64,000 bases of DNA from sequence record OR352938.1; one strand, given 5' to 3'. Source of the DNA: Escherichia phage AV108. The notes under the pieces are model-generated. The model had not been told where the DNA came from and ran no database searches. It saw only the letters and a list, made by a program, of their open reading frames with translations. Shown one piece after another: positions 1 through 64,000 of this stretch. Each line of letters begins with the position of its first letter. Positions within the stretch are counted from its first letter, which is position 1. Made by a program: the position numbers and the translations under genes.

Positions 1-3314
<3,314 letters not shown>

Positions 3315-3345
3315 CGATAATGCATAAAAAGATGAGGAAATTCTA

Positions 3346-5343
3346 ATGACTCTATTATCACCGGGTTTCGAAACGAAAGAAACTACTCTCTCCACTACCA
3401 TTGTGCAATCTGCGACTGGTCGCGCGGCGCTGGTAGGTAAATTTCAATGGGGTCCAGCTTTCCAGATTGTTCAAGTAACTAATGAAGTTGAATTAGTTAA
3501 TAAATTTGGTCAGCCGGATAATAACACCGCAGACTATTTCATGAGCGGGGCTAACTTCCTCCAGTATGGCAATGACCTGCGTGTTGTTCGTGTACTCAAT
3601 AAAGAAAAAGCAAAAAACGCAACTGTCCTAGCTGGTAACGTCGAGTTTGAAATCACAAACGAAGGTTCAAACTACAAAGTAGGCGATTCGATTAATGTAA
3701 AATACAACCGTCAGGAAGTTGAAACCGCTGGCAAAGTAACCAAAGTGGATGCCGAAGGTAAAATTAAAGGTATTTTCATCCCAACCGGGAAAATCATTGC
3801 TCTGGCTAAGTCCATTGGTGTTTACCCTAATCTGGATGGGTTTACCGCAGAAATCACTTCCGGCACTGGTAACTCAACTGCGGCGATCACCATTTCAAAA
3901 ATTGTTACCGATTCCGGTCTTCTCTTAACGGATCTGGAAACTTCCCGTGCCAATATCACAAATCAAACTTTCTTGACTAAACTCAAGAAGTATGATATGC
4001 CAGCAGTAAGCGCGATCTATGCTGGTGAGATCGGGGACTCTCTGGAAGTCGAGATCCTAGCACGTAGTGCGTTTAAGAACACCGCACCGGATCTGACAAT
4101 GTATCCTTACGGCGGTACTCGCACCGCAGCACGCAACCTGATTCCATATGCACCGCAGAATGATAATCAATATGCGTTTATTGTTCGTCGTGATGGTGTT
4201 GTGGTAGAATCCTATGTACTGTCTACTCTGAAAGGGGATAAAGACGTATACGGCAATTCTATCTATATGGACGACTTCTTTGCTCGTGGTTCTAGCCAGT
4301 ACATCTATGCAACCGCTCAGGGCTGGGTAGATGGTTTCAGTGGTATTATCTCTCTTGCTGGTGGTGTGTCTGCTAACGAAGCAACGATCGGTGGAGTTGG
4401 TGCTGATCCGTTCATCGGTGCGATGATGCAAGGTTGGGATCTGTTTGCTGAACGAGAATCTATTCACGTAAACCTGTTGATCGCTGGTGCATGTGCTGGC
4501 GAAGGCGATGCGTTCTCTACCGTACAGAAACATGCTGTTTCCATCGGTGATGAGCGTCAGGATTGCTTAGTAATGGTTTCTCCGCCGCGTAGCACTGTTG
4601 TTAATATTCCGGTGACTACTGCAATTGATAACCTGATTGCATGGCGCGAAGGTTCAGGAAACTATAATGAAAACAACATGAACATTAATACCACTTACGC
4701 GGTTATTGATGGTAACTACAAATATCAGTATGACAAATACAACGACGTAAACCGTTGGGTTCCGTTGGCTGCTGATATTGCTGGTTTGTGCGCTCGTACT
4801 GATGCTGTATCCCAGCCGTGGATGAGTCCGGCAGGTTATAACCGTGGTCAGATCATGAACGTGGTTAAACTGGCAATTGAGCCTCGCAAGGCGCACCGCG
4901 ATCGTCTGTATCAGGCCGCAATTAACCCGGTGATCGGTGCTGGTGGTGAAGGGTTTATCCTGATGGGTGATAAAACCGCTACGACTGTTCCTAGCCCGTT
5001 TGACCGCATTAACGTTCGTCGTCTGTTTAACATGCTGAAAAAGAATATCGGCGATTCAAGCAAATACAAACTGTTTGAAAACAATGATAACTTTACTCGC
5101 GCTTCCTTCCGTATGGAGGTTTCGCAATATCTCAGCACGATTCGCTCTCTGGGTGGCATTTATGACTTCCGAGTACAATGCGACACCACGAATAACACGC
5201 CGGATGTAATTGATCGTAACGAATTTGTTGCTAGTATGTTCATCAAACCAGCAAAATCGATCAACTATATCATGCTCAATTTCACTGCTGTTGCAACTGG
5301 TTCTGATTTTGACGAAATTATCGGTCCAGCTAACCAGGCATAA
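3346..5343 (+). CDS. 18: tail sheath protein (T4 gp18-like)
   Basis: 665-aa ORF, RBS GAGGAAA; size and position between 17 and 19 match T4 gp18 (659 aa). Confidence 0.9.
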   Translation: MTLLSPGFETKETTLSTTIVQSATGRAALVGKFQWGPAFQIVQVTNEVELVNKFGQPDNNTADYFMSGANFLQYGNDLRVVRVLNKEKAKNATVLAGNVEFEITNEGSNYKVGDSINVKYNRQEVETAGKVTKVDAEGKIKGIFIPTGKIIALAKSIGVYPNLDGFTAEITSGTGNSTAAITISKIVTDSGLLLTDLETSRANITNQTFLTKLKKYDMPAVSAIYAGEIGDSLEVEILARSAFKNTAPDLTMYPYGGTRTAARNLIPYAPQNDNQYAFIVRRDGVVVESYVLSTLKGDKDVYGNSIYMDDFFARGSSQYIYATAQGWVDGFSGIISLAGGVSANEATIGGVGADPFIGAMMQGWDLFAERESIHVNLLIAGACAGEGDAFSTVQKHAVSIGDERQDCLVMVSPPRSTVVNIPVTTAIDNLIAWREGSGNYNENNMNINTTYAVIDGNYKYQYDKYNDVNRWVPLAADIAGLCARTDAVSQPWMSPAGYNRGQIMNVVKLAIEPRKAHRDRLYQAAINPVIGAGGEGFILMGDKTATTVPSPFDRINVRRLFNMLKKNIGDSSKYKLFENNDNFTRASFRMEVSQYLSTIRSLGGIYDFRVQCDTTNNTPDVIDRNEFVASMFIKPAKSINYIMLNFTAVATGSDFDEIIGPANQA

Positions 5344-5377
5344 TCAGTAAATTAGCATAGATTAAAAGTTAAATCAA

Positions 5378-5396
5378 GCGGGGAGAAAATCCCCGC
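5378..5396 (+). other. intercistronic stem-loop GCGGGGAGAAAATCCCCGC
   Basis: Perfect 7-bp GC stem between genes 18 and 19; same module recurs at 5924 and, inverted, at 50002. Confidence 0.5.
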
Positions 5397-5416
5397 TCTA
5401 TTAAGGAATATCAATT

Positions 5417-5911
5417 ATGGCACTCGATTTGAATGATATTACACGCGGTTTCGAGTCTGGCGATTTTGCTCGTCCTAACCTGTTTGAAGTTGAGATCCCG
5501 TATCTGGGGCAAAACTTTAAGCTGATGTGTAAGGCTGCGACTGTCCCGGCTGCTACCGTAGAAAAAATTGCTATAGGCTATCAAAACCGTAAAATTAACA
5601 TCGCTGGCGACCGTGTATACGACGACTGGACCATCACTGTATTCAACGATGACGCACACAAGATCCGTGATGCTATCGTTGCATGGAGCGATCAGACACA
5701 CGGCACTGGTTCGGCGATCACGGGTGCAACTCCTGCACAATATAAGAAACAAGCTATTGTTCGTCAACTTAACCGTAACACCGAATCAACTAGCGAAAAA
5801 ACATTGTACGGTATTTTCCCGACCAACGTTGGTGAAGTAACCCTCGATTGGGAACAAAACAACGAAGTTGAAACGTTTGAAGTTACTTTTGCTATCGATT
5901 GGGTAGAATAA
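5417..5911 (+). CDS. 19: tail tube protein (T4 gp19-like)
   Basis: 164-aa ORF immediately after sheath gene; size and synteny match T4 gp19. Confidence 0.88.
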   Translation: MALDLNDITRGFESGDFARPNLFEVEIPYLGQNFKLMCKAATVPAATVEKIAIGYQNRKINIAGDRVYDDWTITVFNDDAHKIRDAIVAWSDQTHGTGSAITGATPAQYKKQAIVRQLNRNTESTSEKTLYGIFPTNVGEVTLDWEQNNEVETFEVTFAIDWVE

Positions 5912-5923
5912 ATATATTATCAT

Positions 5924-5942
5924 GCGGGGAGAAGTTCCCCGC
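5924..5942 (+). other. intercistronic stem-loop GCGGGGAGAAGTTCCCCGC
   Basis: Near-identical hairpin to 5378-5396, between genes 19 and 20. Confidence 0.5.
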
Positions 5943-5969
5943 CTAATTTCTCCCAATTCGAGGTGAATA

Positions 5970-7535
5970 ATGTTTAGTAGATTAAAAATGCTTGCGCGTT
6001 GGGCTGATTTTGACAACGACAAATACGAAGAACAAATTAAAGATAAAGCAGAGTCTATCGCCGCACCTAAAAACAATGATGGTGCTACGGAAGTAGAAAT
6101 TAATGATAATTTACCTGCTAGCGCGTGGAACTCTCTTACCCAGCAATTTTACAGCACCGACCAGAAAATCAGCACAACTAAGCAATTAGTTAACACATAT
6201 CGCGGTTTGATGAATAACCATGAAGTCGAAAACGCTGTACAAAATATCGTTAACGATGCGATTGTATTTGAAGAAGGTCATGAAGTTGTTTCATTAAATC
6301 TTGAGGCGACTGGCTTTAGTGAATCTGTAAAAGAGCGCATTCATGAAGAATTTAAAGATCTTTTAAACACTATCCAGTTTGATAGGCGCGGTCAGGATAT
6401 GTTCCGTCGCTGGTATGTCGATTCGCGTATTTTCTTCCATAAAATCATCGGCAAAAATCCAAAAGATGGTATCGTAGAATTACGCCAGCTTGACCCACGT
6501 AATCTTGAATACGTTCGAGAGATCATTACAGAAGACACACCGGAAGGTAAAATTTATAAAGCAACGAAAGAATATTTCATTTACACTGTAGGCAATAGCT
6601 CTTATTGCGCAGGTGGTCAAGTATTCTCTCCTAATAGTCGCGTTAAAATCCCGCGTAGTGCTATTACATACGCTCACAGCGGCTTGATGGATTGCGATGA
6701 TAAATATATCATTGGTTATTTGCATCGGGCTGTTAAGCCAGCAAACCAGCTTAAATTGTTGGAAGACGCAATGGTCGTTTATCGTATCACGCGTGCACCG
6801 GAACGCCGAGTGTTCTTTATTGATACCGGAAACATGAACAACCGCAAGGCTGCACAGCACATGAACTCAGTGGCACAGTCTTTTAAAAACCGCGTTGTTT
6901 ATGATGCATCGACTGGTAAACTTAAAAACCAGCAAGCAAATCTATCAATGACAGAGGACTACTGGTTACAGCGTCGAGATGGTAAAGCAATCACCGACGT
7001 TACTACTTTACCCGGTGCATCCGGTATGAGTGATATCGATGATATTCGCTACTTTAACCGTAAATTGTATGAAGCGTTGCGTGTACCATTGTCACGCAGT
7101 AATCTCTCCGATGCTAATATGGTGATCGGTGGTGACGGTTCAGAAATTACTCGCGATGAGTTGGAATTTTCGAAATTCATTAGAACTCTGCAATCACAGT
7201 TTTCGGAAGTATTGCGCGATCCTCTGAAATATAATCTGATTCTCAAAAATGTAATTACGGAAGACGATTGGGATCGTGAAATAAATAATATCAAGGTGGT
7301 TTTCCATCGGGACTCTTATTATACAGAAGTTAAAGACGCGGAAATTTTAGAACGTCGAATCGGTCTAATCGAACGTATTACACCTTACATTGGTAAATAT
7401 TTCTCTAACCAGACAGTGATGCGTGACATTCTGAAATATACCGATGACCAGATGGACACCGAGAAGAAACAGATCGAAGAAGAAGCGAACGATCCGCGCT
7501 TTAAACAAACTCCCGATGAAATAGAGGATTTTTAA
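5970..7535 (+). CDS. 20: portal vertex protein (T4 gp20-like)
   Basis: 521-aa ORF; size and position match T4 gp20 (524 aa). Confidence 0.9.
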   Translation: MFSRLKMLARWADFDNDKYEEQIKDKAESIAAPKNNDGATEVEINDNLPASAWNSLTQQFYSTDQKISTTKQLVNTYRGLMNNHEVENAVQNIVNDAIVFEEGHEVVSLNLEATGFSESVKERIHEEFKDLLNTIQFDRRGQDMFRRWYVDSRIFFHKIIGKNPKDGIVELRQLDPRNLEYVREIITEDTPEGKIYKATKEYFIYTVGNSSYCAGGQVFSPNSRVKIPRSAITYAHSGLMDCDDKYIIGYLHRAVKPANQLKLLEDAMVVYRITRAPERRVFFIDTGNMNNRKAAQHMNSVAQSFKNRVVYDASTGKLKNQQANLSMTEDYWLQRRDGKAITDVTTLPGASGMSDIDDIRYFNRKLYEALRVPLSRSNLSDANMVIGGDGSEITRDELEFSKFIRTLQSQFSEVLRDPLKYNLILKNVITEDDWDREINNIKVVFHRDSYYTEVKDAEILERRIGLIERITPYIGKYFSNQTVMRDILKYTDDQMDTEKKQIEEEANDPRFKQTPDEIEDF

Positions 7536-7775
7536 ATGAAACAATTTATCGAAGCAATTAAAACTCGCGATCTAACGCTGATCGAAAAAGAATTTGATAA
7601 GATCATGGAGGCTAAAAAAGCCCAGATCATCGAATCTCAGCGTGTCGAAATCGCATCCAGTATCATGATCGAAGGTGAAGAAGAAAAAGACCGCGATGAT
7701 GAAGATATGGAAGATGAGGACGACGAAGACGAAGATCGCAAAGACGATAAAAAAGACAAAGAAGACGACGAATAA
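7536..7775 (+). CDS. 67: prohead core protein (T4 gp67-like)
   Basis: 79-aa ORF with highly acidic C-terminus, directly after portal gene as in T4. Confidence 0.7.
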   Translation: MKQFIEAIKTRDLTLIEKEFDKIMEAKKAQIIESQRVEIASSIMIEGEEEKDRDDEDMEDEDDEDEDRKDDKKDKEDDE

Positions 7776-7787
7776 TAGGAAGCCAAC

Positions 7788-8195
7788 ATGATTAAAGATT
7801 TTACTCCTAAAGCTGACTTAGAAACTTTTCTGCCGGAAGCACAGGAAAAATTGGACATGTTGGCTATGTTTGAGTCAGAAGAACTATTGAAAATCGTTGA
7901 AGGTATCTCCGAGGATGAGCCGGAACTGGCGGTAGCAATGCTGTCTATCATCGACGGAATTACTGTAAATGAAGCAATGGTTAAACATGTAAACGCACGC
8001 GGGGAAGTTGCACGTAAGAAAGATCGCAAAACCCGTGAGCGTAATGCTTACATGACTACTGGCCTAAGCAAAGCTAAACGCCGTCAAATTGCCCGTCGTG
8101 CTGCAAAAACCAAACGTGCAAATCCATCTATCGAACGTCATGCGGAACGTAAGCGCAAAAAAGCAATGCGTAAACGTAAGGCGTTAGGATTATAA
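7788..8195 (+). CDS. 68: prohead core protein (T4 gp68-like)
   Basis: 135-aa ORF with basic C-terminus; synteny between 67 and 21. Confidence 0.68.
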   Translation: MIKDFTPKADLETFLPEAQEKLDMLAMFESEELLKIVEGISEDEPELAVAMLSIIDGITVNEAMVKHVNARGEVARKKDRKTRERNAYMTTGLSKAKRRQIARRAAKTKRANPSIERHAERKRKKAMRKRKALGL

Positions 8196-8206
8196 CAGGA
8201 AACAAC

Positions 8207-8902
8207 ATGGAAAAGAACGAATTACTGATCGAACAATGGGGCGTTCCTTGTGCTCGCGGTAGTTCGTCATTGCTTGAATCATTTGATGATAAGGCTACAG
8301 GAAATCTCTATATTCAAGGGATTTTCCTGCAAGCCGAAACAGTAAACCGTAATAAACGCTGGTATCCTCGCAGTGTTCTAGAAAATGCGGTTACTAAATA
8401 CATACATGAACAAGTTGAGACACATCAAGCTCTAGGCGAACTTAATCACCCAGCAAGAGCAATGCCAGATCCATCTAATGCTTGCATCATAATTGAAAAA
8501 TTATGGTGGGAAGGTAATAACGTGATGGGTAAAGCCCGTGTTATTGAAGGGGATAAAGGCGCAGGTGATAAACTTGCTGCACTGATTCGCGCTGGCTGGA
8601 TTCCTGGCGTTTCTTCCCGTGGATTGGGTCGTTTGAAAGACTCAGGTCGCGGATACAATATTGTACAGGAAGGTTTTGTGTTGACGGTTGGTGTTGATGT
8701 TGTATGGGGTCCAAGCGCACCAGATGCGTGGGTAACTCCGGTGGTTGAGTCAACGGATAGCGATTCTAGCGCGTCGGACGCACCAGAAAGCGATAAAACC
8801 GAAAAAGTGACTAACCCTACAGCCTCACAACAAAACATCGTAGAATCGAATAATAGCGCGTTTATGGCGCTCGCAGAAGCGTTATCTAAACGCTATAAAT
8901 AA
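8207..8902 (+). CDS. 21: prohead core scaffold protease (T4 gp21-like)
   Basis: 231-aa ORF in conserved position before 22; assignment from synteny and size. Confidence 0.85.
   Translation: MEKNELLIEQWGVPCARGSSSLLESFDDKATGNLYIQGIFLQAETVNRNKRWYPRSVLENAVTKYIHEQVETHQALGELNHPARAMPDPSNACIIIEKLWWEGNNVMGKARVIEGDKGAGDKLAALIRAGWIPGVSSRGLGRLKDSGRGYNIVQEGFVLTVGVDVVWGPSAPDAWVTPVVESTDSDSSASDAPESDKTEKVTNPTASQQNIVESNNSAFMALAEALSKRYK
8894..8901 (+). promoter_or_regulatory. T4-type late promoter (TATAAATA) for gene 22
   Basis: Exact TATAAATA inside the 3' end of gene 21, about 33 nt upstream of gene 22 ATG. Confidence 0.5.
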
Positions 8903-8933
8903 TAACGTCGTTATCAACAAGAAGGTTATAACC

Positions 8934-9728
8934 ATGCTTAAAGAAATGCTGCTCGAAGAAGCAAAACAGATCACCGTAGACGTTGCTCTCGATGACCTGT
9001 TTGAATCCGTCGAACTGTCGCCGGAAGTAAAAGAAAATTTTGGTACTATCTACGCTCAGGCGGTAAAAGCTAATGCTGTTGCTCTGGCAGAAAGCCACAT
9101 TGAAAAAATCGCCGCTAAAGCCGATGAACTGGTAGAATCAAAGGTCGAAGAAGCACGCACCGAGATTGAAACCAAACTGTACGAAGATGCAGATAAATTC
9201 CTGAATCACTTAGGCGCTAAATGGCTGGCAGAAAATAAAGAAGCCGTTACCCGTAATATTAAAGCGGATCTGTGCGAATCCCTGATTGGTTCTCTGAAAG
9301 ATGTTTTCGTTACTCACAATGTTGTAGTACCGGAAGAATCTGTAGACGTTGTTGCTGAACTTGACGAAGCACTCAAAGAAGAAAAAGAAAAAACCTCTGA
9401 ACTCTTTGATGCCAAACTGCAACTTGAAAGCGAAATTCGTGGCATGAAGCGCGAACAAGCGATCAATGAAAGCACTCGTGATCTTTCCGATACTCAGAAA
9501 GAAAAAGTAACCGCGCTGATTGAAGGTCTGGAATATAGCGAAACTTTCGATAAGAAATTAACTGCAATTGTCGAAATGGTTGCTAAAAAAGAAGACAAAC
9601 CAGCGAAGATTGAAGAATCACTAAATACTGATGCCGACAAGCTGAATGTTATTGCAGAAGCTGTCGAAGAATCAGAGAAAAAAGCAACTGTAGATTCCGG
9701 CGTATCTCGCTACCTGAATTTCATCTAA
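8934..9728 (+). CDS. 22: prohead core scaffold protein (T4 gp22-like)
   Basis: 264-aa acidic, Glu/Lys-rich coiled-coil-like ORF between 21 and 23. Confidence 0.85.
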   Translation: MLKEMLLEEAKQITVDVALDDLFESVELSPEVKENFGTIYAQAVKANAVALAESHIEKIAAKADELVESKVEEARTEIETKLYEDADKFLNHLGAKWLAENKEAVTRNIKADLCESLIGSLKDVFVTHNVVVPEESVDVVAELDEALKEEKEKTSELFDAKLQLESEIRGMKREQAINESTRDLSDTQKEKVTALIEGLEYSETFDKKLTAIVEMVAKKEDKPAKIEESLNTDADKLNVIAEAVEESEKKATVDSGVSRYLNFI

Positions 9729-9786
9729 TGCAATTCAAATCTACTAATAAATACTTTAGGTTAACAACAAACAAGGTTTAAAGAAC

Positions 9787-11370
9787 ATGAAAACTACCAA
9801 AGAACTGATGGAAAAATGGTCACCGCTGCTGGAAAACGAAAAACTGCCGGAAATCGCAACTGCGTCTAAGCAGAAACTGGTTGCTAAAATTCTGGAATCT
9901 CAGGAAGCGGATTTTGCTGTAGACCCGATCTATAAGGATGAAAAAGTTGTTGAAGCATTCGGTGGCTTTATCGCAGAAGCCGAAGTTGCTGGCGACCACG
10001 GTTATGACGCATCTAATATCGCGGCTGGTCAGACTACTGGTGCAATCACCAACGTAGGTCCGGCTGTTATCGGTATGGTTCGCCGTGCTATTCCTAACCT
10101 GATCGCATTTGATATTTGTGGCGTTCAGCCGATGAGCACTCCGACTAGCCAGATCTTTGCAATCCGTTCTGTATACGGTGGCGATCCGCTGAAATCCGAT
10201 GCTCGCGAAGCATTCCACCCGATGTTTGCGCCGGATGTATATCATAGCTCTCTTGCCGCTAAAGACGCAACCGCAAGCTCTCCGACTGGTACTGCATTCC
10301 AGAAACTGCAAAACAGCCAAGCAATCAACGAAGGTGATATTGTATATCACGTATTCGAACAGACTGGTATTGCATATCTGCAAAACGTTAAAGGTTCTAC
10401 CGTAACACCTACTCAGGCGGGAGATACCCTTGATGAATGCGTAATGAAGCTGATCGAAAAAGGCGAACTGGCTGAAATTGCTGCTGGTATGGCTACTTCC
10501 ATCGCTGAATTGCAGCAAGGGTTTAATGGTTCTCAGAATAACCCGTGGAACGAAATGTCAATGCGTATTGACAAACAGGTTGTTGAAGCGAAATCTCGCC
10601 AACTGAAAGCCCGTTATTCTATCGAAGTTGCGCAGGATCTGCGTGCTGTACACGGTATGGATGCTGATGCCGAACTGAATGCTATCCTGGCTAACGAAGT
10701 TCTGCTGGAAATCAACCGTGAAATCGTTGACGTTATCAACTTTACCGCACAGGTTGGTAAGACTGGTATGACTCAGACCGTTGGTTCTAAAGCTGGTGTA
10801 TTTGACCTGCAAGACCCGATCGATACTCGCGGTGCTCGTTGGGCTGGTGAATCCTTCAAATCTCTGATCTATCAGATCGACAAAGAAGCTGCTGAAATCG
10901 CTCGTCAGACTGGTCGCGGTGCTGGTAACTTTATTATCGCTTCCCGTAACGTTGTAAACATTCTGGCTTCTGCTGATCAGGGTATCAGTCTTGCTATGCA
11001 GGGTGCTGCAAAAGGTCTGAATACCGACACCACTAAAGCTGTTTTCGCTGGTGTTCTGGCTGGTAAGTACAAAGTATTCATCGACCAGTATGCTCGTCAA
11101 GACTACTTCACCGTAGGTTACAAAGGCGACAACGAAATGGATGCTGGTATCTACTATGCTCCGTATGTTGCTCTGACTCCGCTGCGTGCAACTGACCCGC
11201 AGTCTTTCCACCCGGTTCTGGGCTTCAAGACTCGCTATGGCATCGGCATTAACCCGTTTGCAGACAGCAAATCCCAGGCACCGTCCGCTCGCATCACCTC
11301 CGGTATGTTGAGCAAAGACAGCGTAGGTAAAAACGCATACTTCCGTCGTGTATGGGTTAAAGGTTGCTAA
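9787..11370 (+). CDS. 23: major capsid protein (T4 gp23-like)
   Basis: 527-aa ORF near-collinear with T4 gp23 as recalled (MVRRAIPNLIAFDICGVQPM, FKTRYGIGINPF, NAYFRRV). Confidence 0.95.
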   Translation: MKTTKELMEKWSPLLENEKLPEIATASKQKLVAKILESQEADFAVDPIYKDEKVVEAFGGFIAEAEVAGDHGYDASNIAAGQTTGAITNVGPAVIGMVRRAIPNLIAFDICGVQPMSTPTSQIFAIRSVYGGDPLKSDAREAFHPMFAPDVYHSSLAAKDATASSPTGTAFQKLQNSQAINEGDIVYHVFEQTGIAYLQNVKGSTVTPTQAGDTLDECVMKLIEKGELAEIAAGMATSIAELQQGFNGSQNNPWNEMSMRIDKQVVEAKSRQLKARYSIEVAQDLRAVHGMDADAELNAILANEVLLEINREIVDVINFTAQVGKTGMTQTVGSKAGVFDLQDPIDTRGARWAGESFKSLIYQIDKEAAEIARQTGRGAGNFIIASRNVVNILASADQGISLAMQGAAKGLNTDTTKAVFAGVLAGKYKVFIDQYARQDYFTVGYKGDNEMDAGIYYAPYVALTPLRATDPQSFHPVLGFKTRYGIGINPFADSKSQAPSARITSGMLSKDSVGKNAYFRRVWVKGC

Positions 11371-11454
11371 TATAAGCCATTCCGAAAAACTCCGGTCGGG
11401 TGCAATACCCGACTTATCATAAACCTTATGACAGTGTAAAGTGTTAATTCCAAA

Positions 11455-11483
11455 GGGAAGACTCGAAAGGGTCTTCCCTTTTT
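11455..11483 (+). terminator. rho-independent terminator after gene 23
   Basis: GGGAAGAC-loop-GTCTTCCC stem followed by TTTTT, 85 nt after gene 23 stop. Confidence 0.75.
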
Positions 11484-11499
11484 GCGTATTATATCTCGT

Positions 11500-11507
11500 T
11501 ATAAATA
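11500..11507 (+). promoter_or_regulatory. T4-type late promoter (TATAAATA)
   Basis: Exact TATAAATA just after the gene 23 terminator, upstream of two small + ORFs. Confidence 0.4.
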
Positions 11508-11699
11508 AGGTTGCAAGCCTATATTCTATTGGGAGCGAAAATAGATACACACAACAAAGACAGGAAGATGCAGAACATCGGGGGTCGTGAGCCTAAAATC
11601 CGGTGGCTATGATATGTGTAATTGCTTTTGATGCTGGATTTATTAAAACACAACAAACAATTCCACCAATTTTCGTAGTAACTGCATGACAAAGGACCA

Positions 11700-11837
11700 A
11701 TGAATGAAATGAGCGTTCATGTTGATATTGGGTCGGATAGATTTGGTAGATATACAGATCTGGTGTATGTCGACCTTGTTATGGCATTCCAGCGTGACGC
11801 TAGCGGTAATTTTTGGTTTTGGTACGCTGTTCCCTGA
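11700..11837 (+). CDS. hypothetical small protein (45 aa)
   Basis: Short ORF with weak AAGGA RBS close to ATG; below ORF-track size cutoff. Confidence 0.2.
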   Translation: MNEMSVHVDIGSDRFGRYTDLVYVDLVMAFQRDASGNFWFWYAVP

Positions 11838-11869
11838 ATTAACCCAAAATTCTCCATAAGGAGGAATGC

Positions 11870-12022
11870 ATGAGTAAGAAAGAAAACAGCTATGTTATGA
11901 CTCGTAAGGAATACAACGAATTGATGTTAGCATTAGCTTATGCAATTATTCGTTCTGATCATGCAATTAATATGGTAAACAAAGTTAACCGTAGCGTTGA
12001 TAATGTTTCTAGGAAGAAGTAA
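11870..12022 (+). CDS. hypothetical small protein (50 aa)
   Basis: ORF preceded by strong RBS TAAGGAGGA and followed by a terminator hairpin. Confidence 0.4.
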   Translation: MSKKENSYVMTRKEYNELMLALAYAIIRSDHAINMVNKVNRSVDNVSRKK

Positions 12023-12032
12023 GTTTATTTTT

Positions 12033-12060
12033 GGAATCCTTCGGATTCCTTTTTCTTTTT
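12033..12060 (+). terminator. rho-independent terminator
   Basis: GGAATCC-TTCG-GGATTCC stem followed by a T-run. Confidence 0.7.
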
Positions 12061-12061
12061 G

Positions 12062-12069
12062 TATAAATA
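12062..12069 (+). promoter_or_regulatory. T4-type late promoter (TATAAATA) for gene 24
   Basis: Exact TATAAATA 38 nt upstream of gene 24 ATG. Confidence 0.55.
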
Positions 12070-12106
12070 TGATATATCCATTAAGGCAAATACAGGATTC
12101 ATAAAC

Positions 12107-13348
12107 ATGACTCATATTTTTACTGAACTGTTGCGGGAATCTACTTCCTCAGTAGCTAACCAGACAGCGCGACCGCAACTATTATCATTAACTCGCGCGG
12201 TAAACAACCTGATTTTCTCTGATCTGGTAGCAATCCAGCCAACGGATCAACCAGTATCCGCATTGTACGGCCTACGTTATCTTAATCATGATGGTCAGAT
12301 GACTTTCCGAACTTCTGCAACCTACGGTGGCGCGGTTGGTGATCGCACAGAGATTGAAGAGTTTTCAAAAGAAAAATCTTATGACGAAGGCGCACTATTC
12401 AAATCAGGCGATGTTGTATACGAAGTTGTGACCGCTGGTACAGTCGGTGAAGATGCCGCAACTCCAGAAGCTGCGATCTTTAAAGGCGTAATGACAAACA
12501 AAATTCGTTTCTATAGCGATTGTGCATCGGTAGAATACTTTGAAGATAAAAACACCGAAATTGCGTCTACCTCTATGCAGTTTGACAAGTGGCAAGTTAA
12601 TGTAGGTTCTCGTAAACTGAAAACCTCGTTCACCACTGAATTAATGCAGGATCTTGAGGCAAGCCAAATCAACTCTGAAAACTCTGTAATTGATCTTCTG
12701 GCTACTGTTGCTTCCGAAGAGATCAACAAAGATATTATTCAGAAGTTGATCACTGTATCATCTCGCTATAAAATTAAAGGGATCACCCCTGATGGCGTAC
12801 TTTCTCTCGTTAGCGTTCAGGATGCACCAACACAAGCGCGTGAACTTTACCGCTATGCTTGCGAGATGAGCAATCAAATGTTGCGGACTTCCTCCTTTGC
12901 TGGTACATACGTTTTGGCGTCTTCTCGCGTGGTTGGCCTCCTGCAATCTTCCGGTTGGATGGAAGAAACCGACAATGCTCTAAGCGAAGGTCGTCTGCGT
13001 TGCGGTCTGGAAGTGTACGCAGACACGACAACACCTTTCGATTATATGCTCGTTGGTTGTAAGCACATGATCGGTGATATGGAGAGTGTAGGTTCTCTGT
13101 TCTACTCCCCATATACAGAAGCCGACGGCGCTGGCGCGTATAAGAGCGTAATTGACCCTAATAGCTTCCAGCATCATGTAGCTATTATGAATCGTTATTC
13201 ACTCTCTGTCAACCCATACACATCAAAAGTTGATCAGGAAGAACACCAGGTCATCAAGGGTGACGATTGGGGTAAAATGGCTGGACGTTCAGAAATGTCC
13301 TACATTTTAGGAATCGAACTGCCACCGCTTGAGATTGACAACGCTTAA
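12107..13348 (+). CDS. 24: head vertex protein (T4 gp24-like, gp23 paralog)
   Basis: ORF track starts at TTG 12059; ATG at 12107 with AGGA RBS gives 413 aa beginning MTHIFTELLREST, resembling the T4 gp24 N-terminus. Confidence 0.85.
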   Translation: MTHIFTELLRESTSSVANQTARPQLLSLTRAVNNLIFSDLVAIQPTDQPVSALYGLRYLNHDGQMTFRTSATYGGAVGDRTEIEEFSKEKSYDEGALFKSGDVVYEVVTAGTVGEDAATPEAAIFKGVMTNKIRFYSDCASVEYFEDKNTEIASTSMQFDKWQVNVGSRKLKTSFTTELMQDLEASQINSENSVIDLLATVASEEINKDIIQKLITVSSRYKIKGITPDGVLSLVSVQDAPTQARELYRYACEMSNQMLRTSSFAGTYVLASSRVVGLLQSSGWMEETDNALSEGRLRCGLEVYADTTTPFDYMLVGCKHMIGDMESVGSLFYSPYTEADGAGAYKSVIDPNSFQHHVAIMNRYSLSVNPYTSKVDQEEHQVIKGDDWGKMAGRSEMSYILGIELPPLEIDNA

Positions 13349-13936
13349 CTAAATATCTAACCAAGACAAGTCAGATCCGCCCAAGATTTTTTCGACGGCG
13401 GATCTATTTTCTTGATGATATAAGTTAAAACATGGTATCCCATGTCTACGGGCAACATAAACAGCAATTCGAGTTCCTCCCGAAACGATTCCATTAACTT
13501 CTTTCGCCCAGAATATCACACAATCTACAGGATCATCAAGTGTCTCACCTAAGACTTGAGCAACATTTCTAGAAAACAGATTTTGCATGTATAACGGTAT
13601 AGAACGAGGATTATCATAAACGTGTTCTAATTCATCCATCGCCAGATTTTTTTGTTCTAAGGTTTGCCATGCAATCACATCATGACCGTTATGCTTGTGG
13701 TCATAAAACTTCCAATTTGGAATGAAAATTTTTCTATAATCTGGATCGTAATACTTCATGAAAGCATTGTCCATACCGTAAGCCCCTCCAGAATGCGCTA
13801 CAACGCGATTTTCTGACAATACCCTCCCAATGGTACTAGCCATTATCAAAATGTCGCTAGGCGCTTTTCTAGAGCCGATTAAAGCACATCTACGAAGTGG
13901 TTTTACTCCAAATAGATCTTGTAACTGGTCAAACAT
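13349..13936 (-). CDS. SLOG/DprA-like Rossmann-fold protein (putative)
   Basis: 195 aa; GSRKAP...SGGAYGMD and ...VSGGTRIAVYVARRHGIPCF resemble DprA/Smf-LOG motifs; occupies the T4 rnlB position. Confidence 0.45.
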   Translation of the reverse strand: MFDQLQDLFGVKPLRRCALIGSRKAPSDILIMASTIGRVLSENRVVAHSGGAYGMDNAFMKYYDPDYRKIFIPNWKFYDHKHNGHDVIAWQTLEQKNLAMDELEHVYDNPRSIPLYMQNLFSRNVAQVLGETLDDPVDCVIFWAKEVNGIVSGGTRIAVYVARRHGIPCFNLYHQENRSAVEKILGGSDLSWLDI

Positions 13937-14090
13937 AATATTTCCTCCATAGAAAGCAATATCATACTACAAGTTAATAACAAATACAAGTATCCGCGTA
14001 GCGGAAGCGAGCACAGCGAGCAATAAAAACACTTCCAGTAATTGATTAATAAATGTTCGAAACAAATTTTTATTATTCTATAAGATAAGT

Positions 14091-14115
14091 CTTCGTTTTG
14101 ATCATAATTTAATCA
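14091..14115. repeat. direct repeat copy 1 (CTTCGTTTTGATCATAATTTAATCA)
   Basis: 25-bp exact repeat in the 414-bp non-coding region; second copy at 14240-14264; contains GATC. Confidence 0.8.
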
Positions 14116-14239
14116 TACATGTAAAAACTACACAAAAGGATATCGCTTCGCGAACTCCTACGGAGTATAACATTTGTGTTACAATATGTAGTGATTAATA
14201 ATTAACCAAAGATACATTTTCTATGTTCTAAAGATCTTT

Positions 14240-14264
14240 CTTCGTTTTGATCATAATTTAATCA
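14240..14264. repeat. direct repeat copy 2 (CTTCGTTTTGATCATAATTTAATCA)
   Basis: Identical to 14091-14115; flanks also similar. Confidence 0.8.
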
Positions 14265-14318
14265 AACAGTATTAATATTGTGCACATGTAAACTAAAATT
14301 ATGTTAATAACAGATACA

Positions 14319-14343
14319 AAAAAGCCGCCCCAAAGGACGGCTA
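14319..14343 (-). terminator. rho-independent terminator (minus strand)
   Basis: Minus-strand RNA forms AGCCGUCC / GGGCGGCU stem followed by U6; lies after the 14351-14788 gene stop. Confidence 0.6.
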
Positions 14344-14350
14344 ATGTTAA

Positions 14351-14788
14351 TTATTTGTTGATAACGATCTGATTTCGGCGAATGGTAACATTACTCTTAG
14401 AGATGATCAGATCATCCGGCACTACGTTAGTTTTGTATGGTTGGAAGCGAACAAGCATCTGATTGCGTTTAGACCCTTCCTTAATCTTGATTTCCATCTG
14501 GATATTGTTGCCCACGTGAGCAACCGCAATTTCACCTTTATTCTCATAGACCCACTTGCTGGTAACGTCTCCAGCAAAAGCCTTAATAACTTGCAATGCT
14601 TCGTCGTATGCGGTAGAGCTGTGAACTTTCAGAAGGCCAGCCGTAGCAAGACGTGAGCAGGTGATCGCCGGAGATTGCCAAACATCAACATTAATTTGCT
14701 CAATCAGAGTAACACCGCCCTGATCAACTGCTTTGAATGCTTCGAACATTGCCTTTTTCATTGCTACGTGGTTTTTACGGAATTTCAT
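14351..14788 (-). CDS. hypothetical protein (145 aa)
   Basis: ORF with ATG start; no recognised motif. Confidence 0.55.
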   Translation of the reverse strand: MKFRKNHVAMKKAMFEAFKAVDQGGVTLIEQINVDVWQSPAITCSRLATAGLLKVHSSTAYDEALQVIKAFAGDVTSKWVYENKGEIAVAHVGNNIQMEIKIKEGSKRNQMLVRFQPYKTNVVPDDLIISKSNVTIRRNQIVINK

Positions 14789-14834
14789 AATTAGTCACCT
14801 CTATTGATTAGTTATTCAGAATATTAATTACAAA

Positions 14835-15218
14835 TCAGGACATTGCCCGTTTGAATGCGTCCATTATAACAGTGTTATTTGGCTTGTCAACACGTTTTTG
14901 GACTTTATTTTTAATTTTTTTGTTGATGTGGTGTTTACGATAAACAACCTTTTCACGGTTGGCGTAAGCCTCGCGTGCGTCTTTTACCATCAACCATGCC
15001 TTAGCCGCATCTTGTCCGCTGATCCCGCCAATCTTCTTAGCAATATCAACAAAATTAAGACCGTGGTCTTCGCGTAGCATGTAAACCATTAACGCTGTTT
15101 TCTTGTCCATCACTTCGCCCCATTGACGATTAACAGGATAGTGATCAGCACCGGAAACTGGATCATTATAGTGCCAATAAACCGGATAAATGCATTTTCT
15201 GACTTCCACACATGACAT
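14835..15218 (-). CDS. hypothetical protein with possible HTH (127 aa)
   Basis: ORF with ATG start; helix-turn-helix-like stretch and basic C-terminus; own sigma70-like promoter upstream. Confidence 0.5.
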   Translation of the reverse strand: MSCVEVRKCIYPVYWHYNDPVSGADHYPVNRQWGEVMDKKTALMVYMLREDHGLNFVDIAKKIGGISGQDAAKAWLMVKDAREAYANREKVVYRKHHINKKIKNKVQKRVDKPNNTVIMDAFKRAMS

Positions 15219-15434
15219 GCGACTAGCTGATAGACCATTGTTGAAACCAGAACTAGGATATAAACCGAAAGCGGTGTAACTTCGATTAGTCGGGAAATCT
15301 CATTCATATTTCACCTCATACATTCATAAACACAACAACGAATAATACAGTAACAGTTATCAACGCCATTTTCAACCCCATATTCATAATATTTTCTTCG
15401 CCTCACTATGGACAGTAGCATGTCGATGCGTGCC

Positions 15435-15462
15435 ATTATAGGCATCTAAATCGCTCTGTCAA
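15435..15462 (-). promoter_or_regulatory. sigma70-like early promoter (TTGACA-16-TATAAT)
   Basis: Minus-strand reading gives TTGACA, 16-nt spacer, TATAAT, upstream of the 14835-15218 gene. Confidence 0.55.
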
Positions 15463-15465
15463 GCA

Positions 15466-15498
15466 CAAAAACAAAAAAAGCCACCCCGAAGGATGGCT
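15466..15498 (-). terminator. rho-independent terminator after hoc
   Basis: Minus-strand hairpin AGCCAUCC-UUCG-GGGUGGCU followed by a U-run. Confidence 0.65.
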
Positions 15499-15509
15499 GA
15501 TAGATTTCA

Positions 15510-16724
15510 TTAAGCAGGATGCGTTTCACGAATGCGTAGAACTCGCTCTAACGTCTCTCGGTCCAGTTTATGTAACTCTTTGGAATGATACATGAAACCA
15601 TTGCGAGATTCCATGCAAGTGCAATCACTATATTTTTCTTCCGCTGCCGCGATTGTCTCCAGATCTTTGGCGTACTTGCTGGTTGAATAAACTTCTCGAT
15701 CACGCCACTCTAACCCAGCCTCATTGAATTTAACAATCTCGTCAAATACCCACCATCCAATGTAGATAAATGAAGTTTTGCGCCACGGGATCGGGTGTAC
15801 GTAACGAAACATTTTAACAACTTCCATTGAACATTTTCGGCTTGTACTTGTTGCAACTTCTACTGTTTCATCTTCGATCTGTTGATATAGTTTAGCAACA
15901 CACCAGAATTTGGCTGTGTCATCGTAAGTAGCACTCTCTTTGAACAGATGACCGTCTGGCATGATAGAAAATCCTTCCAGTGCTTCGCCGACCTCACTAC
16001 CGATTAGAGTCGGTGACGGTTGCCCTTCGCGCTGCAAATACCAGTTATATTTGATCGTCAAATTAGGCATACCGCTAGAATCGCCTACAATGTCCTCTGA
16101 CACAACATAATTAAGTGATATCTCATTACCTAGTGCCACGGTCTTTGATTCCACCACATCCTGATCTACGTTCATTGTTGCCAGCATGATTTTAGTCGAT
16201 GCGCTAGCGGCTGAATTTTCCGACTCACCCCACACTTTTACAGTATACACGCCGTTTTTATCTGCTGTAAATTTTTGGATTGTAATATTCTGTTTTGTGT
16301 CTATAACTTCTTCGCCCTTACTCCAACTATAATGTAGTTCATAGTCGTCTGCTGGAGTCTTCCCACCCGAAAATTTTACTGTTGCATGTAATTCTACGTC
16401 TTTTTGTGATGATACGTAAAAATGCTGCGGTTCGGTGATATTTACGATTAATTCAGCTTCTTCCATGAGGAAAACGTCAGATTCTACTGATTCCATCGTA
16501 TCAGTATCTTGTACCGTTACTTTATAGCTACCCGCATTTTCACTTGTTGCACCTACTACAGATAGCGTAGCTGTGCTATTTTCATGCGGTTGGTCGTCTT
16601 TTGTCCATGTATATGTCAAATTGCTGGGTAATGGTTCGTCACCCGCTACAGTCGCCGTTAAGGTGAAACCATCTCCAGCAAGAAAACATCTTTTGTTAGA
16701 TTGTATTGATACTGTGAAAGCCAT
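15510..16724 (-). CDS. hoc: Hoc-like outer capsid protein with Ig-like repeats
   Basis: 404 aa; N-terminal tandem Ig-like segments (repeated T.T/Y.W/G.Y.V patterns) and distinct C-terminal domain; T4 hoc position. Confidence 0.7.
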   Translation of the reverse strand: MAFTVSIQSNKRCFLAGDGFTLTATVAGDEPLPSNLTYTWTKDDQPHENSTATLSVVGATSENAGSYKVTVQDTDTMESVESDVFLMEEAELIVNITEPQHFYVSSQKDVELHATVKFSGGKTPADDYELHYSWSKGEEVIDTKQNITIQKFTADKNGVYTVKVWGESENSAASASTKIMLATMNVDQDVVESKTVALGNEISLNYVVSEDIVGDSSGMPNLTIKYNWYLQREGQPSPTLIGSEVGEALEGFSIMPDGHLFKESATYDDTAKFWCVAKLYQQIEDETVEVATSTSRKCSMEVVKMFRYVHPIPWRKTSFIYIGWWVFDEIVKFNEAGLEWRDREVYSTSKYAKDLETIAAAEEKYSDCTCMESRNGFMYHSKELHKLDRETLERVLRIRETHPA

Positions 16725-16989
16725 ATAAAGCCACTCCCATCGAAAATCCGAATTTAATTAATTGAAATAGTTGATTGTCATCAACCAGATAACCATTGCG
16801 AGATTCCAATACATGAGTATTAGAATAGTGATGCAACGAGGCCGAAATAGTATCGATCTCGTCTGGGTATTTGTTCTGTTTGATGTAATACATTGATTTT
16901 GTTAGACATGTAGTATCCTCTTTTTAATTGCATAACGGAACTACAATTAAAATTATAACAAATATTTCACAACTTTTATCACCCAAAAA

Positions 16990-17715
16990 TTACTTGAGTG
17001 TGTGGAATTGGCTATGTTTAGTCTCTCGCACCTTGACAGACCCATCGCGTTTGATATAATAGATCAGTGACTTGAGGGTGTCGTGTACATACGCGTGCGG
17101 GAAACGCTCTGGATACTTCTTCCAATCTGGAGTATTAACGATCCAGTCGAAAATCCACCACGGGCAGGAGTAGTAACCACGACCGCCACCGATCAAGCAA
17201 ATGGTCGGACGGAAGCCAGTAAGATCGCAAAATGAATCAGTGTCATGTGCTGGGGAACGATGCTCTGCTTCGTTAGAGAAAATGTTGGCTACCGGAGATT
17301 CCACTTTAACTTCCGGTGCTTCTTCAACATCTGACTTAACTTCTTCGACCACTGGTTCAACTGCTGGAGATTCTTCTTTTGTTTCTTCAATGACGATCTC
17401 AGGTTCTTTCATTGCTTCAACCAGAGACGGATCAACTTCGTCGAATACTACTTTATCATCTGCGGTGTCTGCTGCCAGAATAAGATCGTTAATACTGGTT
17501 CCTTCTGCCGGAGTTTCTTCTTCCATTTCGGAAGCCAGTTTAGTTAATTCTGTTTCTACGAACTCGATCATGTTCTCTAGCGAGAGCGTCTTTTTGACCT
17601 TTATATCAAATTGTTTTGCGTAGTCCGCTAATTCTGTTTTAGCGGCTTTCTGTGATTCTTTGTCGTCGGACGCCGCAATAGCGCGGAGTTCTTCGAAATA
17701 TTCTTTATCAAACAT
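16990..17715 (-). CDS. hypothetical acidic protein at the T4 inh position (possible Inh-like)
   Basis: 241 aa with long Glu/Pro/Val-rich acidic linker and Cys/Trp-rich C-terminal domain; function assigned from synteny only. Confidence 0.35.
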   Translation of the reverse strand: MFDKEYFEELRAIAASDDKESQKAAKTELADYAKQFDIKVKKTLSLENMIEFVETELTKLASEMEEETPAEGTSINDLILAADTADDKVVFDEVDPSLVEAMKEPEIVIEETKEESPAVEPVVEEVKSDVEEAPEVKVESPVANIFSNEAEHRSPAHDTDSFCDLTGFRPTICLIGGGRGYYSCPWWIFDWIVNTPDWKKYPERFPHAYVHDTLKSLIYYIKRDGSVKVRETKHSQFHTLK

Positions 17716-17741
17716 GTTATTCTCCTGATTGGGGGTGTTTG

Positions 17742-17749
17742 TATAAATA
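17742..17749 (+). promoter_or_regulatory. T4-type late promoter (TATAAATA)
   Basis: Exact TATAAATA 39 nt upstream of the GIY-YIG gene ATG. Confidence 0.45.
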
Positions 17750-17787
17750 TTTGTATACTGTATTTATTGCATACGGAGATTTTTACT

Positions 17788-18519
17788 ATGGCTAAAAGAT
17801 TTCATTATGTTTATGAGATAAAGAATCTTGTAAACGGCAAACTGTATATAGGTAAACATTCTACTAACAATATGCATGATGGATATATGGGGTCTGGTGA
17901 CCTTCTTCGTGCTGCATTTGAAAAATATGGCATTGAGAACTTCGAGAAGCGCATATTAAAAATGTTTGATACCGAGCAAGATGCTTACCTATACGAAAAA
18001 GAACTTGTCACTGTTGACATTGTAAAAGATCCCAATTATTATAATGTAGTTACTGGCGGTCGTTATGACGGAGACCAAGTATACTCAGACTCTGTACGCG
18101 CTAAAATGTCTTCTTCTGCCAAAGAGCGCGTAGAACGTGATATGAAAACTGGAAAACTAAAAAAAGCCATAGTAGGTATGCGAGAGAGTGTTTCCGGTAG
18201 CTCATGGTACAATGACGGTGTTAAATCTATACGAGTTCGAGATGGAGAAACTCCACCTGACGGATTCGTCAAGGGTAATTTACATGCTGGATGGGACCAT
18301 ATAGAATGGACGGAGGAACGCAAAGCCGCTAACAGGGAAATGTGTCTAAGACAAGTCCAAAAGGATCGTGAGTCCGGTGCTCTCGCCGAGCGTGTAGCAA
18401 GGCTTAACGATTTTCATACTGGCAGTAAGTGGTATAACAACGGGGTAGTTAATAAGGTCGTGAAACGCGGCGATACCCCTCCTGATGGTTTTGTTCTTGG
18501 AAAACTTGTTAAAAGGTGA
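17788..18519 (+). CDS. GIY-YIG homing endonuclease (Seg-like)
   Basis: N-terminal FHYVYEIKNLVNGKLYIGKHS (GIY-YIG motif); occupies T4 segE position; ATG 17788 with GGAG RBS (track start is TTG). Confidence 0.75.
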   Translation: MAKRFHYVYEIKNLVNGKLYIGKHSTNNMHDGYMGSGDLLRAAFEKYGIENFEKRILKMFDTEQDAYLYEKELVTVDIVKDPNYYNVVTGGRYDGDQVYSDSVRAKMSSSAKERVERDMKTGKLKKAIVGMRESVSGSSWYNDGVKSIRVRDGETPPDGFVKGNLHAGWDHIEWTEERKAANREMCLRQVQKDRESGALAERVARLNDFHTGSKWYNNGVVNKVVKRGDTPPDGFVLGKLVKR

Positions 18520-18523
18520 TGTG

Positions 18524-20026
18524 ATGCAAGATATTCATGTGCATTTTATGAATTATAGTTTTGTTAAAATTGAATGTTCTGATTCAATATCTATGGAATT
18601 ACGAGACTATTTTTCTTTTGAGATTGAAGGTGCAAGATTTAATCCTCGTTATCGCTACGGGCAATGGGATGGGCGAATCCGGCTATTTACCTATGAAAAC
18701 ACTCTTCCTATCGGGCTGATCAAAACTTTGGGTATCTTTGCTAAGAATATGAGCTATTCTGTTTGGATTGATCCCCGTCTTCTGGAAAAGGAGAAAATCA
18801 CTAAAGAAGACATTGACAGTTGGATCGGTTCGTTGGAGATATATTCAGGCGCTAATAAGATCACCCCTCACTGGTATCAAAGTGAAGCCGTATTTCAGGG
18901 TATACACAATCGTCGTAGAATGTTAGTTTTGCCTACTTCTGCTGGTAAAAGTCTTATTGCTTGTTTATTATCTCGATGGTATCTGGAAAACTACGAGGGA
19001 AAGGTGCTAATCATTGTTCCAACTACTTCTCTTGTTCTCCAGATGCGTGATGACTTTATTGATTATAGACTATTCCCTTTTGAGGCTATCCATACAATGA
19101 TGAGTGGTAGCCAAAAACATCCAGGGGAACGCTTGATCACTGTTTCAACTTGGCAATCTGCGTGTAAGATGCCTAAAGAGTGGTTCCAGCAATACGGAAT
19201 GGTTATTGTCGATGAATGTCACAAAGCCACTGCTAAAAACCTTCAAAATATTGTAAATGATATGACTCATTGCCAATTTAAGATTGGTATGACTGGTTCA
19301 CCTCGTGACGGTAAGTGTAATGCTTTACAATATGTTGGATTATTTGGCGATATATCTAGGATCGTAAGTATTGATCGTCTTATGGATGAAGGACAAGTTA
19401 CAAAACTGAAAATCAACTGTCTATTCCTAAAATATACTGACGATGAATGCGCGTCGATTAGGGGGAAAGAATACGCGGAAGAGATCAAATATATAACTTC
19501 ACACGGTAGACGGAATAAGTTTGTGTGTAATTTGGCACTAAAACTAGCTAAGAAGAACGAAAACGTCTTTTTAATGTTTCGCAACACCAAACACGGAAAA
19601 ATGATGTGTGAAGCCTTACAGAAGGTTTATGATAAGGTTTATTACATTGATGGTGGTGTTAAAACTACAGAAAGGGATGAATTTAAAAAGATGGCAGAAG
19701 GAGAGACCGGGATCATTTGCGTCGCCTCATACGGCGTTTTCTCTACTGGCGTTTCTATCAAGAACTTACACCATGTAATTTTCGGTCATCCTGTCAAAGA
19801 GTCTACTATTGTTCGTCAAAGTATTGGTCGTGCATTGCGTAAGCATGGTTCTAAGGATATTGCTTATGTATGGGATATTATTGATTTGTTGGGTATAAAG
19901 ACAAAGAGTAAGACCGCTAAGAAGCAATATAGTCATCTCAATTACGCAACTAAGCACGGCCTAGAAAGGGTTCGAGTGTACAACGAAGATAAATTTGATT
20001 ATTCAACCAAAACAATCGAAATTTAA
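18524..20026 (+). CDS. uvsW: UvsW DNA/RNA helicase
   Basis: Collinear with T4 UvsW as recalled (PHWYQ, LPTSAGKS Walker A, DECH, GVFSTG.S.KNLHHV); ATG 18524 after AAAGGTGA RBS. Confidence 0.92.
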   Translation: MQDIHVHFMNYSFVKIECSDSISMELRDYFSFEIEGARFNPRYRYGQWDGRIRLFTYENTLPIGLIKTLGIFAKNMSYSVWIDPRLLEKEKITKEDIDSWIGSLEIYSGANKITPHWYQSEAVFQGIHNRRRMLVLPTSAGKSLIACLLSRWYLENYEGKVLIIVPTTSLVLQMRDDFIDYRLFPFEAIHTMMSGSQKHPGERLITVSTWQSACKMPKEWFQQYGMVIVDECHKATAKNLQNIVNDMTHCQFKIGMTGSPRDGKCNALQYVGLFGDISRIVSIDRLMDEGQVTKLKINCLFLKYTDDECASIRGKEYAEEIKYITSHGRRNKFVCNLALKLAKKNENVFLMFRNTKHGKMMCEALQKVYDKVYYIDGGVKTTERDEFKKMAEGETGIICVASYGVFSTGVSIKNLHHVIFGHPVKESTIVRQSIGRALRKHGSKDIAYVWDIIDLLGIKTKSKTAKKQYSHLNYATKHGLERVRVYNEDKFDYSTKTIEI

Positions 20027-20031
20027 TAAAT

Positions 20032-20055
20032 AGGGGCTATATGCCCCTTATTTTT
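20032..20055 (+). terminator. rho-independent terminator after uvsW
   Basis: AGGGGC-TATAT-GCCCCT hairpin followed by TATTTTT. Confidence 0.7.
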
Positions 20056-20068
20056 ACGGAGATTAAAA

Positions 20069-20305
20069 ATGATTAGTTTTAAACGATTCTTAGCCGAAGC
20101 CGTTATTGATGGTTTCATGAATAAAATCTATTCTTGTAATACTATGGAAGGTTTGGACGAGCTTGAAAAATATTATGAAAAGCGCAAGAAAGAGACCGAT
20201 CTCAAACCGTCGGATGATATCTCTATTCGTGATGCAATAGCAGGTCGGAGAAAACAGTTGGAGAGTGAAAACAAGCCGGGGGAGGAGCCGGAAGAGGATT
20301 TTTAA
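20069..20305 (+). CDS. uvsW.1: UvsW.1-like small protein
   Basis: 78-aa ORF directly after uvsW, as in T4. Confidence 0.65.
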   Translation: MISFKRFLAEAVIDGFMNKIYSCNTMEGLDELEKYYEKRKKETDLKPSDDISIRDAIAGRRKQLESENKPGEEPEEDF

Positions 20306-20326
20306 TAAATCAGCTGATACAAAAAA

Positions 20327-20345
20327 GCCCCATCATTGATGGGGC
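20327..20345. terminator. hairpin GCCCCATCA-T-TGATGGGGC between convergent genes
   Basis: Perfect 9-bp stem flanked by A-run (5') and short A-run (3'); likely terminates minus-strand transcription. Confidence 0.6.
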
Positions 20346-20383
20346 AAAATAAACCAATTAAAATCGGTTATCAACAAATTCCT

Positions 20384-20557
20384 TTAGAGAATCAAAGTAG
20401 TTTCTACCAGTTGTTCTTGTTCTTCTGCACTTGATTCGCTCAAATGATTCCGGTTTGCAAATTCTTCGCAATATCCCGGATGAACAACATGATTTTCGAT
20501 TTTAACAGCCAACGCCATTTCGACTGGCTGTTTACATACAGCACAAATACAAGTCAT
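20384..20557 (-). CDS. hypothetical small Cys-containing protein (57 aa; uvsY.-2 position)
   Basis: ORF below track cutoff; strong RBS AGGAGGAAGGA 5-8 nt upstream of ATG. Confidence 0.45.
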   Translation of the reverse strand: MTCICAVCKQPVEMALAVKIENHVVHPGYCEEFANRNHLSESSAEEQEQLVETTLIL

Positions 20558-20586
20558 AAATCCTTCCTCCTGCTATATTTAGTGTC

Positions 20587-20994
20587 TTACTTTCCAGATT
20601 CCAGCATACGCAACTCTATAGCATTCTTGATCGCGAATCCTCGTGATTTGATTATATCAAGAGCCTTGCCAGCAAAATCCATAACCATTTGATAATAAGA
20701 AATTTTTGTATCCAATGGTAGGATATCATCATCTGCCGCCATTACAACTTTCAACTCTGATGTTGCGTACTCAACTCTACACCACTCATCACTGCGATTA
20801 GTGTAAAAGTCAAGTTTATTTTTTGTGGCTTTCTTTTTCTTTGCTTCCAGCGCAATGATCTCGCGCTTTGCTTCACTATACACACGAAGCCATTTAGAGT
20901 AAACTACAGGGTTATTAAGTGCTTCCCATTGTAGCTTTGTTGCGTCGATCTTGACGTCAGCGTCAAGCTGGTCTTTAAGTTCATTCAGATCCAT
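20587..20994 (-). CDS. uvsY: UvsY recombination mediator
   Basis: Collinear with T4 UvsY as recalled (KLQ.EA.NN...YSKWL, IKSRGFAIK..ESGK); ATG at 20994 with GAGGTG RBS. Confidence 0.88.
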   Translation of the reverse strand: MDLNELKDQLDADVKIDATKLQWEALNNPVVYSKWLRVYSEAKREIIALEAKKKKATKNKLDFYTNRSDEWCRVEYATSELKVVMAADDDILPLDTKISYYQMVMDFAGKALDIIKSRGFAIKNAIELRMLESGK

Positions 20995-21009
20995 AATAAA
21001 ACACCTCAA

Positions 21010-21396
21010 TCATTTAGACAATCTAACTCTAAGTTGTTCTAACTCATCTGGATTGTCTATAACAGAAAAATAAACCGTTACGATAATCGAGTTCTCATCA
21101 TACTGCGGAGTGACGTCTACGTCAAGCCTTTTTACTCGTGGTTCGTAGTTTCTTATCGATTCGGTGATGTTCTTAGACAAGGTATCCACGGTCAATGGGT
21201 TGATGTTTTCGAATAGTGCGCGGTTTAGATCGCATCCAAAGTTCGGATCAAATGGGCGAGATCCCTTAGCCGTGGTTATGATCAGCAATATGGAATCTTT
21301 AACCGCTTTAATCCCTGTATTCTTTTTAATATCGTTGTTCCATGCTCGCTTAAACTCTAGGTTTAAGTCAGTGTACATCTGGTTAACTGTTGTCAT
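21010..21396 (-). CDS. 25: baseplate wedge protein (T4 gp25-like)
   Basis: 128-aa ORF; size and synteny next to uvsY and 26. Confidence 0.85.
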   Translation of the reverse strand: MTTVNQMYTDLNLEFKRAWNNDIKKNTGIKAVKDSILLIITTAKGSRPFDPNFGCDLNRALFENINPLTVDTLSKNITESIRNYEPRVKRLDVDVTPQYDENSIIVTVYFSVIDNPDELEQLRVRLSK

Positions 21397-21403
21397 AACT
21401 ACC

Positions 21404-22033
21404 TCAAAGGATCGTCAGAAATTCATTAAGACCCCTGATCGAATGAATACCGAACTCCCCGCAATCACACTTGATCGGTACTGCCAGTGTGATTTGTGGA
21501 CCTGTCAATTCATCGATGATAGTCTCTACGTGTTCTGTTGTCAACATACTTAGTATGGTGTCGAAGTCTTGTTCGTTTAGGTCATTAATATCAAATTCCT
21601 GATTATCAATGACAATATAATCAATACAAGCAATTACCATCTGCATGATATCGTCATCTTCTGTAAAAAGAGGAGGACGGAATTTAATTTTAACCCCTCC
21701 TAAGTCTAACATATATGGTTCTGTGTCTGGGATCTGAGTCCGTTCAACATTAAGATTATATTCTTTCTCTTTGTTACATACTCCACATACCCACGTAGAT
21801 TTGAAATTTTCTTTTGCTAGGCTATGACACCATAGCATAAGGAATAGGTATTCAGCCTCGCATTTCTCTAACTCTAATGCGTTAATTCCTGTGCATTCAT
21901 TGATAATGTCTAATACCGCTTCCTTAAGACGTCCGGTGCTCTTATATTCTACTAGTTTCTGAAATTCTTCATAGGTGAATGCTCTAGCGGTGATCGTCTT
22001 ATCACCTAACTTAATCTTGAAAATATGTTGCAT
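21404..22033 (-). CDS. 26: baseplate hub subunit (T4 gp26-like)
   Basis: Synteny opposite gene 51; ATG at 22033 with GAGGTG RBS (track start 22042 is GTG). Confidence 0.8.
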   Translation of the reverse strand: MQHIFKIKLGDKTITARAFTYEEFQKLVEYKSTGRLKEAVLDIINECTGINALELEKCEAEYLFLMLWCHSLAKENFKSTWVCGVCNKEKEYNLNVERTQIPDTEPYMLDLGGVKIKFRPPLFTEDDDIMQMVIACIDYIVIDNQEFDINDLNEQDFDTILSMLTTEHVETIIDELTGPQITLAVPIKCDCGEFGIHSIRGLNEFLTIL

Positions 22034-22074
22034 AGTATACACCTCTTATGATACATAGAAATTATTTAGTATTT

Positions 22075-22082
22075 TATAAATA
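22075..22082 (+). promoter_or_regulatory. T4-type late promoter (TATAAATA) for the 51-27-28-29-48-54 cluster
   Basis: Exact TATAAATA 21 nt upstream of gene 51 ATG in the divergent 26/51 intergenic region. Confidence 0.55.
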
Positions 22083-22102
22083 CCCGAAAGGGGGATTGTA
22101 TT

Positions 22103-22876
22103 ATGAATGTTATACGAATTAAAATGCCCGATGGCGGGGCTAAACGTTTTAAACCATTCACTGTAAAAGATTATCGTGATTTTCTTTTAGTCTCTGCTGA
22201 TATGAAAGGCAATCCATCGGAGGAACAACTGATTCTAGATGAATTGCTGGAGGAATTATACCCTGATGTGGACCCGATATTCCGAGAATATATTTTCCTG
22301 AACGTTTTTACTAGCTCAATAGGTAAAACAAAATTACCACTTTCTTTTAAGTGTCCGACCTGCGGTAAGGAAAAGCGAATATTGTTAAACCTTGCTGTTC
22401 CGGCACTGCAACCAATCGTCCTAGAAACGGCTGGGCTTAAAATTAAGTTTAAGTATGTGAAACCATCAACCGACTACGCAAAAACGTTTCTAGAAGCGAT
22501 TGAGAGCGTTTCTGATGGTGATAATGAGTATGCATGGACAGAATTGCCGGAGGAAGTGCGCGATCAGGTTATAGATTCGATATCCTTCTCAGAATTTGAA
22601 ACCATAGTAAAGAAAATGCACACCATTTTGATTGAGCAGAAGATCAAATGCTGTGATACACACGAATTAAGATATACCGATTTGTTGGGGTTATATAAAC
22701 TAATCCTTAATCCAGATGAGCTTTTTACTTTTTATAGGATTAATCATCTGCTTGTGAAAAGTAGTTATTCGTTTGGCGATCTAATGGATATGTTGCCAGT
22801 AGAAAGAAATATCGCCCTAACATTAGTAGAAAAAGACGTTAAAGAGGCAAATAATGCAAAGACCCGGATTTCCTAA
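22103..22876 (+). CDS. 51: baseplate hub assembly protein (T4 gp51-like)
   Basis: 257-aa ORF; synteny and size. Confidence 0.8.
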   Translation: MNVIRIKMPDGGAKRFKPFTVKDYRDFLLVSADMKGNPSEEQLILDELLEELYPDVDPIFREYIFLNVFTSSIGKTKLPLSFKCPTCGKEKRILLNLAVPALQPIVLETAGLKIKFKYVKPSTDYAKTFLEAIESVSDGDNEYAWTELPEEVRDQVIDSISFSEFETIVKKMHTILIEQKIKCCDTHELRYTDLLGLYKLILNPDELFTFYRINHLLVKSSYSFGDLMDMLPVERNIALTLVEKDVKEANNAKTRIS

Positions 22877-23963
22877 CGTCTCTATAAAGCTATATCAAGA
22901 TTATGAAGCATTTTTGGAAAATAGATTTGTTGAATTGGGTGCTACCTTCATTACAATGACATTACGTGATTCTCTTCGTGGTGTCAATGAAGGATTGTTA
23001 CAAATATATGATTCTAAGGCGCTTCATACGAAATTAGCAGGAACAGAGATTATACAAATTTCATTATCAACGGCTAATACTGAACAAGTATTCAACCGGA
23101 TATATGGTATCGCGCATAGTAATGTGACGGTTGACTCTAAGGCCGATAATATAATAACCTTCCAGTTAAAGAGCTACCATGAAACGCTGAATCTAAAGTT
23201 TTCTCGCGCTACCGACACTAACGCGGTGAATAACATAACCAGTATGATAGACGCGATCTATAAAAATGTTCCATTGTGGAAACCTGCCATTACGGGAGTA
23301 AACGTATTCATTCCTAAGTGTCCGTGGGTGAACACCGTTAACGATTATTTTGAATATGTGAGAACGCATGGTCAGAGTGTAGACAACGAATCGTTCGTTT
23401 ATTGTTGGGAGGACTTTGACGGGATCAAGATCACCGATCATAAACTACTGATGCAGGGTGATCCAATTCCTGCTATCGTCACCGAGCCTACCCTAACAGG
23501 ACAATTCATGGATATGAGCGAATATTTGATGGTGTTTAACTTTGAGTGGGATACTAAGAGTAATGCGGTAACAAAAAACTCATTCGCTAATGTCACTTAC
23601 ACAACAATTGATTTCATCACGAAGCAGTATAACAAGATTGTAGTGGGTAATGGTGATAACATAGCTCATTTTGCTCATGGTGGCGCTTATGGTAATTTGA
23701 CATATAAAAACGCGTATCTTGAAGGTTCTAAACTGGCAACTTTTGGACAATTTGATTCCTATGCCAGCGCGGTGTGTCATGGTAATTTCTCTCTACGTCC
23801 AGCACAAAAGCTAAGATTCTTTGATGCTAAACAGCAAATTCGCACCGATTTTATTGTCGATGAAGTTGTTCATGAAATTTGTCGAGAACAATCATTAACA
23901 CATATTCACATGTTTAGTCATAGTGAGATTTTGAAAGATGTACAATTTGAAGGTAAAATATGA
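22854..23963 (+). CDS. 27: baseplate hub subunit (T4 gp27-like)
   Basis: 369-aa ORF overlapping gene 51 end; synteny. Confidence 0.85.
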   Translation: MQRPGFPNVSIKLYQDYEAFLENRFVELGATFITMTLRDSLRGVNEGLLQIYDSKALHTKLAGTEIIQISLSTANTEQVFNRIYGIAHSNVTVDSKADNIITFQLKSYHETLNLKFSRATDTNAVNNITSMIDAIYKNVPLWKPAITGVNVFIPKCPWVNTVNDYFEYVRTHGQSVDNESFVYCWEDFDGIKITDHKLLMQGDPIPAIVTEPTLTGQFMDMSEYLMVFNFEWDTKSNAVTKNSFANVTYTTIDFITKQYNKIVVGNGDNIAHFAHGGAYGNLTYKNAYLEGSKLATFGQFDSYASAVCHGNFSLRPAQKLRFFDAKQQIRTDFIVDEVVHEICREQSLTHIHMFSHSEILKDVQFEGKI

Positions 23964-24481
23964 TGACTGATACTAAACCATCTCTAAAATTTGTTGTTCC
24001 TGTTAAAAATATTACCGTTAACGGGAAACATATCAAGATCCCTAAAATGGGGATCAAACAGCACAGATTATTAAAAGATGTTCGTAGCTGTGAAGATACT
24101 TTAAAAATTCTACTTGATTCCATTCACCCAGGACTAAATGCAGCCGAAGCAGAATATGTTATGCTTCACTTATGCTCTTTTAATGGCAAATGCCTAGAAG
24201 AAAAAGATGGTTTGCGATTGGATGATGTTTATATCTGTACAGAATCGGAGTTTGAATTTAATGGCGAGAAATTCAAGTTCACGCCTCCTATGCTCTCTTC
24301 TGAATATACACATGATGATGCAAATTTCCTAAGCAATCACTATCACGATCCTAGTGTAGACTTTCATAAATTCCCGGCGTTTATTATGAATTGGGCTACA
24401 GGATTAAGAAAAACCGTTGCCTTAGATACTCCAGAAGGTACTATCTATGGTGGCATTAACATATTGGATCGCCTATCATGA
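23960..24481 (+). CDS. 28: baseplate hub distal subunit (T4 gp28-like)
   Basis: 173-aa ORF, ATGA overlap with 27; synteny. Confidence 0.82.
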   Translation: MMTDTKPSLKFVVPVKNITVNGKHIKIPKMGIKQHRLLKDVRSCEDTLKILLDSIHPGLNAAEAEYVMLHLCSFNGKCLEEKDGLRLDDVYICTESEFEFNGEKFKFTPPMLSSEYTHDDANFLSNHYHDPSVDFHKFPAFIMNWATGLRKTVALDTPEGTIYGGINILDRLS

Positions 24482-26160
24482 ATGACACATTAACATCATT
24501 TCGCGGAATGCGTAAAGACGCAGAAAATGATCCGCTTGATAAATTAGAAAAATTGGACAAACTAGATTCTATTGATAATCTTCAAGCTGCAAGCGAATTG
24601 GTAGCAGAGACAGTAGAACAAAAATCTAATGAAGTTATTGGAGCGGTGGAGGATAACACCGCTGCCAACGAATTAACGGCAGAAAACACACAATCAACTG
24701 CTGGTAATACTCAAAAAACCTATGAAGAATTGCAGAAGTTGAACAGCTTTTCTTCTCAGATGAATGAGAAATTACGCGGTTTTGGTGTTATGATGGAACG
24801 TAGATTCAGCGTAGTTTCTAAGATCACCAGTGGTCTTGATGCAATTGAAAAGGCCATCAAGGATGAGAAACAGCCGGAACAAACTATGCCATCTCCGCAA
24901 CCAGTTTTGCCGACTGTACCGGAACAACAAAATAACGATAACTATCCTACGTTGCCTAAGAAGCCCAAAGACGATAAGAAAAAGAAAAAGAAAGATAAGA
25001 ATAGCGACCGTGACAATAATATGCAACTGCTAATCAAAGCGGTTCGCGGTGGATTTAAAGAGACTGTTGGTGTATCCAACAAGATATTCTCTATGCTGTT
25101 TAAAATGACAGTGACCGCAATGTTGGAAGTTGTCAAATGGGGAGCTATTCTTCTGGGGATCGTTGTTGCTGTTGATACTCTAATGATTCATTTTAGACAC
25201 TGGAGCACATTGTTTGACGAGAACTTTGGCGAGTTTATGAAGAAGTCCGGAAATTGGGGTTCTACATTAGATAAAGTTTTAACTTCCGTTGAAAGTATAC
25301 AAAACTATTGGGAAAATAAGGAGTATGGTGAACTTGTAACCGAGCTTGTTAGTGGTTTGGCTGATGTGTTGGTTGATGCGTTTTTTCAGCTTGATAGAAT
25401 AATAACTAAAGGGCTTGCGTCGGTGCTTCGTTCTATTCCTGGTATGGGTTCGTTGGCTGATACTCTGGAATATGGTGCTTTAAAACAAGCACAAGCGCGT
25501 AGTGGTGTTAAAATGGATGAACGAGAAAAAGAGTTGTACGCCCGTATGAAGAAAGAAGAAGAAATTCAGAAAGGTATGCAGACTCAAGCAAAACTTGCTA
25601 ATCAGCAATATAGCAGTATGGCAAGTATGCAAGTAGAGCCTATTTTAACTGAACAAGAAAAATATGAAGTTACTAGGATGAAAGAGCTAAAATCTGTTAG
25701 TGATGATGCCTATAGAAAGAGTAGCAATATCACTATTGACGTTGAGGGTGACATGGTTCGAAATATATCTATGTTAAAGACCGTAAAACCAGGGACTCGT
25801 CCAGATAAATTAGCTGCGCTTGATAAGGATGTTAATGAACAGCGTAAAGTGTTGGACAATCCAGACCTTCTTTCTACAGACAGACAGAAAATTAAAGAAC
25901 TTCTTGACCAATACGACAAGATTCGTATTACTAAGAACGCACCTGCTGTTACTCCACCGCCACCGGATGAAACCGATACAGCAAAACAAGCTAAGTCTAT
26001 AGAACAAGGTCAGCTACAAAATATTAGAAACGATAATACTGTTACTAATACTGCCAACGTTGCAAACACGCAGATCTATAACAATAATAGAACGGTTCAG
26101 ATAACCAGGCCTCAAACTAGTACACCTTCTCCCGGTCTATTACAGAAAGGAATAGTTTAA
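24478..26160 (+). CDS. 29: baseplate hub / tail length determinator (T4 gp29-like)
   Basis: 560-aa ORF with low-complexity Lys/Asp tract and coiled-coil regions; synteny. Confidence 0.85.
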   Translation: MNDTLTSFRGMRKDAENDPLDKLEKLDKLDSIDNLQAASELVAETVEQKSNEVIGAVEDNTAANELTAENTQSTAGNTQKTYEELQKLNSFSSQMNEKLRGFGVMMERRFSVVSKITSGLDAIEKAIKDEKQPEQTMPSPQPVLPTVPEQQNNDNYPTLPKKPKDDKKKKKKDKNSDRDNNMQLLIKAVRGGFKETVGVSNKIFSMLFKMTVTAMLEVVKWGAILLGIVVAVDTLMIHFRHWSTLFDENFGEFMKKSGNWGSTLDKVLTSVESIQNYWENKEYGELVTELVSGLADVLVDAFFQLDRIITKGLASVLRSIPGMGSLADTLEYGALKQAQARSGVKMDEREKELYARMKKEEEIQKGMQTQAKLANQQYSSMASMQVEPILTEQEKYEVTRMKELKSVSDDAYRKSSNITIDVEGDMVRNISMLKTVKPGTRPDKLAALDKDVNEQRKVLDNPDLLSTDRQKIKELLDQYDKIRITKNAPAVTPPPPDETDTAKQAKSIEQGQLQNIRNDNTVTNTANVANTQIYNNNRTVQITRPQTSTPSPGLLQKGIV

Positions 26161-26161
26161 T

Positions 26162-27220
26162 ATGAAAATTCAAATTTTGGATGATGCTAAAGACGCCTTT
26201 AAAAAAGGCGTCAAAGCGTCTGCTGGTTTTACTCAAAAACAAGACAAGTCAACTTTAACCGCTCAATTTCCATCTGAACGAGCTAGCGGCAATGATTCAT
26301 CTGGTATATACATAAATGACCTTTATAATAACGGTTTGTTGTTTACTGCCTATGATTATAAAAGTCGTGTTACCGACTCTCTACGAGATTTCAGAAATAA
26401 AGGAAACACGATCAAGGGGTTTGGTCTATCTATTTCTAATGGTGGTAAAGCAGAATATACGAGTAATAGGGGAGTTGGGTTTGATCGTGAGGCCGTTGCT
26501 AATATTCTACTTCCTCGTAGTCAATCAGATGTTGATGCGGTAAGTCACAAGTTTAATGATGTTGGTGAATCTCTCGTTACGCGTGGCGGTGGTACTATTT
26601 CTGGCGCATTATCTACTATGGCATCGACCGCAGTATTTGGTGGGTTGGAAAGTTTGACGGGTGGTTATCTTGCGGATAAAAACGAGCAAATCTATAATAC
26701 CGCTCGTAGCATGTATGCTGGGGCAGATCCTAGAACTAAAAACTATGTTTGGAACTTAACCCCACGCAGTATTGAAGACTTGCGAAATATCCTGATTATC
26801 TATGAGACGTTTGTAGAGTTATCTTATGGGTCTAGTGGTATTTCCAGTACCGCAAAACAATTAAAAGCGGAAGTTGACGCATGGTATAAAAAGACAATTC
26901 TTTCTAAAACGGTTCCAGAAGGTGCTGATACAACGGGTACTGTATTTGAGGGAATAACTGACTTTTTGACAAACGTAACCACTGTATCGAATCCTACTAT
27001 ATGGATGGTATCAAACTTTGGAAAACGTTCTGAATATGAGGGAAGAAGTGATGTTTTCGGACCAGCGCAAATTTCTAACGTAAGGCTTGATAAATCTCCG
27101 GATGGTAAATTTGGTGGACTTGCAATATCTCCTAATTTACCGAGCACTTTTGTTTTGGAAGTATCGTTCAGGGAGATTCTTACTCTTTCCCGTGGTACTG
27201 TATTTGGGAGTCAATTATAA
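26162..27220 (+). CDS. 48: baseplate tail tube cap (T4 gp48-like)
   Basis: 352-aa ORF; synteny. Confidence 0.85.
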   Translation: MKIQILDDAKDAFKKGVKASAGFTQKQDKSTLTAQFPSERASGNDSSGIYINDLYNNGLLFTAYDYKSRVTDSLRDFRNKGNTIKGFGLSISNGGKAEYTSNRGVGFDREAVANILLPRSQSDVDAVSHKFNDVGESLVTRGGGTISGALSTMASTAVFGGLESLTGGYLADKNEQIYNTARSMYAGADPRTKNYVWNLTPRSIEDLRNILIIYETFVELSYGSSGISSTAKQLKAEVDAWYKKTILSKTVPEGADTTGTVFEGITDFLTNVTTVSNPTIWMVSNFGKRSEYEGRSDVFGPAQISNVRLDKSPDGKFGGLAISPNLPSTFVLEVSFREILTLSRGTVFGSQL

Positions 27221-28149
27221 TGTTTGATTTAAACGATTTCAACGAACAAGCCGCTAATCTAGACTTCCAGCGTTCTAATCTATTTTCGGTGGCGTTTGCC
27301 ACCGTTCCTAGTAGCAAGACACAGCAAATTCTAGAAAATTTTGGTGGTGCTGTATATGATATTATACCAGGTAAACTAAATGATTATTTTGGTATTACTC
27401 GTGGGGATTATACTGACGCGGTAGCAAATCTTGCTATTGGTGGTGTGCGTAAAGCTGTTAGCTCGTCCGGTGTTAAAAAATATTTGTTGGGTGCAATGTC
27501 ATCACGAGTAGTTCAATCTCTTTTGGGACAATTTGAAGTTGGTACATATGTCATGGATTGGTTCAATATGGCATATAAGACAAGCGGTCTTCTGGTGTAT
27601 GCTGTTAAGGTTCCAGAAAACAGATTGAATTATGAAATGGACCGTAACCACAATGCGCCAAACATTCGAATTACTGGACGTGATTTTGATCCGCTTGTAT
27701 TGAGCTTTAGAATGGACGCTAGCGCATCAAATTACCGTGCGATGCAGGATTGGGTTAACTCAGTAGAAGACCCCGTTACAGGGCTTCGTGCGCTTCCTGT
27801 TGACGTTGAAGCCGATATTCAGGTCAACTTACATAACCGAATGGGTGTACCACATACAATTATGATGTTTAGTGGATGTATTCCAGTTGGTGTTAGTTCT
27901 CCTGAATTGAGTTATGAAAATAACAACGAGATCACAACATTCGATGTTACTTTTGCGTATAGGACTATGCAAACTGGTGCTGTAGGAGAGCAAGCCGCGC
28001 GAGAATGGATTGAGGATAAGGCAATAAATCTTATTCAAAATACTGTTGGTGAGGGTAAAAAAAGTTCGTTGACCTTTGCTGGTAGTGCATTGTCAAGATT
28101 ACAGGGTGTTGGTGGTAGGATAGTCAACTCTATTACTAGGTTATTCTAA
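27220..28149 (+). CDS. 54: baseplate tail tube initiator (T4 gp54-like)
   Basis: 309-aa ORF; synteny. Confidence 0.85.
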   Translation: MFDLNDFNEQAANLDFQRSNLFSVAFATVPSSKTQQILENFGGAVYDIIPGKLNDYFGITRGDYTDAVANLAIGGVRKAVSSSGVKKYLLGAMSSRVVQSLLGQFEVGTYVMDWFNMAYKTSGLLVYAVKVPENRLNYEMDRNHNAPNIRITGRDFDPLVLSFRMDASASNYRAMQDWVNSVEDPVTGLRALPVDVEADIQVNLHNRMGVPHTIMMFSGCIPVGVSSPELSYENNNEITTFDVTFAYRTMQTGAVGEQAAREWIEDKAINLIQNTVGEGKKSSLTFAGSALSRLQGVGGRIVNSITRLF

Positions 28150-28153
28150 ATGT

Positions 28154-28176
28154 AAAGGGGGATTATACCCCCTTTT
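28154..28176. terminator. bidirectional terminator hairpin AAAGGGGG-ATTATA-CCCCCTTT
   Basis: 8-bp stem with T-run, between convergent gene 54 and lipoprotein gene. Confidence 0.7.
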
Positions 28177-28177
28177 A

Positions 28178-28690
28178 TTATTTTAATAACTGTTCGCATT
28201 GTTTACGTAGCTTATAACGGTATTCTTTAGACCGCAGCATTTTAACTTTTTCGTAGTCTCCGTTATCATACGCACTATTAAGATCATCTTGATATGCTGC
28301 TTCCGTCCCGATTACACATACTCCAAATTGTCTACGACGGTCGGCATCTTCCATTGCTTTACGGTTCATTTCTTCAATTGAATTTTCACGACCATAATAA
28401 TATTCGTAAATGCGTTTCTTCTCTGCTTCTTTATCTGCCTTAATCTTTGCGATCTGTTCTGCTGATTCCTGTTGACGACCTAAACGCTGTAATGAGGCGT
28501 CTTTCTTTTCAAGGTAGTCAATCACGCAATCTTCAACGCTATTAAATGGAAAACGTGACTCTTTCTGCCATCGTTCACATGACCGTACAAACTCGTGTGT
28601 ATTCTTAGATGCCAGTGCCAGATCATGCACAGCACACCCATTAAGCATAGCAACCAAAGCCGCAAGACCAATCAGTTTAATCATTTTCAT
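28178..28690 (-). CDS. putative lipoprotein
   Basis: 170 aa; N-terminal signal peptide with lipobox (LIGLAALVAMLNGC); start overlaps upstream ART stop (ATGA). Confidence 0.6.
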   Translation of the reverse strand: MKMIKLIGLAALVAMLNGCAVHDLALASKNTHEFVRSCERWQKESRFPFNSVEDCVIDYLEKKDASLQRLGRQQESAEQIAKIKADKEAEKKRIYEYYYGRENSIEEMNRKAMEDADRRRQFGVCVIGTEAAYQDDLNSAYDNGDYEKVKMLRSKEYRYKLRKQCEQLLK

Positions 28691-29511
28691 TTAGTCACCT
28701 CACCGAAAATTGTAAATTGTCTACGATTCTCATCGCCGAAAGATTCTACTACGTCGTTTACCTTGACGCAAGTCCCTCGCGGTAAAATTACTTCACATTC
28801 GCAAGGGTTCCATGCAATTGACCCAACAACAAAACCTTTATGATCTTTTACGTCAATTACCCATGATACATTACAAGAATGTTGCATCTTTCCGGTCATT
28901 GATTCATATCGATTCTCACAATAAAGGCTAGTGCTGTTTGATAGCCATCCTCCAAAGATGATCGGTGTCATGCTGGTAGATACAAAGTTTTTAAAGGTAA
29001 ACTCCTTATCTTCAATGATACGCTCTATTGTCTGAATGTCAAGATGTTGACCTCGATAAAGAGTACCGTTTAACTTTTCGGTTTTATCCATGACACAATC
29101 CATCAAATCAACAATCTCTGATATCTCATCGGTCATGTCTTCTTCCCCTAAGAGAGCACCATTTACCCATTCGTATTGTTCAGACACATAATCACAGATT
29201 GCATTATATTCTGCTGGGGTTATGTTGTTATGTTTGTAATGTTTGAATACATTATCTCCAAAGTCTTCGGAGTGTACTTCATACATCACATTAATGATTT
29301 TCTTGACAAATCCATAATCTTGTGTCTCGCGCTCAAGGAAGCGGATAACCTTCACATAATCATCAAAGTTAATCTGATCGCTGATCATCTCAGTGATCAT
29401 GTAACCATTAATCCCCTCAATGTCATATGTTTCGATGTAATTATCCATACGTTCCATCATTGATTCGCGTGATTCTTCTGAAAGACGAAAATCCTGTAAT
29501 TTCTTGAACAT
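28687..29511 (-). CDS. ADP-ribosyltransferase, Alt/Mod-like (R-S-E type)
   Basis: 274 aa; LYRG...FVSTS...PCECEVILPRG matches the Alt C-terminal catalytic core (YRG, STS, E-x-E). Confidence 0.72.
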   Translation of the reverse strand: MFKKLQDFRLSEESRESMMERMDNYIETYDIEGINGYMITEMISDQINFDDYVKVIRFLERETQDYGFVKKIINVMYEVHSEDFGDNVFKHYKHNNITPAEYNAICDYVSEQYEWVNGALLGEEDMTDEISEIVDLMDCVMDKTEKLNGTLYRGQHLDIQTIERIIEDKEFTFKNFVSTSMTPIIFGGWLSNSTSLYCENRYESMTGKMQHSCNVSWVIDVKDHKGFVVGSIAWNPCECEVILPRGTCVKVNDVVESFGDENRRQFTIFGEVTK

Positions 29512-29525
29512 TTTAAACCTCCCAT

Positions 29526-29563
29526 ATAACAGAAAACGGGGCTAGTATAAAACTAGTCCCCGT
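29526..29563 (-). terminator. rho-independent terminator after alt
   Basis: 11-bp stem ACGGGGCTAGT / ACTAGTCCCCGT; minus-strand RNA followed by a U-rich tract. Confidence 0.7.
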
Positions 29564-29589
29564 TTGAGTCAACCATTATTTCTTAAAAA

Positions 29590-31641
29590 TTACATTTTAA
29601 ATTTATCTGGCATTGCGTCTACAGATACCAGATCAGCGATAAGCTGACGTAGAGTTGCCTTATCTGCTTTCTTACGTTCGGTTTTAGCTTCGCTAATGAA
29701 GCTGGAGAAAGACAGGTCAGAAGCAGGTTTAATAACACCTTCACGGATGAATGCATCACCGTCCGCGATCATTTCGCCAGATTCTTGTAATGCTGCCAGT
29801 TCATTTTTGTTCATAATATGTGCCTCAATGTAATAAGTTTCTTGTGAATCCGTTGATGCCGTAGCACGAGTTACCGTATCAAAGGATAACACAACACCGC
29901 GAGGAAGTAAAATCTCGCATTCTTTGTAAGCAAATGCTTTGTTACCTACTGGCAAGACAGGGATGTTTTCCGCGCCAGCAATGGAGAAAGCAACATTAGC
30001 GCCACCTTCACCGCGAGAGCCAGCCATAGAATCAACACCAGCAACGGCACTAGCCACGTTTGCATTCCAGCCGCCAAAAATGTTAGGTGCAAGGGAAGTG
30101 CTCACATAGTTTTTAAAGTAAAACGCTTTTTGCTTACGTGCAGTTTCCCACATTTGCGACCGGAAGTCCATACCACGATACAGAATAGTACCCGGATCAA
30201 GTTTAACGCCATAGTTGGAGAAGGCATTATCCAGTGCATCGCACATCTTGACCAATTCTTCTGGATCTGCGATGCCTTCAAACTCTTCCAGCTTACGATC
30301 AGTTAGGAAGTTGTTCATATTGATGTATGCTGCATCGGCATATTCGCTCAACACAAAACCTTCCGCGCCTGGCAGATCAAGATCAATATCTGCCATCATT
30401 TCACCCATGTTACTAGCAATTGCTTCAAACATACCGGAAGCAACATTACGTAGGGCATCGGTTTTAATCTGGGTGATATGACTACGCAGCATTTCAGCTT
30501 TTACATCTGCTGGCATAGACTGGTCTACTCGATCCATTGCTAGGGCGGTGATCTTGTTTTCGAATACTTCCTCGCTCATGATTTCTTTTAAGCGTTTGAT
30601 TGATGCTGCGATAACTTCCGCAGACAACGGATCATATTGATCCTGAACTTTTACCAGTTCGCTTACTGCGTATTTTGCATCGGCTTCGCTTTCAAAAATA
30701 GTACGCATGAAACCATAGCGAGTGATAATATCACTTGTCCAGTCATTCAGAGAACGGGCGGTTGAACGTTCTAAGGCTTGACGGTCAATCAGAGTATTAA
30801 ACTGTTTCTTAGGTTCTGCTTCGGTGATATCTTCTTCCGGTTTAAGATTAATTTTTTCTGGATGATTCACATAGTCGCTGTTATAGGTCGCTTGAGTTTT
30901 CAGCATTTCTTCTTTAGTCAAACGAGATTTAGCCGCTACGCGTTGTTCCGCTTCCGCGTTTCGTTCTTCTTCTGACACAAGACTAGCCGCATACGCTTCA
31001 TCTTTAGTCAGAGATTCACCAGTAGCCTTAGATACCCAGCGATCACCTAAATCACTTTCTACTTTAGTGAACAAGGAATCATCAAGTTTAATCCCTTTAA
31101 TCTTATCAATCGCCATACCGCGACGCTTGACAACAACTAAAGCGATCTTTTTGCTGGTCATTACTTCCTGCTGGAATACTTCAAACTTCGGTGTACGACG
31201 CACCAAACGCTCTATAACGCGCTTAACCAGTTCGGTCTTACCTTTCATGCGGGATACGTTAAAACGGAACATAACAGCGTCTAGTTGCGCTTTACGGGCT
31301 GTTTCCATAACCACATCAAAAGCACTTGACATAACTGCAATCGGGTTATCGCCTAGACCATTTTTAAGCTGTACAATACGACCGCTTTTGTTCATTTCGC
31401 ACAGTACAACATGTGCGGTCTTGTCACCCAGACGAATGATTTTAGGTGTTTTGTTGGTGAAGTTACAAAGACGGACAATCACATCTTTATCGCGTGTCTG
31501 TACTGCAAAAAGCTGTTTAGGATTCTGCTTAGGCTTTAAGCACTGTACCGGAGCAATACTACCAAAGTTTTCTTCCTCTTCCGTCAACAGCCATTTCTCG
31601 AAAGATTCAATCATTAGATCGTCGATTTCTAAGTTAAACAT
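29590..31641 (-). CDS. alt: Alt ADP-ribosyltransferase (injected internal head protein)
   Basis: 683 aa (T4 Alt 682); C-terminal ILYRG...YVSTS...YKECEILLPRG catalytic motifs. Confidence 0.85.
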   Translation of the reverse strand: MFNLEIDDLMIESFEKWLLTEEEENFGSIAPVQCLKPKQNPKQLFAVQTRDKDVIVRLCNFTNKTPKIIRLGDKTAHVVLCEMNKSGRIVQLKNGLGDNPIAVMSSAFDVVMETARKAQLDAVMFRFNVSRMKGKTELVKRVIERLVRRTPKFEVFQQEVMTSKKIALVVVKRRGMAIDKIKGIKLDDSLFTKVESDLGDRWVSKATGESLTKDEAYAASLVSEEERNAEAEQRVAAKSRLTKEEMLKTQATYNSDYVNHPEKINLKPEEDITEAEPKKQFNTLIDRQALERSTARSLNDWTSDIITRYGFMRTIFESEADAKYAVSELVKVQDQYDPLSAEVIAASIKRLKEIMSEEVFENKITALAMDRVDQSMPADVKAEMLRSHITQIKTDALRNVASGMFEAIASNMGEMMADIDLDLPGAEGFVLSEYADAAYINMNNFLTDRKLEEFEGIADPEELVKMCDALDNAFSNYGVKLDPGTILYRGMDFRSQMWETARKQKAFYFKNYVSTSLAPNIFGGWNANVASAVAGVDSMAGSRGEGGANVAFSIAGAENIPVLPVGNKAFAYKECEILLPRGVVLSFDTVTRATASTDSQETYYIEAHIMNKNELAALQESGEMIADGDAFIREGVIKPASDLSFSSFISEAKTERKKADKATLRQLIADLVSVDAMPDKFKM

Positions 31642-31681
31642 TTTATATCCTCTAGTTGATAACCTATAAACCTATATTTAT

Positions 31682-31702
31682 GAAAAAGGGGCTTAACGCC
31701 CC
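31682..31702 (-). terminator. rho-independent terminator (GGGGC-TTAAC-GCCCC)
   Basis: Hairpin with minus-strand U-run, after the 31709-31921 gene. Confidence 0.6.
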
Positions 31703-31708
31703 CATTTA

Positions 31709-31921
31709 TTATAATGCACCATCGAGCAATTGCTCTAAGGTGTATCCTGAATAGTCTTTTTCAATCAGGGTATATTTTCCTACTCGTTTAATCCAGCCAC
31801 GCATTTCAACGTATTCTTCGTAGTTGATGGTGCGAGTTGTTCCATCTTCCAGTAATGCAGTACCGATTTCGTTAATGCGGTCATAAGTTACGTCGGTAAT
31901 GATGATTTCGATGTTAGCCAT
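31709..31921 (-). CDS. hypothetical protein (70 aa)
   Basis: ORF with ATG and GGAG RBS; own promoter upstream. Confidence 0.5.
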   Translation of the reverse strand: MANIEIIITDVTYDRINEIGTALLEDGTTRTINYEEYVEMRGWIKRVGKYTLIEKDYSGYTLEQLLDGAL

Positions 31922-31957
31922 TTGATACTCCTTAGTAGTTCGTTTCGGTATGGGTGT

Positions 31958-31986
31958 ATTATGATATACACCATCTGTTATGTCAA
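31958..31986 (-). promoter_or_regulatory. sigma70-like early promoter (TTGACA-17-CATAAT)
   Basis: Minus-strand -35 TTGACA and -10 CATAAT upstream of 31709-31921. Confidence 0.5.
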
Positions 31987-31992
31987 CAACTT

Positions 31993-32172
31993 TTAGAACA
32001 TTTTTGAAATTAATTCTGCTTTGATTTCGCAGAGAACATCTAAAGATTTCTCGTCACCCGCTTTTGCTGCTTCTGCTTGCATTTTTGAAATGGCTTCAAT
32101 GTCAGTGCAATTATAAGCCGCTTGAACTTTAGCTATTGCGATGATTGCCGATTCGATGGTTAAGTGTTTCAT
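31993..32172 (-). CDS. hypothetical small protein (59 aa)
   Basis: ORF with GGAGAA RBS; below track cutoff. Confidence 0.4.
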   Translation of the reverse strand: MKHLTIESAIIAIAKVQAAYNCTDIEAISKMQAEAAKAGDEKSLDVLCEIKAELISKMF

Positions 32173-32204
32173 GTTTGATTCTCCTTTCGTTTCGGTATGT
32201 GTGC

Positions 32205-32234
32205 ATTATAGGGGATCACCGATCCCCCTGTCAA
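32205..32234 (-). promoter_or_regulatory. sigma70-like early promoter with palindromic spacer (PeSL-type)
   Basis: TTGACA - GGGGGATCGGTGATCCCC - TATAAT on minus strand; spacer is an inverted repeat with two GATC. Confidence 0.65.
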
Positions 32235-32241
32235 CAATTTT

Positions 32242-32760
32242 TTAGTTATTTTTTAATTGCTCATCTTGCAATAGGGCAATCACATGCTGGCGATGTTCTT
32301 CCGATTGAGGCACACCGAAAAAGTTTGTTTTGTAGAAATACTCTAATCGGTCTTCTCGTGTGCTCTCTTCCATCATGATCGCGGGTAGTCCGAGATTTCG
32401 GAAACGTCGCTTTTCTGCTGGCGTAAAATCACTGTAATACAACATAGAATCATCATTACAAGCAATGCTAAACTCATCCTTCATAAAGGAGAATATTGCG
32501 TTTAAACGCTGTTTACCGTCCACGATTTCGATCTCATAGCGAGAGCCATCATCAATCTTAGCCATTGCGATAGCACCAACCGGAAAATCATTAATCAGGT
32601 TTTCGATAAACATACGTTTGTTTTCGGTGTCCCATACTAAAGGACGCTGATAATCTGGGTTCATGTTGATATAGCCATCTTCTAACCATGCATCATAAAC
32701 AGAGATGACAAAGTTTTTAGTATTGGTATAGTAACGGCGTTTAGGCGTTAAACGGTTCAT
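32242..32760 (-). CDS. DUF262 / ParB-like nucleotide-binding domain protein
   Basis: 172 aa from ATG 32760 (AGGAG RBS); PDYQRPLVW and IVDGKQRLNAIF match the DUF262 (GmrS-like) signature. Confidence 0.6.
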   Translation of the reverse strand: MNRLTPKRRYYTNTKNFVISVYDAWLEDGYINMNPDYQRPLVWDTENKRMFIENLINDFPVGAIAMAKIDDGSRYEIEIVDGKQRLNAIFSFMKDEFSIACNDDSMLYYSDFTPAEKRRFRNLGLPAIMMEESTREDRLEYFYKTNFFGVPQSEEHRQHVIALLQDEQLKNN

Positions 32761-32761
32761 G

Positions 32762-33094
32762 TTATAGTCTCCTGAATGGATCATCACGTAAATCAATATC
32801 TTTTAAGAACTCAACCCATGAATGCCGGATATTGTTCTTAATTCTCCAGATAAGCGCAGGGATTGAACGCTCTCCCATCTGGAAGTATGGATCATATGAT
32901 CCGTATGCCCAATATGCTACTACAATTCCACAATCAGCGCAATAGTATTCTATTTCACTTGCTGGCGACCAAAGTCCATCAATATGATCGGTGATCTTGC
33001 TTTCGATGTTATGGCTATGACAATCAGGGCAACGGATGCAATGACCTTGTTTATCGTAATTTGACGTTAGCGAATACTTAAACAATCTCATCAT
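32762..33094 (-). CDS. Cys-rich zinc-ribbon-like protein
   Basis: 110 aa with CIRCPDC...CADCG; start overlaps the MTase-like gene stop as ATGA. Confidence 0.55.
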   Translation of the reverse strand: MMRLFKYSLTSNYDKQGHCIRCPDCHSHNIESKITDHIDGLWSPASEIEYYCADCGIVVAYWAYGSYDPYFQMGERSIPALIWRIKNNIRHSWVEFLKDIDLRDDPFRRL

Positions 33095-33807
33095 AGATCC
33101 TTATTGGCTTCAAATACTGCCTTTGCGAATCCTCGCGGGGTAAGTGACCTTATAGTCTTTGTTTTCGTTCCTTTCCCGCCTAGCTTAGAATGCTGTTTAC
33201 TGTACCCTTTATTAATCTGCAACGGTTTCTTTTCTGGCATTATAAAGCCTTGTCCGGTCCATAAGCAAGTCTTTTTCGGGTACATATCACGGGCGGCGAT
33301 ATACTCAGGAAAAGTAGGATGTTTATCATCTTCCGGCAAATAACCGCCATATTCCCACGGATGGAACATGTAATCAGGCTTACGCCACATACTAGAGATA
33401 ACGCTTACAGGATTCTCTATCATGTAGGGAACTCCTAGCCATTCACCCAAATAAGCGGTTATTTTAGCTGCCCTTACATCATGAACTTGAATCAATGGTC
33501 CTTGTTCTAGTTTCTTTCGTTCAAAGTGCGCAGCGCCACTAACAGCTAAATTGGTGCACGGTGGGAATGCAAAGATAATATCCGGTTTCCCCCATTCAAG
33601 GTCCATTGCTCTTTCCAGCCAATTCAAATCAATCCATGTGTTTACATAGGTAATGTTTGGATGTTCAAATCTGGTATTATACTTTTTGTATGTACCGTGG
33701 TCGGCGTCATCCGCATTAAAGCAGACTACCTTATGACCTGCTTTAGCCCATTCTAGCCCCATTATCCCCGATCCGTCAAAGTTGCAGAATATTAATTTTT
33801 GTTTCAT
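33091..33807 (-). CDS. minimal C5-cytosine methyltransferase-like protein
   Basis: 238 aa; motif I-like FCNFDGSG, motif IV-like FPPC..LAVSGA, motif VI-like ENP, C-terminal RSLTPRG; no room for a normal target-recognition domain. Confidence 0.55.
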   Translation of the reverse strand: MKQKLIFCNFDGSGIMGLEWAKAGHKVVCFNADDADHGTYKKYNTRFEHPNITYVNTWIDLNWLERAMDLEWGKPDIIFAFPPCTNLAVSGAAHFERKKLEQGPLIQVHDVRAAKITAYLGEWLGVPYMIENPVSVISSMWRKPDYMFHPWEYGGYLPEDDKHPTFPEYIAARDMYPKKTCLWTGQGFIMPEKKPLQINKGYSKQHSKLGGKGTKTKTIRSLTPRGFAKAVFEANKDL

Positions 33808-34049
33808 ATACGACCCTTTAACCCAGCACAGATTTTAGTCGGTTCTTTACCGTGCCACATTAAGTAAAGTCCGTTAATGCGACCTTGTTTTGTGTGTGAT
33901 TCTTTTCTGATCTTCTTATAGTGTCGTGCTTCCTCAACTGATTGTTTAGAATACCAATCATAAAGGAAGAGGCACAAAGGCCAACCATTAGCGGCCTTAA
34001 TGCAGTTATTAAGAAATTCCTTATTGCGTTTAATTAATTTTCTTTTCAC
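33804..34049 (-). CDS. hypothetical basic protein (81 aa)
   Basis: GTG start overlapping upstream stop (GTGA); coupled to MTase-like gene (ATGA). Confidence 0.45.
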   Translation of the reverse strand: MKRKLIKRNKEFLNNCIKAANGWPLCLFLYDWYSKQSVEEARHYKKIRKESHTKQGRINGLYLMWHGKEPTKICAGLKGRI

Positions 34050-34297
34050 GCTGCCCCCATTGGTTTGATAGTAACAGAATCTAAAAGACCTTTGTTAGCC
34101 AGTTCTCGGCAAGTTTTCAGATCCGCAACTTCCCAGCCAGCCGCAATCAGGTTATCAATCAGGCTGTTAGCAACTTCTTCGCTCATGAAAGAGCACTGTT
34201 TGCCGATGGTGTAGCGCACACGCTGTAATTTCAGTTTACGGAAGCCTTTAACGTTCAGGTCTTTAGCGATTTTCTTTGCGGTTTCGATGTTAACCAT
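34046..34297 (-). CDS. hypothetical protein (83 aa), first gene of coupled operon
   Basis: ATG with GGAGAA RBS directly downstream of a PeSL-type promoter. Confidence 0.5.
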   Translation of the reverse strand: MVNIETAKKIAKDLNVKGFRKLKLQRVRYTIGKQCSFMSEEVANSLIDNLIAAGWEVADLKTCRELANKGLLDSVTIKPMGAA

Positions 34298-34337
34298 TGT
34301 TTGATTCTCCTAAGTGGTATCTCGTCTTGATGGTTGT

Positions 34338-34366
34338 ATTGTAGGGGAGTTATCCTCCCCTGTCAA
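34338..34366 (-). promoter_or_regulatory. sigma70-like early promoter with palindromic spacer (PeSL-type)
   Basis: TTGACA - GGGGAGGATAACTCCCC - TACAAT on minus strand. Confidence 0.6.
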
Positions 34367-34380
34367 CACTTTTTATAAAA

Positions 34381-34548
34381 TTATTTGTTAATTTCTGGTG
34401 CGTTGCTAGGATAGTAACCTTCTTTAACTCCGAGGTATTTCGCAACCATCCCTACAATCTTCTGTGCTACTACAATGTCAAATTTAAGATAATCTTCGCC
34501 GTGGGTTTCAATGATATATGCTTCACATGCTGCTTTAGTCTCGAACAT
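34381..34548 (-). CDS. hypothetical small protein (55 aa), paralog of 37663-37830
   Basis: Almost identical at protein level to the 37663-37830 ORF (EAYI...HGEDYLKFDIVVAQKI.GMVAKYLGVKEGYYPSNAPEINK). Confidence 0.5.
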   Translation of the reverse strand: MFETKAACEAYIIETHGEDYLKFDIVVAQKIVGMVAKYLGVKEGYYPSNAPEINK

Positions 34549-34581
34549 TTTGATTCTCCTATTTAGTTTCGTTATGTGTGC

Positions 34582-34610
34582 ATTATAGGGGATCTCCCGA
34601 TCCCCGTCAA
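34582..34610 (-). promoter_or_regulatory. sigma70-like early promoter with palindromic spacer (PeSL-type)
   Basis: TTGACG - GGGATCGGGAGATCCCC - TATAAT on minus strand. Confidence 0.6.
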
Positions 34611-34624
34611 CAACTTTTTTAAAA

Positions 34625-34906
34625 TTATTCGTGATTAGTTTCGATGTTGTGTATTTTGCACCAGTTCAGCCAATCGCCAAGATCCTGATAGTTGATGCTT
34701 TTATCTGCTGCCATCGTTTTTGTCTTGATACCCATATGTGCGTTATGGGTAAGCATTTTTACAGTGAACTCAATTTTATCGCCTTTAGCTTTAACATCAA
34801 CCAGTTTGGTCCACTGGCTACCAGCGCCTCGAATGTTCATACCAACGATGTTTCCGATGTATGCTTCTTTGTTTTTCAGGATTTCGGTTGCTTTGATGAA
34901 TTTCAT
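34625..34906 (-). CDS. hypothetical protein (93 aa)
   Basis: ORF with GGAGAA RBS downstream of promoter 34940-34968. Confidence 0.5.
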   Translation of the reverse strand: MKFIKATEILKNKEAYIGNIVGMNIRGAGSQWTKLVDVKAKGDKIEFTVKMLTHNAHMGIKTKTMAADKSINYQDLGDWLNWCKIHNIETNHE

Positions 34907-34939
34907 TTTTGATTCTCCAGTTCGTTTCGGTATGGGTGT

Positions 34940-34968
34940 ATTATGCTATGTTCTTACTTTGGTGTCAA
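34940..34968 (-). promoter_or_regulatory. sigma70-like early promoter (TTGACA-17-CATAAT)
   Basis: Minus-strand -35/-10 pair upstream of 34625-34906. Confidence 0.55.
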
Positions 34969-34976
34969 CAACTTTT

Positions 34977-35246
34977 TTAGATATTTTCAGAAATAAATTT
35001 TAAAACTTGACGTAAATGTTTCTCATCTTTGATAGTCGCCGGAAGTTCTTCTTTTACTTCCTGTGCAAGATAGATATTTCCGTTCCAAGTGAAAGATCCG
35101 TCTTCGTTTACGCGATAGCTGAACATCCACTCGCAATCATTTTCGATTTCATATACACACAGAAGGGTGTAATCGTTAAAGCTATTGATTTCAAGGTCGA
35201 AGCCGTGACGTTTTGCAAAGTTGGTAGTGGTTTTAGTCAGCGCCAT
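34977..35246 (-). CDS. hypothetical protein (89 aa)
   Basis: ORF with GGAGAA RBS downstream of promoter 35287-35315. Confidence 0.5.
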   Translation of the reverse strand: MALTKTTTNFAKRHGFDLEINSFNDYTLLCVYEIENDCEWMFSYRVNEDGSFTWNGNIYLAQEVKEELPATIKDEKHLRQVLKFISENI

Positions 35247-35286
35247 TGTTTGATTCTCCTAAGTGGTATCTCGTTTCGATGGGTGT

Positions 35287-35315
35287 ATTATGCTATAGGC
35301 GTGATCTGGTGTCAA
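35287..35315 (-). promoter_or_regulatory. sigma70-like early promoter (TTGACA-17-CATAAT)
   Basis: Minus-strand -35/-10 pair. Confidence 0.55.
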
Positions 35316-35340
35316 CAACTTTTTTAATTTTTTGGAAATA

Positions 35341-35363
35341 AAAAAGCCGACACTAAGGTCGGC
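35341..35363 (-). terminator. rho-independent terminator (GCCGAC-loop-GTCGGC)
   Basis: Hairpin with minus-strand U5, after the 35372-35680 gene. Confidence 0.6.
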
Positions 35364-35371
35364 TAATAAAA

Positions 35372-35680
35372 TCATTTAGACAAATAATCATTCAGTGCAA
35401 TCCGGTCGGCGTATGCTGGTGTTACGTCAATCGCAATCACTTTAACGCGTGCTTTCTTGCGACCTGGGTTTTCTCGTAACCAGTGCTCATGACCGTGAAC
35501 ATTTTTATACTTTGATGCTTCTTCAAATGTACGGATCGGACCTGGATAATCTGCGTAAAGGATCTCTAGGTCTTCGGTGATGTAAAAATATACATCATAA
35601 TTACTGTTCTCTAGTTTAAGCAGAGACTTTCTGAACATTGGGAGATTTTCGCGGGTAAATTCAAAGATATTATCTTTCAT
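35372..35680 (-). CDS. small early protein, HxHW paralog family member 1
   Basis: 102 aa; C-terminal HGHEHWL...VIAIDV shared with five neighbouring ORFs. Confidence 0.55.
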   Translation of the reverse strand: MKDNIFEFTRENLPMFRKSLLKLENSNYDVYFYITEDLEILYADYPGPIRTFEEASKYKNVHGHEHWLRENPGRKKARVKVIAIDVTPAYADRIALNDYLSK

Positions 35681-35704
35681 AGTATTATCCTCAATAGTTT
35701 GATG

Positions 35705-35728
35705 AAAAGGGGTGGGGCTTAACGCCCC
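35705..35728 (-). terminator. rho-independent terminator (GGGGC-TTAAC-GCCCC)
   Basis: Same hairpin as at 31688; minus-strand U-run follows. Confidence 0.55.
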
Positions 35729-35733
35729 GTATA

Positions 35734-36021
35734 TTAAAACAGTCCTTCCTGTACACCGTAGTAGAGTTCATCGCTGATAATTTCATTAATGCGACGGTGT
35801 GCATATTCCTGATTTGCGAAGTTATCAGCAAGTTCTACTTTAGTTTCGCCGTCATGAGTCCATTTAGTGATAACTTTACCATCTGCAAATTTGAAGTTGA
35901 ACTCTTTAGCTACTGCATCACGTACCAGACGTGCGAACTTGTTGTTACGGATTGCATTATCGGTTTCGTGTGCAGCGTGAGCGAATTTATTAACTTTCAG
36001 AGTGATAGTAATGTATGCCAT
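35734..36021 (-). CDS. hypothetical protein (95 aa)
   Basis: ORF with GGAGAA RBS downstream of promoter 36068-36096. Confidence 0.5.
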   Translation of the reverse strand: MAYITITLKVNKFAHAAHETDNAIRNNKFARLVRDAVAKEFNFKFADGKVITKWTHDGETKVELADNFANQEYAHRRINEIISDELYYGVQEGLF

Positions 36022-36067
36022 AAGTTGATTCTCCTAGTTAGAAAGTGTATCTCGTTTCGATGGGTGT

Positions 36068-36096
36068 ATTATGCTATACACCCGATCTTATGTCAA
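36068..36096 (-). promoter_or_regulatory. sigma70-like early promoter (TTGACA-17-CATAAT)
   Basis: Minus-strand -35/-10 pair. Confidence 0.55.
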
Positions 36097-36102
36097 CACT
36101 TT

Positions 36103-36381
36103 TTATAAAATAATTTTTTGATATTTTTCTATGATGTTTGTGTAGGTCACGTCAACCGCTAGCACCGTTGCTTCGAATCCACCGTTTAACCAATGGCTAT
36201 GATCATGATCGTGAAAGAAACCTAGACCAGTACGAAGACCTTCTTTATATTCGGAGCGTACATTTAGATCATCATCGATAAACAGATAAAACCATGAATT
36301 TTTACTAGGATTGATGATACAACCTTTCAGATTAGGGAGAATATCACGACTAAGAATAAACTTATCACCTACTTTGAGCAT
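36103..36381 (-). CDS. small early protein, HxHW paralog family member 2
   Basis: 92 aa from ATG 36381 (GAGG RBS); HDHDHSHWL...VLAVDV. Confidence 0.5.
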   Translation of the reverse strand: MLKVGDKFILSRDILPNLKGCIINPSKNSWFYLFIDDDLNVRSEYKEGLRTGLGFFHDHDHSHWLNGGFEATVLAVDVTYTNIIEKYQKIIL

Positions 36382-36404
36382 AATATTTTCCTCACTTATA
36401 AAGT

Positions 36405-36704
36405 TTAACTGTTGTTTTTCTCGTAATGCTGAATGCGTGCTTGATCTGCTTCCGCTGGTGATAGATTCCATGCAACCACTACAACTTCTGACGCATCGTC
36501 ATCCGTTTTTGATACCCAATGATTGTGATTCATACAGTTATTTGCTATCGAGTGAGCAAATGATTTCATCACTGGAGACGTATAATCATAGTAACGGATT
36601 TTCAGATTTTCATCAACGTACAAATAGATCGTATAAGGTTTATATTCAGTAACCAGTAACAGACAGTTACGCAATTCTGGGAAAATCTTTTTAGTTAATT
36701 TCAT
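36405..36704 (-). CDS. small early protein, HxHW paralog family member 3
   Basis: 99 aa from ATG 36704 (GAGGA RBS); NHNHWV...VVVVAW. Confidence 0.5.
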   Translation of the reverse strand: MKLTKKIFPELRNCLLLVTEYKPYTIYLYVDENLKIRYYDYTSPVMKSFAHSIANNCMNHNHWVSKTDDDASEVVVVAWNLSPAEADQARIQHYEKNNS

Positions 36705-36705
36705 T

Positions 36706-36924
36706 TTATAATCCTCGGTCGCGGCTATAGTACACGGTACGCCATACAATTTCATGTTTCGTGTCGCTCCAGCACACGATCTCATTTACTCTTAAATCTT
36801 TGTTATCAACAAAAGATGAACATTGTGACGCTTCTTTCATCATTTTATCTGCTGTTTTCTCATCAAATACAGCACAGATTTCTTTATACACTCGATAATC
36901 TTTGAATTGACTCTGGATACCCAT
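36706..36924 (-). CDS. hypothetical small protein, paralog of 36884-37147
   Basis: Shares FK.Y..Y.......F.EKMM..AS.C.SF pattern with the adjacent ORF; start codon uncertain. Confidence 0.4.
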   Translation of the reverse strand: MGIQSQFKDYRVYKEICAVFDEKTADKMMKEASQCSSFVDNKDLRVNEIVCWSDTKHEIVWRTVYYSRDRGL

Positions 36925-37147
36925 AATTAACACCATTCCAACCAATTGTTTTTGAGAAAACGTTTATCCACTGTTGAGTGTAGCATGTTTCTTTCCATGA
37001 TACAATACGAGTAGAATAATGGTTTTTGTTTCCAGAAAAGGACGGGCATTTTGATGCATCTTCCATCATCTTTTCGGCGAACTCTGGTGCGTATACTCGC
37101 AGGATCTGTTGATATGCTTTGTATTCTTTAAATTTGCTCATAATCAT
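36884..37147 (-). CDS. hypothetical small protein, paralog of 36706-36924
   Basis: 87 aa; overlaps neighbours at both ends; boundaries uncertain. Confidence 0.4.
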   Translation of the reverse strand: MIMSKFKEYKAYQQILRVYAPEFAEKMMEDASKCPSFSGNKNHYSTRIVSWKETCYTQQWINVFSKTIGWNGVNYGYPESIQRLSSV

Positions 37148-37406
37148 TCACTACCTTATCAGCTTCTTTTGTTGTTTTTACATCAACTGCGATAACTCGT
37201 AAAGGTTCGTCATGGTTCCACCAGTGGTCATGAATATCAGCTTGTGATTTATCACCAAAGGAATCACGAATATCATTTTTACATTTATAGCTAATGTGAC
37301 CTTCATAGTCAACATAAAGGTAATTATCGAAAATCGGCGTTTTTAAGATCATACCGAAAAATCTTTCTTTGTGTGTCTTATCCAGCGTTGCAGTAATTCG
37401 CATCAT
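37128..37406 (-). CDS. small early protein, HxHW paralog family member 4
   Basis: 92 aa; IHDHWW...VIAVDV. Confidence 0.5.
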   Translation of the reverse strand: MMRITATLDKTHKERFFGMILKTPIFDNYLYVDYEGHISYKCKNDIRDSFGDKSQADIHDHWWNHDEPLRVIAVDVKTTKEADKVVNDYEQI

Positions 37407-37418
37407 AATATATTCCTC

Positions 37419-37598
37419 TTAGAAAGGGATGGTCATTTCTTGAGCTTGTACATTCTCGTTAGGATTAAACTTCATCCAACCGATATTGTCTACCAGCATA
37501 TGCACATTTTTATCATATCCTACGTGGGTAGTCAATACTGTATGTGCTTTACCTTCAATGATGAGTTCCATGTACTTCTGAACTTCGATAGCTTTCAT
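37419..37598 (-). CDS. hypothetical small protein (59 aa)
   Basis: ORF with GGAGAA RBS downstream of promoter 37631-37659. Confidence 0.4.
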   Translation of the reverse strand: MKAIEVQKYMELIIEGKAHTVLTTHVGYDKNVHMLVDNIGWMKFNPNENVQAQEMTIPF

Positions 37599-37630
37599 TT
37601 TGATTCTCCGTTTGTTGTCTTGATGGGAGT

Positions 37631-37659
37631 ATCTTACTACTCCCTTTAATCATTGTCAA
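37631..37659 (-). promoter_or_regulatory. sigma70-like early promoter with palindromic spacer (weaker -10)
   Basis: TTGACA then GGGAGTAGTAAGATACTCCC palindrome with TAAGAT as -10. Confidence 0.4.
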
Positions 37660-37662
37660 CTA

Positions 37663-37830
37663 TTATTTGTTAATTTCTGGTGCGTTGCTCGGATAGTAAC
37701 CTTCTTTAACACCAAGATATTTTGCAACCATTCCGGTGATCTTCTGTGCTACTACGATATCGAATTTCAGGTAGTCTTCACCGTGGTTTGCTACAATGTA
37801 CGCTTCGCATTCTGCTTTAGTCTGGAACAT
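37663..37830 (-). CDS. hypothetical small protein (55 aa), paralog of 34381-34548
   Basis: ATG at 37830; about 85 percent nucleotide identity to the 34381-34548 copy by eye. Confidence 0.5.
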   Translation of the reverse strand: MFQTKAECEAYIVANHGEDYLKFDIVVAQKITGMVAKYLGVKEGYYPSNAPEINK

Positions 37831-37864
37831 TTTTGATTCTCCTATATCTCGTTGGTATGTGTGC

Positions 37865-37893
37865 ATTATAGGGGATCGGTGATCCCCTGTCAA
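37865..37893 (-). promoter_or_regulatory. sigma70-like early promoter with palindromic spacer (PeSL-type)
   Basis: TTGACA - GGGGATCACCGATCCCC - TATAAT on minus strand. Confidence 0.65.
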
Positions 37894-37898
37894 CAACT

Positions 37899-38192
37899 TT
37901 ATAATGCTTTATATGCGTATTTCATAAATTTGTCTGCCACTTCATTGGCATGTTCAGATTCTACGCCTGATTCGAGAACAATAGCTAGGTCGGTTTCGTC
38001 ATTCCCGCCGTACCAATGATTTGATGTTCGATTTTTTTCAATTGGAAATTGGTCACTTTTATCTGTGCGACAAAATACATCTAAATGCTCGTCGATGTAA
38101 AAGATCCAATCTTCATAAAGAATAACGGTATTAGCAAGATTTTTATTGCCTTCAACGAAAGGTTCGGCTACAAACAAATTAGTATGTTCCAT
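37899..38192 (-). CDS. small early protein, HxHW paralog family member 5 (divergent)
   Basis: 97 aa from ATG 38192 (GAGG RBS); SNHWYGG...AIVLE. Confidence 0.45.
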   Translation of the reverse strand: MEHTNLFVAEPFVEGNKNLANTVILYEDWIFYIDEHLDVFCRTDKSDQFPIEKNRTSNHWYGGNDETDLAIVLESGVESEHANEVADKFMKYAYKAL

Positions 38193-38208
38193 AGTATTTT
38201 CCTCAAAA

Positions 38209-38400
38209 TTATACAGCTTCGTAAACTTCCCAATGTCCAACACCAGCACGCTTAACGAAAAGGTTTTCTTTGATGTTATTCATAAACGTCTGGATGGATT
38301 TAATGCGATTTGAAGGTTTCCAGTCTTCGTTGGCATTGCGTCGATACATCATAACATTACCAGTTCGCTTATATTCAGCAACCATTTTAAGACCACACAT
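38209..38400 (-). CDS. hypothetical protein (63 aa)
   Basis: ORF in compact minus-strand array. Confidence 0.35.
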   Translation of the reverse strand: MCGLKMVAEYKRTGNVMMYRRNANEDWKPSNRIKSIQTFMNNIKENLFVKRAGVGHWEVYEAV

Positions 38401-38457
38401 AATATTATCCTCAATTTGTGGGAGAGTATTACCCCTCCCAATGATTGTTATGTTATA

Positions 38458-38778
38458 TCACACAAAATGGCGTGTCAATGCTTCTTTTGCGGTTCCGCTA
38501 AGACTTTCGATCTCTCCTGGCATAACATCAACCGCCAGAACTTCTACAACATCCTCGGACCCTAACCAGTGAGTATGACCTTTGTAGAACTTAATAACCA
38601 GACTACCTTCCTCGTCCCATTTAACGCTATCGCTAGCCCACCACACATCACCGTCGATAAAGTTGATGTAAAGCACACTACGCCACATTGAATTAATTAC
38701 TTTCAATACTGCGCCTTTCATCTCTTCCACGGTATGGTCTTCCATTTTGAAGACCTCACCTACCTGAACTTTTGCCAT
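38458..38778 (-). CDS. small early protein, HxHW paralog family member 6
   Basis: 106 aa; GHTHWL...VLAVDV. Confidence 0.5.
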   Translation of the reverse strand: MAKVQVGEVFKMEDHTVEEMKGAVLKVINSMWRSVLYINFIDGDVWWASDSVKWDEEGSLVIKFYKGHTHWLGSEDVVEVLAVDVMPGEIESLSGTAKEALTRHFV

Positions 38779-38795
38779 TTAGTCACCTCTCTTTA

Positions 38796-38975
38796 TTACA
38801 TAACAATCACGCCAGCCGTTGAAAGTTGATGTTTCAACTGAGCATTTTCTGCTACCGTCAAATCAATGATTTCTTGTGACGCTGCAATCATATAGCCATT
38901 GGTGATATTGTTTTGCATCAGTTCAATGGTTTCTTCGTTGTAGCGGATTTTAGCGATGATTTCGTTGAAGTTCAT
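38796..38975 (-). CDS. hypothetical small protein (59 aa)
   Basis: ORF with GGAGAA RBS downstream of promoter 39010-39038. Confidence 0.4.
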   Translation of the reverse strand: MNFNEIIAKIRYNEETIELMQNNITNGYMIAASQEIIDLTVAENAQLKHQLSTAGVIVM

Positions 38976-39009
38976 AATTGATTCTCCTAGTTCGTTTCGG
39001 TATGTGTGT

Positions 39010-39038
39010 AGTATAGGGGATCACCGATCCCCTGTCAA
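39010..39038 (-). promoter_or_regulatory. sigma70-like early promoter with palindromic spacer (PeSL-type)
   Basis: TTGACA - GGGGATCGGTGATCCCC - TATACT on minus strand. Confidence 0.6.
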
Positions 39039-39050
39039 CAACTTTTTGAA

Positions 39051-39527
39051 TTATTTTTCTTGATGCTCGCGATCGTACTTTTCGAAATAAAATTCTACTG
39101 GCTGGTCGTGGATTGACAGCAAGCCAAAGCGTTTAGCCGCTCGCAATCCCATATTGCGCTGAATGTACTTCTGGAAGTTCTCGCGTATACACTTACGCCA
39201 GGATTCTAAGCCCATGCAGCTTTTATAAAGATTGCATTGCACACATGCCGGATTCATGTTATCAAGTATATCATGCTCCGGTTTATGCATTCCTACAACC
39301 TTATACTTCCACGATCCATCATCATTACGGGCAATTCGTCCATTTTCATCATAGACAACCTTTGAGCGTCGTAATACTGGTTTGATATGGTCTGCGTGCC
39401 AGCGATCCCCTAGTTCCTCGCCACAATAGGCACAACGTCCACCGTATTTCATTTTCAGGATCTGACGTTGCTCTTTCTTTGACAATTTTTTAGGTTTAGG
39501 GGCTTTCGCCCCTTCATTATCACACAT
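39051..39527 (-). CDS. HNH endonuclease
   Basis: CAYCG...HADHIKP...N...CVQCN fits the HNH Cys/His signature; start overlaps ligase stop by 8 nt; true start may be an internal Met. Confidence 0.65.
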   Translation of the reverse strand: MCDNEGAKAPKPKKLSKKEQRQILKMKYGGRCAYCGEELGDRWHADHIKPVLRRSKVVYDENGRIARNDDGSWKYKVVGMHKPEHDILDNMNPACVQCNLYKSCMGLESWRKCIRENFQKYIQRNMGLRAAKRFGLLSIHDQPVEFYFEKYDREHQEK

Positions 39528-41016
39528 CGAATACCTCTTTTACTGTATTTGCAGCGGTCTTGTCGTAGCGAATACGTTTGATGATCGGGAGAAATAAAGA
39601 GAACTCCGGTTCATCTTCTTTACGTGATTTGCTGCGAATGTACCCGTTGCATGTCATCTCGATGACTTTTCCAATCAGGTTATGACGGTCAGCCCATAAC
39701 ATTTCTCGGTCAAGTTCATTTCGACGATCGAACGGAATTACACGTTCGATACCATCATCACCTTTTTCGGTTGTAGTGTCGGTTAATCCCGATCCGGTGT
39801 TAGTCATCATTCGTCCACACGCACTACGGACAGTAAAACCGCCTACCTTATTGGGGTCTTTACTATGCGGATATACATCAACAATTTCCGCGTCGAAGTC
39901 AATCACTTCTTTAAATTTAACCTGATCTTTACTACGGCGATCTTCAAATACACCATGTAAATTTTTAAGGATAATACCTTCTAAGCCCATGTTGACATAA
40001 CGATGATATACTTCGCGAGCTTCATCGATATTGTTAACTACAGTGTTTTCGATGATCTGAACACGAGGATCGTTAAGTTCTTCAACAATCTGTTTTAGTT
40101 CTTCAAATCGATCTTTATATTGCTTCGTTGCTTTCTCGTTTCCGTAGTACACATCACGGTCGATAACATCCCAGACAGTGTAAACAATACATTGGGCTTC
40201 TTCTTTTGGAATAGTTCCTTTCAGTGATTTGTTGAGGATACCATTTCCGGTCTGACGGTCTGCAACAACGGATTCTTTCACTGCTTCCGCTACTGGCGTT
40301 AATGGCATTTCCTCTTCTTCAAATATCCATGACAGAGTACCATCATAAACGCTCTCAACGAAGTTCTGCGCTGGTGTTTGCGAAAGGGTAGGCATATATA
40401 CCAATTCACCATCTAGAACAATTCCACGGCCTCGTAGACGCTCTAAAACCGCAAACAAATCATCAAGTCCTTGATAGGTATTACCTGAGCGGGTATAGAT
40501 TGCTAATGTTTCCCCGTCAATATCAGCCATACCACGAGCGCCATCGCTTTTAAGTTGTGCATACGCCGGATACTTGATATTAGCAATAGTCTTATCAGAA
40601 CATGACGATGCAAGGTGACACGGTTGCTGGGGGATCAGTTTCTTCCATACCTTGTTTGCAGTGGTAGCGGAACAACCACATTCCAGATCACGATTCAGGA
40701 CCATCATTGCAACTTTAGCATCATCTTCTGACAAGCAAGTCAGAGTATCGGTAACTAGCTGTAATGCTGCGTTACCAGTTACTTGACGCGTGGCAAGTTT
40801 ATTTTTAAAGACCTGTAATGCACCGGATAAAGACAATACAGACGAATAGCGAGATGGTTTATCGTATTTCTTTACGCCAAACGTAACCTGTTTGCAATAT
40901 GCCAGATAAAAGCATTCTTTCAGTGTTTCATTGCTTGCAGATTCTTTCAGGATCTTTTCTTTCAGCGATGTTTTGTCGGTCGCTGCAAGCTGGTTAATGA
41001 TATTAAGAATTGACAT
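39520..41016 (-). CDS. 30: ATP-dependent DNA ligase (T4 gp30-like)
   Basis: KSDG adenylation motif (AQLKSDGARGM) and collinearity with T4 ligase as recalled; ATG at 41016 (track start 41022 is GTG). Confidence 0.88.
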   Translation of the reverse strand: MSILNIINQLAATDKTSLKEKILKESASNETLKECFYLAYCKQVTFGVKKYDKPSRYSSVLSLSGALQVFKNKLATRQVTGNAALQLVTDTLTCLSEDDAKVAMMVLNRDLECGCSATTANKVWKKLIPQQPCHLASSCSDKTIANIKYPAYAQLKSDGARGMADIDGETLAIYTRSGNTYQGLDDLFAVLERLRGRGIVLDGELVYMPTLSQTPAQNFVESVYDGTLSWIFEEEEMPLTPVAEAVKESVVADRQTGNGILNKSLKGTIPKEEAQCIVYTVWDVIDRDVYYGNEKATKQYKDRFEELKQIVEELNDPRVQIIENTVVNNIDEAREVYHRYVNMGLEGIILKNLHGVFEDRRSKDQVKFKEVIDFDAEIVDVYPHSKDPNKVGGFTVRSACGRMMTNTGSGLTDTTTEKGDDGIERVIPFDRRNELDREMLWADRHNLIGKVIEMTCNGYIRSKSRKEDEPEFSLFLPIIKRIRYDKTAANTVKEVFDV

Positions 41017-41482
41017 TTTCACCTCGTTTTGTTAAACGTTCACGAATATCATTGAGGATACTACAAAATTCCGATTCAGTCAATATAGTCTTTAACGGAT
41101 CAGTTCCACCTATGCTATGACGCAATTTCTTATTTCCGGTAGCGAGTAATGCTTTACAAAATTCTGGGTTATTCCGTGCCATCGTAACAAATGCCAGATG
41201 TACCAGTCTGTAATAATGCTCACTCATTCGATGAATAGGGCGACCCTGAAAATATAACATGTGATTCTCAATCTTTTCAGTTCTTCCGGTTCTTTTTGCT
41301 TTGCCACCGTGCATCAAAAAGATTTCTCTTTGTCTCTGAGGGTTCTTAAATCTTAGCCCCTGTAAAAATCCTTCTGTGCTGTTAATATCGCAACCAAATA
41401 GACGGAATGGTCTTTTATTGAAATTACTCAATTCACCCGATGGATAAGGTCCACCCGCATAGATATCAATTTCAGAAGTCAT
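41003..41482 (-). CDS. NADAR (YbiA-like) domain protein, putative
   Basis: 159 aa; GELSNF, STEGFLQGLRF, ALLATGNKKL.HS parallel the YbiA/NADAR pattern as recalled. Confidence 0.5.
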   Translation of the reverse strand: MTSEIDIYAGGPYPSGELSNFNKRPFRLFGCDINSTEGFLQGLRFKNPQRQREIFLMHGGKAKRTGRTEKIENHMLYFQGRPIHRMSEHYYRLVHLAFVTMARNNPEFCKALLATGNKKLRHSIGGTDPLKTILTESEFCSILNDIRERLTKRGENVNS

Positions 41483-41636
41483 TGAAACTAATCTCGCTAA
41501 TCAGAGAGAACGGATCATAATCGTCATTAGGAATATCGATAGTAATCGAATGAGGGTTTACCCATACACCAAACTGGTCTTCTTCGGTTAATACTTCGGT
41601 ATGGATTTCGTGGATGTTTACATTCATAGTTTTCAT
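41472..41636 (-). CDS. hypothetical small protein (54 aa)
   Basis: Short ORF between gp31 terminator and NADAR-like gene; weak evidence. Confidence 0.25.
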   Translation of the reverse strand: MKTMNVNIHEIHTEVLTEEDQFGVWVNPHSITIDIPNDDYDPFSLISEISFNDF

Positions 41637-41679
41637 AATAAAATTTCCTTAATAATCAATAACTTACAAAATCATATAG

Positions 41680-41708
41680 TCAAAATATAGGCGGGATTAT
41701 TTCCCGCC
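41680..41708 (-). terminator. rho-independent terminator after gene 31
   Basis: GGCGGGA-loop-TCCCGCC hairpin; minus-strand U-rich tract. Confidence 0.6.
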
Positions 41709-41719
41709 GTTTAAAATCA

Positions 41720-42043
41720 TTAACCGTAAACTACCACAATATTCTGTTTGTGTGTTACAGTCCATTTCAGGTCGATCTCTTCTTCCTTCTTAACGCCGTT
41801 AATAACGTCTGGATGAGGAACTTTATTCATCTTGCCATGTGGCAGTAGAACAGTTTTACCCAGCAATTCTTTATCTACAGTCTCGCCAATATCAATAATC
41901 TTACCTACCAGCGGAATCTCACCCATAGTGCGCTTTTGCTCAATAATGATCCCCATAGAGCTTTTTACTTCGGTCCCTGCGCTTTCTGCTTTCGCTTCGA
42001 TAATTACATAATCACCAAGTGCTTTAGGAGTTTTAACGGTCAT
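41720..42043 (-). CDS. 31: GroES-like co-chaperonin for capsid folding (T4 gp31-like)
   Basis: 107 aa; size, GroES-like Gly/Val-rich beta pattern and position near cd and ligase. Confidence 0.75.
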   Translation of the reverse strand: MTVKTPKALGDYVIIEAKAESAGTEVKSSMGIIIEQKRTMGEIPLVGKIIDIGETVDKELLGKTVLLPHGKMNKVPHPDVINGVKKEEEIDLKWTVTHKQNIVVVYG

Positions 42044-42084
42044 AATTTTATTACCTCTTCAAATCAATACAGTTTAACGATGAA

Positions 42085-42399
42085 TTATTTATAAATTTCG
42101 ACGATCTGCGCTGGAGTCAGCCCGTCCACATTAATCAGACTATCAAGCCCAAAACTACGGAAACCTTCAACTGCAATTTCATATACTGGCAAAGATGTTT
42201 CTGATTCTTTACGCGGTTTTTCAACATTCGGAACTAACCACTTTTCGTATGTTTCGAAAGGCATCAGTGCCGGATCTCGCGTGGCGATCATCTCGCGGAC
42301 AGTACCATCTTTCTTAGTAAACTGCAAAGAGTGAGTACCAACCGAAAACATTTTCTTTAGTGCTTCACGAAGTGCGATATTATCAATTTGTTCGGTCAT
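42085..42399 (-). CDS. hypothetical protein (104 aa)
   Basis: ATG at 42399 (track start 42405 is TTG); no motif recognised. Confidence 0.5.
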   Translation of the reverse strand: MTEQIDNIALREALKKMFSVGTHSLQFTKKDGTVREMIATRDPALMPFETYEKWLVPNVEKPRKESETSLPVYEIAVEGFRSFGLDSLINVDGLTPAQIVEIYK

Positions 42400-42898
42400 T
42401 ATCAATACCCTTCAAATCTGTCAATAATGCTTTTGGAATACGCGTGATCGTAATATCTGCATTATTCAGAATATCAGCCCAATCACGCCCACCATTTCGA
42501 TCATATGTGTCGCAATAGTATAGATATTTAATTCCACTGTTTGCAATTGCTTTAGCGCAATCTGGACACGGTGAAGCAGTACACCACATACTAGCGCCTT
42601 CAATCGATACACCGCTACGGGCAGCAAACAAAATAGCATTTAATTCAGCGTGGATCTCGTTTTTCTGTGACCATGCACTATGCTCTGGTCGTTTTTCTGG
42701 GATCATTTTGCCGTCATCATCCAGCCAACCGTTTTTATGTGCATGACAGCTACAATTTACTTGCCCTGCTGGAGTTCCGTTAAATCCAGTAGAAATGATT
42801 CGCCCGTCTTTTTCGATCAGTGCGCCTACCTTCCACGAAACACATTTAGAGTTCTTTGCGATCAGATAGGCGATCTGCATGTAAGTTTGTGACAACAT
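42383..42898 (-). CDS. cd: dCMP deaminase
   Basis: Zinc-binding HAE (IHAELNAI) and PCxxC (SPCPDCAKAI) motifs of the cytidine/dCMP deaminase family. Confidence 0.85.
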   Translation of the reverse strand: MLSQTYMQIAYLIAKNSKCVSWKVGALIEKDGRIISTGFNGTPAGQVNCSCHAHKNGWLDDDGKMIPEKRPEHSAWSQKNEIHAELNAILFAARSGVSIEGASMWCTASPCPDCAKAIANSGIKYLYYCDTYDRNGGRDWADILNNADITITRIPKALLTDLKGIDNDRTN

Positions 42899-42919
42899 AA
42901 TATAATCCTCACATATTAA

Positions 42920-43123
42920 TTAACCGTATACGCGAAAGTATTCTACTGATCCGTCGCTATACTGTTTTACATTGAATGTATTCACACCATGATTATTTCT
43001 CATGATGACATATACACTGCGACGTTCATCGCTAAACGGCATAACTGGCGCTGGTTCAATATCAACACTAAAACCACGTTTAGCAAGTGCTTCGCCTAAT
43101 TGCTTGAGTTTATCGGTAAACAT
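42920..43123 (-). CDS. hypothetical protein (67 aa)
   Basis: ORF whose ATG overlaps the pseT stop (TAATG). Confidence 0.45.
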   Translation of the reverse strand: MFTDKLKQLGEALAKRGFSVDIEPAPVMPFSDERRSVYVIMRNNHGVNTFNVKQYSDGSVEYFRVYG

Positions 43124-44001
43124 TAAAATTCTCCGTAGTTAACCTGAAAACATTCTACACCAATTGAGCGGTACATGTCAACCACTTGATCACGGTCATC
43201 TACCGCCAAAACAACATGATAACGCGGTGCAATTTCAGAGAAGAAGATCTCTTTCTTCACTTCATGATCAGGACGACGATCATTAGTTTCACGTTGAAAG
43301 TGATCACTAGGTTCAATACCCTGTTCACGCAACCATTGCAGAGTATCTTCTTCGCAAACATCTTCGCGTCCTGAGCATGTAATGATACGATAACCATTAT
43401 CACGATACAGTTTAAGCATTTCGATCACTTGCGGACGCGGTTTATCTTCTTTGACCTTTGTCCAGTCAAACGGATGACGACCGCCCTTATCCGCTAATGT
43501 TCCATCAATATCAAAGATCACTGCCTTCGGCAGCATGGTATTCGGTTTGTATACTTCTTGACCCATATATTCCTGCATCAGATAAAATTGGTTGCGCAAA
43601 TGAGAAAGTGGGATTGCTTTCTCTCCGCGATAGAAATTACGTTTCTTTAGTGTCTCAAATGATTCATTGAACACTTGTTCAGTATACACCGCGTTAAATT
43701 CTTTTGCAAGTTCTTTGTAGAATACACGATGTTTTTCTTTCAGGTTAGTATCAGAGATAATGATACTAAATCCGCGTGATAGAGTCTCACGAGCAATCAT
43801 TCTCTGAATAGACTCTACCAGCTTTTCTTTTTCCTTAGTATACTTGTATTTCAAATGTGAGTCAACACCAAACAACATAAGACGAAGATCATCACGATTC
43901 ACATTACGATAATTACTAAACCGTTTACATGTTTCCATAGCCCATGTAGTTTTACCAGACCCAGAACAACCAACGGTTAAAATCACTTCACATTTCGGCA
44001 T
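43123..44001 (-). CDS. pseT: polynucleotide 5'-kinase / 3'-phosphatase
   Basis: Walker A GCSGSGKTT near the N-terminus and HAD motif VIFDIDGTL; ATG at 44001 with AGGAGA RBS (track start is GTG). Confidence 0.88.
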   Translation of the reverse strand: MPKCEVILTVGCSGSGKTTWAMETCKRFSNYRNVNRDDLRLMLFGVDSHLKYKYTKEKEKLVESIQRMIARETLSRGFSIIISDTNLKEKHRVFYKELAKEFNAVYTEQVFNESFETLKKRNFYRGEKAIPLSHLRNQFYLMQEYMGQEVYKPNTMLPKAVIFDIDGTLADKGGRHPFDWTKVKEDKPRPQVIEMLKLYRDNGYRIITCSGREDVCEEDTLQWLREQGIEPSDHFQRETNDRRPDHEVKKEIFFSEIAPRYHVVLAVDDRDQVVDMYRSIGVECFQVNYGEF

Positions 44002-44453
44002 TATTTCTCCTTCGGTTTGCACCGTTCCTCATTAATTTCTTTTCGATAATAACACATGATCAACTTACTTTCAAGTGTATATCTCTTAATATCCGCAAGC
44101 CAGACTCTGAATTTTTGGGAGTCCTCCCACGACATAGAAACTCTAGGTTTACCGTCTATTGTATCCACTTTCAGGTCAATGTCAACTTTTTCTATTGGTG
44201 CTGGTAGTGGAGGATGTAATTTCGGTTCCTGTGAATAATGGTCCATTGTACACGAAGAAAGCGCAAATACAATAGGCACAGCGAAGACGTGGATTATGGC
44301 GGTCTGGAAATTCTTATGTGCTTTCTTAAACATCCAGTGTATCACGAAAATTGAAAACACCATCAGGATAATAATGCTTGCACCTATCCACAGATAATCA
44401 ACCAGATTAAAATTGCTTATCTGCTCTTGTGTAGGCAATATTTCTATGCTCAT
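44001..44453 (-). CDS. putative outer-membrane spanin-like lipoprotein (boundaries uncertain)
   Basis: Hydrophobic segment then KK...AVPIVFALSSC lipobox and PPLPAP proline-rich region; perfect RBS AAGGAGG at the 44453 start. Confidence 0.4.
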   Translation of the reverse strand: MSIEILPTQEQISNFNLVDYLWIGASIIILMVFSIFVIHWMFKKAHKNFQTAIIHVFAVPIVFALSSCTMDHYSQEPKLHPPLPAPIEKVDIDLKVDTIDGKPRVSMSWEDSQKFRVWLADIKRYTLESKLIMCYYRKEINEERCKPKEK

Positions 44454-44773
44454 TTAGTAGCCTCCTTTAATTCTTCGGTAAACTCCTTAAATGAGTCATT
44501 AAGCTGTTTCTCTACCAACTTGGGTTTTTGTGCTACTACATAGCCTCGTGTAGCGTCTTTCATTGCTTTGTTTTGTTCTTCCGCAAACTTAGTTCTTATT
44601 CCATACATCTCCTTTTGTAGTGAGTCTACGACCTTCATCTTTTCATCGGTCTTTTTCTTATACTCTGTAAATTCCTGATTCAGTCGATCTACCTCCTTTT
44701 TATTTTCCCACCACATATTACCACCTACCCCTAGCAACACAGAGATGATAACAATGTATATCAGCTTTGACAT
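44450..44773 (-). CDS. putative inner-membrane spanin-like protein
   Basis: ATG 44773; N-terminal TM helix (LIYIVIISVLLGVGG) then charged coiled-coil periplasmic domain. Confidence 0.45.
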   Translation of the reverse strand: MSKLIYIVIISVLLGVGGNMWWENKKEVDRLNQEFTEYKKKTDEKMKVVDSLQKEMYGIRTKFAEEQNKAMKDATRGYVVAQKPKLVEKQLNDSFKEFTEELKEATK

Positions 44774-44780
44774 ATTACCC

Positions 44781-44811
44781 CCAACGACAAAAGGCGGGGA
44801 ACTAGCCCCGC
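44781..44811 (-). terminator. rho-independent terminator after rnlA
   Basis: GCGGGG-AACTAG-CCCCGC hairpin; minus-strand U-rich tract. Confidence 0.6.
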
Positions 44812-44817
44812 TTATTA

Positions 44818-45987
44818 TTACCAATCAATCTTATCAGCCGGAATAAGTTTCTTATAATTCCGTAGATAGTAAGTTTTCATTGAATCCAGAATACGGTCAT
44901 AATCAAGACCATCAAATGCAATCATCAGACACATGAAAATATATGCTTGTGCATCACCATGTTTACGTGATTCGATAGTCGCATTGGATGCATATGTCTT
45001 TCTGTCTTCTCCCGCGTGTGCGTTATAAAATTCTGTTGCTGTCGTGAAGGCATTGCGAAGAATAGACCTGAATGCTTCCTCGAATAGCTCGATTCGTTCC
45101 AGTGCTTCCGGTTCGCCTTCATATGCAGCACGCAAATCATCGGTTTCGCTTTCTACGACATAGTAGATCAGGTTATTAGGAAACATCGATGTGTTTTTAA
45201 TGTTATGCACACCAATATACCATTCACTCTTCACTTTGAACATTTGACCGTCTTTAGTGCGTGCAACAATTCCTTCGATACCTTCTGCGGTCCGAACTTC
45301 ATCAAGAATATTGCTAAAACGCGCTGAATCAACCTGTAACGCATTTACCAGATGAGAACGTAGGATTGCGTCAGCAAATAGCATTTGATGCGGTACGTAC
45401 TCTCCTGTGACGTTATGGCGTACATTCAGAAGTGTTAGCGACGGTTCAGAATATTCTACAACAATTCGGTTGCTGGGCGCTGTATATTCAAAGTTGAAAG
45501 TATAATCAGACCCAATATCAGCAATCTTAGCGCGTAGATCCGCATACTTCTCTGAATACAGAAGACCGTTTGCTCTCTCTGCCTGGCTTGAGTACAAGGC
45601 CGCTTTAGACTTCAACTGAACATAGCCGTTATCAATGTAGGTGCTTACTAGACTACCGTCCATTTTGTCCATGACCATTTCCACATCTTCCGGCTTAAAG
45701 CGAGCGCGATCATTCTCGCCTAAATTAAAAAACTTCTCCATAGGACGAGATGCAATGCGGACCGGACGACCTTTATCGTCAATTTCAAACATGATCCCGC
45801 GACACTCTAACGCATCTGGTTTATTCCACATTTCCGGTTTGCTCAAGTACAGATAACTAAAAATGCGCATACGGGTTTGCATCGCCGTAATTTCATCTTT
45901 GTAATAGAACGTATCAGATCCGTCACATAGTGCCATCAGATTTTTGAACAATGCTAAAACTTTTTTGTTGTTTTCTTTTGTTGACAT
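44818..45987 (-). CDS. rnlA: RNA ligase 1
   Basis: KxDG adenylation motif (MDKMDGSLVSTY) and collinearity with T4 Rnl1 as recalled (ECRGIMFE, ASRPMEKFFNL). Confidence 0.88.
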   Translation of the reverse strand: MSTKENNKKVLALFKNLMALCDGSDTFYYKDEITAMQTRMRIFSYLYLSKPEMWNKPDALECRGIMFEIDDKGRPVRIASRPMEKFFNLGENDRARFKPEDVEMVMDKMDGSLVSTYIDNGYVQLKSKAALYSSQAERANGLLYSEKYADLRAKIADIGSDYTFNFEYTAPSNRIVVEYSEPSLTLLNVRHNVTGEYVPHQMLFADAILRSHLVNALQVDSARFSNILDEVRTAEGIEGIVARTKDGQMFKVKSEWYIGVHNIKNTSMFPNNLIYYVVESETDDLRAAYEGEPEALERIELFEEAFRSILRNAFTTATEFYNAHAGEDRKTYASNATIESRKHGDAQAYIFMCLMIAFDGLDYDRILDSMKTYYLRNYKKLIPADKIDW

Positions 45988-46384
45988 AATTTGTGTTCCA
46001 TTCTGGTTTAAATTTGGTGATCAAAACAGGTTCTTCGATATCGGCAGTGCTTATAATATCCTTACCCGTTGGATTCTCGATGTACAACTCAAAGCACTGT
46101 CGGTAATAGAATGTTACTGTCTTACCTTCCTCTAGCGCCTTATGAATATTCTTACTCTTGCGAGTATCCGCTGTTGGTGTTTGTCTGTTAATGCTAGTCC
46201 GGTAATAATTGATCCGCTTTCTGAGATTGACAGTCTGACCAATGTATACCAGTTCATCATCAACAACAATAGCGTAAAGAACATTTAAACGGTTCTTCTG
46301 AGGCGGCAGAATCACATCACCATCTTTACACTCTAAACATGAATATTTAACGAATCCATAGTTTTCTATTAGCTCATTAATCAT
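45923..46384 (-). CDS. denA: endonuclease II (GIY-YIG family)
   Basis: NVLYAIVVDDELVYIGQTVNLRKRINYYRT closely parallels T4 DenA as recalled; 3' end overlaps rnlA start by about 65 nt. Confidence 0.85.
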   Translation of the reverse strand: MINELIENYGFVKYSCLECKDGDVILPPQKNRLNVLYAIVVDDELVYIGQTVNLRKRINYYRTSINRQTPTADTRKSKNIHKALEEGKTVTFYYRQCFELYIENPTGKDIISTADIEEPVLITKFKPEWNTNYVNKRKQQKSFSIVQKSDGTM

Positions 46385-46400
46385 TATCCTTTCCTCACGT

Positions 46401-46427
46401 CACAACAAAGGCGGGATTTCTCCCGCC
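46401..46427 (-). terminator. rho-independent terminator
   Basis: GGCGGGA-TTTC-TCCCGCC hairpin; minus-strand U-run. Confidence 0.6.
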
Positions 46428-46434
46428 CACCTTA

Positions 46435-46833
46435 TTAACTTTCCAGAATATCGCGAGCTTCGTTACGCTCCTTGATGATTTTCAGGACAAATTCCAGTTT
46501 TTCTTTGTTCAGCGTTCCATTTTCCATTGCTTCTTTGACGGTAAACACTCCGCCACCTTGCCCGTATACAGTGACAGTGATTTCACCTAACATCGTGGTA
46601 TGAAAACCGCCAATTTTCGGTGATTCGAAAGAAACAATTACCTCGCGAACAGTATTACCGTCGTTGATTTCTGAGAGGGTAATGTCGTTTTTGTAGGCGG
46701 TTGCTTTAACCATACGGATCAGCATAGTCTGATCTGGGGAGATGGTCATTTTGTCCATTGCATGTTGCAATGCAGCGTAACCGAAAACTTTAACGAAGTC
46801 CAGAACATCTTTGCGAGTTTGAAATTTAATCAT
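46435..46833 (-). CDS. hypothetical protein (132 aa)
   Basis: ORF with ATG; no recognised motif. Confidence 0.5.
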   Translation of the reverse strand: MIKFQTRKDVLDFVKVFGYAALQHAMDKMTISPDQTMLIRMVKATAYKNDITLSEINDGNTVREVIVSFESPKIGGFHTTMLGEITVTVYGQGGGVFTVKEAMENGTLNKEKLEFVLKIIKERNEARDILES

Positions 46834-46903
46834 CTTGATACTCCTTAGTTGTTTTGGTATGGGAGTATCTTACTAAGTATCTTACTACTCCCCAACTGCT
46901 TTT

Positions 46904-47053
46904 TTATGCAACCGCAAACATCAACATTTGAACATTCTTGGCTGTCTGGCTTTCAAAGTTCTGACATTCTTTGATAATGTCCTCTACTTTCTCGCCGGAG
47001 ATCTCCGCGTAAGTTTCGATTGCCATTTTCAGTACCGCGTCAAAGTTGTTCAT
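46904..47053 (-). CDS. hypothetical small protein (49 aa)
   Basis: ORF with GGAGAA RBS downstream of promoter 47085-47114. Confidence 0.35.
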   Translation of the reverse strand: MNNFDAVLKMAIETYAEISGEKVEDIIKECQNFESQTAKNVQMLMFAVA

Positions 47054-47084
47054 TTGATTCTCCTTTGTTTCGTTTCGATGGGGG

Positions 47085-47114
47085 TATATTAATACCCCCG
47101 TTATTCAGTGTCAA
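47085..47114 (-). promoter_or_regulatory. sigma70-like early promoter with palindrome over the -10
   Basis: TTGACA then 18 nt then TAATAT; palindrome GGGGGTATATTAATACCCCC spans the -10. Confidence 0.45.
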
Positions 47115-47121
47115 CTACTTT

Positions 47122-47340
47122 TTACTTGTTGTATTCATTCCACCATTGGGTGAGCTTATCAATTATTTTTGTGTTTCTATCCAACTTATCCCACCGTTTT
47201 CGAGGGTTTATCAACCGTAATAGGTAAGGTGTACTTGTTAAGTGAACTCGGTCAATATAGTGATTGATGTACTGTTTTTCGATTCTAAGTTTCATCTTTT
47301 TACGATGAAAATATGCAATGACTTGTTCTTCTGTTTCCAT
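47122..47340 (-). CDS. hypothetical protein (72 aa)
   Basis: ATG at 47340 with GGAGG RBS (track start 47394 lies inside the promoter). Confidence 0.45.
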   Translation of the reverse strand: METEEQVIAYFHRKKMKLRIEKQYINHYIDRVHLTSTPYLLRLINPRKRWDKLDRNTKIIDKLTQWWNEYNK

Positions 47341-47362
47341 ATGTTCCTCCGTTTCGATGTGT

Positions 47363-47391
47363 ATTATGCTATGGCAAGATCCGATTGTCAA
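47363..47391 (-). promoter_or_regulatory. sigma70-like early promoter (TTGACA-17-CATAAT)
   Basis: Minus-strand -35/-10 pair. Confidence 0.55.
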
Positions 47392-47438
47392 CACCCAATA
47401 ACAAAAAAGTCGCCACTATGGGCGACTTTGAACAAACA

Positions 47439-47915
47439 TTAATCATGACCGTGATTTGCAATGTCCGCTCGCGTCTTATCTTTGTGATTTCCTACGTCAA
47501 AGACACGATAACCATTTTCACGCAAAACTTTAATCACTTCTGGGTTATCCTCAAAGACTCCGACAACTTCATCTTTATCAAAGGATTTAATTACCTCTAA
47601 TTTGATGTGATAGTCTTTACGGGAATCGGTACGGCCTCTCATAAAGATTTTATCAAAACACACCCCGTTAGAAATTAACCAATCAATTGTTTCCATGTAA
47701 GCATGTGAACTTCGTCCGGTGAGGATGTAAATCAAATGCCCGTTGTCGGAAAGAGCATTAATAACACGAATTACATCGTAAATGGGGGAATCTCCCCCAC
47801 ATGCCTTGTTATATTCGATCCATGACTCGACTTTATCAAGATTTTCGGTTGGCATCTTTGCTAGTCGATGTGTTGGATCTGTGATCGTAAAATCTAAATC
47901 GACAAAATATATCAT
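47439..47915 (-). CDS. HAD-superfamily hydrolase (putative nucleotidase/phosphatase)
   Basis: N-terminal VDLDFTIT (DxDxT) motif; 158 aa. Confidence 0.5.
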   Translation of the reverse strand: MIYFVDLDFTITDPTHRLAKMPTENLDKVESWIEYNKACGGDSPIYDVIRVINALSDNGHLIYILTGRSSHAYMETIDWLISNGVCFDKIFMRGRTDSRKDYHIKLEVIKSFDKDEVVGVFEDNPEVIKVLRENGYRVFDVGNHKDKTRADIANHGHD

Positions 47916-49078
47916 AGATATTTCCCGAATCGGTTGTAGTCGTCATCTGTTAAATCGGTATTAACCTGAGATACCAGATACATAATCTCTACTTCCTGCG
48001 CTGCATTCTGTACTTCGTCAGAGTTCAACCATTTACGCATCCACGGTAACGGATGACGACGAACACTAAACGGGCTTTTCAGTCCGGCAGCACGCATACG
48101 GGAATCTGCCAGGTATTCTACATAGGTTTTCAGAATTTCCGGTGACAGGTTAGGAATTGCCCCCATTGCGAATAGGTGGTCTACCCATTCTTTTTCTTGC
48201 TCGACAACATCCAGAAAGATTTTCGTTGCTTCGCCTTCAAGTTCTTCCGCAATCTGTTTCCACTCATCACCATCAACCCCCGTTTGCCATTGACGAATAA
48301 TGTATTGTGTGCCTTTTAAGTGAAGTTGTTCATCACGCGCAATAAATTTCATGATCTTCGCGTTACCTTCCAGTAAACCACGTTCGGCAAAGCTGAAAGT
48401 ACATGCAAAGGACACATAAAAACGAATTGCTTCCAGTGCATTGACGCAGTGTGCACACAGATAAATCGAAGCCATCAGATCTCGTTTTGTATCTTCAAAA
48501 AATCTTCTTGCATCATCTAATGCTGTCTGGTCGTCTCGTTCTTCCCAATAGCGGAGATCTTCTTTTGCATTCTCATACTTACGAATCCAATAAAGAACAT
48601 CATCATAATATTTCCCGATAGATTCCGCTCGCTTCATGATAGCAGGGTTATCGATGATCTGGTCGAACTCACTAGCCGGATCAATGAAACAGTTACGCAT
48701 AATGTGTGTATAGCTTCGGCTATGAATCGTTTCGCTGAATGTCCATGTTTGCAACCATGTATCGAGAGTTGGATCAGATACAATTGGACCAAATGCTGCG
48801 GACGGTGCGCGACCTTGAATAGAATCAAGTAATGTCTGATACTTCAAGTTTTCAGTAAAGAAACGCTTTTCAACGTCACCCATATTAAGATATTGAATAC
48901 GGTCGGTTGCAAGTGAAATTTCTTCGGGGCGCCAAAAAAATGACAGAGATTTTTCAATTAGTTCTTCAAATACTTGATGACGCTGAATGTCATAACGAGC
49001 GATACCTAAACCGCTACCCAGAAACATCGGTTCATTCATAATATCAACGTGTTCACGATTAAATACCGTATTTCCCAT
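47912..49078 (-). CDS. nrdB: ribonucleotide reductase small subunit
   Basis: 388 aa (T4 NrdB about 388); adjacent to nrdA; continuous ORF with no intron. Confidence 0.85.
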   Translation of the reverse strand: MGNTVFNREHVDIMNEPMFLGSGLGIARYDIQRHQVFEELIEKSLSFFWRPEEISLATDRIQYLNMGDVEKRFFTENLKYQTLLDSIQGRAPSAAFGPIVSDPTLDTWLQTWTFSETIHSRSYTHIMRNCFIDPASEFDQIIDNPAIMKRAESIGKYYDDVLYWIRKYENAKEDLRYWEERDDQTALDDARRFFEDTKRDLMASIYLCAHCVNALEAIRFYVSFACTFSFAERGLLEGNAKIMKFIARDEQLHLKGTQYIIRQWQTGVDGDEWKQIAEELEGEATKIFLDVVEQEKEWVDHLFAMGAIPNLSPEILKTYVEYLADSRMRAAGLKSPFSVRRHPLPWMRKWLNSDEVQNAAQEVEIMYLVSQVNTDLTDDDYNRFGKYL

Positions 49079-49753
49079 TCACATATTCCTCATTTTACAG
49101 TTATCAAAGTGCCATCGTAGAGCATTGCCTTTATTGGTAATTTTACCGCAATGCGGACAAGGATCTGCCACTGTTGCTTCCTTTGTCCTTTGTGCAATCA
49201 GCTTTATCATTTCCTCGCTATGTGGTATTCCTTTAGTTGGCGATGGTTTCCCAAACATAGGATTTTTACTTCCCATTCTAGCTTTTGAAATGTTTAACGC
49301 GTGCTCCTTTGTTTTTGGCTTACGCATTTTAGCTTTTGTCTCTTCTGATTTCAACACACCTTTCGAAGATTCGCTAATCTTTCTTCGCGTTTCTTCTTTC
49401 ATCGGCTTGCCCTTTCTTTGTTCAGAGATAAGTACCCTAGCTTGTTCATATACCCTAGACGAAACAATATAATCTCTTTTATTGGTCTTCGCATTTTTTG
49501 CTAAACACATCATACCAAATGCTTGTGCCATAGGTCCACCATGAATTTTTGCTAGCAGATGATGAATCACGAAATGTTCTTTTGCTGTCAAATCAATCAG
49601 GTTATCAACTTCATCACCGCCACCCATAGATCTCGGTAAAATATGATGTGTTTCCTTATATCCTTCAACGGTTCCTCTTATCTTTGCTTTTTCTATGATT
49701 GCGTCATGTAATTTTTGTAAGTTCATGAATAAATCCTCGTTTCTGTATACCAT
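49079..49753 (-). CDS. HNH homing endonuclease with NUMOD-like repeats (MobE-like position)
   Basis: HHILPRSMGGGDEVDNLIDLTAKEHFVIHH (HNH) plus repeated basic KG.P...ET..KIS motifs; sits between nrdA and nrdB; start may be Met10 (49726). Confidence 0.7.
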   Translation of the reverse strand: MVYRNEDLFMNLQKLHDAIIEKAKIRGTVEGYKETHHILPRSMGGGDEVDNLIDLTAKEHFVIHHLLAKIHGGPMAQAFGMMCLAKNAKTNKRDYIVSSRVYEQARVLISEQRKGKPMKEETRRKISESSKGVLKSEETKAKMRKPKTKEHALNISKARMGSKNPMFGKPSPTKGIPHSEEMIKLIAQRTKEATVADPCPHCGKITNKGNALRWHFDNCKMRNM

Positions 49754-49823
49754 TATTTATCAGGTATCCAGAAGAAGGATTAATTCACCTCACCATTATC
49801 CTACAACCTCAAAACATTTATCA

Positions 49824-49964
49824 TCAGGAAGAATCGCCCATTCTACAACCGTATTCATCCTCGACGTAGTAGCAAGTCCCATCATGTCGAGCATCATATT
49901 CATCACCAACAACAAAGCTATCAGCTAGCTCAAAATCTACAGCAACACATTTTAATTTGGTCAT
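49824..49964 (-). CDS. hypothetical small protein (46 aa)
   Basis: ATG 49964 with GAGG RBS, downstream of promoter 49996-50024. Confidence 0.35.
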   Translation of the reverse strand: MTKLKCVAVDFELADSFVVGDEYDARHDGTCYYVEDEYGCRMGDSS

Positions 49965-49995
49965 AATAAAATCCTCACTTGTTTTTGATGGTTGT

Positions 49996-50024
49996 ATTAT
50001 AGCGGGGATTTCTCCCCGCGTCAA
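49996..50024 (-). promoter_or_regulatory. sigma70-like early promoter with palindromic spacer (PeSL-type)
   Basis: TTGACG - CGGGGAGAAATCCCCGC - TATAAT on minus strand; spacer is the same hairpin module as after genes 18 and 19. Confidence 0.6.
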
Positions 50025-50032
50025 CACTTATT

Positions 50033-52276
50033 TTACAGCTTGCAAGATGAGCACTCGCTAGCGTCTTCCGTACCATCAGCACCGTCGCGAACGTTCGCAT
50101 AATACAGGGTTTTCAGACCGTAATATTGAGCAAACAACATATCATCTAACACATCAGCAATATCGACTTTACCAGTCTTATAAGTGCTTGGATCGTATGA
50201 TGTATTGGAACTAATCGCCTGATCCACAAACTTCTGCATGATCGCTGCCAGTGTCAGATAAGGCTTGTTACCTTTCTTGATCAGTGTCCAAAGCAGGTCA
50301 ATAACATCAGCATTATTCTCTACGTTCGGAATAACCTGATTAAATTGCCCTTCTTTCGATCCTTTAACCGATACAATACCGCGAGGCGGTTCAATACCGT
50401 TTGTGCTGTTAGATACCTGAGAAGACGACTCACAAGGCATCAGAGCCGAAAGCGTACTGTTACGAATGCCATATTTTTTCAGGTCTTCGCGCAGTTCTTC
50501 CCAATCCATCTCATATACCGGATCAACCAGTTCATCTACTGTCTTTTTGTACCAGTCGATAGGCAGTTCACCGCGTCCATAACGTGTTTCGTGCATCAGT
50601 TCGCAAGCACCCTTCTCTTTAGCCAGTTGCACACTAGCCTTAATCAGAGCATATTGCAAGCGTTCAAACGTTTTATGCGTAAACTCGTTAGCGTCTTCAT
50701 ATGTGAAGAAATTATCCGCGAGATACGATGCAAAGTTAGTCACCCCAACACCCAGAGAGCGACGTTTTTTGGATGTCAGAGCTTGCTCTACAGGATAATC
50801 CTGGTAATCTAACAGGTTGTCAAGTGCACGCACCATAACCATAGCAATGCGTTCTACTTCTTCCATATTTTCGATATCAAAGTTTCCTAAAACATATGCT
50901 GCCAAAGTACATAGGCTGATCTCTGAATCATCACGACCCATCGGTTTTGTAGGCAGAGCAATTTCACAACACAGGTTGGATTGTTTAATCGGTGCTACAT
51001 TACGAATAAACGCCCCGTGATTGTTCATGTTGTCTGTGAACGTTGGGTAGATTCGACCAGTGTTAAAACGTTCAATTGCCACCGCTAAAAACAGGTCTTC
51101 GGCTTTAACACGAGTTTTACGAACACTCGGATCTTTTTCCAGTTTTTCGTAAAGCTGGCGGAAACCTTCCTCATCTCGGAAGTATAGATCCCACAACAAG
51201 CCACCTGCAACATCTGGACTAAACAGAGTAATGTAATCCCGTTTAAGGAATCGCTCTACCATCAGGTTATTAATCTGTACGCCGTAATCAAGATGACGAA
51301 TGCGGTTATCTTCCACCCCCTTATTGTTCTTTAACACAATCAGACTTTCAAACTCTAAATGCCACATTGGGTAATAGAGAGTCGCCGCCCCGCCACGAAT
51401 ACCGCCTTGTGAGCATGACTTAACGGCAGTCTGAAAATGTTTCCAGAATGGGATAACGCCAGTATGACGAACTTCACCATGCCCGATCTTAGATCCTTCC
51501 GCGCGAATCATGCCAGCGTTGATACCGATACCAGCACGCTTGCTAATATACTTGATGATTGCATTTGCTGTTTCGTTGATGCCCTGCAATGAGTCATCAC
51601 TTTCAATCACCACACACGAACTAAATTGGCGTGTTGGGGTACGCACACCTGCCATAATCGGAGTAGGCAGAGAGATTTGCTTATTCGCAACAGCATTATA
51701 AAAATCAATCACATGTTCAAGTCTATTTTCGGTCTCTTCTTGATGCAAGCACATACCGATCAGCATATACGCAAATTGCGGTGTTTCGATGATTTTCTTA
51801 GTGCTGCGATCCTGAACAAGATATTTCTCTTTTAACTGCATCGCACCAGCATAGGTCATTTTAAAATCAAGTTTATGGTCGATGAATTTCTCCAGATATT
51901 CCACTTCTTCACGGGAATACTTTTGCAGAATTTCGCGATCATATTTTCCGATTGCAATATTACGCTCAATATGGCTATAAAAATCAATAGGTTGGAATTG
52001 ACCGTATACTGATTTACGAAGCGCGAACATTGCAAGGTTACTTGCTACATATTGATAATCGGGTGTTTCTACCGTGATGTTATCTGCGGCGACCTTAATC
52101 AATACTTTCTGGATATCATTGGTAGACATACCTTCTGTCAGAAGTGGTTCAACCATATCAAACAATTCATATGGATCAACGTTATGACCTTCGGCTGCCG
52201 CTTCCAGAATTTTCATTACTTTTTCTTTTTCAAACGGAACAGTCAGACCGGAAGACTTAACAACATTTTTAATCAT
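50033..52276 (-). CDS. nrdA: ribonucleotide reductase large subunit
   Basis: 747 aa (T4 NrdA about 754); N-terminal ATP-cone-like region; neighbour of nrdB. Confidence 0.88.
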   Translation of the reverse strand: MIKNVVKSSGLTVPFEKEKVMKILEAAAEGHNVDPYELFDMVEPLLTEGMSTNDIQKVLIKVAADNITVETPDYQYVASNLAMFALRKSVYGQFQPIDFYSHIERNIAIGKYDREILQKYSREEVEYLEKFIDHKLDFKMTYAGAMQLKEKYLVQDRSTKKIIETPQFAYMLIGMCLHQEETENRLEHVIDFYNAVANKQISLPTPIMAGVRTPTRQFSSCVVIESDDSLQGINETANAIIKYISKRAGIGINAGMIRAEGSKIGHGEVRHTGVIPFWKHFQTAVKSCSQGGIRGGAATLYYPMWHLEFESLIVLKNNKGVEDNRIRHLDYGVQINNLMVERFLKRDYITLFSPDVAGGLLWDLYFRDEEGFRQLYEKLEKDPSVRKTRVKAEDLFLAVAIERFNTGRIYPTFTDNMNNHGAFIRNVAPIKQSNLCCEIALPTKPMGRDDSEISLCTLAAYVLGNFDIENMEEVERIAMVMVRALDNLLDYQDYPVEQALTSKKRRSLGVGVTNFASYLADNFFTYEDANEFTHKTFERLQYALIKASVQLAKEKGACELMHETRYGRGELPIDWYKKTVDELVDPVYEMDWEELREDLKKYGIRNSTLSALMPCESSSQVSNSTNGIEPPRGIVSVKGSKEGQFNQVIPNVENNADVIDLLWTLIKKGNKPYLTLAAIMQKFVDQAISSNTSYDPSTYKTGKVDIADVLDDMLFAQYYGLKTLYYANVRDGADGTEDASECSSCKL

Positions 52277-52323
52277 ATTACCTCACTTCATATTTTAGCA
52301 GGAACAAGTTTATCCTCCATATT

Positions 52324-52339
52324 GGGGGCTTTCGCCCCC
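52324..52339. other. hairpin GGGGGC-TTTC-GCCCCC between td and nrdA
   Basis: GC stem with T-run on the plus side only; role unclear. Confidence 0.4.
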
Positions 52340-52344
52340 TTTGT

Positions 52345-53577
52345 TTATACTGCCATTTGAGCGGTGATCGCTGGATGGCTTTGATAGTTGTGAATTTTAA
52401 AGTCTTTCGGAGTCTTTGTCAATACCTCATCTAAAGATTTAAATTCCGGCAACTCAATTGTTGGTTTATCAAACGGAACACGGCTTAACTGTTCCATAAC
52501 TTGATCAAAGTGGTTTTTGTAAATGTGAGTATCTCCACCAGAGAAAATCAGTTCTCCTACCTCAAGATCACACATTTTCGCTATGATGTGAGTTAACAGC
52601 GCATAGCTGGCAACATTAAAGGGCAAGCCCAAAAAGCTGTCTACGCTTCGCTGAAACCACATACAAGACAGTTTACCTTCATTGACGTAGAATTGCACGA
52701 AAGGATGACATACACCCAATACAGCATTATGTGTTCCTTGTACGTTCCATGAGTCAATAATGATCCGGCGATCCGTTGGATTGTTTTTAATTTGTTCAAT
52801 CACGTTTTGTAACTGGTCTTCCCAAATCTTCGGGCGATAGACATATTCTTCATCGTCTTTAGTGCTCGATGTGTCTACGTCCATACTAGCAAAGATCGTG
52901 GTATCTGGTGCTAAAATATCCCCACCCAGATAATCACTATCAAGTAGATAACCGAAATAACCATCATCTACCCATTCCTGGAATCCCCACAAGCAATATG
53001 CATCATTAACAAAATTAGATTGAGTCTTCCAGTGATCTGCTACTAAGAATTGATTATATTCAGAATCAAACTCTTCATAACGCATACCACGCCAGATAGC
53101 ACATAAACGGTCTTCTGTGTCGTTGGTTGGCGTAAAGTCTTCTACCCACGGGTGCTTAAATGTATGTGCATATTTGCTCTTAACGCGCTTAATTTTGATT
53201 TCACCGTGTGGATGAATCGGTTTGCGTCGCCATGCCATACCATACATATTGCCGACATTATAACCATTGAATCGCAAAGGATTCTTTTCTTTCATATCAA
53301 GACAGTTGCCGCGCCAAATGTCGAAGGCTTCTTCGTCAAACTTACCGCGTGTAATTTCCTGTAAGCGACGGCGGTCAAGTGATCCCTCCATAAACCATAG
53401 CAATTCGCCAATTACAGAGGCTGTAGCCATCTTTTTAGTGGTCAGTAATGGGAAACCCTTGCTTAAATCAATTCGCATCTCTGCGCCGAATTTAGAGAGC
53501 GTACCTACCCCCGTGCGGTCTTCACGAGGCCAGCCATTATCAAGAACATCACGCAACAGTTTCAAATATTCTTTCAT
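52345..53577 (-). CDS. td: thymidylate synthase (ThyA-type) with expanded insertion domain
   Basis: DRTGVGT, LLWF, catalytic VCH, KLSC..FQRS.D.FLGLPFN, GGDTHIY as in ThyA/T4 Td as recalled; 410 aa versus 264-286 aa. Confidence 0.8.
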   Translation of the reverse strand: MKEYLKLLRDVLDNGWPREDRTGVGTLSKFGAEMRIDLSKGFPLLTTKKMATASVIGELLWFMEGSLDRRRLQEITRGKFDEEAFDIWRGNCLDMKEKNPLRFNGYNVGNMYGMAWRRKPIHPHGEIKIKRVKSKYAHTFKHPWVEDFTPTNDTEDRLCAIWRGMRYEEFDSEYNQFLVADHWKTQSNFVNDAYCLWGFQEWVDDGYFGYLLDSDYLGGDILAPDTTIFASMDVDTSSTKDDEEYVYRPKIWEDQLQNVIEQIKNNPTDRRIIIDSWNVQGTHNAVLGVCHPFVQFYVNEGKLSCMWFQRSVDSFLGLPFNVASYALLTHIIAKMCDLEVGELIFSGGDTHIYKNHFDQVMEQLSRVPFDKPTIELPEFKSLDEVLTKTPKDFKIHNYQSHPAITAQMAV

Positions 53578-53812
53578 CCCACATCCCCTTTTTCTTTGCT
53601 TTCTTACGCAGTTTTGCTACTGTCTCGCTAATGTTAATAAAAATATCGTCTGGACCGAATACAGTAACAGGTCTTGATATATCGCTATTTTCTTGTACAG
53701 GAAACCATGACGCTTTCGATTCATCATAGAGATATTGCAACCCGTAAAGATCTTCTGCTACTGCGTAGTTTTCATTGGTTGCCGACCATAATCGAATAAT
53801 ACTGATTTTCAT
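53549..53812 (-). CDS. hypothetical protein (87 aa)
   Basis: ATG at 53812 overlapping upstream stop (TAATG); 3' end overlaps td start. Confidence 0.4.
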   Translation of the reverse strand: MKISIIRLWSATNENYAVAEDLYGLQYLYDESKASWFPVQENSDISRPVTVFGPDDIFINISETVAKLRKKAKKKGMWDERIFETVA

Positions 53813-53904
53813 TATTGTTCCCGTCCGCAGTGTAAACACCGACTACCAGCAAACATCAAAGATTCACCACAATGTTTGCACTCATAATCTGTCAGAATTT
53901 TCAT
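53812..53904 (-). CDS. hypothetical zinc-ribbon mini-protein (30 aa)
   Basis: CKHCG...CLHCG two CxxC pairs; tightly packed between frd stop and next start. Confidence 0.35.
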   Translation of the reverse strand: MKILTDYECKHCGESLMFAGSRCLHCGREQ

Positions 53905-53905
53905 G

Positions 53906-54487
53906 TTACGCCTTCTTACGTTCTAAAATTTGTTCGCTGATCAGGTAATCATCAAGGAAGTAATTATGTTCTTCTTTTGTTGTAAAATCAAAATATAATT
54001 CCTGAATCATTTCCTTAGAGATGCCAACATCATATTCAAACGGATCATTAATTCCTGATCGTTGAACATACGTTAACACAATACGGTCCGCAAAGTCAAC
54101 TGCTTTTTCAATCAGGGAAGGTCCGCCAATAACGCTTACCAAACCTTGCAATTTCTCTATGACTTCTAATAATTCCTTCAATCCACCATCATTAGTAATC
54201 GCGGTATACACATCTGGTTGGTCGCCGTTTTTTGCTTTCGGTGCTGGCTTACTGGTATCGGTGCTAACAACCACATTCACACGACCTTCCAGTGCTTTAG
54301 GGAGACTTTCAAAGGTATTACGTCCCATTACAACCGCCGCAAGATCAACATCTCCCATAGTGCGCATTTTAAAGTTTTCCATGTCCTTTTTGATTGGACG
54401 TCCCCACGGTAAACCGCCTTTAAAACCAAAAGCCCAATTTTCATCTGACATTTTAGTGTCACCAATCGCAAATACACATTGAATCAT
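53906..54487 (-). CDS. frd: dihydrofolate reductase
   Basis: 193 aa (as T4 Frd); DHFR signature GGLPW and next to td. Confidence 0.85.
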   Translation of the reverse strand: MIQCVFAIGDTKMSDENWAFGFKGGLPWGRPIKKDMENFKMRTMGDVDLAAVVMGRNTFESLPKALEGRVNVVVSTDTSKPAPKAKNGDQPDVYTAITNDGGLKELLEVIEKLQGLVSVIGGPSLIEKAVDFADRIVLTYVQRSGINDPFEYDVGISKEMIQELYFDFTTKEEHNYFLDDYLISEQILERKKA

Positions 54488-54502
54488 AATATAAATCTCC
54501 CA

Positions 54503-54832
54503 TCAAATCAGTTTGAAATAGTTTTCGTTTACATTTTCTTCTGTGATTGCTGTCTTAAATTCTTGACCGTTATCCTGTGTGATGAAATAACGGTCAGAAT
54601 AATCACGAAAACGTTTTAAGTGAGATACCCCAACATTAACACCATTTTCCCAGAAACGAAAGGTAATCATTTTTGGTTCATATCGATAGTCGCTGGTTAA
54701 CACAGTACCATCCCCGCGACGGGCTTCATAAACCGTAATACATTCACGATTAGCGGCTTTAAGGCATTCTTCAATAGTGCCGCACGAGATAATACTTACT
54801 TTTTCATCTACGATTTGTTCTACAGTCCACAT
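54503..54832 (-). CDS. hypothetical protein (109 aa)
   Basis: ATG 54832 with AGAGGA RBS, downstream of promoter 54864-54891. Confidence 0.45.
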   Translation of the reverse strand: MWTVEQIVDEKVSIISCGTIEECLKAANRECITVYEARRGDGTVLTSDYRYEPKMITFRFWENGVNVGVSHLKRFRDYSDRYFITQDNGQEFKTAITEENVNENYFKLI

Positions 54833-54863
54833 AATATAATCCTCTCTTTGTTTCGATATGTGC

Positions 54864-54891
54864 ATTATACACTATTGCGTTACGCTGTCAA
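54864..54891 (-). promoter_or_regulatory. sigma70-like early promoter (TTGACA-16-TATAAT)
   Basis: Minus-strand -35/-10 pair overlapping the 3' end of the upstream ORF. Confidence 0.5.
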
Positions 54892-56058
54892 CTCTTTTTC
54901 AAAAGATTTTACGATATACATGATGGTGCTCAATTCGGACGGCGCTACTGTCTCTGTGTAGCCATCCGGCATATCTTCTTTCGAGATATAGGAAGTTTTA
55001 CCTTTCATTACTTCCTTGATTTTGTTCTCTAATTCTAAGATCTTTTGACCGTCTTGTAAAGTCAATTCATAAAAGATCTCATGATCGAACTTTGAAACAC
55101 GAGATTGGTTTCTCATGCGCTCATGTGTTTCTTTGTTTGTTATTCCAAATTTCACGCCAACAAAGGAATCATTGTTGGTTAATTTCTGTATATAAAGAGT
55201 TCCTGTCTTTAATGCCTGATAACCATGCTTAGAACACAACGGGCAGCGTGTTCCGCGATTAACAAAATTATCAATAGTTACATCCCATTCATGGTTACGT
55301 TCGCATGTCAGAAGTATTCTTGTTAATGCACCTTTCCACTTTCCTGAAATCCCAATAAATTTTAGTCTGTTGGTTTCGCATATTTTTTCAATTTGTTTTA
55401 ATCGGTCACTTTTTGTTATTGGTGCTGTTCCGCTACATTTGCGACACCGACGACCTAGTTTGAACTTATCATAACTTTGTTCGTAAATGTGATTATTAGG
55501 ACACTCAAATTTAAGTTTAGTTTTTGTTCCTCTCCATTCCCCAATTATACCCAAAAATTTATAATCTCCTTTATTTTCATTTATATAAGATAAGGAATCT
55601 TCTTTATCATGCATCTTGCCCCCGTTACATAAAGGACATCTTGTTTTTTGATGAATGAAATCTGTATATGTTGGTTGGTATGTGTGTCCGTTTGTACAGT
55701 TCATAATGAGTCTTGTTCTGCTATTTTTATACTCCCCACCAACAAAACCAACAAATACATCGTTTGTTTCTTGTTTTATTCTTTCTATCACATTGTTTGG
55801 GTTTAATCTTTGAGAATCAACCACACATTTCTTACACGAAACGTTTTTCCTGATATTTGCTAGAGTTGATGTGTATTCATGCTTGTTATTACATAATATA
55901 AGAGCTTTTGTTTTGAGACCAGACCATTCTCCAACAAACCCCATGAAAGAATAACCAACTTCCAAACATGAATTTTTTACAACATTTTCCCAATAGAAGG
56001 GAGTTTTCGTGTTTCCTTTTATTTCTATACTAATCTCATGTGCTTGACGTACTAACAT
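54880..56058 (-). CDS. protein with four tandem Cys4 zinc-ribbon repeats and C-terminal GIY-YIG-like (T5orf172-type) domain; putative homing-endonuclease-like
   Basis: Four ~65-aa repeats each F.G..GEW.G..T...C...H.Y......F.....C..C; C-terminus LYIQKL...FVGVKFGIT; ATG 56058 with GGAGG RBS. Confidence 0.5.
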   Translation of the reverse strand: MLVRQAHEISIEIKGNTKTPFYWENVVKNSCLEVGYSFMGFVGEWSGLKTKALILCNNKHEYTSTLANIRKNVSCKKCVVDSQRLNPNNVIERIKQETNDVFVGFVGGEYKNSRTRLIMNCTNGHTYQPTYTDFIHQKTRCPLCNGGKMHDKEDSLSYINENKGDYKFLGIIGEWRGTKTKLKFECPNNHIYEQSYDKFKLGRRCRKCSGTAPITKSDRLKQIEKICETNRLKFIGISGKWKGALTRILLTCERNHEWDVTIDNFVNRGTRCPLCSKHGYQALKTGTLYIQKLTNNDSFVGVKFGITNKETHERMRNQSRVSKFDHEIFYELTLQDGQKILELENKIKEVMKGKTSYISKEDMPDGYTETVAPSELSTIMYIVKSFEKELTA

Positions 56059-56088
56059 ATTTTTATCCTCCGTTGTTTCGATGATTGT

Positions 56089-56116
56089 ATTATACATTAC
56101 CACATCAGCATGTCAA
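56089..56116 (-). promoter_or_regulatory. sigma70-like early promoter (TTGACA-16-TATAAT)
   Basis: Minus-strand -35/-10 pair upstream of the zinc-ribbon repeat gene. Confidence 0.5.
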
Positions 56117-56140
56117 TACATTTTCATAAAATTTTAGGCA

Positions 56141-56168
56141 ATAAAAAAAGCCTTCCCGAAGGAAGGCT
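56141..56168 (-). terminator. rho-independent terminator after gene 32
   Basis: AGCCTTCC-CGAA-GGAAGGCT hairpin followed by minus-strand U-run. Confidence 0.7.
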
Positions 56169-56178
56169 TTAAAATTCA

Positions 56179-57147
56179 TTACATCCCTAACAGAGCGTCA
56201 AGATCATCCAGATCAGAAGCGGAGGAAGTACCGCCACCCAGGTCCAGAGATGCCATCAGGTCATCAGCGGAAGAATCTAACGCCGTGCTAGCTGCGTTAA
56301 TACCAACTACAGTGCTAGCTGCGGTAGTACCAGCGTCGAATGCATTCATCTGTGCGTCAAAATCATCAAGCTGGCTGTTAATCGCTGCCGCAGCACTGGA
56401 AGCCGCAGCACCAGCTACCATAGAAACGCCCATAGTTTTCTTAAATTTGGTTTCCAGTTCATCGAACGGTTTAAACTGGCTAGGCGCTACAATCTCACTC
56501 AGATCAACCATGTTTTCCATCAGATATTTCTGATATGCTTCGTCTTCAATTTTCGGAAGCTGTGATTGCTGCATGAAACGAGAATCATCATAGTTCTGGT
56601 GTTTATCAACCTTCTTAGCTTTCAGGAGGAAGTTAGCACCGGAGAACACACAAGTTACATCTACCGGAACTTCGCCCATGTCGGTATTCACGTTCACCAT
56701 TGCAACGATCTTATCATAAATTTTCTGACCGAAGCGGAATTTGAATACCTTACCTTCATTTTCTGGTGCTTGAGGATCTTTCAGTACCAGAATGTTTGCG
56801 TAGTAAGACGCTTTACGCTTAATCAGTTGCCATTCGGTTTTATCGGTATTGTATAGGTCTTTTTCGTTAATATATTTGCACACAGGGCAAGAATCAAAAT
56901 CACCGTGGGTGCTGGAGCAGTTTTCCCAATACCATTTACCATTAACTTTGAAGGAATGGTTTACCAGTTTCACAATCGGCAGACCGTCTTCTGTCTTAGA
57001 CGGCAGGAAGCGAATCAGGGCTTCACCGTTACCTGCTGCATCAGTCTTAATCTTCCACTCTTTCGGATCTTCTTTGGAGAAACCGTTGCCACCTTTCAGT
57101 GCGGCCAGTTGAGCTTGTAGTTTGGAAGAATCTTGGCGTTTAAACAT
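56179..57147 (-). CDS. 32: single-stranded DNA-binding protein (T4 gp32-like)
   Basis: MFKR...[13 protein letters not shown]...[15 protein letters not shown] and acidic Ala/Ser/Asp-rich C-terminus as in T4 gp32; ATG at 57147. Confidence 0.9.
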
Positions 57148-57183
57148 ATTCACTATTCCTTCTTTTGATTGATTTACTAGACT

Positions 57184-57211
57184 ATTATACAGATTTAAGT
57201 TTACTTGTCAA
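57184..57211 (-). promoter_or_regulatory. sigma70-like promoter upstream of gene 32
   Basis: TTGACA-16-TATAAT on minus strand within the 3' end of gene 59. Confidence 0.5.
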
Positions 57212-57888
57212 CTATTTGTTTCTGCTTTTAATTGAGATATTTCTTTACACTCTTTAACTACTTTAACAAATAATGCTCTTGCTTTTGCGGCGTCAATAAC
57301 AAGTAGTTTCTTGTACGCCTTCATTTTAACACTATAAGTTTGCCAAATCAAGTCTTTGGCTACCTTGTCGTGTTCGTCGATTATATTTAGAAAGCTATCT
57401 AACAACATAAACGACTCAAACGATATAATCCGATTTTGCAGTAGTTTAAAGATACCGCTAGTTTCGGTTGCGGGATTATATGTAATTAGCTCTTTAAGAG
57501 TAACCCCGCGTTTCTCTGAGAAGTATACAAGACTTTTAATGTCATCGTCAAATCGTGTTGCCGCATCAGTGATTTTACCGATGTACTCCATGTAAAACCC
57601 GTATGCGTCAACATCGGTGATTTCACCTACCCATGCATCGGTATTAGCTACCAGATTGCTTAAGAATAGGAAGTATAATTCTCTTAGATTGTACTTTTCC
57701 GCTAATTTTGCGAAATAATACTTATCTCTGCGTTTATTGAATGCGGCATCAGACAACCGCATCCTCCAATTGTATTTTACGCAATCATAACGCCCGTTCA
57801 TATGAGCTTTCATCATGCAATATAACATATACACAGATTTAGCATTAATTCGCATATCTGGATCTGGAGGAAGACGGTTTCTGATCAT
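57208..57888 (-). CDS. 59: helicase loader (T4 gp59-like)
   Basis: Collinear with T4 gp59 as recalled (GKSVY.LY.M.K.HMNG.YD..KYNW.MR.SDAA..KRRDKY.F, NLVAN.DAW.G). Confidence 0.88.
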   Translation of the reverse strand: MIRNRLPPDPDMRINAKSVYMLYCMMKAHMNGRYDCVKYNWRMRLSDAAFNKRRDKYYFAKLAEKYNLRELYFLFLSNLVANTDAWVGEITDVDAYGFYMEYIGKITDAATRFDDDIKSLVYFSEKRGVTLKELITYNPATETSGIFKLLQNRIISFESFMLLDSFLNIIDEHDKVAKDLIWQTYSVKMKAYKKLLVIDAAKARALFVKVVKECKEISQLKAETNS

Positions 57889-57897
57889 ACATACCCC

Positions 57898-58167
57898 TTA
57901 AATATCGAGAGTGTTGGTCGGTTCGTCGATCACTCCCTTCCTGAGCGTTCTATTTACTATACATTCTTGTGTGATCTTGTCAATGATGGACACCGGAATA
58001 TATTTCTGATAGTGACCATATTCTATAGAGTTTTCCTCTACAAACTGAGTTGTCGCTTCAAGATAAGTCAATCCCTCTTCAACAACCAGTTTTTCGATTG
58101 CAAGACCGTTTGCTGTTTTATTCGCGGCTTTTACCGCATGTTCATTAAGCATTGAACACCCGATCAT
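57898..58167 (-). CDS. 33: late transcription co-activator (T4 gp33-like)
   Basis: 89 aa; EK.VEE.G..YLEATT.F.EENSI resembles T4 gp33; synteny with 59 and dsbA. Confidence 0.75.
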   Translation of the reverse strand: MIGCSMLNEHAVKAANKTANGLAIEKLVVEEGLTYLEATTQFVEENSIEYGHYQKYIPVSIIDKITQECIVNRTLRKGVIDEPTNTLDI

Positions 58168-58420
58168 AGAGTTCTACTGCTTCATCGCGTTCTGCTTCGA
58201 AGGTTTCGCGCTGTTGCTGGTGATACAGTTTAAACAGAATGCCCCACATTTTACCATCTACGCCTAATTCTTCTTTAGCACGCTGTTTGATCTCTTTGAT
58301 CTTATCGCCGTATGCTTCTTGAATGGTTTTCTGATCGCTGGCTTCTTTAATCAGTTGTGCCAGGGTATTTCCGTGTACATTTTCATCGAATACTACTTTT
58401 TCTTTTTTCTGTTCAGTCAT
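58145..58420 (-). CDS. dsbA: DsbA-like dsDNA-binding late transcription protein
   Basis: 91-aa ORF in the T4 dsbA position; assignment mostly by synteny. Confidence 0.6.
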   Translation of the reverse strand: MTEQKKEKVVFDENVHGNTLAQLIKEASDQKTIQEAYGDKIKEIKQRAKEELGVDGKMWGILFKLYHQQQRETFEAERDEAVELYDRVFNA

Positions 58421-58425
58421 AATAT

Positions 58426-59025
58426 TTAACCCTCTTTCGTCATTAATTGAAAACCACGTTCAGCTTTTGAAATTTCGCTAGGACTTAAATCGTCACCAAC
58501 ATATTCTAGCATCATTTCTCGGATAATGTCAAGTGCTTTTTCATCACCTGATTTTAACTCGAACTCAAGTTCATAATGAGCAGTGTTTCCCAATCCTTCG
58601 CCTACTTTGCCATAATAGAAAGTGTCTTTGCACATTTCCACTATACCACAACCCATATCTAGAGTCAATGACTTGCGATATGTCATTACTTGCATTATTG
58701 CAGTGATATAGTCGGAGTTTACCCCTAGACTATCAATAAAATGGACGAACTCATCCCAATTTGAAAATGTCATTTCCTCGCGGTTGAATAGTCCAGATTC
58801 ATTATCACCCATTTTGACCATGATCTCTGATTTTCTACAGTCAAGTCGTGCATAAATTCCTTTTTGACGTAGCGCATGATCTTCGGTATCATAATAAAAT
58901 TCGTGTTTTAATATGTTATCTCGGTCTAAGAGATTGTACCCGTCATACATTGCCACCCACAAATCACAGATGGTTTCGACGCCAATTTGTGAGTGTGCAT
59001 AGTATTTTAATTCAAGTTCTTTCAT
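58426..59025 (-). CDS. CYTH-like (triphosphate tunnel metalloenzyme) domain protein, putative
   Basis: N-terminal ELELK (ExExK), YYDTED..L...G...R, and later YELEFELK (ExExE) match the CYTH signature; lies between dsbA and rnh. Confidence 0.5.
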   Translation of the reverse strand: MKELELKYYAHSQIGVETICDLWVAMYDGYNLLDRDNILKHEFYYDTEDHALRQKGIYARLDCRKSEIMVKMGDNESGLFNREEMTFSNWDEFVHFIDSLGVNSDYITAIMQVMTYRKSLTLDMGCGIVEMCKDTFYYGKVGEGLGNTAHYELEFELKSGDEKALDIIREMMLEYVGDDLSPSEISKAERGFQLMTKEG

Positions 59026-59035
59026 GTGTCAACCC

Positions 59036-59983
59036 TTAGAACTCACCAATTTTCTGTAACATTTTAACTAACGCATTTGTTACAAAATAGTTATAAATTT
59101 TACCGCGTGGTGCTGGTTTAGATTTTTCCCATGCTAACAAAATTTCATATTCGATGTTATCAGGAATAAATTCAAAATCAATAAGTTCGCGGTTTTCGTC
59201 AAAGCGTCGTGCTTCTTCCTCTGTCATCAAAGACTTTGGATCTTCGGCATCGAAAATTTGCTCTAACCATTTGGTTGCAATTGGTTTAGCTCGTTCTCCT
59301 TCCAGTCGTGAGATAATGAAATCACTACGGCACTTGATAGAAGCTACACCGTCTTTTGCGTCACCCTTAACACATTTTACCATAAGGTCTTTGTAAGGGC
59401 TACCATATTTGCATTTCTTCCACGCTTTCTGTACTGGCGACCACTGTTTCACGTTTTTGTATTTGTGCAACTGTGTGTAGTCACCATCGCCGGAGTTGAT
59501 TAGCACCTGGCGACCTTCTACAGAAAACTTTTTAGTTAATACAGCGATTATATCATCCGCTTCAACTTTGTCAACCTTAATAACGTGATAAGGCATGTTC
59601 TCTTTAAACTCTTCGGTGATCTTATTGATCGCAGCAAAGATCATCTCCCAATCACGCGGATCTGCGTCTCGTTTTTCTTTACGGTTGCGTTTATAGTAAG
59701 GTGCGATATCACGTCGCCAGTAACCTTTGCTTGAATCAAAGGCAAGTACCGTAATTGGGTATTGCTCTTTGAATTTTGTCATATTATAACGCATGGTGTC
59801 AAGGATAAGATGACGGATCATACCTTCATTAATAGGATCTTCCGGTTTAAAGGTATGTGAGATAGTAGCAATCATAAGCTGCGACATATCAATCAAATGC
59901 ACACCTTCCGGCAGTTTATCTTCTGGATCATCGAAGAAATCATTAAGTGTAGCGGTCGTTTTTGTAAATGGGTTATACGTCAT
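59036..59983 (-). CDS. rnh: RNase H / 5'-3' flap exonuclease
   Basis: Collinear with T4 RNase H as recalled (GYWRRD, YYKRNR, INSGDGDYTQLHKY.NVKQWSP, PRGKIY.YFV). Confidence 0.9.
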   Translation of the reverse strand: MTYNPFTKTTATLNDFFDDPEDKLPEGVHLIDMSQLMIATISHTFKPEDPINEGMIRHLILDTMRYNMTKFKEQYPITVLAFDSSKGYWRRDIAPYYKRNRKEKRDADPRDWEMIFAAINKITEEFKENMPYHVIKVDKVEADDIIAVLTKKFSVEGRQVLINSGDGDYTQLHKYKNVKQWSPVQKAWKKCKYGSPYKDLMVKCVKGDAKDGVASIKCRSDFIISRLEGERAKPIATKWLEQIFDAEDPKSLMTEEEARRFDENRELIDFEFIPDNIEYEILLAWEKSKPAPRGKIYNYFVTNALVKMLQKIGEF

Positions 59984-59985
59984 AA

Positions 59986-60171
59986 TTAAGTTCTCTCCAC
60001 TCTCACAACAACATATTCGCCAAACGAGTTAGATACTTCACGGTCATACCCGTACTTCTCCATAACTCGCAGAATTGCATTGTTTAATTCGGCGCGGAAA
60101 TAATTGTAATCCTTATCAGGGATTCTGTCAACTACCCATTTTGCACCTTCTGACAAATCAACTTTAACCAT
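59986..60171 (-). CDS. hypothetical protein (61 aa)
   Basis: ORF with ATG immediately upstream of rnh on the minus strand. Confidence 0.4.
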   Translation of the reverse strand: MVKVDLSEGAKWVVDRIPDKDYNYFRAELNNAILRVMEKYGYDREVSNSFGEYVVVRVERT

Positions 60172-60209
60172 AATATATCATCCTCTTTTGTTTCTATCAA
60201 GCCTTATTT

Positions 60210-60217
60210 TATAAATA
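60210..60217 (+). promoter_or_regulatory. T4-type late promoter (TATAAATA) for gene 34
   Basis: Exact TATAAATA 29 nt upstream of gene 34 ATG, followed by AAAGGAGA RBS. Confidence 0.55.
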
Positions 60218-60245
60218 TGAACATACTATAAAAGGAGACCCAATA

Positions 60246-63200
60246 ATGGCAGATTTTTCTCAACATTTCAAGGCCACATTTGGCTTTGACGCTGGTAATG
60301 AAAAGGTCGTCAATGTAGCATACGCAGATAAAAACACATCAACGGATGCGGTCAACGTTGAATTTTTCAATTACCATAATGGCATTACTCAGTATGACAC
60401 AACTCGCGGTTATGATCAATACGGAACTACAATCTATCAAAACCGTCCGTATTATGCAAAAGAAGATATCACAAAGCCAGCAGGTGATTTTGACCCGACT
60501 AAATGGCAAGCACTGCGCACGGACCCACGTTGGGATTATATTGCAGCAACTTCCGGTGATACTCCTTTACAGTCTGGTGATTATATCGCAGCAGATGGTC
60601 AATTTGCAAACTTGACTTTCTCTATGCCAACTAAACCAGCAGAGGGAGACACTATAACAGTAAAAGATATCGGTGGCAAGTGTGGTGTTAACGAATTATC
60701 GTTCTTGAGTACAGGACATGAGTTTTACCATAACGGTAATGTGTACAACCGAAAATGGTATTGCACTACCCCGTATGCAATGAACTATTTCATCTTTGTT
60801 CGTAATCGTTGGCATGTTTATCAGACAGGAACAGAGCCACGCGGTGTGTACGCACAGCCAGCGATTGATGCTATTCAAATGCAGAATGGTGATCAGGTAT
60901 TTCGTCGTAGTTCGTTGGGTAATATTACCTTAGTGCTTCCTAAGTTTGCCAACAATGGCGACATGATCCAGACTACAGACCTTGACGGATTAACCGCAAC
61001 CAACCACGTTACGGTTAAAGTTCATGAGCACGCAGAAGAACAATCAATTGGCACGTCCGGTCTAAAAGAGATTATCGGTAAGCGTAGCGGTCATGGTGTA
61101 TTCATCTTTGACAAGACGGAAAACTTATGGCGTTTGTGGGATGGTGATCAGTCTGTTCGTCTTAAACCGATCATCGATGACACTCGCTTGCAACCTAATA
61201 GCTATGTTGCTGTATTTGGTGATCGTGATGTTACTCTGACGCTGCCGACCAATGTCGAGCCGGGTGATCGTATTCAAGTTTCTATGCAGTATATGAACGG
61301 AAACCAGAATTGCCGTATTATCGCCGCCACAGAGGATACAAAAATCCTTATGCAGAAAAACATGGTTCAGTTTCCTAAGCGTAGCGAGTACCCATTCAAT
61401 GGGACCGATACATGGACGGGAGTATCTGAATTGTCTTTCAACGCTGCAAATGATTATGTACCTTATCTGGAGTTCTCTTATTCAGAAGGTGATGATGGTA
61501 AGAAATACTGGTTGGTGGCACATGCTCACCCGATTGTAGAACGAGTAGATCCGACTCGTAAAGATCGTGTTGGTGTAATTGCACTGGCTACCCAAACTGA
61601 AACGAATAAAAACCATGAAGAGAATCCTAGCGACGAAGTTGCAGTAACACCAAAAATGCTGGCTAATAAAACCGCCAACGAAACTCGACGCGGTATTGCT
61701 CGCATTGCGACTCAAGCGGAAACGCATCAAGATACTGGTTCCAACTTCCTGGATGATGTTATCGTTACGCCTAAAAAGTTAAATGACTGTGTTGCTACCG
61801 AAGCCCGTCGTGGTGTGATGGAAATTGCAACCCAGCACGAAACCAATGAAGGTTTAGACGATACCCGCGCTATTACTCCTAAGAAATTAGAAGAACGTCG
61901 CGCTTCCGAAGATCTCGCTGGTATTGCTGAAATTGTTCAGGCTGGCGGCAGTGCTGCCGCTCGACGTGGCGAAGCTGGTACAGGGATCTATAACATCAAT
62001 GACCATGCTAAAATTGTTACGCCAAAAAACATCAACGAAGTCAAGGCGACCGAAACTTCCCGTGGTGTTGGCTATCTGGCAACTGACGCGGAAGTGCAAG
62101 GGGCTACAGAATCAACCCCGCAAGATGCTTTACTCATCACGACTCGCACGCTAACGAAACGTACTGCTACCGAATCGCGCACTGGTATCGCTGAAATTGC
62201 AACTCAGGAAGAAACAAACTTAGGTCAAAGTGATAACCATATCATCACGCCTAAAAAGTTGCATACTCGCCGCGCAACGGAAACTTTACACGGTTTAGCA
62301 GAAATTGCAACTCAGCCGGAATTTGACGCAGGTCGTGACGATGATCGCATTTCTACCCCATTGAAGATTAAAACCTTCTTTGAGAATGCACAGCGTTTGA
62401 AAGTAGATCCGACTCAGGGGCTTAACCTTACTGGTGATTTGTGGCAAGGTATCATGATCAGCGGTCTGGATGCAACCGAAGATACAAAAGGTGTCGCTAA
62501 AGTTGCGACTACTCAGCTTACTGACGCTGGTCAAGATGATACTACAATCATCACGCCTAAAAAGCTGCAAGGCAAAAAGGCCACCGAAGGTAAAGAAGGT
62601 ATTATCCGAGTTGGTACTCAAGCCGAAACCGTGGCTGGTATTATGGACAATGTAGCAATTTCTCCGAAGAACTTCAAATATGTTGTTCAGACAGAGGATA
62701 CATGGAAAGCAACCGAAGCGCGTCGTGGATTCTTGAAAGTTGCTACTCAGGAAAACTGTTTTGTTGGTGATAATCTGCAAGGTTCTACTCAAGAACTAGG
62801 AAACTACCAGCATGACGGAATTGCTGTTACCCCTAAAGGATTAAACTACGCACTTGCTAATTTCTTACCTAAGATGGCAACCGCTCAGAATAGTTTGAAA
62901 TTGGGTAACGTAGAGGCCTCTAAATGGGCGCGTAGAGACATTGATCAGACCATAGAGAGCAATTACACGTTTAATAAAAACGTTAACGTGAAGGGCGATT
63001 TAGAGTGCTTAAAATCAGGTTCCTTTGAAACTCTGTCTGTGACTAAGAACTCGACCGATGTTCCGAGTAATGGTCATCTGGTGTTGGGTGAGCGTGGAGT
63101 TGACGGTCACACCGGAATTACTCTGCATGGCACAACCGCATCGGAAGGCATGAAAAACTCTTGGTCTATTATCGTTGGTGGTACTGGAACAGCGCAAGTT

Positions 63201-63986
63201 GTTGATAGTGATGCTATCGCTTTCGGTAAAATCAATGATGGTGGAGTCGTTGAGCATTACGCCTTTGCTATGAAACACAATGGCGACGCGACAGCATATA
63301 GAGACTTTATTGCAGGTCGTAACCTGTATGCGAAACAAGGCGGTTTATACATTGTTGACCAGTCTAATCCGGCAATGACTCGTTCCTCAGATGGTATGCT
63401 GAATATCGGTCACGGTGGAAGTGTTAACATCAAGGCAGGTCATCAAACGTTAACTACAGAGATCGCCGGACAGAAATATCAGATCGTACACGCAGGAAAC
63501 GCCGACGAAGTTCTTAACCGTCAGTTTGTTAAGAATGCTGGCGATACAATGGTCGGTAAGCTGACTATGGATAATGCGCCTATTGTTTCTGTTAAGCATG
63601 AAGCTAGCGCGGCAACCGCTCCGGCAATCGGTAACATCGGTTTCTGGAATATGCGAGTTACTACCCAGAACATCAAAGAAACTTATCCAGAGAAGAAAAA
63701 CGGTACTCTGATGCAATGGGGTACTGACGCGGACGGGCTTACCCAGCTTTGGTCCCCTGATGGTACTCATAAACATTATATCCGTTCCGGTACTGGTGGT
63801 CAATGGACCGCATGGGGTGAAATTTACACCAAACAGAATAAGCCTACCGCTCAGGAAATCGGGGCAGTAGTTGCAGAAGGTGGTTTAATGAACTCTATGA
63901 CGGTTCGTGATTGGATCAAAGTTGGTAATGTTAAAATCATCGCCAATAATCTGACTCGTACCGTAGACTTTATCTGGGAAGACTAA
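60246..63986 (+). CDS. 34: long tail fibre proximal subunit (T4 gp34-like)
   Basis: 1246 aa; internal repeated motif R.G.A.IATQ.E.. (at least 9 copies); position after rnh as in T4. Confidence 0.85.
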   Translation: MADFSQHFKATFGFDAGNEKVVNVAYADKNTSTDAVNVEFFNYHNGITQYDTTRGYDQYGTTIYQNRPYYAKEDITKPAGDFDPTKWQALRTDPRWDYIAATSGDTPLQSGDYIAADGQFANLTFSMPTKPAEGDTITVKDIGGKCGVNELSFLSTGHEFYHNGNVYNRKWYCTTPYAMNYFIFVRNRWHVYQTGTEPRGVYAQPAIDAIQMQNGDQVFRRSSLGNITLVLPKFANNGDMIQTTDLDGLTATNHVTVKVHEHAEEQSIGTSGLKEIIGKRSGHGVFIFDKTENLWRLWDGDQSVRLKPIIDDTRLQPNSYVAVFGDRDVTLTLPTNVEPGDRIQVSMQYMNGNQNCRIIAATEDTKILMQKNMVQFPKRSEYPFNGTDTWTGVSELSFNAANDYVPYLEFSYSEGDDGKKYWLVAHAHPIVERVDPTRKDRVGVIALATQTETNKNHEENPSDEVAVTPKMLANKTANETRRGIARIATQAETHQDTGSNFLDDVIVTPKKLNDCVATEARRGVMEIATQHETNEGLDDTRAITPKKLEERRASEDLAGIAEIVQAGGSAAARRGEAGTGIYNINDHAKIVTPKNINEVKATETSRGVGYLATDAEVQGATESTPQDALLITTRTLTKRTATESRTGIAEIATQEETNLGQSDNHIITPKKLHTRRATETLHGLAEIATQPEFDAGRDDDRISTPLKIKTFFENAQRLKVDPTQGLNLTGDLWQGIMISGLDATEDTKGVAKVATTQLTDAGQDDTTIITPKKLQGKKATEGKEGIIRVGTQAETVAGIMDNVAISPKNFKYVVQTEDTWKATEARRGFLKVATQENCFVGDNLQGSTQELGNYQHDGIAVTPKGLNYALANFLPKMATAQNSLKLGNVEASKWARRDIDQTIESNYTFNKNVNVKGDLECLKSGSFETLSVTKNSTDVPSNGHLVLGERGVDGHTGITLHGTTASEGMKNSWSIIVGGTGTAQVVDSDAIAFGKINDGGVVEHYAFAMKHNGDATAYRDFIAGRNLYAKQGGLYIVDQSNPAMTRSSDGMLNIGHGGSVNIKAGHQTLTTEIAGQKYQIVHAGNADEVLNRQFVKNAGDTMVGKLTMDNAPIVSVKHEASAATAPAIGNIGFWNMRVTTQNIKETYPEKKNGTLMQWGTDADGLTQLWSPDGTHKHYIRSGTGGQWTAWGEIYTKQNKPTAQEIGAVVAEGGLMNSMTVRDWIKVGNVKIIANNLTRTVDFIWED

Positions 63987-64000
63987 TTAAAGGGGGCGAA

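Follow-up and report, generated by a model that had tools for sequence, protein, structure and literature searches.

The part of the window (the 64,000-nt stretch of Escherichia phage AV108 DNA analyzed here, OR352938.1) lying between positions 31958 and 39038 is, judged by sequence, the block of variable early genes in a T4-type coliphage of the RB49-like (Krischvirus) group; identity between the window and the Krischvirus phages RB49, Phi1, GEC-3S, and JSE runs at 93-98%. By the same comparison, it is the very alt-to-ligase block (ORF185-212) in which promoter-early stem-loops (PeSLs) were defined and tested in RB49 and Phi1 (Arbiol et al. 2010, Genome Biol Evol 2:140; PMC2839356); that study gives the five hairpin positions and used lacZ reporters to assay PeSL206/205, PeSL193/192, and PeSL211/210 for promoter and terminator activity. 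The GEC-3S record already has promoters annotated where the ten described below lie. The repeated promoters and their palindromes are PeSL cassettes, real but not new, having been known in RB49-like phages since 2010, and the preliminary description, which called them PeSL-like recombination points for small ORFs, chose the right label for what is the original RB49/Phi1 PeSL locus.

Ten minus-strand sigma70-type promoters were found in 31958-39038 by a relaxed scan and a separate scan, in keeping with the at least ten proposed earlier, and a perfect-pattern count gives nine TTGACA-N16-18-TATAAT matches in the window against 0.07 expected. Two of the ten score 12/12 against the consensus, seven score 11/12, and one 10/12 (TAAGAT); the -10 hexamers are CATAAT (four), TATAAT (three), and TATACT, TACAAT, and TAAGAT (one each), and the -35 is TTGACG in one. 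Every promoter fills a gap of 64-83 nt between small ORFs (125 nt at P35315, promoters being named by their -35 start), with only 3-14 nt from the upstream stop codon to the -35, a marked compaction of the cassettes. All ten cassettes end 3' in GGAG[A/T]ATCAA and then ATG, with GGAGAATCAA exact in nine and GGAGTATCAA in the other; this downstream block does not, as had been thought, sit at a fixed distance, since -10 to GGAG (the SD) spans 20-33 nt and SD start to ATG 10-13 nt. A search with nhmmer returns 11 family copies at E<1e-10. The ten cassettes are listed with -35 start/-10 end.

38973..39050, minus strand: PeSL 5' of the ORF209 homologue, 39038/39010 (-35 39038-39033, -10 39015-39010); minus-strand hairpin 39033-39015, spacer AGGGGATC-ggt-GATCCCCT, then GGAGAATCAA and ATG; E 4.5e-20, z -2.35; an 'empty-site' PeSL, where relatives have ORF210 and/or ORF211
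37828..37898, minus strand: PeSL206/205 orthologue, 37893/37865; 12/12 promoter; spacer hairpin AGGGGATC-acc-GATCCCCT at 37888-37870; z -3.56
37596..37662, minus strand: PeSL, 37659/37631; GGGAGTA-gtaaga-TACTCCC at 37644-37625 around -10 TAAGAT; E 5e-11, z -3.04
36019..36102, minus strand: PeSL, 36096/36068; GGGTGTAT-agcata-ATACACCC at 36083-36062 around -10 CATAAT; z -3.91; longest leader of all, 33 nt from -10 to SD
35244..35371, minus strand: PeSL, promoter without hairpin, 35315/35287; canonical terminator AGCCGAC...GTCGGCT plus T-run at 35364-35345; site of a ~406-nt cassette insertion in five relatives
34904..34976, minus strand: promoter/SD cassette of the same family without stem-loop, 34968/34940; E 2e-15, z -0.08
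34546..34624, minus strand: PeSL193/191 orthologue (phi1), 34610/34582; TTGACG; GGGGATC-ggga-GATCCCC at 34605-34588, overlapping the last -35 base; RB49, FL38, and JSE have ORF192-type cassettes inserted here
34295..34380, minus strand: PeSL, 34366/34338; spacer AGGGGAG-gataa-CTCCCCT at 34361-34343, without GATC; -19.4 kcal/mol, z -4.04
32170..32241, minus strand: PeSL187/186 orthologue, 32234/32205; 12/12, 18-nt spacer, GGGGATC-ggt-GATCCCC at 32227-32211
31919..31992, minus strand: PeSL186/185 orthologue, 31986/31958; GGTGTAT-atcata-ATACACC at 31972-31953 across the -10; SD GGAGTATCAA; z -1.55

Perfect, GC-rich hairpins occupy the spacer in five of the ten promoters (39038, 37893, 34610, 34366, and 32234), and in three others (37659, 36096, and 31986) the hairpin lies across the -10. 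The two remaining promoter cores are without any folding: P35315 has its separate upstream hairpin and T-run, and P34968 has no hairpin. Compared with shuffled sequences, the hairpins have p<=0.012 each; their z scores run from -2.3 to -4.9, apart from the weakest at -1.55 (31986). The perfect inverted repeats reported in several spacers are thus borne out, the three quoted sequences being correct (each p<=0.01 versus shuffles), although the palindrome is not tied to the spacer, as its position varies.

All six additional promoters proposed outside this region (47086, 47363, 49996, 54864, 56089, and 57184) are present; in the last three the spacer measures 16 nt, a palindrome is absent, and the SD differs. 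The degenerate copy is likewise real (46834-46906; nhmmer E 6e-7), its repeat unit being 12 nt, TAGTAAGATACT, which contains the 9-mer first noticed. Relative to its intact Sf20 orthologue, this copy has lost 12 nt (ACAGCATATCAC) and carries the 12-nt TAGTAAGATACT duplicated in tandem.

47051..47121, minus strand: eleventh close family member; GGGGGTAT-taat-ATACCCCC at 47099-47080 across -10 TAATAT; E 3e-15
49962..50032, minus strand: more distant PeSL; TTGACG, spacer GCGGGGA-gaaa-TCCCCGC at 50019-50002, SD GAGGAT; E 5e-5, z -4.91
47338..47438, minus strand: early promoter TTGACA-17-CATAAT with a canonical terminator 5' of it at 47429-47406; E 4e-3
54864..54891, minus strand: 12/12 early promoter, 16-nt spacer, without stem-loop; similar at 56089-56116 and 57184-57211
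46831..46906, minus strand: degraded PeSL, leaving TTGGGG-17 nt-TAAGAT

The 11 genomes compared hold 120 PeSL copies, and 92 of 119 have a stem that pairs perfectly over 6 bp or more. Among the two-sided stem changes are TA for GC, GGGAGTA for GGGGGTA, and GGGGATC for GCGGGGA, and orthologues of the 36019..36102 cassette replace GGGTGTAT/ATACACCC with the compensated stem GGGGATAT/ATATCCCC. The earlier observation that the letters of the palindrome vary with its dyad kept extends across the 11 genomes, with compensatory changes holding the stems as sequence and position vary; structure, as read from these alignments, is what is kept. The synteny comparison that had been suggested reveals indels bounded by PeSLs, and PeSLs that are chimeric. 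Of 12 indel sites, seven lie within PeSLs, which make up 12.6% of the region; the window lacks ORF192, ORF195/196, and ORF210/211 of its relatives, each absence lying exactly at a PeSL; deletion joints in Sf20 and MIZ4, at the 31919..31992 site, are chimeric PeSLs; and ORF209 has four different hairpins among the genomes compared. The PeSLs are not the sole route, since indels are also common at junctions without one (five sites; counted per junction, about 7 of 15 are used versus 6 of 10 with a PeSL). At the orthologous PeSL206/205 a 3-nt loop occurs both ways round (GGT/ACC): the window's copy differs from that of RB49 only in this flip, and the two otherwise match from 22 nt 5' of the -35 through the core and leader as far as the ATG.

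We are confident that these elements are the PeSLs of an RB49-like T4-type coliphage, cassettes of promoter, hairpin, leader, and SD. Each runs from an A-rich upstream stretch through a near-consensus sigma70 promoter and a C/A-rich leader (20-33 nt) to GGAGAATCAA and the start codon, and unmodified host RNA polymerase would use the promoter straight after infection; the 5' ends mapped for early transcripts of RB49 fit the consensus predicted for early promoters (PMC1524935), and PeSL206/205 promoter activity has been measured (PMC2839356). A G/C-rich hairpin of 6-9 bp sits where sequence is free to vary without harm to the promoter, inside the spacer or surrounding the -10. Because it lies 5' of the cassette's own start site, the hairpin would be transcribed only by polymerase reading through from the upstream cassette, at the 3' end of that RNA, and its most likely role is to terminate or attenuate such read-through (as an insulator); published reporter data concern only one spacer-class hairpin and come from a reporter assay, not 3'-end mapping (PMC2839356). 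A counterpoint to this reading is the stem-less P34968 cassette, which is kept in 10/10 loci that contain it. With ~85-100 nt common to the copies, the phage homologous recombination machinery can cross over between cassettes, and such crossovers delete, insert, or swap ORF modules, each with its own promoter. Our comparative evidence shows this movement of modules, and published work shows it through mini-circles (PMC2839356).

The hairpins of the spacer and -10 classes are followed not by a U-run but by UAUAAU or AUCGAAAC, and the terminator scan missed them, so canonical intrinsic termination is not evident from sequence. The hairpin could instead be a 3'-end stabilizer or processing site of the upstream mRNA, with GGAGAATCAAA a RegB/S1 cut site in early mRNA shut-off, a reading that we regard as possible but doubtful. 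The lack of a U-tract behind most hairpins fits it, as does the agreement of the invariant GGAGAATCAAA with the RegB/S1 consensus GGAGRAYARAA at 10 of 11 positions (PMC1702504); RegB/S1 targets of T4-type early mRNAs likewise have GGAG in the early-gene SD with an A-rich stretch next. RB49 has a RegB gene whose product cleaves in vivo (PMC3014915), and the motif occurs eight times, solely at PeSL-first genes and at none of 14 promoter-distal genes, with nine matches to a relaxed pattern against 0.57 expected. However, GGAGAATCAAA has C at position 8, where the consensus strongly prefers A, leaving candidate sites by sequence, and the PeSL211/210 hairpin is as strong as rrnB T1 in lacZ assays (PMC2839356), which fits termination. 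This reading is compatible with PeSL identity and differs in mechanism only.

That the palindrome acts as a DNA hairpin or cruciform for a dedicated putative phage protein, in integron-like cassette excision and insertion, is unlikely, even though the possibility was raised by the authors of PMC2839356 themselves, one RB49 mini-circle crossover mapped to the loop (PMC2839356), and the PeSL206/205 loop is flipped between identical flanks. Crossover joints are scattered, some in the A-rich region, some in the leader, and some in overlaps of 74-96 nt, as expected of homology-driven exchange; beyond the usual T4-like recombination machinery no integrase or recombinase was identified in RB49/phi1 (PMC2839356); one cassette lacks a hairpin, and the others differ in the sequence and placement of theirs; and indels also occur at PeSL-less junctions.

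Very improbable is a spacer palindrome that serves as the operator of a dimeric regulator, or as a Dam-methylation switch through paired GATCs, tuning the promoter. It would account for the perfect dyad symmetry between -35 and -10 in five of the ten promoters, for GATC in 7 of 16 promoter cores (2.6 sites expected, the copies being paralogues and hence not independent observations), and for the often identical GATC offset after the -35. Against it, there are at least four spacer-class and at least four -10-class stem sequence types, with register shifts of 1-3 nt inside each class, two of the promoter cores form no fold, three types of hairpin are free of GATC, and the genome shows no excess of GATC (354 observed versus 345 expected, Markov model). 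The two GATC sites noted per palindrome are present in several, but are a by-product of stem symmetry, since a self-complementary GATC in one arm necessarily recurs in the other, and the enrichment is weak. Selection for a dimeric binder, as first proposed, is disfavored by the varying stem sequence and position, and a sequence-specific one is unlikely. Convergence of separate strong promoters and SDs, with unrelated terminators nearby and no common cassette, deserves almost no credence: the -35, -10, and SD are under obvious functional selection and the distal promoters 54864, 56089, and 57184 have little else in common, but it is already contradicted by unconstrained positions that the copies share (upstream AAAAAGTTG, leader ACACMCATMSGAAACGA), by cassette halves swapped at orthologous genes, and by chimeric cassettes at deletion joints.

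The closest known counterparts of the window's cassettes are the RB49/phi1 PeSLs, from the same genus and locus, which share the near-consensus TTGACA-N17-TATAAT with an A-rich stretch 5', G(n)-loop-C(n) hairpins placed either within the spacer or over the -10, SD and start codon 3', and ties to ORFan indels; the differences are at isolate level only (the missing ORFs, some flipped loops, and the degraded 46831-46906 copy). The PeSLs/PmSLs of T4/PST and KVP40/nt-1 (Comeau et al. 2014; PMC4122927) are also composites of promoter, stem-loop, and SD in hyperplastic regions, with degraded 'half' copies near indels, but they differ in promoters (T4-type TTTACW...TAYWAT or TTGYVH...TAWWAT), in stems (AGNA/TCNT or A3-4G3/C3T3-4), and in having hairpins just 5' of the promoter, not within it. 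Lambdoid 'morons' (Hendrix et al. 2000, via PMC2839356) resemble PeSL modules as single accessory genes with their own promoter and terminator, but are not flanked by conserved repeats and presumably enter through illegitimate recombination, whereas the PeSL cassette itself supplies the homology. Integron cassettes (attC hairpins) and PeSLs have in common small promoter-dependent ORF cassettes, imperfect border palindromes, and circular excised intermediates; in PeSLs, crossovers are spread over the cassette, the palindrome is inside the promoter, and an integrase was not identified in RB49/phi1 (PMC2839356).

Term searches of Arbiol et al. 2010 (PMC2839356) gave no match for a RegB-like SD block or for loop flips. 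The window makes two small additions to that description of PeSLs: the likeness of GGAGAATCAAA to the RegB/S1 consensus, and the GGT/ACC loop flip at an orthologous site.

Between 31800 and 39200 in the window lie about 25 short minus-strand ORFs, and ten of the gaps between them contain a near-consensus sigma70 promoter. The preliminary description claimed at least ten minus-strand promoters at 31958-39038, and both a relaxed scan and a separate scan of our own found ten there. Across its 64 kb the window has nine exact TTGACA-N16-18-TATAAT matches, where shuffled sequence would give 0.07. The ten promoters match the consensus at 12/12 positions (two), 11/12 (seven), or 10/12 (one), with 17-nt spacers and 18 nt in one.

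Near-consensus promoters of the ten cassettes (position is the -35 start; cassettes are named by it, as in P37893)
39038, minus strand, promoter with a hairpin in the spacer
37893, minus strand, promoter with a hairpin in the spacer
37659, minus strand, promoter with a hairpin around the -10 hexamer
36096, minus strand, promoter with a hairpin around the -10 hexamer
35315, minus strand, promoter with a separate upstream hairpin
34968, minus strand, promoter without a hairpin
34610, minus strand, promoter with a hairpin in the spacer
34366, minus strand, promoter with a hairpin in the spacer
32234, minus strand, promoter with a hairpin in the spacer
31986, minus strand, promoter with a hairpin around the -10 hexamer

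Alignment of the copies reveals conservation beyond the hexamers, with an A-rich AAAAAGTTG before the -35; the window cassettes combine a near-consensus early promoter with an A/T-rich upstream tract of this type. A common C/A-rich leader (ACACMCATMSGAAACGA...) follows, and then the Shine-Dalgarno (SD) block GGAG[A/T]ATCAA, present in 10/10 cassettes and starting 10 to 13 nt before the ATG. Because the upstream stop codon is only 3 to 14 nt from the -35 (56 nt at P35315), the cassette, bounded by that stop codon 5' and by the SD and start codon 3', is the entire intergenic space of 64 to 83 nt (125 nt at P35315). A fixed promoter-to-SD distance had been proposed, which holds approximately but not exactly, since the -10 and SD are 20 to 33 nt apart.

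A hidden Markov model built from the copies recovers the same ten cassettes in the window plus one at 47129-47053, all with E<1e-10 (nhmmer). It also picks up a degraded copy (46906-46834, E 6e-7) and more weakly scoring family members at 50037, 54908, 56129, and 47395. Compared with its intact Sf20 orthologue, the degraded element (46831-46906, minus strand) has lost 12 nt (ACAGCATATCAC, with the ACA of the -35 among them); a tandem duplication has added 12 nt (TAGTAAGATACT), so its length is unchanged, and TTGGGG now lies 17 nt from the second TAAGAT. Four additional 12/12 sigma70 promoters, absent from the preliminary list, are at 14863-14890 (minus), 15435-15462 (minus), 17033-17060 (plus), and 59547-59574 (minus); they fall outside the close family, the best nhmmer match there being E 0.24 at 14907. 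Just 3' of alt, at 29544-29572 (minus), TTGACT-17-TATACT is overlapped by an imperfect hairpin (ACGGGGACTAG...CTAGCCCCGT plus TTTT; -18.9 kcal/mol), a composite element that looks like a combined terminator and promoter before the ADP-ribosyltransferase gene.

The region is 93 to 98% identical to about 60 Krischvirus (RB49-like T4-type coliphage) genomes, including RB49, Phi1, JSE, and GEC-3S, with FL37 the best match (98%). In RB49/Phi1 its counterpart is ORF185-212, the stretch flanked by alt and DNA ligase. The GenBank record of GEC-3S marks promoters and their -35 and -10 signals at the same ten positions. Promoter-early stem-loops (PeSLs) were defined in Phi1 and RB49 by Arbiol et al. 2010 (PMC2839356) as strong, sigma70-like early promoters with an AT-rich region upstream and a stem-loop of the G(n)/C(n) kind that can take any of five positions, the spacer and the -10 being the commonest, with an SD and start codon after it; there are about 50 per genome, enriched in hyperplastic regions. 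P37893 is PeSL206/205, and P34610 is the Phi1-type PeSL193/191. The PeSL-like label thus refers to the phage group and locus of the original description, and the preliminary interpretation is in essence correct; such elements were known before from the same group and locus. Promoter and terminator activities and mini-circles come from the RB49/phi1 orthologues PeSL206/205, 193/192, and 211/210 and the ORF192 and ORF210 circles, with PeSL206/205 giving about 13,000 Miller units (PMC2839356). The 5' ends of RB49 transcripts were mapped by Desplats et al. 2002, as cited in PMC1524935, and Comeau et al. 2014 extended the PeSL concept to T4/PST and KVP40/nt-1, where degraded 'half' copies are described as well.

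Stable stem-loops fall into the recognized positions: five in the spacer, three over the -10, one upstream terminator, and one cassette with none. The spacer hairpins are perfect, G/C rich, and 7 to 8 bp long, one of them overlapping the -35, with a further example at promoter 50024; those around the -10 hexamer are also 7 to 8 bp, with a further one at 47114. At P35315 the separate hairpin is followed by a T-run (35364-35345), and P34968 yielded none by hairpin search or RNA folding of its core. Each hairpin has p<=0.012 against shuffles. Predicted RNA folds starting from the upstream stop codon range from -9.6 to -19.4 kcal/mol (z -1.6 to -4.9), and z is about 0 for the two cores without a hairpin. 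No Rfam family reaches the gathering threshold on either strand of 29000-58000. In the predicted folds of 34328-34383 and 49986-50035 (minus), an outer helix, in which GUGUUG overlapping the -35 pairs with CAAUAC or UAAUAC overlapping the -10, spans the whole promoter (about -19 kcal/mol). The loop of PeSL206/205 (37870-37888) reads ACC in the window and Sf20, and its reverse complement GGT in RB49, JSE, and GoldenSnicker, in orthologues that differ at no other position between 22 nt before the -35 and the ATG; this points to loop inversion or a very short conversion, and the two orientations are about equally frequent (10 vs 11 copies in one register).

In a set of 120 cassette copies (60 distinct cores) from the window and ten relatives, the core of 92 of the 119 scored contains a perfect stem of 6 bp or more, in agreement with the earlier observation that stem sequence varies while symmetry is kept. 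Within a fixed register both arms have changed, in the spacer class (TA<->GC; GGGGATC/GATCCCC to GCGGGGA/TCCCCGC) and in the -10 class (GGGTGTAT/ATACACCC to GGGGATAT/ATATCCCC; GGGAGTA/TACTCCC to GGGGGTA/TACCCCC); the register itself moves by 1 to 3 nt inside each class. These paired changes and register shifts support selection on hairpin structure, rather than on recognition by a sequence-specific dimeric binder as the preliminary description had also entertained. Stem mismatches (two G.T and one A.C vs 365 Watson-Crick pairs) are too few to separate selection on sense RNA from selection on duplex DNA.

The two GATC sites often noted in the palindromes are present, and their pairing is automatic: GATC is its own reverse complement, so a copy in one arm places another in the symmetric arm. 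The GATC enrichment was rejected as evidence for a Dam methylation switch, since it is modest (7/16 promoter cores; p ~0.016 if independent, but the cores are paralogues that share descent) and the GATC count of the window is what the Markov model predicts (354 vs 345; ratio 1.03). GGCC is strongly depleted in the 64-kb window (22 vs 66 expected under the Markov model; ratio 0.33), and AGCT (0.67), GTAC (0.70), and GCGC (0.76) are also low, a pattern of tetranucleotide counts that looks like restriction-site avoidance.

Promoter-quality sequence, conserved hairpins, and cassette-bounded rearrangements are established by this analysis or the cited papers. The most likely role for the hairpin, which starts 9 to 30 nt beyond the stop codon of the preceding ORF and precedes the cassette's own transcription start, is as a terminator or attenuator in read-through RNA, and nesting it within the promoter would keep the gap short. 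The PeSL211/210 hairpin, of the spacer class (GGGGAT-cacgt-ATCCCC), has terminator-like activity in lacZ fusions (PMC2839356). A canonical mechanism of termination is disfavored, because most of the hairpins have no U-run behind them and escape a terminator scan: a U-run is seen only at 35364-35345 and 47429-47406, with the canonical intrinsic terminator pattern otherwise lacking, and the spacer-class and -10-class hairpins, which are followed by TATAAT/TATACT or ATCGAAAC, are missing from the scan.

The SD block GGAG[A/T]ATCAA precedes all PeSL-first genes and none of the 14 promoter-distal genes, and the motif GGAGAATCAAA, exclusive to PeSL-first genes, matches the RegB/S1 consensus GGAGRAYARAA (PMC1702504) at 10/11 positions, with C at position 8. 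A relaxed RegB-like pattern occurs nine times (0.57 expected), eight of these at PeSLs, and RB49 has an active RegB (PMC3014915); a term search of PMC2839356 found no mention of RegB. We consider it very improbable that the PeSL goes beyond a promoter/terminator linker in two respects at once, with the hairpin extruded in DNA and handled by a putative dedicated phage factor that catalyzes integron-like excision and insertion of ORF cassettes, and with the invariant GGAGAATCAAA as a RegB/S1 cut site timing the shut-off of every cassette gene; under such a scheme the GGT/ACC flips seen between orthologous loops would be a footprint of the excision and insertion. Two kinds of ribosome-binding site are found at 31919-39050, GGAG[A/T]ATCAA at PeSL-first genes and a GAGGA[A/T]AATA type at several promoter-distal genes, the remaining promoter-distal genes having neither.

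The block lies within a hyperplastic T4-type region of Krischvirus (alt to DNA ligase), and its cassettes stand mostly before ORFans: for ten ORFs searched against Pfam, six have no match at E<=0.01, a seventh has only a sub-threshold match, and GmrSD_N and HNH alone are above threshold, besides a weak zinc ribbon. The ORF191 and ORF205 homologues (34381-34548 and 37663-37830, minus; 55 aa each) are paralogues with 89% identity, and a separate PeSL stands immediately in front of each. Five minus-strand ORFs of about 90 to 106 aa (35372-35680, 36103-36381, 36405-36704, 37128-37406, and 38458-38778) form a paralogous family (pairwise E 1e-13 to 6e-5) with an H-x-H-W ... V-[IL]-A-[VI]-D-V motif near the C-terminus, and Pfam matches neither of the two members scanned; 36706-36918 and 36884-37141 are another paralogous pair (40% identity). 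Annotations in relatives call the 238-aa ORF at 33091-33807 (minus) a DNA methyltransferase, Dcm, or C-5 methylase; Pfam gives no match for it at E<=0.01. In its 172-aa neighbor (32242-32760, minus) the only domain is an N-terminal GmrSD/DUF262 (Pfam, E 6e-20).

Synteny comparison, proposed earlier as a check, reveals cassette-bounded indels and chimeric PeSLs among ten relatives. Using overlap-tolerant chaining, as PeSL repeats make HSPs overlap, we identified 12 indel sites, of which seven are within PeSLs, which cover 12.6% of the 11.6 kb (binomial p ~2e-4 vs random placement). ORF192-type cassettes are present in relatives at P34610; at P35315 relatives have a ~406-nt cassette, and at P39038 ORF210, ORF211, or both. 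MIZ4, UPWr_E1, Sf20, and FL04 have PeSL-to-PeSL deletions or replacements. The joints are chimeric cassettes, carried by Sf20 and MIZ4; Sf20 lacks ORF186, and the upstream half of PeSL187/186 is joined inside the leader to PeSL186/185. Among 11 genomes, four different hairpins stand in front of ORF209 orthologues.

ORF indels and chimeric joints are thus evident, yet five of the sites fall at junctions where genes are closely packed and no PeSL is present, and two of these show overlaps of 16-17 nt. The suggestion that PeSLs are recombination hotspots holds relative to random placement but not clearly per junction, with indels using 6/10 PeSL and ~7/15 non-PeSL junctions, no clear excess; the number of distinct events per junction (~11 vs 5) is the sole measure favoring PeSLs over other junctions. 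The ORF189.1 and ORF207 homologues (33806-34033 and 38206-38398) are precisely deleted in some relatives at junctions without a PeSL; the 16-17 nt overlap of the flanks suggests that ribosome-binding regions recombined through short direct repeats. Insertions of 172 nt at 32757 and 265 nt at 38776 also occur.

The window is useful as confirmation, not discovery. It adds a natural isolate that departs from RB49, Phi1, and JSE in gene content precisely where PeSLs lie. Mini-circles of ORF192 and ORF210 that carry chimeric PeSLs have been reported (PMC2839356), and the 'empty' ORF192 and ORF210 sites of the window match the prediction of the mini-circle model. Few concrete mechanisms have been proposed by which large lytic phages could shuffle accessory genes while keeping transcription units intact, and PeSLs are among them.

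Follow-up and report, generated by a model that had tools for sequence, protein, structure and literature searches.

Five minus-strand genes of a Krischvirus genome quite probably make up a single early unit bounded by PeSL cassettes, in which accessory genes act independently of each other and the third encodes an active C5-cytosine methyltransferase (C5-MTase). They lie in a window of 64,000 nucleotides from Escherichia phage AV108 (OR352938.1), the whole stretch of DNA that was analysed, which belongs to an RB49-like coliphage (99.6% to phage FL15, 97.5% to RB49). The unit would be transcribed from the hyperplastic region of the genome, and gene 3 would act as a post-replicative methylase which, early in infection, modifies phage and host DNA at a restricted number of sites. 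Its likely benefit would be protection from some cytosine-sensitive restriction enzymes, and its likely cost visibility to methylation-sensing defences (retron Ec86, type IV enzymes). Gene 5 would provide a nuclease-less nucleotide-binding protein, whose family is also represented, with no accompanying methylase, among T4-like phages and prophages, and genes 1, 2 and 4 would encode small accessory proteins, that of gene 4 being a zinc ribbon. The coordinates are collected in Table 1.

Table 1. Genes of the five-gene unit and the PeSL cassettes on either side of it (positions in the window).
Feature	Position	Strand	Product or basis	RB49 counterpart
PeSL early promoter of the five-gene unit	34338..34366	-	sequence reading; promoter and stem-loop-in-spacer scans	
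Gene 1	34046..34297	-	83 aa	RB49p190
Gene 2	33804..34049	-	81 aa, GTG start	RB49p189.1
Gene 3	33091..33807	-	238 aa, predicted compact C5-MTase	RB49p189
Gene 4	32762..33094	-	110 aa, four-Cys zinc ribbon	RB49p188
Gene 5	32242..32760	-	172 aa, stand-alone ParB/Srx-fold DUF262	RB49p187
Next PeSL cassette	32205..32234	-	promoter scan; stem-loop-in-spacer scan	

The five reading frames stand in the ORF listing where the initial annotation had placed them, and the translational coupling it described was borne out at every junction read from the sequence: GCAGCGTGA / GTGAAA between genes 1 and 2 (34049), ATATGA / ATGAAA between genes 2 and 3 (33807), CTATGA / ATGATG between genes 3 and 4 (33094) and CTATAAcATG between genes 4 and 5 (32762/32760), giving the series GTGA, ATGA, ATGA, TAAcATG. 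For gene 5 the listing gives a TTG start at 32796; we prefer the ATG at 32760, because AGGAG stands 8 nt upstream of it and the RB49 annotation (519 nt) starts there. Since stop/start overlaps are ordinary in phage early regions, the arrangement is real without being statistically remarkable.

Two PeSL promoter/stem-loop cassettes flank the unit. The one PeSL-type promoter proposed for it was found upstream of gene 1 as TTGACA-GGGGAGGATAACTCCCC-TACAAT, with near-consensus hexamers (11/12 matches in the promoter scan) and a 17-nt spacer that folds as a 6-bp G/C stem-loop, GGGGAG/CTCCCC. Right behind the stop codon of gene 5 follows a second promoter, TTGACA-GGGGGATCGGTGATCCCC-TATAAT, which scores 12/12 in the same scan and has a 7-bp stem in its spacer. 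Inside the five-gene unit the scan revealed no promoter of comparable strength and no convincing terminator. Both cassettes are intergenic and combine near-consensus sigma-70 -35/-10 elements, a G/C-rich stem-loop, and a Shine-Dalgarno sequence with start codon, as the definition of PeSL has it. Such promoter-early stem-loop cassettes were described in RB49 and phi1 in 2010, where their stem-loops serve as terminators and PeSL-mediated shuffling is documented (PMC2839356). By its sequence, the upstream cassette is predicted to drive all five genes. The stem-loop of the downstream cassette, by analogy, probably attenuates or terminates their transcript, and its promoter is predicted to drive the following 59-aa gene (31993-32172).

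All five proteins match PHROG profiles, with E-values from gene 1 to gene 5 of 2.5e-58, 3.9e-38, 3.2e-90, 4.7e-34 and 1.1e-52; the families are 14908, 7065, 757 and 2993 for genes 1 to 4. NCBIfam gave no match for four of the five. The locus already carries the GenBank labels 'DNA methyltransferase', 'Dcm' or 'DUF262 domain protein' in more than 50 genomes, and as all five genes are annotated there, the novelty first ascribed to them was overstated. Between Krischvirus genomes, synonymous changes exceed non-synonymous ones in genes 3 (16:3, 23:6), 5 (9:2) and 4 (8:3), an excess that is absent in gene 2 (9:6, 8:7, 2:7).

By analogy with its characterised relative, gene 3 is predicted to encode a DNA cytosine-C5 methyltransferase that depends on SAM and belongs to the compact 'Dcm-like' enzymes of phages. 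It matches PHROG 757 over residues 1-237 and the Dcm-like protein Bas06_0055 of phage KarlJaspers over its full length (E 9e-93, 238 vs 236 aa) at 55% identity, a figure measured against the protein of KarlJaspers, the phage to which K42, the source of the activity data below, is 95% related. As initially annotated, the C5-MTase motifs I, IV, VI and IX/X stand in canonical order, and the AF2 model (pLDDT 90.7, pTM 0.89) has the C5-MTase fold. Among 22 aligned homologs, F10, G12, S13 and G14 of the motif I SAM loop (F10-D-G12-S13-G14) are invariant, and the loop aligns with FSGAG of M.HaeIII. Invariant as well are motif IV (P82-P83-C84), which aligns with the PPC (C71) of M.HaeIII and contains the predicted catalytic Cys84, and motif VI (E131-N132-P133) with the predicted catalytic Glu131. 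Motifs IX/X comprise R220-S-L-T-P-R225-G-F-A, invariant at R220-S-L and R225-G, together with an invariant C-terminal N235. The QxRxR of motif VIII is absent from gene 3, and an invariant W141-R142 stands behind motif VI in the same alignment. Of the strings quoted in the initial annotation, FPPCTNLAVSG, ENP, RSLTPRG and, in gene 5, PDYQRPLVW and IVDGKQRL are present; 'F.FDGSG' is one residue off, the actual string being FCNFDGSG. In the expected covalent mechanism, Cys84 would attack C6 of a flipped-out cytosine and Glu131 would protonate N3, with the methyl group coming from SAM at the FDGSG loop.

Because the sequence of gene 3 is by itself insufficient, we rely on structure, and membership of the C5-MTases is argued from fold, motifs and homolog together. 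Pfam PF00145 gives the protein 14.6 bits against a gathering score of 22 and covers residues 10-93 only, with a precomputed match on a few of its homologs. A single-sequence search against PDB sequences returned only a chance match, the family profile barely detects solved C5-MTases (M.HaeIII at E 1.2), and identity to solved structures is 12-17%. The closest structures to the model are DNMT3 catalytic domains, which likewise have only a small target-recognition domain. The remark that the protein is too short for a standard target-recognition domain holds relative to bacterial type II enzymes, whose sizeable domain of ~80+ residues is not present here. A conserved insert of ~65 residues occupies the corresponding position, and family members are small throughout (210-260 aa in 1137 clusters at 50% identity).

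The activity expected of gene 3 is that of its phage homolog. K42 Dcm deposits 5mC on the msDNA of retron Ec86 and triggers that retron, and disruption of dcm leads to escape; expression of the enzyme raises msDNA 5mC as measured by LC-MS, which an inactive quadruple mutant, with C82, E128, K175 and K176 changed together, does not (bioRxiv 10.1101/2023.08.16.553469). The four residues correspond to C84, E131, K178 and K179 of gene 3, all of them conserved. The CCWGG specificity of the K42 enzyme is assumed by analogy. In the window, CCWGG (25 vs 64-70) and GGCC (22 vs 66-108) are strongly under-represented, which counts against self-protection, since a phage that protected these sites would have no need to avoid them. 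The site statistics show GAATTC to be avoided too and, with all three sites scarce, are uninformative as a pointer to the methylase target. A non-specific enzyme lacking any target-recognition domain was ruled out, as HpaII and NheI cut RB49 DNA (PMC4041780) and TB34 DNA has no bulk modified nucleoside (PMC13390438).

Gene 5 is predicted to be a stand-alone ParB/Srx-fold, GmrS-like nucleotide-binding domain, and its description as a DUF262 protein without nuclease partner proved correct. It passes Pfam PF03235 with 72.7 bits (cut-off 33.2), no DUF1524/HNH domain was found in it, and no nuclease subunit adjoins it, the next gene being the 59-aa ORF with its own promoter; accordingly, gene 5 does not encode a restriction enzyme. 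Its invariant motifs are YQR..VW, DGKQR (D81-G-K-Q-R85) and NF.GVPQS.EH. In the model, a ParB-like domain with the fold of the ParB N-terminal domain is followed by a terminal helix that ends at residue 172; 134 residues superpose on BrxU, with 17% identity over the aligned region, and there is a resemblance to the sensor subunits PD-T4-2_A and NsnA. A word-indexed search for homologs gave 7 matches and an alignment-based re-search 2868.

The remaining genes are small. The DRT model RT_UG35 of PADLOC matches gene 1 weakly, with a C-terminal segment (E 2.4e-5). The match of gene 2 to PHROG 7065 covers the profile from position 1, and its homologs extend to T5-like and other T4-like phages at ~35% identity. 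The gene is cleanly missing from one Krischvirus contig (L009), and this absence, together with a synonymous to non-synonymous ratio of about 1:1, shows it to be dispensable and under relaxed constraint. The Cys-rich protein of the initial annotation, encoded by gene 4, could be specified as a four-Cys zinc ribbon (C21xxC24 ... C52xxC55) with weak zinc-ribbon matches in Pfam, the best being Zn_Ribbon_TF at E 5.7e-4. Its homologs in Nonagvirus 9g/JenK1 are 41-44% identical and have no adjoining methylase.

The proposal that the combination serves as a modification or anti-defence module did not withstand comparison across phages. Record counts differ from gene to gene, with gene 1 in 56 phage records (all Krischvirus, by tblastn), gene 2 in 171, gene 3 in 1520, gene 4 in 274 and gene 5 in 326. 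Neighbouring partners were sought by tblastn at E<=1e-3, a cut-off at which very divergent partner analogues are missed: none of 78 non-Krischvirus methylase loci includes another of the five genes within 5 kb, and none of 78 non-Krischvirus short-DUF262 loci has a methylase within 4 kb. No conserved partner was found near either gene elsewhere, the neighbours being replication genes, integrase, Ea22-like and unassigned proteins. The loss of gene 2 in one contig also speaks against a module. The complete five-gene set was seen in Krischvirus records only, and four of the five genes stand together, translationally coupled, in essentially all 56 of them. This joint retention is compatible with a lineage-specific functional link and does not require one; we would ascribe the linkage to PeSL-mediated recombination, which shuffles such cassettes, and not to membership of one machine. 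The combination is not known to be part of the T4 gene set.

That the Krischvirus methylase has nonetheless gained lineage-specific partners, be it a ParB/DUF262 loader or activator (with or without the zinc ribbon) or a DUF262 decoy against GmrSD/BrxU/Menshen-type sensors, seems unlikely. Loading, activation or targeting of gene 3 on dsDNA by the zinc-ribbon and/or ParB/DUF262 protein would suit the way in which genes 3, 4 and 5 are closely coupled in translation, their retention in all Krischvirus records examined, the very small target-recognition insert of gene 3 and the precedent of a phage enzyme that needs a ParB-like activator on dsDNA (PMC13229309); the invariant DUF262 nucleotide-binding motifs also suggest that gene 5 is probably enzymatically competent. 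We nevertheless hold this to be quite unlikely: the uniformly small methylases occur alone in 1520 phage records, no gene-4 or gene-5 homolog lies near the 78 methylase loci outside Krischvirus, whose neighbours carry no ParB/DUF262 domain, short DUF262 proteins do without a methylase at the 78 other loci, and the K42 homolog raises 5mC when alone on a plasmid. A decoy would heteromerise, or compete for DNA/NTP, with host GmrSD/BrxU/SspE-type enzymes and so neutralise type IV restriction of the 5mC made by gene 3, making the linkage of genes 3 and 5 adaptive, not mechanistic. The gene 5 domain is the one that forms the sensor/NTPase half in GmrSD, BrxU and SspE, its likeness to PD-T4-2_A and NsnA fits the same role, and its relatives are found in T4-like early accessory regions and in the prophage Ea22/exo-xis region. 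Such domains can associate, as a ParB_n-only GmrS pairs with GmrSD in natural two-gene systems (PMC12373910), and Krischvirus TB34, whose gene 5 protein is 99.4% identical to that of the window (a value for TB34 alone), resists BrxU (PMC13390438). However, the unmodified cytosines of TB34 account for its resistance, and SAP, with the same operon, is BrxU-sensitive; an identity of 17% to BrxU does not imply specific heteromerisation, and most methylase-bearing phages lack such a protein, which leaves the decoy improbable.

SAP also raises the question of another chemistry, in which gene 3 would transfer a hydroxymethyl (formaldehyde) or carboxymethyl (Cx-SAM) group, or act on nucleotides/RNA, and be the source of the modifications in this phage. 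SAP DNA contains 5-hmdC and glycosylated derivatives, and Krischvirus has no genes for dCMP hydroxymethylase or glucosyltransferase; yet TB34, 99.96% identical to SAP and with the same operon, has canonical cytosines, and the SAP profile is that of seven Tequatrovirus phages in the same collection (PMC13390438). Over 5.5 kb round the operon, SAP is set apart from TB34 by a PeSL duplication of 79 bp downstream of gene 5, by four homopolymeric indels of 1 bp each and by 2 bases left unaligned at the edge of the compared stretch, and operon differences were rejected as the cause of the modification. As the digestion of RB49 DNA by HpaII and NheI (PMC4041780) and the formation of 5mC by the K42 homolog likewise oppose it, we regard this chemistry as highly improbable. 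With the same genes present in an unmodified sibling, the operon no longer offers a ready explanation for the hydroxymethyl- and glycosyl-cytosine of SAP, which is more simply explained outside it, possibly by sample composition.

The reading of an active methylase among independent accessory genes has modest practical value: the RB49p189 protein is now assigned to methylases for whose family there is evidence of activity in vivo. Krischvirus phages serve in cocktails for phage therapy and in defence-system panels, and the family placement predicts their sensitivity to retron Ec86/Eco1 and type IV enzymes as well as protection from some cytosine-sensitive restriction enzymes. Of wider interest is the role of short nuclease-less DUF262 proteins, which recur in T4-like phages and prophages; if true, a loader or decoy role would be the first function assigned to stand-alone phage DUF262 proteins.

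Compared with known systems, gene 3 shares its motifs and four key residues (C, E, KK) with the Dcm-like enzymes of K42/KarlJaspers, and both are stand-alone enzymes encoded by early genes of virulent coliphages. K42/KarlJaspers is a Drexlerviridae siphovirus, whereas the phage carrying gene 3 is a Straboviridae myovirus, and only gene 3 lies within a translationally coupled five-gene unit. Relative to E. coli Dcm, M.HhaI and M.HaeIII (PF00145), gene 3 is ~90 residues shorter than the bacterial type II enzymes; structurally it is closest to the catalytic domain of DNMT3A/3B. Similarly, gene 5 has the ParB/Srx fold and the nucleotide-binding motifs YQR..W and DG(Q/K)QR in common with GmrSD, BrxU, SspE, DndI, Menshen NsnA and GmrS1, the last being the ParB_n-only subunit of two-gene type IV systems in which it is paired with a GmrSD protein (PMC12373910). 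In contrast to these, it has 172 aa only, with neither a DUF1524/HNH nuclease nor a ParBDB DNA-binding domain and with no gene for a partner nuclease or ATPase in its vicinity, and it is phage-encoded and early-expressed, whereas they reside in host defence islands.

The ParB176 protein of the phage thymine dioxygenase 5mYOX176 (PMC13229309) offers a parallel for genes 5 and 3, as a ParB-fold protein beside a post-replicative base modifier. It differs in having a canonical ParB NBD and a C-terminal dimerisation domain in place of DUF262, and in the enzyme that it partners; there the pairing is conserved and experimentally demonstrated, whereas the putative pairing of genes 3 and 5 occurs in a single genus only. 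The PeSL cassettes of RB49 and phi1 (PMC2839356, PMC4122927) have a layout identical to that seen here, a near-consensus sigma-70 promoter with G/C stem-loop ahead of a Shine-Dalgarno sequence and start codon, and they too flank accessory ORFs in the hyperplastic region. There is no essential difference between the two, the present unit having five genes per PeSL and its immediate neighbours one.

By nucleotide match, the source phage of the window is a Krischvirus, an RB49-like T4-type coliphage: positions 32100-34600 show a 99.6% match to Escherichia phage FL15 and one of 97.5% to RB49, and at least 80% of this segment is covered in 55 phage records. The five minus-strand ORFs and the GTGA, ATGA, ATGA and TAAcATG junctions described in the initial annotation were all found in the sequence. 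Each flanking promoter has a hairpin in its spacer, as in the promoter-early stem-loop (PeSL) architecture of RB49 and phi1, where a strong promoter is combined with a hairpin that terminates transcription (PMC2839356). A promoter and terminator scan of the five-gene unit revealed no promoter of comparable strength and no convincing terminator inside it; neighbouring PeSL-type promoters have one small ORF each. Each of the five products aligns with a PHROG family over its full length. Between Krischvirus genomes, synonymous changes are in the majority in p83, p238, p110 and p172 (products named by length in amino acids) and not in p81. An arrangement of this kind is ordinary in phage early regions. 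Downstream of the operon, at about 600 bp and beyond two PeSL-type cassettes with one gene each, lies a gene for an Alt-like RNA polymerase ADP-ribosyltransferase.

Features of the operon and its surroundings (window coordinates)
Feature	Coordinates	Strand	RB49 equivalent	Remarks
89-aa ORF	34977-35246	-		two cassettes upstream of the operon
Upstream PeSL promoter	34366-34338	-		TTGACA-GGGGAGGATAACTCCCC-TACAAT, G/C hairpin in spacer
p83	34046-34297	-	RB49p190	gene 1
p81	33804-34049	-	RB49p189.1	gene 2
p238	33091-33807	-	RB49p189	gene 3, methylase
p110	32762-33094	-	RB49p188	gene 4
p172	32242-32760	-	RB49p187	gene 5, DUF262 protein
Downstream PeSL promoter	32234-32205	-		directly after the unit; TTGACA-GGGGGATCGGTGATCCCC-TATAAT, G/C hairpin in spacer
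Alt-like gene	29590-31641	-	RB49p184	683 aa

The assignment of p238 to C5-cytosine methyltransferase-like enzymes and of p172 to DUF262 proved correct. Against Pfam PF00145 the methylase scores below threshold (14.6 bits, cut-off 22) and through motifs I-IV only; it matches PHROG 757 (‘DNA methyltransferase’) with E 3e-90. The positions invariant in a 22-member alignment (F10/G12/S13/G14, P82-P83-C84, E131-N132-P133, W141-R142, R220-S-L..R225-G and N235) correspond, in canonical order, to C5-methyltransferase motifs I, IV, VI and IX/X. The proteins of this family are very numerous and of uniformly small size, with 7315 matches in a set of 5.8 billion proteins; grouping at 50% identity gives 1137 clusters, almost all of them of 210-260 aa. 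Homologs are distributed over Drexlerviridae, Dhillonvirus-like, Webervirus, rV5-like, 9NA-like and other phages.

The DUF262 protein p172 passes the Pfam GmrSD_N/DUF262 threshold (E 6e-20) and has PADLOC matches to the sensor subunits NsnA (Menshen) and PD-T4-2_A. Its family profile finds the solved DUF262 proteins BrxU, SspE and 9jfl, the last from the phosphorothioation-sensing system DndBCDE-DndI, and its structure model is confident (pLDDT 93.5). Three motifs, YQR..VW, DGKQR and NF.GVPQS.EH, do not vary across the short DUF262 family, which makes it probable that the protein still binds nucleotides. A type IV restriction enzyme is ruled out because there is neither a nuclease domain in the protein nor an adjoining nuclease gene. 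Other T4-like phages (Slopekvirus, Karamvirus, and Pectobacterium, Yersinia and Pantoea phages) and Salmonella prophages, ST64B among them, encode relatives of 160-190 aa. In Slopekvirus and Karamvirus the short gene is translationally coupled to one for a protein of about 304-319 aa with no Pfam match (Klebsiella phage VAC66, locus L006, 2926-4418); this neighbour, present in 8 of 78 loci, is possibly a lineage-specific partner.

Among the small proteins, p110, a four-Cys zinc ribbon, is related to proteins of Nonagvirus 9g/JenK1 and distantly to ones of Felixounavirus, p81 has relatives of about 35% identity in T5-like and other T4-like phages, and a phage record search found p83 in Krischvirus only. 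The Krischvirus contig IMGVR_UViG_3300045988_033703 (L009, 4843-5714) precisely lacks p81; there the methylase start adjoins the C-terminal part of the 83-aa gene, whose first 30 or so codons show no recognisable conservation. PADLOC also matches p83 (E 2.4e-5) to positions 721-785 of 938 in RT_UG35, a model of a DRT defence reverse transcriptase, and mimicry or chance could account for this likeness to part of the C-terminal region of a defence protein.

The operon had been read as a possible modification or anti-restriction/anti-defence module, and linkage does not support this. The genes differ widely in their distribution (56 phage records for p83, 171 for p81, 1520 for p238, 274 for p110 and 326 for p172), and all five occur together only in Krischvirus. 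In 80 IMG/VR methylase loci a partner gene lies within 5 kb only in the two from Krischvirus (0/78 elsewhere), and in 80 short-DUF262 loci the methylase lies within 4 kb again only in the two Krischvirus ones (0/78 elsewhere). Elsewhere the methylase neighbours replication genes (DUF3987 primase/helicase-like, SNF2 helicase, DNA polymerase), and the DUF262 protein integrase, Ead/Ea22-like and unidentified genes. Furthermore, the related enzyme of phage K42 works when expressed alone (bioRxiv 10.1101/2023.08.16.553469). Most simply, five independent accessory genes would have come to lie behind one promoter by PeSL-mediated shuffling (PMC2839356). The 89-aa ORF, which has no Pfam match, shares 63% identity (E 1e-43) with a protein whose gene, in 23 of the 78 loci outside Krischvirus, lies upstream of the Dcm-like gene and no more than 2.5 kb from it, and this suggests that Krischvirus and T1-like siphophages swapped accessory genes of one neighbourhood.

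Functional coupling within Krischvirus could take two forms. The DUF262 protein might help the methylase, which we consider quite improbable; the precedent is a phage DNA-modifying enzyme that a ParB-fold protein activates on duplex DNA (PMC13229309). It might instead be a decoy against sensors of the 5mC that the methylase would make, given that in two-gene type IV systems GmrSD nucleases have ParB_n-only GmrS subunits as partners (PMC12373910); this, too, is a long shot. A further proposal would have the methylase underlie the hydroxymethyl- or glycosyl-cytosine reported for Krischvirus SAP. Modified cytosines are reported for SAP and canonical ones for TB34 (PMC13390438), but this unmodified sibling has the same operon and differs little from SAP around it, making the proposal unlikely. 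Over 5.5 kb around the operon the two differ by a 79-bp duplication downstream of gene 5, four 1-bp indels and 2 unaligned bases at the stretch edge. The tandem PeSL duplication (SAP, OZ034687, 1575-1653; TB34, OX001802; window about 32170-32245) creates the annotated ORF SAP_052 and looks like a PeSL-mediated rearrangement; it is unlikely to explain the difference in modification.

Independent accessory genes remain the simplest reading, and the methylation itself appears limited in extent. HpaII and NheI cut RB49 DNA (PMC4041780) and HPLC-MS detected no modified nucleosides in TB34 virion DNA (PMC13390438), which together indicate site-limited rather than global methylation in Krischvirus; for scale, the 25 CCWGG sites in 64 kb would amount to roughly 0.2% of cytosines. 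Restriction-site avoidance in the whole window (1-64000) is strong: GAATTC occurs 0 times against 16-20 expected, GGCC 22 against 66-108, CCWGG 25 against 64-70 and CCSGG 15 against 33-44. GATC is not avoided (354 against 232-345).

The novelty claimed for the operon is not supported, as its components are already annotated, PeSL cassettes are published and the methylase family is characterised in a close relative. RB49 p189 is labelled ‘DNA methyltransferase’, its counterparts in other records ‘Dcm’, ‘putative methyltransferase’ or ‘C-5 cytosine DNA methylase’, and those of p187 ‘DUF262 domain protein’. Along its whole length p238 shares 55% identity (E 9e-93) with Bas06_0055 of phage KarlJaspers. 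The KarlJaspers genome is 95.4% identical to that of K42, the phage used in a preprint on retron Ec86 (bioRxiv 10.1101/2023.08.16.553469; later cited as ‘DNA methylation activates retron Ec86 filaments’). CCWGG specificity of the K42 enzyme was borrowed there from E. coli Dcm by analogy, with indirect support from mutating the msDNA motif, and therefore CCWGG should not be taken as the established target site of the family. MG1655, the host, encodes a Dcm of its own, but empty-vector msDNA contains little 5mC and the retron is untriggered, so the phage enzyme may target a different cytosine or context. In the same study, all four K42 escape mutants had the 711-bp dcm gene disrupted or potentially disrupted, and its expression was toxic only with the retron present. 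Expression also raised 5-methylcytosine on msDNA (LC-MS), an effect lost on mutating C82, E128, K175 and K176, which align with C84, E131, K178 and K179 of p238.

Follow-up and report, generated by a model that had tools for sequence, protein, structure and literature searches.

A probable old paralog pair in the PeSL cassettes of hyperplastic region HPR3 of Krischvirus phages

Promoter-early stem-loops (PeSLs) were first defined in the hyperplastic region HPR3 of the phages RB49 and Phi1 (Arbiol, Comeau, Kutateladze, Adamia, Krisch 2010, PMC2839356; Comeau et al. 2014, PMC4122927). According to the first of these papers, they are near-consensus sigma-70 promoters that carry a GC-rich stem-loop in the spacer (PMC2839356). 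PeSL206/205, the homolog of the element called PeSL-B below, proved very strong as a promoter, at ~13,000 Miller units when fused to lacZ, and for PeSL211/210 the stem-loop was reported to terminate transcription (PMC2839356). The same study recovered mini-circles carrying ORF191-194 from RB49 by inverse PCR and sequenced them, which placed the crossovers between the -10 element and the ATG of the flanking PeSLs (PMC2839356). A related case is known from T4, in which short repeats together with GGGC/GCCC motifs give rise to deletions and duplications (Mosig et al. 1998; Singer et al. 1982, both as cited in PMC2839356).

The pair of 55-codon genes described here belongs to the RB49/Phi1 system as that account presents it. 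Genus, hyperplastic region and genes are the same, and one member of the pair, copy A, corresponds to ORF191, a gene contained in the ORF191-194 mini-circle. The architecture is the same as well, running from AT-rich DNA through TTGACA, a 17-nt GGGG...CCCC spacer, TATAAT and a Shine-Dalgarno (SD) sequence to the ATG. The locus resembles the T4 case, as cited there, in that phage recombination acts on homologies of <50 bp close to small non-essential ORFs, which it removes in groups, but the homologies in question are near-consensus sigma-70 PeSLs and not T4-type early promoters. We thus regard the pair as an ordinary case of a known mechanism at the same locus, with no new kind of element involved.

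What the present analysis adds to PMC2839356, as far as the relevant passages of that paper go, comes by comparison only: a deletion between PeSL-205 and PeSL-191 in the phages Cognac and FL04, excisions of copy A alone, and conversion patches between the paralogs. In the main text of PMC2839356 the term 'paralog' occurs 0 times and 'duplicat' a single time, within the methods; its passages on ORF191 and PeSL206/205 do not present ORF191 and ORF205 as paralogs. A search for literature on Krischvirus paralogs likewise returned none. The locus serves as a worked example in which natural isolates display the predicted products (block deletion, cassette excision, insertions and gene conversion) at the place where mini-circles were demonstrated in the laboratory.

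The two cassettes and the extent of their homology

A 5-kb stretch around the pair matches 58 phage records, all of them RB49-like (genus Krischvirus, Straboviridae), and the 27 best-ranked of these 58 cover 100% of the 5-kb query at 91.7-98.2% DNA identity. Gene order around the pair is collinear with ORF186-213 of Phi1 and RB49, in whose annotation copies A and B correspond to ORF191 and ORF205, respectively. Judged from these sequence matches, the window (the whole 64-kb stretch of DNA that was analysed) is Krischvirus DNA, from a T4-type coliphage of the RB49/Phi1 kind, and the pair lies within HPR3. The features referred to below are as follows, with positions counted along the window.

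34381-34548, minus strand: copy A (ORF191), 55 codons plus stop, translation MFETKAACEAYIIETHGEDYLKFDIVVAQKIVGMVAKYLGVKEGYYPSNAPEINK
34549-34624, minus strand: PeSL-A, between the ATG side of copy A and the stop codon of ORF193, with an AT-rich 5' end
34556-34560, minus strand: SD sequence AGGAG of PeSL-A, from the sequence
34582-34587, minus strand: -10 element TATAAT of PeSL-A, from the sequence
34588-34604, minus strand: 17-nt spacer of PeSL-A with the GGGGATC/GATCCCC stem-loop, from the sequence and an RNA fold
34605-34610, minus strand: -35 element TTGACG of PeSL-A, from the sequence
37663-37830, minus strand: copy B (ORF205), 55 codons plus stop, paralog translation MFQTKAECEAYIVANHGEDYLKFDIVVAQKITGMVAKYLGVKEGYYPSNAPEINK
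37831-37907, minus strand: PeSL-B, the equivalent of PeSL206/205, from the sequence
37865-37870, minus strand: -10 element TATAAT of PeSL-B, from the sequence
37871-37887, minus strand: stem-loop spacer of PeSL-B, from the sequence
37888-37893, minus strand: -35 element TTGACA of PeSL-B, whose promoter scores 12/12 against the sigma-70 consensus
34625-37598, minus strand: ten small ORFans separating the copies (homologs of ORF193, 194 and 197-204)
34940-34968, 35287-35315, 36068-36096 and 37631-37659, minus strand: further PeSL promoters between the copies
34338-34366, minus strand: PeSL-190 promoter, which begins 14 nt past the stop of copy A and forms the 3' boundary of the repeat
38978-39050, minus strand: PeSL of the unrelated gene ORF209, same PeSL subfamily
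32173-32245, minus strand: PeSL of the unrelated gene ORF186, same PeSL subfamily

Promoter A reads TTGACG-17-TATAAT and agrees with the consensus at 11 of 12 positions, while promoter B, TTGACA-17-TATAAT, agrees at every one; each is followed by an AGGAG SD sequence. Both spacers hold a GGGGATC/GATCCCC stem of 7-8 bp with a computed fold of -14.1 kcal/mol (z = -2.7 for A and -3.2 for B), and both PeSLs are bounded by AT-rich DNA and the stop of the upstream gene on the 5' side and by the SD sequence and start codon on the 3' side (TAATTTTAAAAAAG...TAGGAGAATCAAAATG). The sequence hallmarks of a PeSL cassette are found here, namely a consensus-like promoter, the stem-loop, the flanks and a location in a hyperplastic region among ORFans. 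Chimeric junctions in six phages, described below, further suggest that PeSL recombination has excised or inserted ORFs at this locus.

The two ORFs agree at 141 of 168 nt (83.9%). Their 27 nucleotide differences affect 24 codons, 18 of them synonymously, and the proteins have 49 of 55 residues in common and differ at six. A tblastn comparison of A and B within the window yields E = 3e-31, with the next best ORF in the 64 kb reaching only E = 0.1, so that the similarity of the ORFs is far beyond chance. In a repeat search of the window the ORF pair came out as a two-copy family of 172 nt at 84% identity, the longest repeat present; the repeat is direct, with both copies on the minus strand at a spacing of 3282 nt. 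Outside the ORF, identity falls to 60% upstream of the -35 element and 61% downstream of the stop. Homology above background therefore spans only the stretch from about the ATG to the stop codon, and it ends where the next PeSL starts.

The PeSLs themselves give a different picture. Their identities, measured from just upstream of the -35 element to the ATG, are:

PeSL-A and PeSL-B: 77.0%
PeSL-A and PeSL-209: 82.4%
PeSL-A and PeSL-186: 82.7%
PeSL-B and PeSL-209: 81.1%
PeSL-B and PeSL-186: 81.3%
PeSL-209 and PeSL-186: 89.3%

The PeSLs upstream of ORF186, ORF191, ORF205 and ORF209 make up one subfamily of four, which was defined by blastn-short and the repeat search, the strict pattern TTGACN-N16-18-TANAAT having caught part of the PeSLs only. 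Repeat family D2 (84%) agrees with the identities above. Neither ORF186 nor ORF209 is related to the gene of 55 residues. Since the PeSLs of A and B are no closer to each other than to the PeSLs of unrelated genes, the likeness of the two promoters is ordinary PeSL-family similarity, and we see no direct trace in the alignments that promoter and ORF moved jointly. PeSLs are also mosaic between phages: PeSL-A of Whisky carries a B-type 5' UTR, and PeSL-A of JSE a B-type -35 element and stem.

These results bear on a preliminary description of the same DNA, which had located both ORFs and both promoters (34582-34610 and 37865-37893) exactly. Its estimate of ~85% identity over ~230 bp, with a handful of differences between the proteins, is close to the aligned values of 195/234 (83.3%) and six residues. 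The description also claimed that the gene had been duplicated together with its PeSL promoter and proposed an alignment check against the identity seen between unrelated PeSL cassettes. The ORF portion of the repeat passes that check. The promoter portion does not, as the two PeSLs at 77% fall below the 81-83% that each has with the PeSLs of ORF209 and ORF186, and we accordingly see no support for a joint duplication.

Other genes and repeats of note occur nearby and elsewhere in the window. The pair is flanked by an HNH endonuclease gene beside the DNA ligase gene and by a DNA cytosine methyltransferase gene, ORF189 (39051-39527 and 33091-33807, respectively, both on the minus strand). Between the copies and on either side of them lies a family of ORFans of ~92-106 aa (homologs of ORF197, 199, 200, 203 and 208, and probably 206; 35372-38778, minus strand), whose members are 26-30% identical in pairwise comparison and, by eye, have a C-terminal H-x-H-W ... 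(V/I)(L/I)AVDV motif in common; this family is a far older paralog series within the same hyperplastic region. ORF201 and ORF202 are overlapping, adjoining tandem paralogs (36706-37147, minus strand; 40% identity over 63 aa, E = 2e-15). At 61692-62569 on the plus strand, families D5 and D7 are direct repeats of 41-43 nt whose spacings, 108-372 nt, are all divisible by 3, which is consistent with a repeated peptide motif if the DNA is coding there.

Age and origin of the pair

The age of the pair was addressed with both cassettes from RB49, Phi1, JSE, GEC-3S, Whisky and the window, and with single cassettes from Cognac, FL04, Brandy, JK32 and MIZ4. A-type and B-type proteins are nearly invariant within their type, and the same six amino acid differences between the types recur in all six genomes that contributed both. 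Over the 10 genomes and the window, the mean number of nucleotide differences per 168 nt is 2.3 within A, 4.0 within B and 24.3 between the types, and 13 fixed nucleotide differences separate A-type from B-type ORFs. By the Nei-Gojobori method A and B are separated by a dS of 1.21 in the window, where pS is 0.60, and by a mean dS of 0.89, while orthologs show 0.056 (A) and 0.120 (B), which makes the paralog value ~7-20 times the ortholog value depending on the figures compared; gene conversion blurs such dating by making the copies look younger, which favours an old split, yet it leaves dS unreliable as a clock. With dN = 0.055, omega between A and B is 0.046.

A tblastn census found 121 places in 70 records, and bands of identity split these into 12 siphovirus and 58 Krischvirus records. 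The copy numbers implied by these bands are two copies in 51 of the 58 Krischvirus records, B only in five (MIZ4, MIZ5, UPWr_E1, Brandy and JK32) and an A-type ORF only in two (Cognac and FL04); in this census no Krischvirus record lacked both copies (0/58). At least 43 phage records contain the copy A protein at ≥99% identity; among the matches listed, 37 of these are Krischvirus records, and in every one the identity is 100%. Given a dS several-fold above that of orthologs and the segregation of A and B types, the split is older than the sampled radiation of the genus. By this comparison the duplication predates the diversification of every Krischvirus isolate sampled, and strong purifying selection has since acted on both copies.

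Taking the evidence as a whole, we think it probable that ORF191 and ORF205 are an old intragenomic paralog pair, carried in PeSL cassettes, at a locus that PeSLs continue to remodel. Each copy would constitute an expression cassette of its own, with a PeSL and a strong SD sequence upstream and the next PeSL right after the stop. The second copy may have arisen when an excised mini-circle of ORF and PeSL re-inserted at another PeSL, in line with the published mechanism, or alternatively by unequal crossing-over between the PeSLs of replicating genomes. A PeSL-mediated origin of this sort would account for the fact that the homology stops exactly at the cassette borders. Copy A appears to occupy the parental locus near ORF194, and copy B to be the derived one.

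The proposed polarity draws on a homolog of 54 residues, P0003, which is 83% identical to copy A and is encoded on a 7.6-kb metagenomic contig (Logan SRR5584643). Its gene directly follows a homolog of ORF194 (41% identity, E = 3e-25), with start and stop codons overlapping and without a PeSL. The two genes occupy 4720-5165 of the contig, and homologs of ycdX and ghrA adjoin them (73% identity to E. coli), so that the contig looks like a case of hyperplastic-region ORFans residing also in an apparent enterobacterial chromosome. A search for a tRNA on this contig found none, and we therefore make no claim of a prophage at tRNA-Ser. P0003 has E3, E14, T15 and V32 like copy A and E7 like copy B, and the homolog from the siphovirus swi2 agrees with it at positions 3, 7, 14 and 15. 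These few residues, from one metagenomic contig, suggest that copy A holds the ancestral position and has one derived residue, and that copy B is the daughter and has four.

Alternatively, two diverged alleles of a mobile ORFan may have been acquired separately at two PeSLs within one hyperplastic region, for instance as PeSL mini-circles from co-infecting phages. The gene family is indeed mobile, with homologs in unrelated siphoviruses, in Sasha-like phages and on one bacterial contig, and PeSL mini-circles are encapsidated according to PMC2839356; a dS between A and B near saturation would also fit. We nevertheless consider separate acquisition rather unlikely. A and B resemble each other more (89% at the amino acid level) than either resembles the non-Krischvirus homologs (83% for P0003 against A, 72% for swi2), and they have in common a C-terminal PEINK extension that the siphovirus homologs lack. 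Moreover, no B-type donor phage was found, in searches that returned only 3-4 clusters from 1.8-5.8 billion proteins.

The preliminary description had favoured a recent intragenomic duplication of the whole cassette, promoter and ORF. That reading takes its appeal from ORFs that are 84% identical and constitute the longest repeat of the window, and from a nearly identical 3' end (47/48 nt), but the polymorphisms at the 3' end are common to the A and B sets and conversion accounts for them better. A recent segmental duplication should have near-identical synonymous sites and be absent from relatives. Here, synonymous sites approach saturation (pS = 0.60, dS = 1.2), the pair is present in 51/58 genomes, and the promoters are no more alike than background. 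The A and B alleles are distinct and fixed, with the same six amino acid differences, across RB49, Phi1, JSE, GEC-3S, Whisky and the window, and their dS of ~0.9-1.2 compares with 0.06-0.12 for orthologs. Because the two types segregate by locus across genomes, we rejected a recent date, which now seems very improbable. Generic cassette likeness (promoter, SD sequence and codon bias) in the absence of gene homology, a notion that fits the background-level PeSL portion by itself, can be set aside with near certainty given the 49/55 common residues, the in-window E = 3e-31 against E = 0.1 for the next ORF, and the full-length match of both proteins to the same family, PHROG 8009.

Recombination at the locus in natural isolates

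Several isolates have lost or gained parts of the locus. According to the deposited assemblies of Cognac and FL04, a lone gene of 55 residues sits between ORF206, its immediate upstream neighbour, and ORF190, its immediate downstream one, and the copy B ORF together with ORF204-193 (ten genes), ~3.3 kb, is missing. The junction has B-type context upstream of the promoter and an ORF that is A-type throughout. Measured against the allelic series, the switch from B-type to A-type falls inside the stem-loop in FL04 and between the -10 element and the ATG in Cognac, zones that match the mini-circle junction zones published in PMC2839356. The upstream flank of Cognac is 98.9% identical to that of the window and 91% to that of FL04, which is closest to MIZ4 and Phi1. 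Different junctions and flanks of different haplogroups thus mark the Cognac and FL04 deletions as two independent events.

Other phages carry other outcomes. Copy A alone has been excised in Brandy, JK32 and UPWr_E1, leaving a chimeric PeSL191/190 of which PeSL-190 is one partner and in which the crossover lies between the -10 element and the SD sequence. MIZ4, which also has a chimeric PeSL junction, has lost ORF191 through ORF186, that is, copy A and the genes downstream of it; the methyltransferase gene ORF189 is missing from MIZ4, as is copy A. Just upstream of copy A, ORF192 is inserted in RB49 and a different ORF in JSE. The PeSLs have identical stretches of 12-22 nt in common, and comparison of the genomes shows homologous PeSL-PeSL recombination as a continuing source of change at the locus. 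Within the ORF homology the longest uninterrupted matches measure 27, 20 and 17 nt, against 22 nt in the PeSL.

The preliminary description had predicted that recombination between the copies would delete the intervening ~3 kb, and the structure found in Cognac and FL04, with its two independent junctions, bears this out. Its view of the copies as the substrate is correct for the cassettes, which do recombine, but not for the homology of the ORFs, which was not used: the crossovers in Cognac and FL04 lie inside the PeSL, and duplication of the gene is therefore not needed for those deletions. The inversion that it envisaged as a second outcome was rejected, since both copies lie on the minus strand as direct repeats, which can yield deletion or duplication only, and the repeat search found no inverted repeat of ≥40 nt in the 64-kb window.

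Superimposed on these rearrangements, short gene-conversion patches pass between the two ORFs. At nt 51-75 the B copy of Brandy has A-type bases at 7/7 diagnostic sites, and at nt 114-132 B-type bases occur in the A copies of both Cognac and Whisky. In the window, the ORFs differ at one position in the last 48 nt and at 26 in the first 120 (Fisher p = 0.0009), a contrast that persists when third codon positions only are considered (p = 0.005). All patches fall where the proteins are identical, and the six amino acid differences are thereby preserved. Brandy is without copy A, yet its B copy (6001-6168 of the extracted Brandy segment) bears the A-type conversion tract.

Cognac49, Whisky49 and Brandy49 come from a single commercial phage cocktail, and all of them plate on K-12, C600 and BL21 (PMC9569957). 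Whisky, Cognac and Brandy thus represent three different configurations of the pair locus from one cocktail, and the plating of all three phages indicates that each configuration is viable. Eleven small HPR3 genes, the copy B ORF and the ten ORFans, are missing from two isolates, Cognac and FL04, and are therefore probably dispensable; of the two, Cognac49 plates on all three strains (PMC9569957). This is of use in phage engineering and for therapeutic strains of Krischvirus.

The 55-residue protein

Both copies match PHROG 8009 end to end (residues 1-55 on profile positions 1-55 of 55), with E = 7e-38 for A and E = 1e-38 for B. This family comes without an annotated function, so that membership leaves the mechanism of the protein unexplained. 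Neither protein has a match in Pfam, even at E = 10. A word-indexed search of 5.8 billion proteins returned 4 clusters, and an exhaustive HMMER search of 1.84 billion representatives returned 3 matches, one of them spurious (1625 aa); the family of 55-aa proteins is too small for a useful profile. An AlphaFold2 model built from an alignment of 5 sequences (mean pLDDT 67, pTM 0.37) predicts, with low confidence, a hairpin of two helices at residues 5-16 and 18-39 followed by a disordered tail, and a Foldseek search of the PDB with this model gave nothing better than E = 5.6.

Homologs in siphoviruses with genomes of ~45-48 kb (swi2, SeSz-2 and D10) are 70-72% identical, and those in Sasha-like phages 40%. 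In these siphoviruses and the Sasha-like phages the homolog is always a small gene adjoining the gene for the large terminase subunit. In swi2, SeSz-2 and Sasha it heads a short operon that runs opposite in direction to the neighbouring large terminase gene:

2501-2858 of the extracted swi2 segment: operon with the 55-aa homolog
2501-2858 of the extracted SeSz-2 segment: operon with the 55-aa homolog
2492-3125 of the extracted Sasha segment: operon with the 55-aa homolog

As to function, we can offer only a guess held with low confidence, which is that the protein is small, is strongly expressed early on and interacts with the host, that it consists of a two-helix hairpin followed by a conserved C-terminal tail, KEGYYPSNAPE, and that the two copies are partly redundant. 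Its grounds are confined to a strong early promoter, a small size, strict conservation and a C-terminal tail that does not vary. The KEGYYPSNAPE tail is invariant in both copies, and copy B has changes at Q3, A14, N15 and T32. A more specific possibility, to which we would give little weight, is that the copies are not simply redundant: the tail might bind a host target, the changes Q3, A14, N15 and T32 of copy B would sit on the N-terminal hairpin, the paralogs would be tuned to different host variants, and the protein would be nearly indispensable in nature. Retention of at least one copy in 58/58 Krischvirus, despite the loss of either, would fit such a near-indispensable early protein. If the copies do differ in this way, selection would filter PeSL-mediated loss so that one copy stays.

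A further metagenomic homolog, P0004 (77 aa), is a B-type variant with 12 extra N-terminal residues and a C-terminus that diverges after normal residue 40, and a frameshift or a wrong gene call on its 1.7-kb contig probably explains it.

Follow-up and report, generated by a model that had tools for sequence, protein, structure and literature searches.

Background

The closest described relatives of the gene considered here belong to the NADAR superfamily, for which papers published in 2023-2026 distinguish four families, with the gp30.3 proteins already being called "phage NADARs". In vitro, T4 gp30.3 strips guanine in DNA, but not thymidine, of ADP-ribose; the T4 enzyme is also active on guanine-ADP-ribose in RNA, an activity displayed by all NADAR families, and inactive on cytidine-ADP-ribose. 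Johannesman et al. [quoted passage not shown] The phages tested (T2, T4, T6, RB69 and Bas35-47) are all Tevenvirinae, and AdfN was fully effective only in the course of infection by Tevenvirinae, which implies a phage cofactor (PMC11825919). A requirement for adfN during growth in the face of DarTG1 is reported for T4 and T2, and an independent transposon screen recovered 30.3/adfN as dispensable on K-12 and lost on DarTG1 hosts. The T4 enzyme does not rescue uninfected cells, though the phage is protected. Our literature search found no tests of any Krischvirus or RB49 against DarTG.

An intact and widely conserved gene 30.3 in Krischvirus

The window analyzed here is a stretch of 64,000 nucleotides from Escherichia phage AV108 (OR352938.1), which sequence comparison places in Krischvirus, the RB49-like relatives of T4: the 4-kb stretch around gene 30.3 shows 97.5-99.1% identity with Krischvirus genomes (RB49, JSE, Phi1, kvi and others). 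The gene itself is identical in DNA sequence to that of phage kvi, and its 159-residue product is identical to RB49 gp30.3 (CAD79437). The principal features of the locus are as follows:

41003..41482, minus strand: gene 30.3, adfN orthologue, predicted phage-type NADAR ADP-ribosylglycohydrolase, 159 aa
41472..41636, minus strand: gene 31.-1, 54 aa, matching PHROG 15277 (E=2e-41)
41472..41482, minus strand: 11-nt overlap of the 31.-1 stop with the 30.3 start, ATGACTTCTGA
41003..41016, minus strand: 14-nt overlap of the 30.3 end with the ligase ATG (41016..41014), ATGTCAATTCTTAA
41025..41022, minus strand: ligase ribosome-binding site GAGG, lying within the 30.3 coding sequence
39520..41016, minus strand: gene 30, ATP-dependent DNA ligase, from Pfam DNA_ligase_A_M (E=2.8e-22) and the annotation of related records
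39051..39527, minus strand: HNH endonuclease gene, overlapping the ligase stop by 8 nt

The open reading frame runs from an ATG to a TAA at 41005..41003. A sequence-only reading of this DNA had delineated the same 159-codon frame, omitting the strand, which is minus, and all the motifs that it quoted are present in the protein: GELSNF at residue 16, STEGFLQGLRF at 35, ALLATGNKKL.HS at 111 and ILNDIRERL at 142. Its statement that the stop overlaps the ligase coding start is likewise borne out, the overlap being one of 14 nt to the annotated ATG.

Searches against Pfam recovered PF08010 (Phage_30_3) at E=1.2e-38, over profile positions 2-138 of 138 and with a score of 132.5 bits where 36 is the cut-off, and the protein also matches PHROG 652 (phrog_652, E=2.5e-45). 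Full-length, gapless copies of 30.3 free of frameshifts are found in 59 of the 59 Krischvirus records of the phage collection (95.4-100% nucleotide identity), and almost all of these records label it a "hypothetical protein". Comparison with four diverged alleles, which differ by 10-20 synonymous and 1-2 non-synonymous substitutions, yielded a pN/pS of 0.03-0.04, a ratio indicative of strong purifying selection. On account of the PF08010 match, the 59 intact copies and this low pN/pS, 30.3 is a real and intact gene, and a chance open reading frame is rejected. Beyond this genus, exhaustive phmmer searches retrieved 973 cluster representatives at E<=0.001 (432 of them at E<=1e-10), and tblastn located homologues in 1,509 phage records, including those of Klebsiella, Aeromonas, Acinetobacter, Vibrio and Sinorhizobium phages. 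As none of 5,426 complete E. coli genomes carries a copy, an origin as a prophage or host gene was excluded.

Gene neighborhood

The local gene order, rnlA, pseT, cd, 31.1, 31, 31.-1, 30.3, 30, is the early-gene order of T4 with fewer small ORFs. Within it 31.-1, 30.3, 30 and the HNH gene form, in that order, a chain of overlapping genes, and this tight packing is probably accompanied by translational coupling. The ligase ATG corresponds to the start annotated in RB49, JSE, ECD7 and others, and the 14-nt overlap with 30.3 is annotated identically in RB49, JSE, ECD7, Makalu_001, MIZ4 and GEC-3S. A GTG at 41022, given as the ligase start in a mechanical ORF list (a 20-nt overlap), was set aside in favor of the annotated ATG. 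The ligase is the downstream neighbor of 30.3 and is context only, lying outside the NADAR function. For the 31.-1 protein we found no Pfam match; it occupies the position equivalent to that of T4 30.4, and a search for similarity between the two, which bears on the idea of a conserved partner or cofactor, found none.

In a scan for promoters and terminators across 38800..43200 the number of sites did not exceed that in shuffled controls, and a dedicated 30.3 promoter was not found in this interval. The only site to stand out is a terminator-like hairpin on the minus strand at 41690..41708, between gene 31 and 31.-1 (GGCGGGA-AATAA-TCCCGCC followed by a T-rich tail), with seven pairs, six of them G-C. 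It could attenuate read-through into the chain of genes from 31.-1 to HNH. Further upstream lies the gp31.1 homologue (42085..42405, minus strand), in which a WYL_2 / Sm-like SH3 beta-barrel domain was recognized (E=1.2e-9) and whose start shares an overlap with the end of the dCMP deaminase gene. At the other end of the locus, the 4-kb query maps in two pieces across 5.5-6.2 kb in MIZ2/3/6, JSE and KMB43; judging from these split alignments, the ligase/HNH neighborhood has undergone between-strain insertions or deletions, possibly stemming from the traffic of mobile homing endonucleases.

Membership in the NADAR superfamily

The sequence-only reading had recognized a NADAR domain from motifs and held that the assignment would fall if a profile search did not recover it. 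The generic Pfam NADAR profile (PF08719) gives only 15.5 bits (E=0.021), below its cut-off of 35.1 bits, and the NCBIfam "NADAR family anti-phage protein" model is similarly weak (E=0.023); a naive profile search therefore comes close to failing that very test. The assignment itself stood up in more sensitive comparisons. A family profile was built from 65 representative sequences, which also served for the residue comparisons below, and its search against the PDB placed E. coli YbiA first (E=0.0019) and the Phytophthora NADAR 8bau second. An hhalign comparison of this profile with E. coli YbiA gave 95.5% probability (E=1.3e-8) over 142 columns, covering nearly the whole of both proteins, and two family members (P0059 and P0061) match both PF08010 and PF08719. 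An AlphaFold2 model, computed from an alignment of 64 sequences that left out the T4 sequence, has a mean pLDDT of 96.7 and a pTM of 0.90; in Foldseek searches against the PDB it reached a probability of 1.00 only for YbiA (E=1.1e-5) and for PnNADAR with ADP-ribose (E=3.8e-3). The modeled protein exhibits the alpha-helical core flanked by small beta-sheets that characterizes the YbiA fold. Taken at the level of profiles and of the predicted structure, the 30.3 protein belongs to the NADAR superfamily and has the YbiA fold. The PADLOC defence models returned no match for either this protein or T4 AdfN.

We also noted several longer metagenomic relatives (P0058, P0061, P0019, P0021, P0024, P0039 and P0076). 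The gp30.3-type NADAR domain is fused to a calcineurin-like phosphoesterase in P0058 and to BspA-type leucine-rich repeats in P0061, and P0019 and P0021 each contain two matched stretches of it. Proteins of about 470-500 aa likewise have the domain at their C-terminal end, and for their N-terminal 320 or so residues there is no Pfam match.

Active-site residues and the C-terminal helix

The following elements of the protein correspond to residues or structures of characterized NADAR enzymes:

41372..41374, minus strand: E37 codon (GAA), predicted catalytic Glu contacting the distal ribose
41351..41353, minus strand: R44 codon (AGA), at the position of the phosphate-coordinating Lys
41117..41119, minus strand: H122 codon (CAT), the His of the last beta-strand that marks phage NADARs
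41009..41077, minus strand: C-terminal alpha-helix, residues 136-158 (H136-158 in DSSP on the model)

E37 is invariant in all 65 representatives and aligns with T4 E36 and with the Glu of the SEHYFQ motif of YbiA and 8bau. The residue that binds the distal ribose is E36 in T4 AdfN, E43 in PnNADAR and E88 in the E. coli C7 NADAR (PMC11543638, PMC11825919). H122 too is invariant (65/65), and hhalign sets it opposite the catalytic Glu in the "LVEHT" segment of YbiA; the residue in this last strand differs by family, being His in the phage NADARs, Glu in the YbiA family and Asp in DarG1. The C-terminal helix is intact and, in the alignment to T4, continues 7 residues past the end of the T4 protein. 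No N-terminal extension is present, and the protein thus comprises the core domain only.

Among the key residues compared, the sole departure from T4 AdfN is R44, a natural Lys-to-Arg variant in the column of T4 K43, Pn K50 and C7 K95, which retains a basic side chain. Across the 65 representatives this column contains Lys in 57, Arg in 4, Gln in 2, Thr in 1 and Val in 1. Arg is also seen at this position in Acinetobacter phage MD-2021a and in the metagenomic P0002, which is 69% identical.

Comparison with other NADAR proteins

T4 AdfN shares with the Krischvirus protein the PF08010 family, a core-only NADAR fold, the catalytic Glu, the phage-specific His and the C-terminal helix, and its gene has the same orientation and the same place between genes 31 and 30 of a T4-type genome. 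However, the two are only 36-39% identical, the T4 protein having 152 aa as against 159, with Lys43 where the Krischvirus copy has Arg44 and seven extra C-terminal residues. In T4, 30.2 and 30.1 separate 30.3 from the ligase, whereas the Krischvirus locus lacks both and shows the direct overlap. Furthermore, Krischvirus lies outside Tevenvirinae and lacks the genes for 5-hmC synthesis and DNA glycosylation of Tequatrovirus and Mosigvirus. Two Krischvirus phages that are more than 99.9% identical, TB34 and SAP, are reported to have canonical cytosine in one and fully modified cytosines in the other, with neither having known 5-hmC synthase or glucosyltransferase genes (PMC13390438); this chemistry bears on the DNA substrate met by the Krischvirus NADAR.

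DarG1, the NADAR antitoxin of DarTG1 (E. coli C7; G. lovleyi PDB 8bat), shows about 11% identity in structural alignment and differs in its last-strand Asp and its N-terminal extension, as opposed to H122 and a core-only architecture. It is paired with a DarT1 gene, whereas the Krischvirus copy is an orphan flanked by 31.-1 and the DNA ligase. E. coli YbiA (PDB 2b3w) is 21-23% identical, has Glu in place of the last-strand His and, unlike the Krischvirus gene, is encoded by a chromosomal, LexA-regulated housekeeping gene. AdfN(Bas32) and AdfN(Bas60), from T5-like and Vequintavirinae phages, are likewise phage-borne orphan NADARs, which counter DarTG1; they are described as belonging to other, independently acquired NADAR clades and neutralize DarT1 without phage infection (PMC11825919).

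Alternative functions

Two genes with the Pfam ADPrib_exo_Tox domain occur in the window on the same strand as 30.3:

29590..31641, minus strand: Alt-like ADP-ribosyltransferase (ART), 683 aa
28687..29511, minus strand: second ART, 274 aa, just downstream of the Alt-like gene

These genes, together with the proximity of 30.3, the ligase and alt in T4 and in an Acinetobacter phage, might suggest that the NADAR protein is an eraser or partner of the phage's own ARTs that undoes self-inflicted ADP-ribosylation; the sequence-only reading had put forward a partnership with Alt-type transferases. We regard this as very unlikely. The target of Alt, ModA and ModB is arginine in proteins; the T4 NADAR acts on guanine-linked ADP-ribose in DNA and RNA and not on the thymidine- or cytidine-linked forms, and the E. 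coli C7 NADAR did not process ADP-ribosylation of RNA phosphate ends. Moreover, T4 can do without adfN on E. coli K-12 that lacks DarTG1, the gene being lost on DarTG1 hosts specifically, and in phages of Vibrio, Aeromonas, Klebsiella, Salmonella and Sinorhizobium it is unlinked to ART genes. The nearest ART genes to 30.3 are of the Alt type, 8-12 kb away, and a functional link of the ARTs of the window to 30.3 is not supported. More improbable still is a housekeeping N-glycosidase acting, like YbiA, on intermediates of the riboflavin pathway or on another small-molecule N-riboside: the nearest solved fold is indeed that of E. coli YbiA, which is annotated as an N-glycosidase, but the last-strand Glu that defines YbiA is His in the 30.3 protein, the phage clade has DarG1, and not YbiA, as its nearest group (PMC11825919), and a role in anti-defence has been demonstrated for the T4 orthologue. 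Adjacency to the ligase as a conserved functional linkage was also rejected, the homologues lying elsewhere in other phages. Those of the T4-like phages Aeromonas AS4, Klebsiella TU02 and Salmonella S16 are surrounded by tRNA genes, that of a Vibrio phage has a deoxyribonucleotidase and an exonuclease as neighbors, and that of Sinorhizobium phiM12 is set in a stretch of hypothetical genes; in an Acinetobacter phage, one gene intervenes between the 30.3 homologue and the ligase.

A further alternative accepts the NADAR hydrolase and supposes that the Arg at the Lys position shifts or weakens its activity, such that the target would differ from DNA modified by DarT1, being for instance RNA with ADP-ribosylated guanine or a product made by some other ART toxin (YarT-, ScARP- or pierisin-like), or, in another form, that it would confer only partial protection from DarTG1. 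Its basis is that R44 occupies the Lys position and that the equivalent K95R variant of the E. coli C7 NADAR uncouples the two activities, keeping guanine-ADP-ribose hydrolysis in vitro and losing rescue from DarT1 in cells (Schuller et al., PMC11543638), which calls for some caution about R44; removal of ADP-ribose from guanine in RNA is, moreover, common to all NADAR families. The Arg is shared by a subclade comprising the RB49 type, Acinetobacter phage MD-2021a and P0002 and is under purifying selection; it is therefore a stable feature, as opposed to a lesion of recent date. Set against this, Arg would retain the basic phosphate-binding function, K95R being catalytically active (PMC11543638), and in the remaining catalytic and structural hallmarks the protein does not differ from T4 AdfN. 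By analogy, the caution is tempered by the T4 enzyme, which fails in the toxicity assay in uninfected cells and yet protects the phage, so that failure in this assay does not predict failure in infection. Hence we consider an altered activity of this kind unlikely, if less so than the two roles discussed above. Since the subclade has a fixed Arg, and since Krischvirus as a genus lies outside Tevenvirinae, lacks 30.1/30.2 and differs in DNA chemistry, the Krischvirus version might conceivably act on other substrates or with another efficiency, or be independent of the T-even cofactor, a proposal to which we likewise give a low probability; if true, the RB49-type NADAR would be a useful natural comparison for in vivo NADAR specificity.

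Elsewhere in the window we observed a 184-aa ORF (32242..32796, minus strand) that matches Pfam GmrSD_N (E=7e-20), the N-terminal domain found in type IV restriction enzymes of the GmrSD kind. Such a piece of an enzyme that restricts modified DNA could serve the phage as a decoy or an inhibitor, or as a weapon in competition with other phages.

Predicted role in countering DarTG1

By analogy with the T4 system, gene 30.3 is most likely the Krischvirus orthologue of adfN, with the same activity and the same in vivo role. From its place in the early-gene block, the protein is probably made early in infection. On a host with DarTG1, DarT1 would ADP-ribosylate guanine (at N2) of the phage DNA and block its replication. 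The 30.3 enzyme would then bind the ADP-ribose through E37 at the distal ribose and R44 at the diphosphate, with the last-strand H122 at the catalytic center, and cut the N-glycosidic bond between ribose and guanine; ADP-ribose would be released, the guanine restored and replication resumed. Both of the corresponding suggestions of the earlier reading gain from the work on T4: that NADAR proteins reverse guanine ADP-ribosylation in DNA, as T4 gp30.3 does in vitro, and that the gene is a counter-measure against DNA ADP-ribosylating toxins, for which the need of T4 for AdfN on DarTG1 hosts offers a supporting parallel.

What the present analysis establishes pertains to the integrity of the gene, its family membership, the predicted NADAR fold, purifying selection and the retention of the Glu, the His and the C-terminal helix; hydrolysis of guanine-ADP-ribose in DNA and RNA and the necessity and sufficiency against DarTG1 are established for the T4 orthologue only. 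From these we infer the same activity and in vivo role for the RB49-type protein despite the Arg at the Lys position. Points that weigh against it are the 36-39% identity, the Lys-to-Arg change, the sub-threshold score with PF08719, the lack of a PADLOC match and the restriction of full T4 AdfN function to infection by Tevenvirinae; this restriction suggests a phage cofactor, and Krischvirus lies outside the subfamily, with neither 30.1 and 30.2 at this locus nor the genes for 5-hmC synthesis and DNA glycosylation.

Conclusions

The fold, the chemistry and the biological role of this family have already been published, with RB49 gp30.3 being a named member, and our results hold no new biology beyond the literature of 2023-2026. 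Their practical upshot is an annotation fix for Krischvirus genomes. They indicate that the range of AdfN reaches beyond the T-even subfamily to RB49-like coliphages, in which the gene is intact and under selection and which are often proposed for therapy. The prediction is that Krischvirus phages would resist guanine ADP-ribosylation of the DarTG1 type, and the natural Lys-to-Arg variant provides a small, testable handle on what NADAR proteins may require in vivo.
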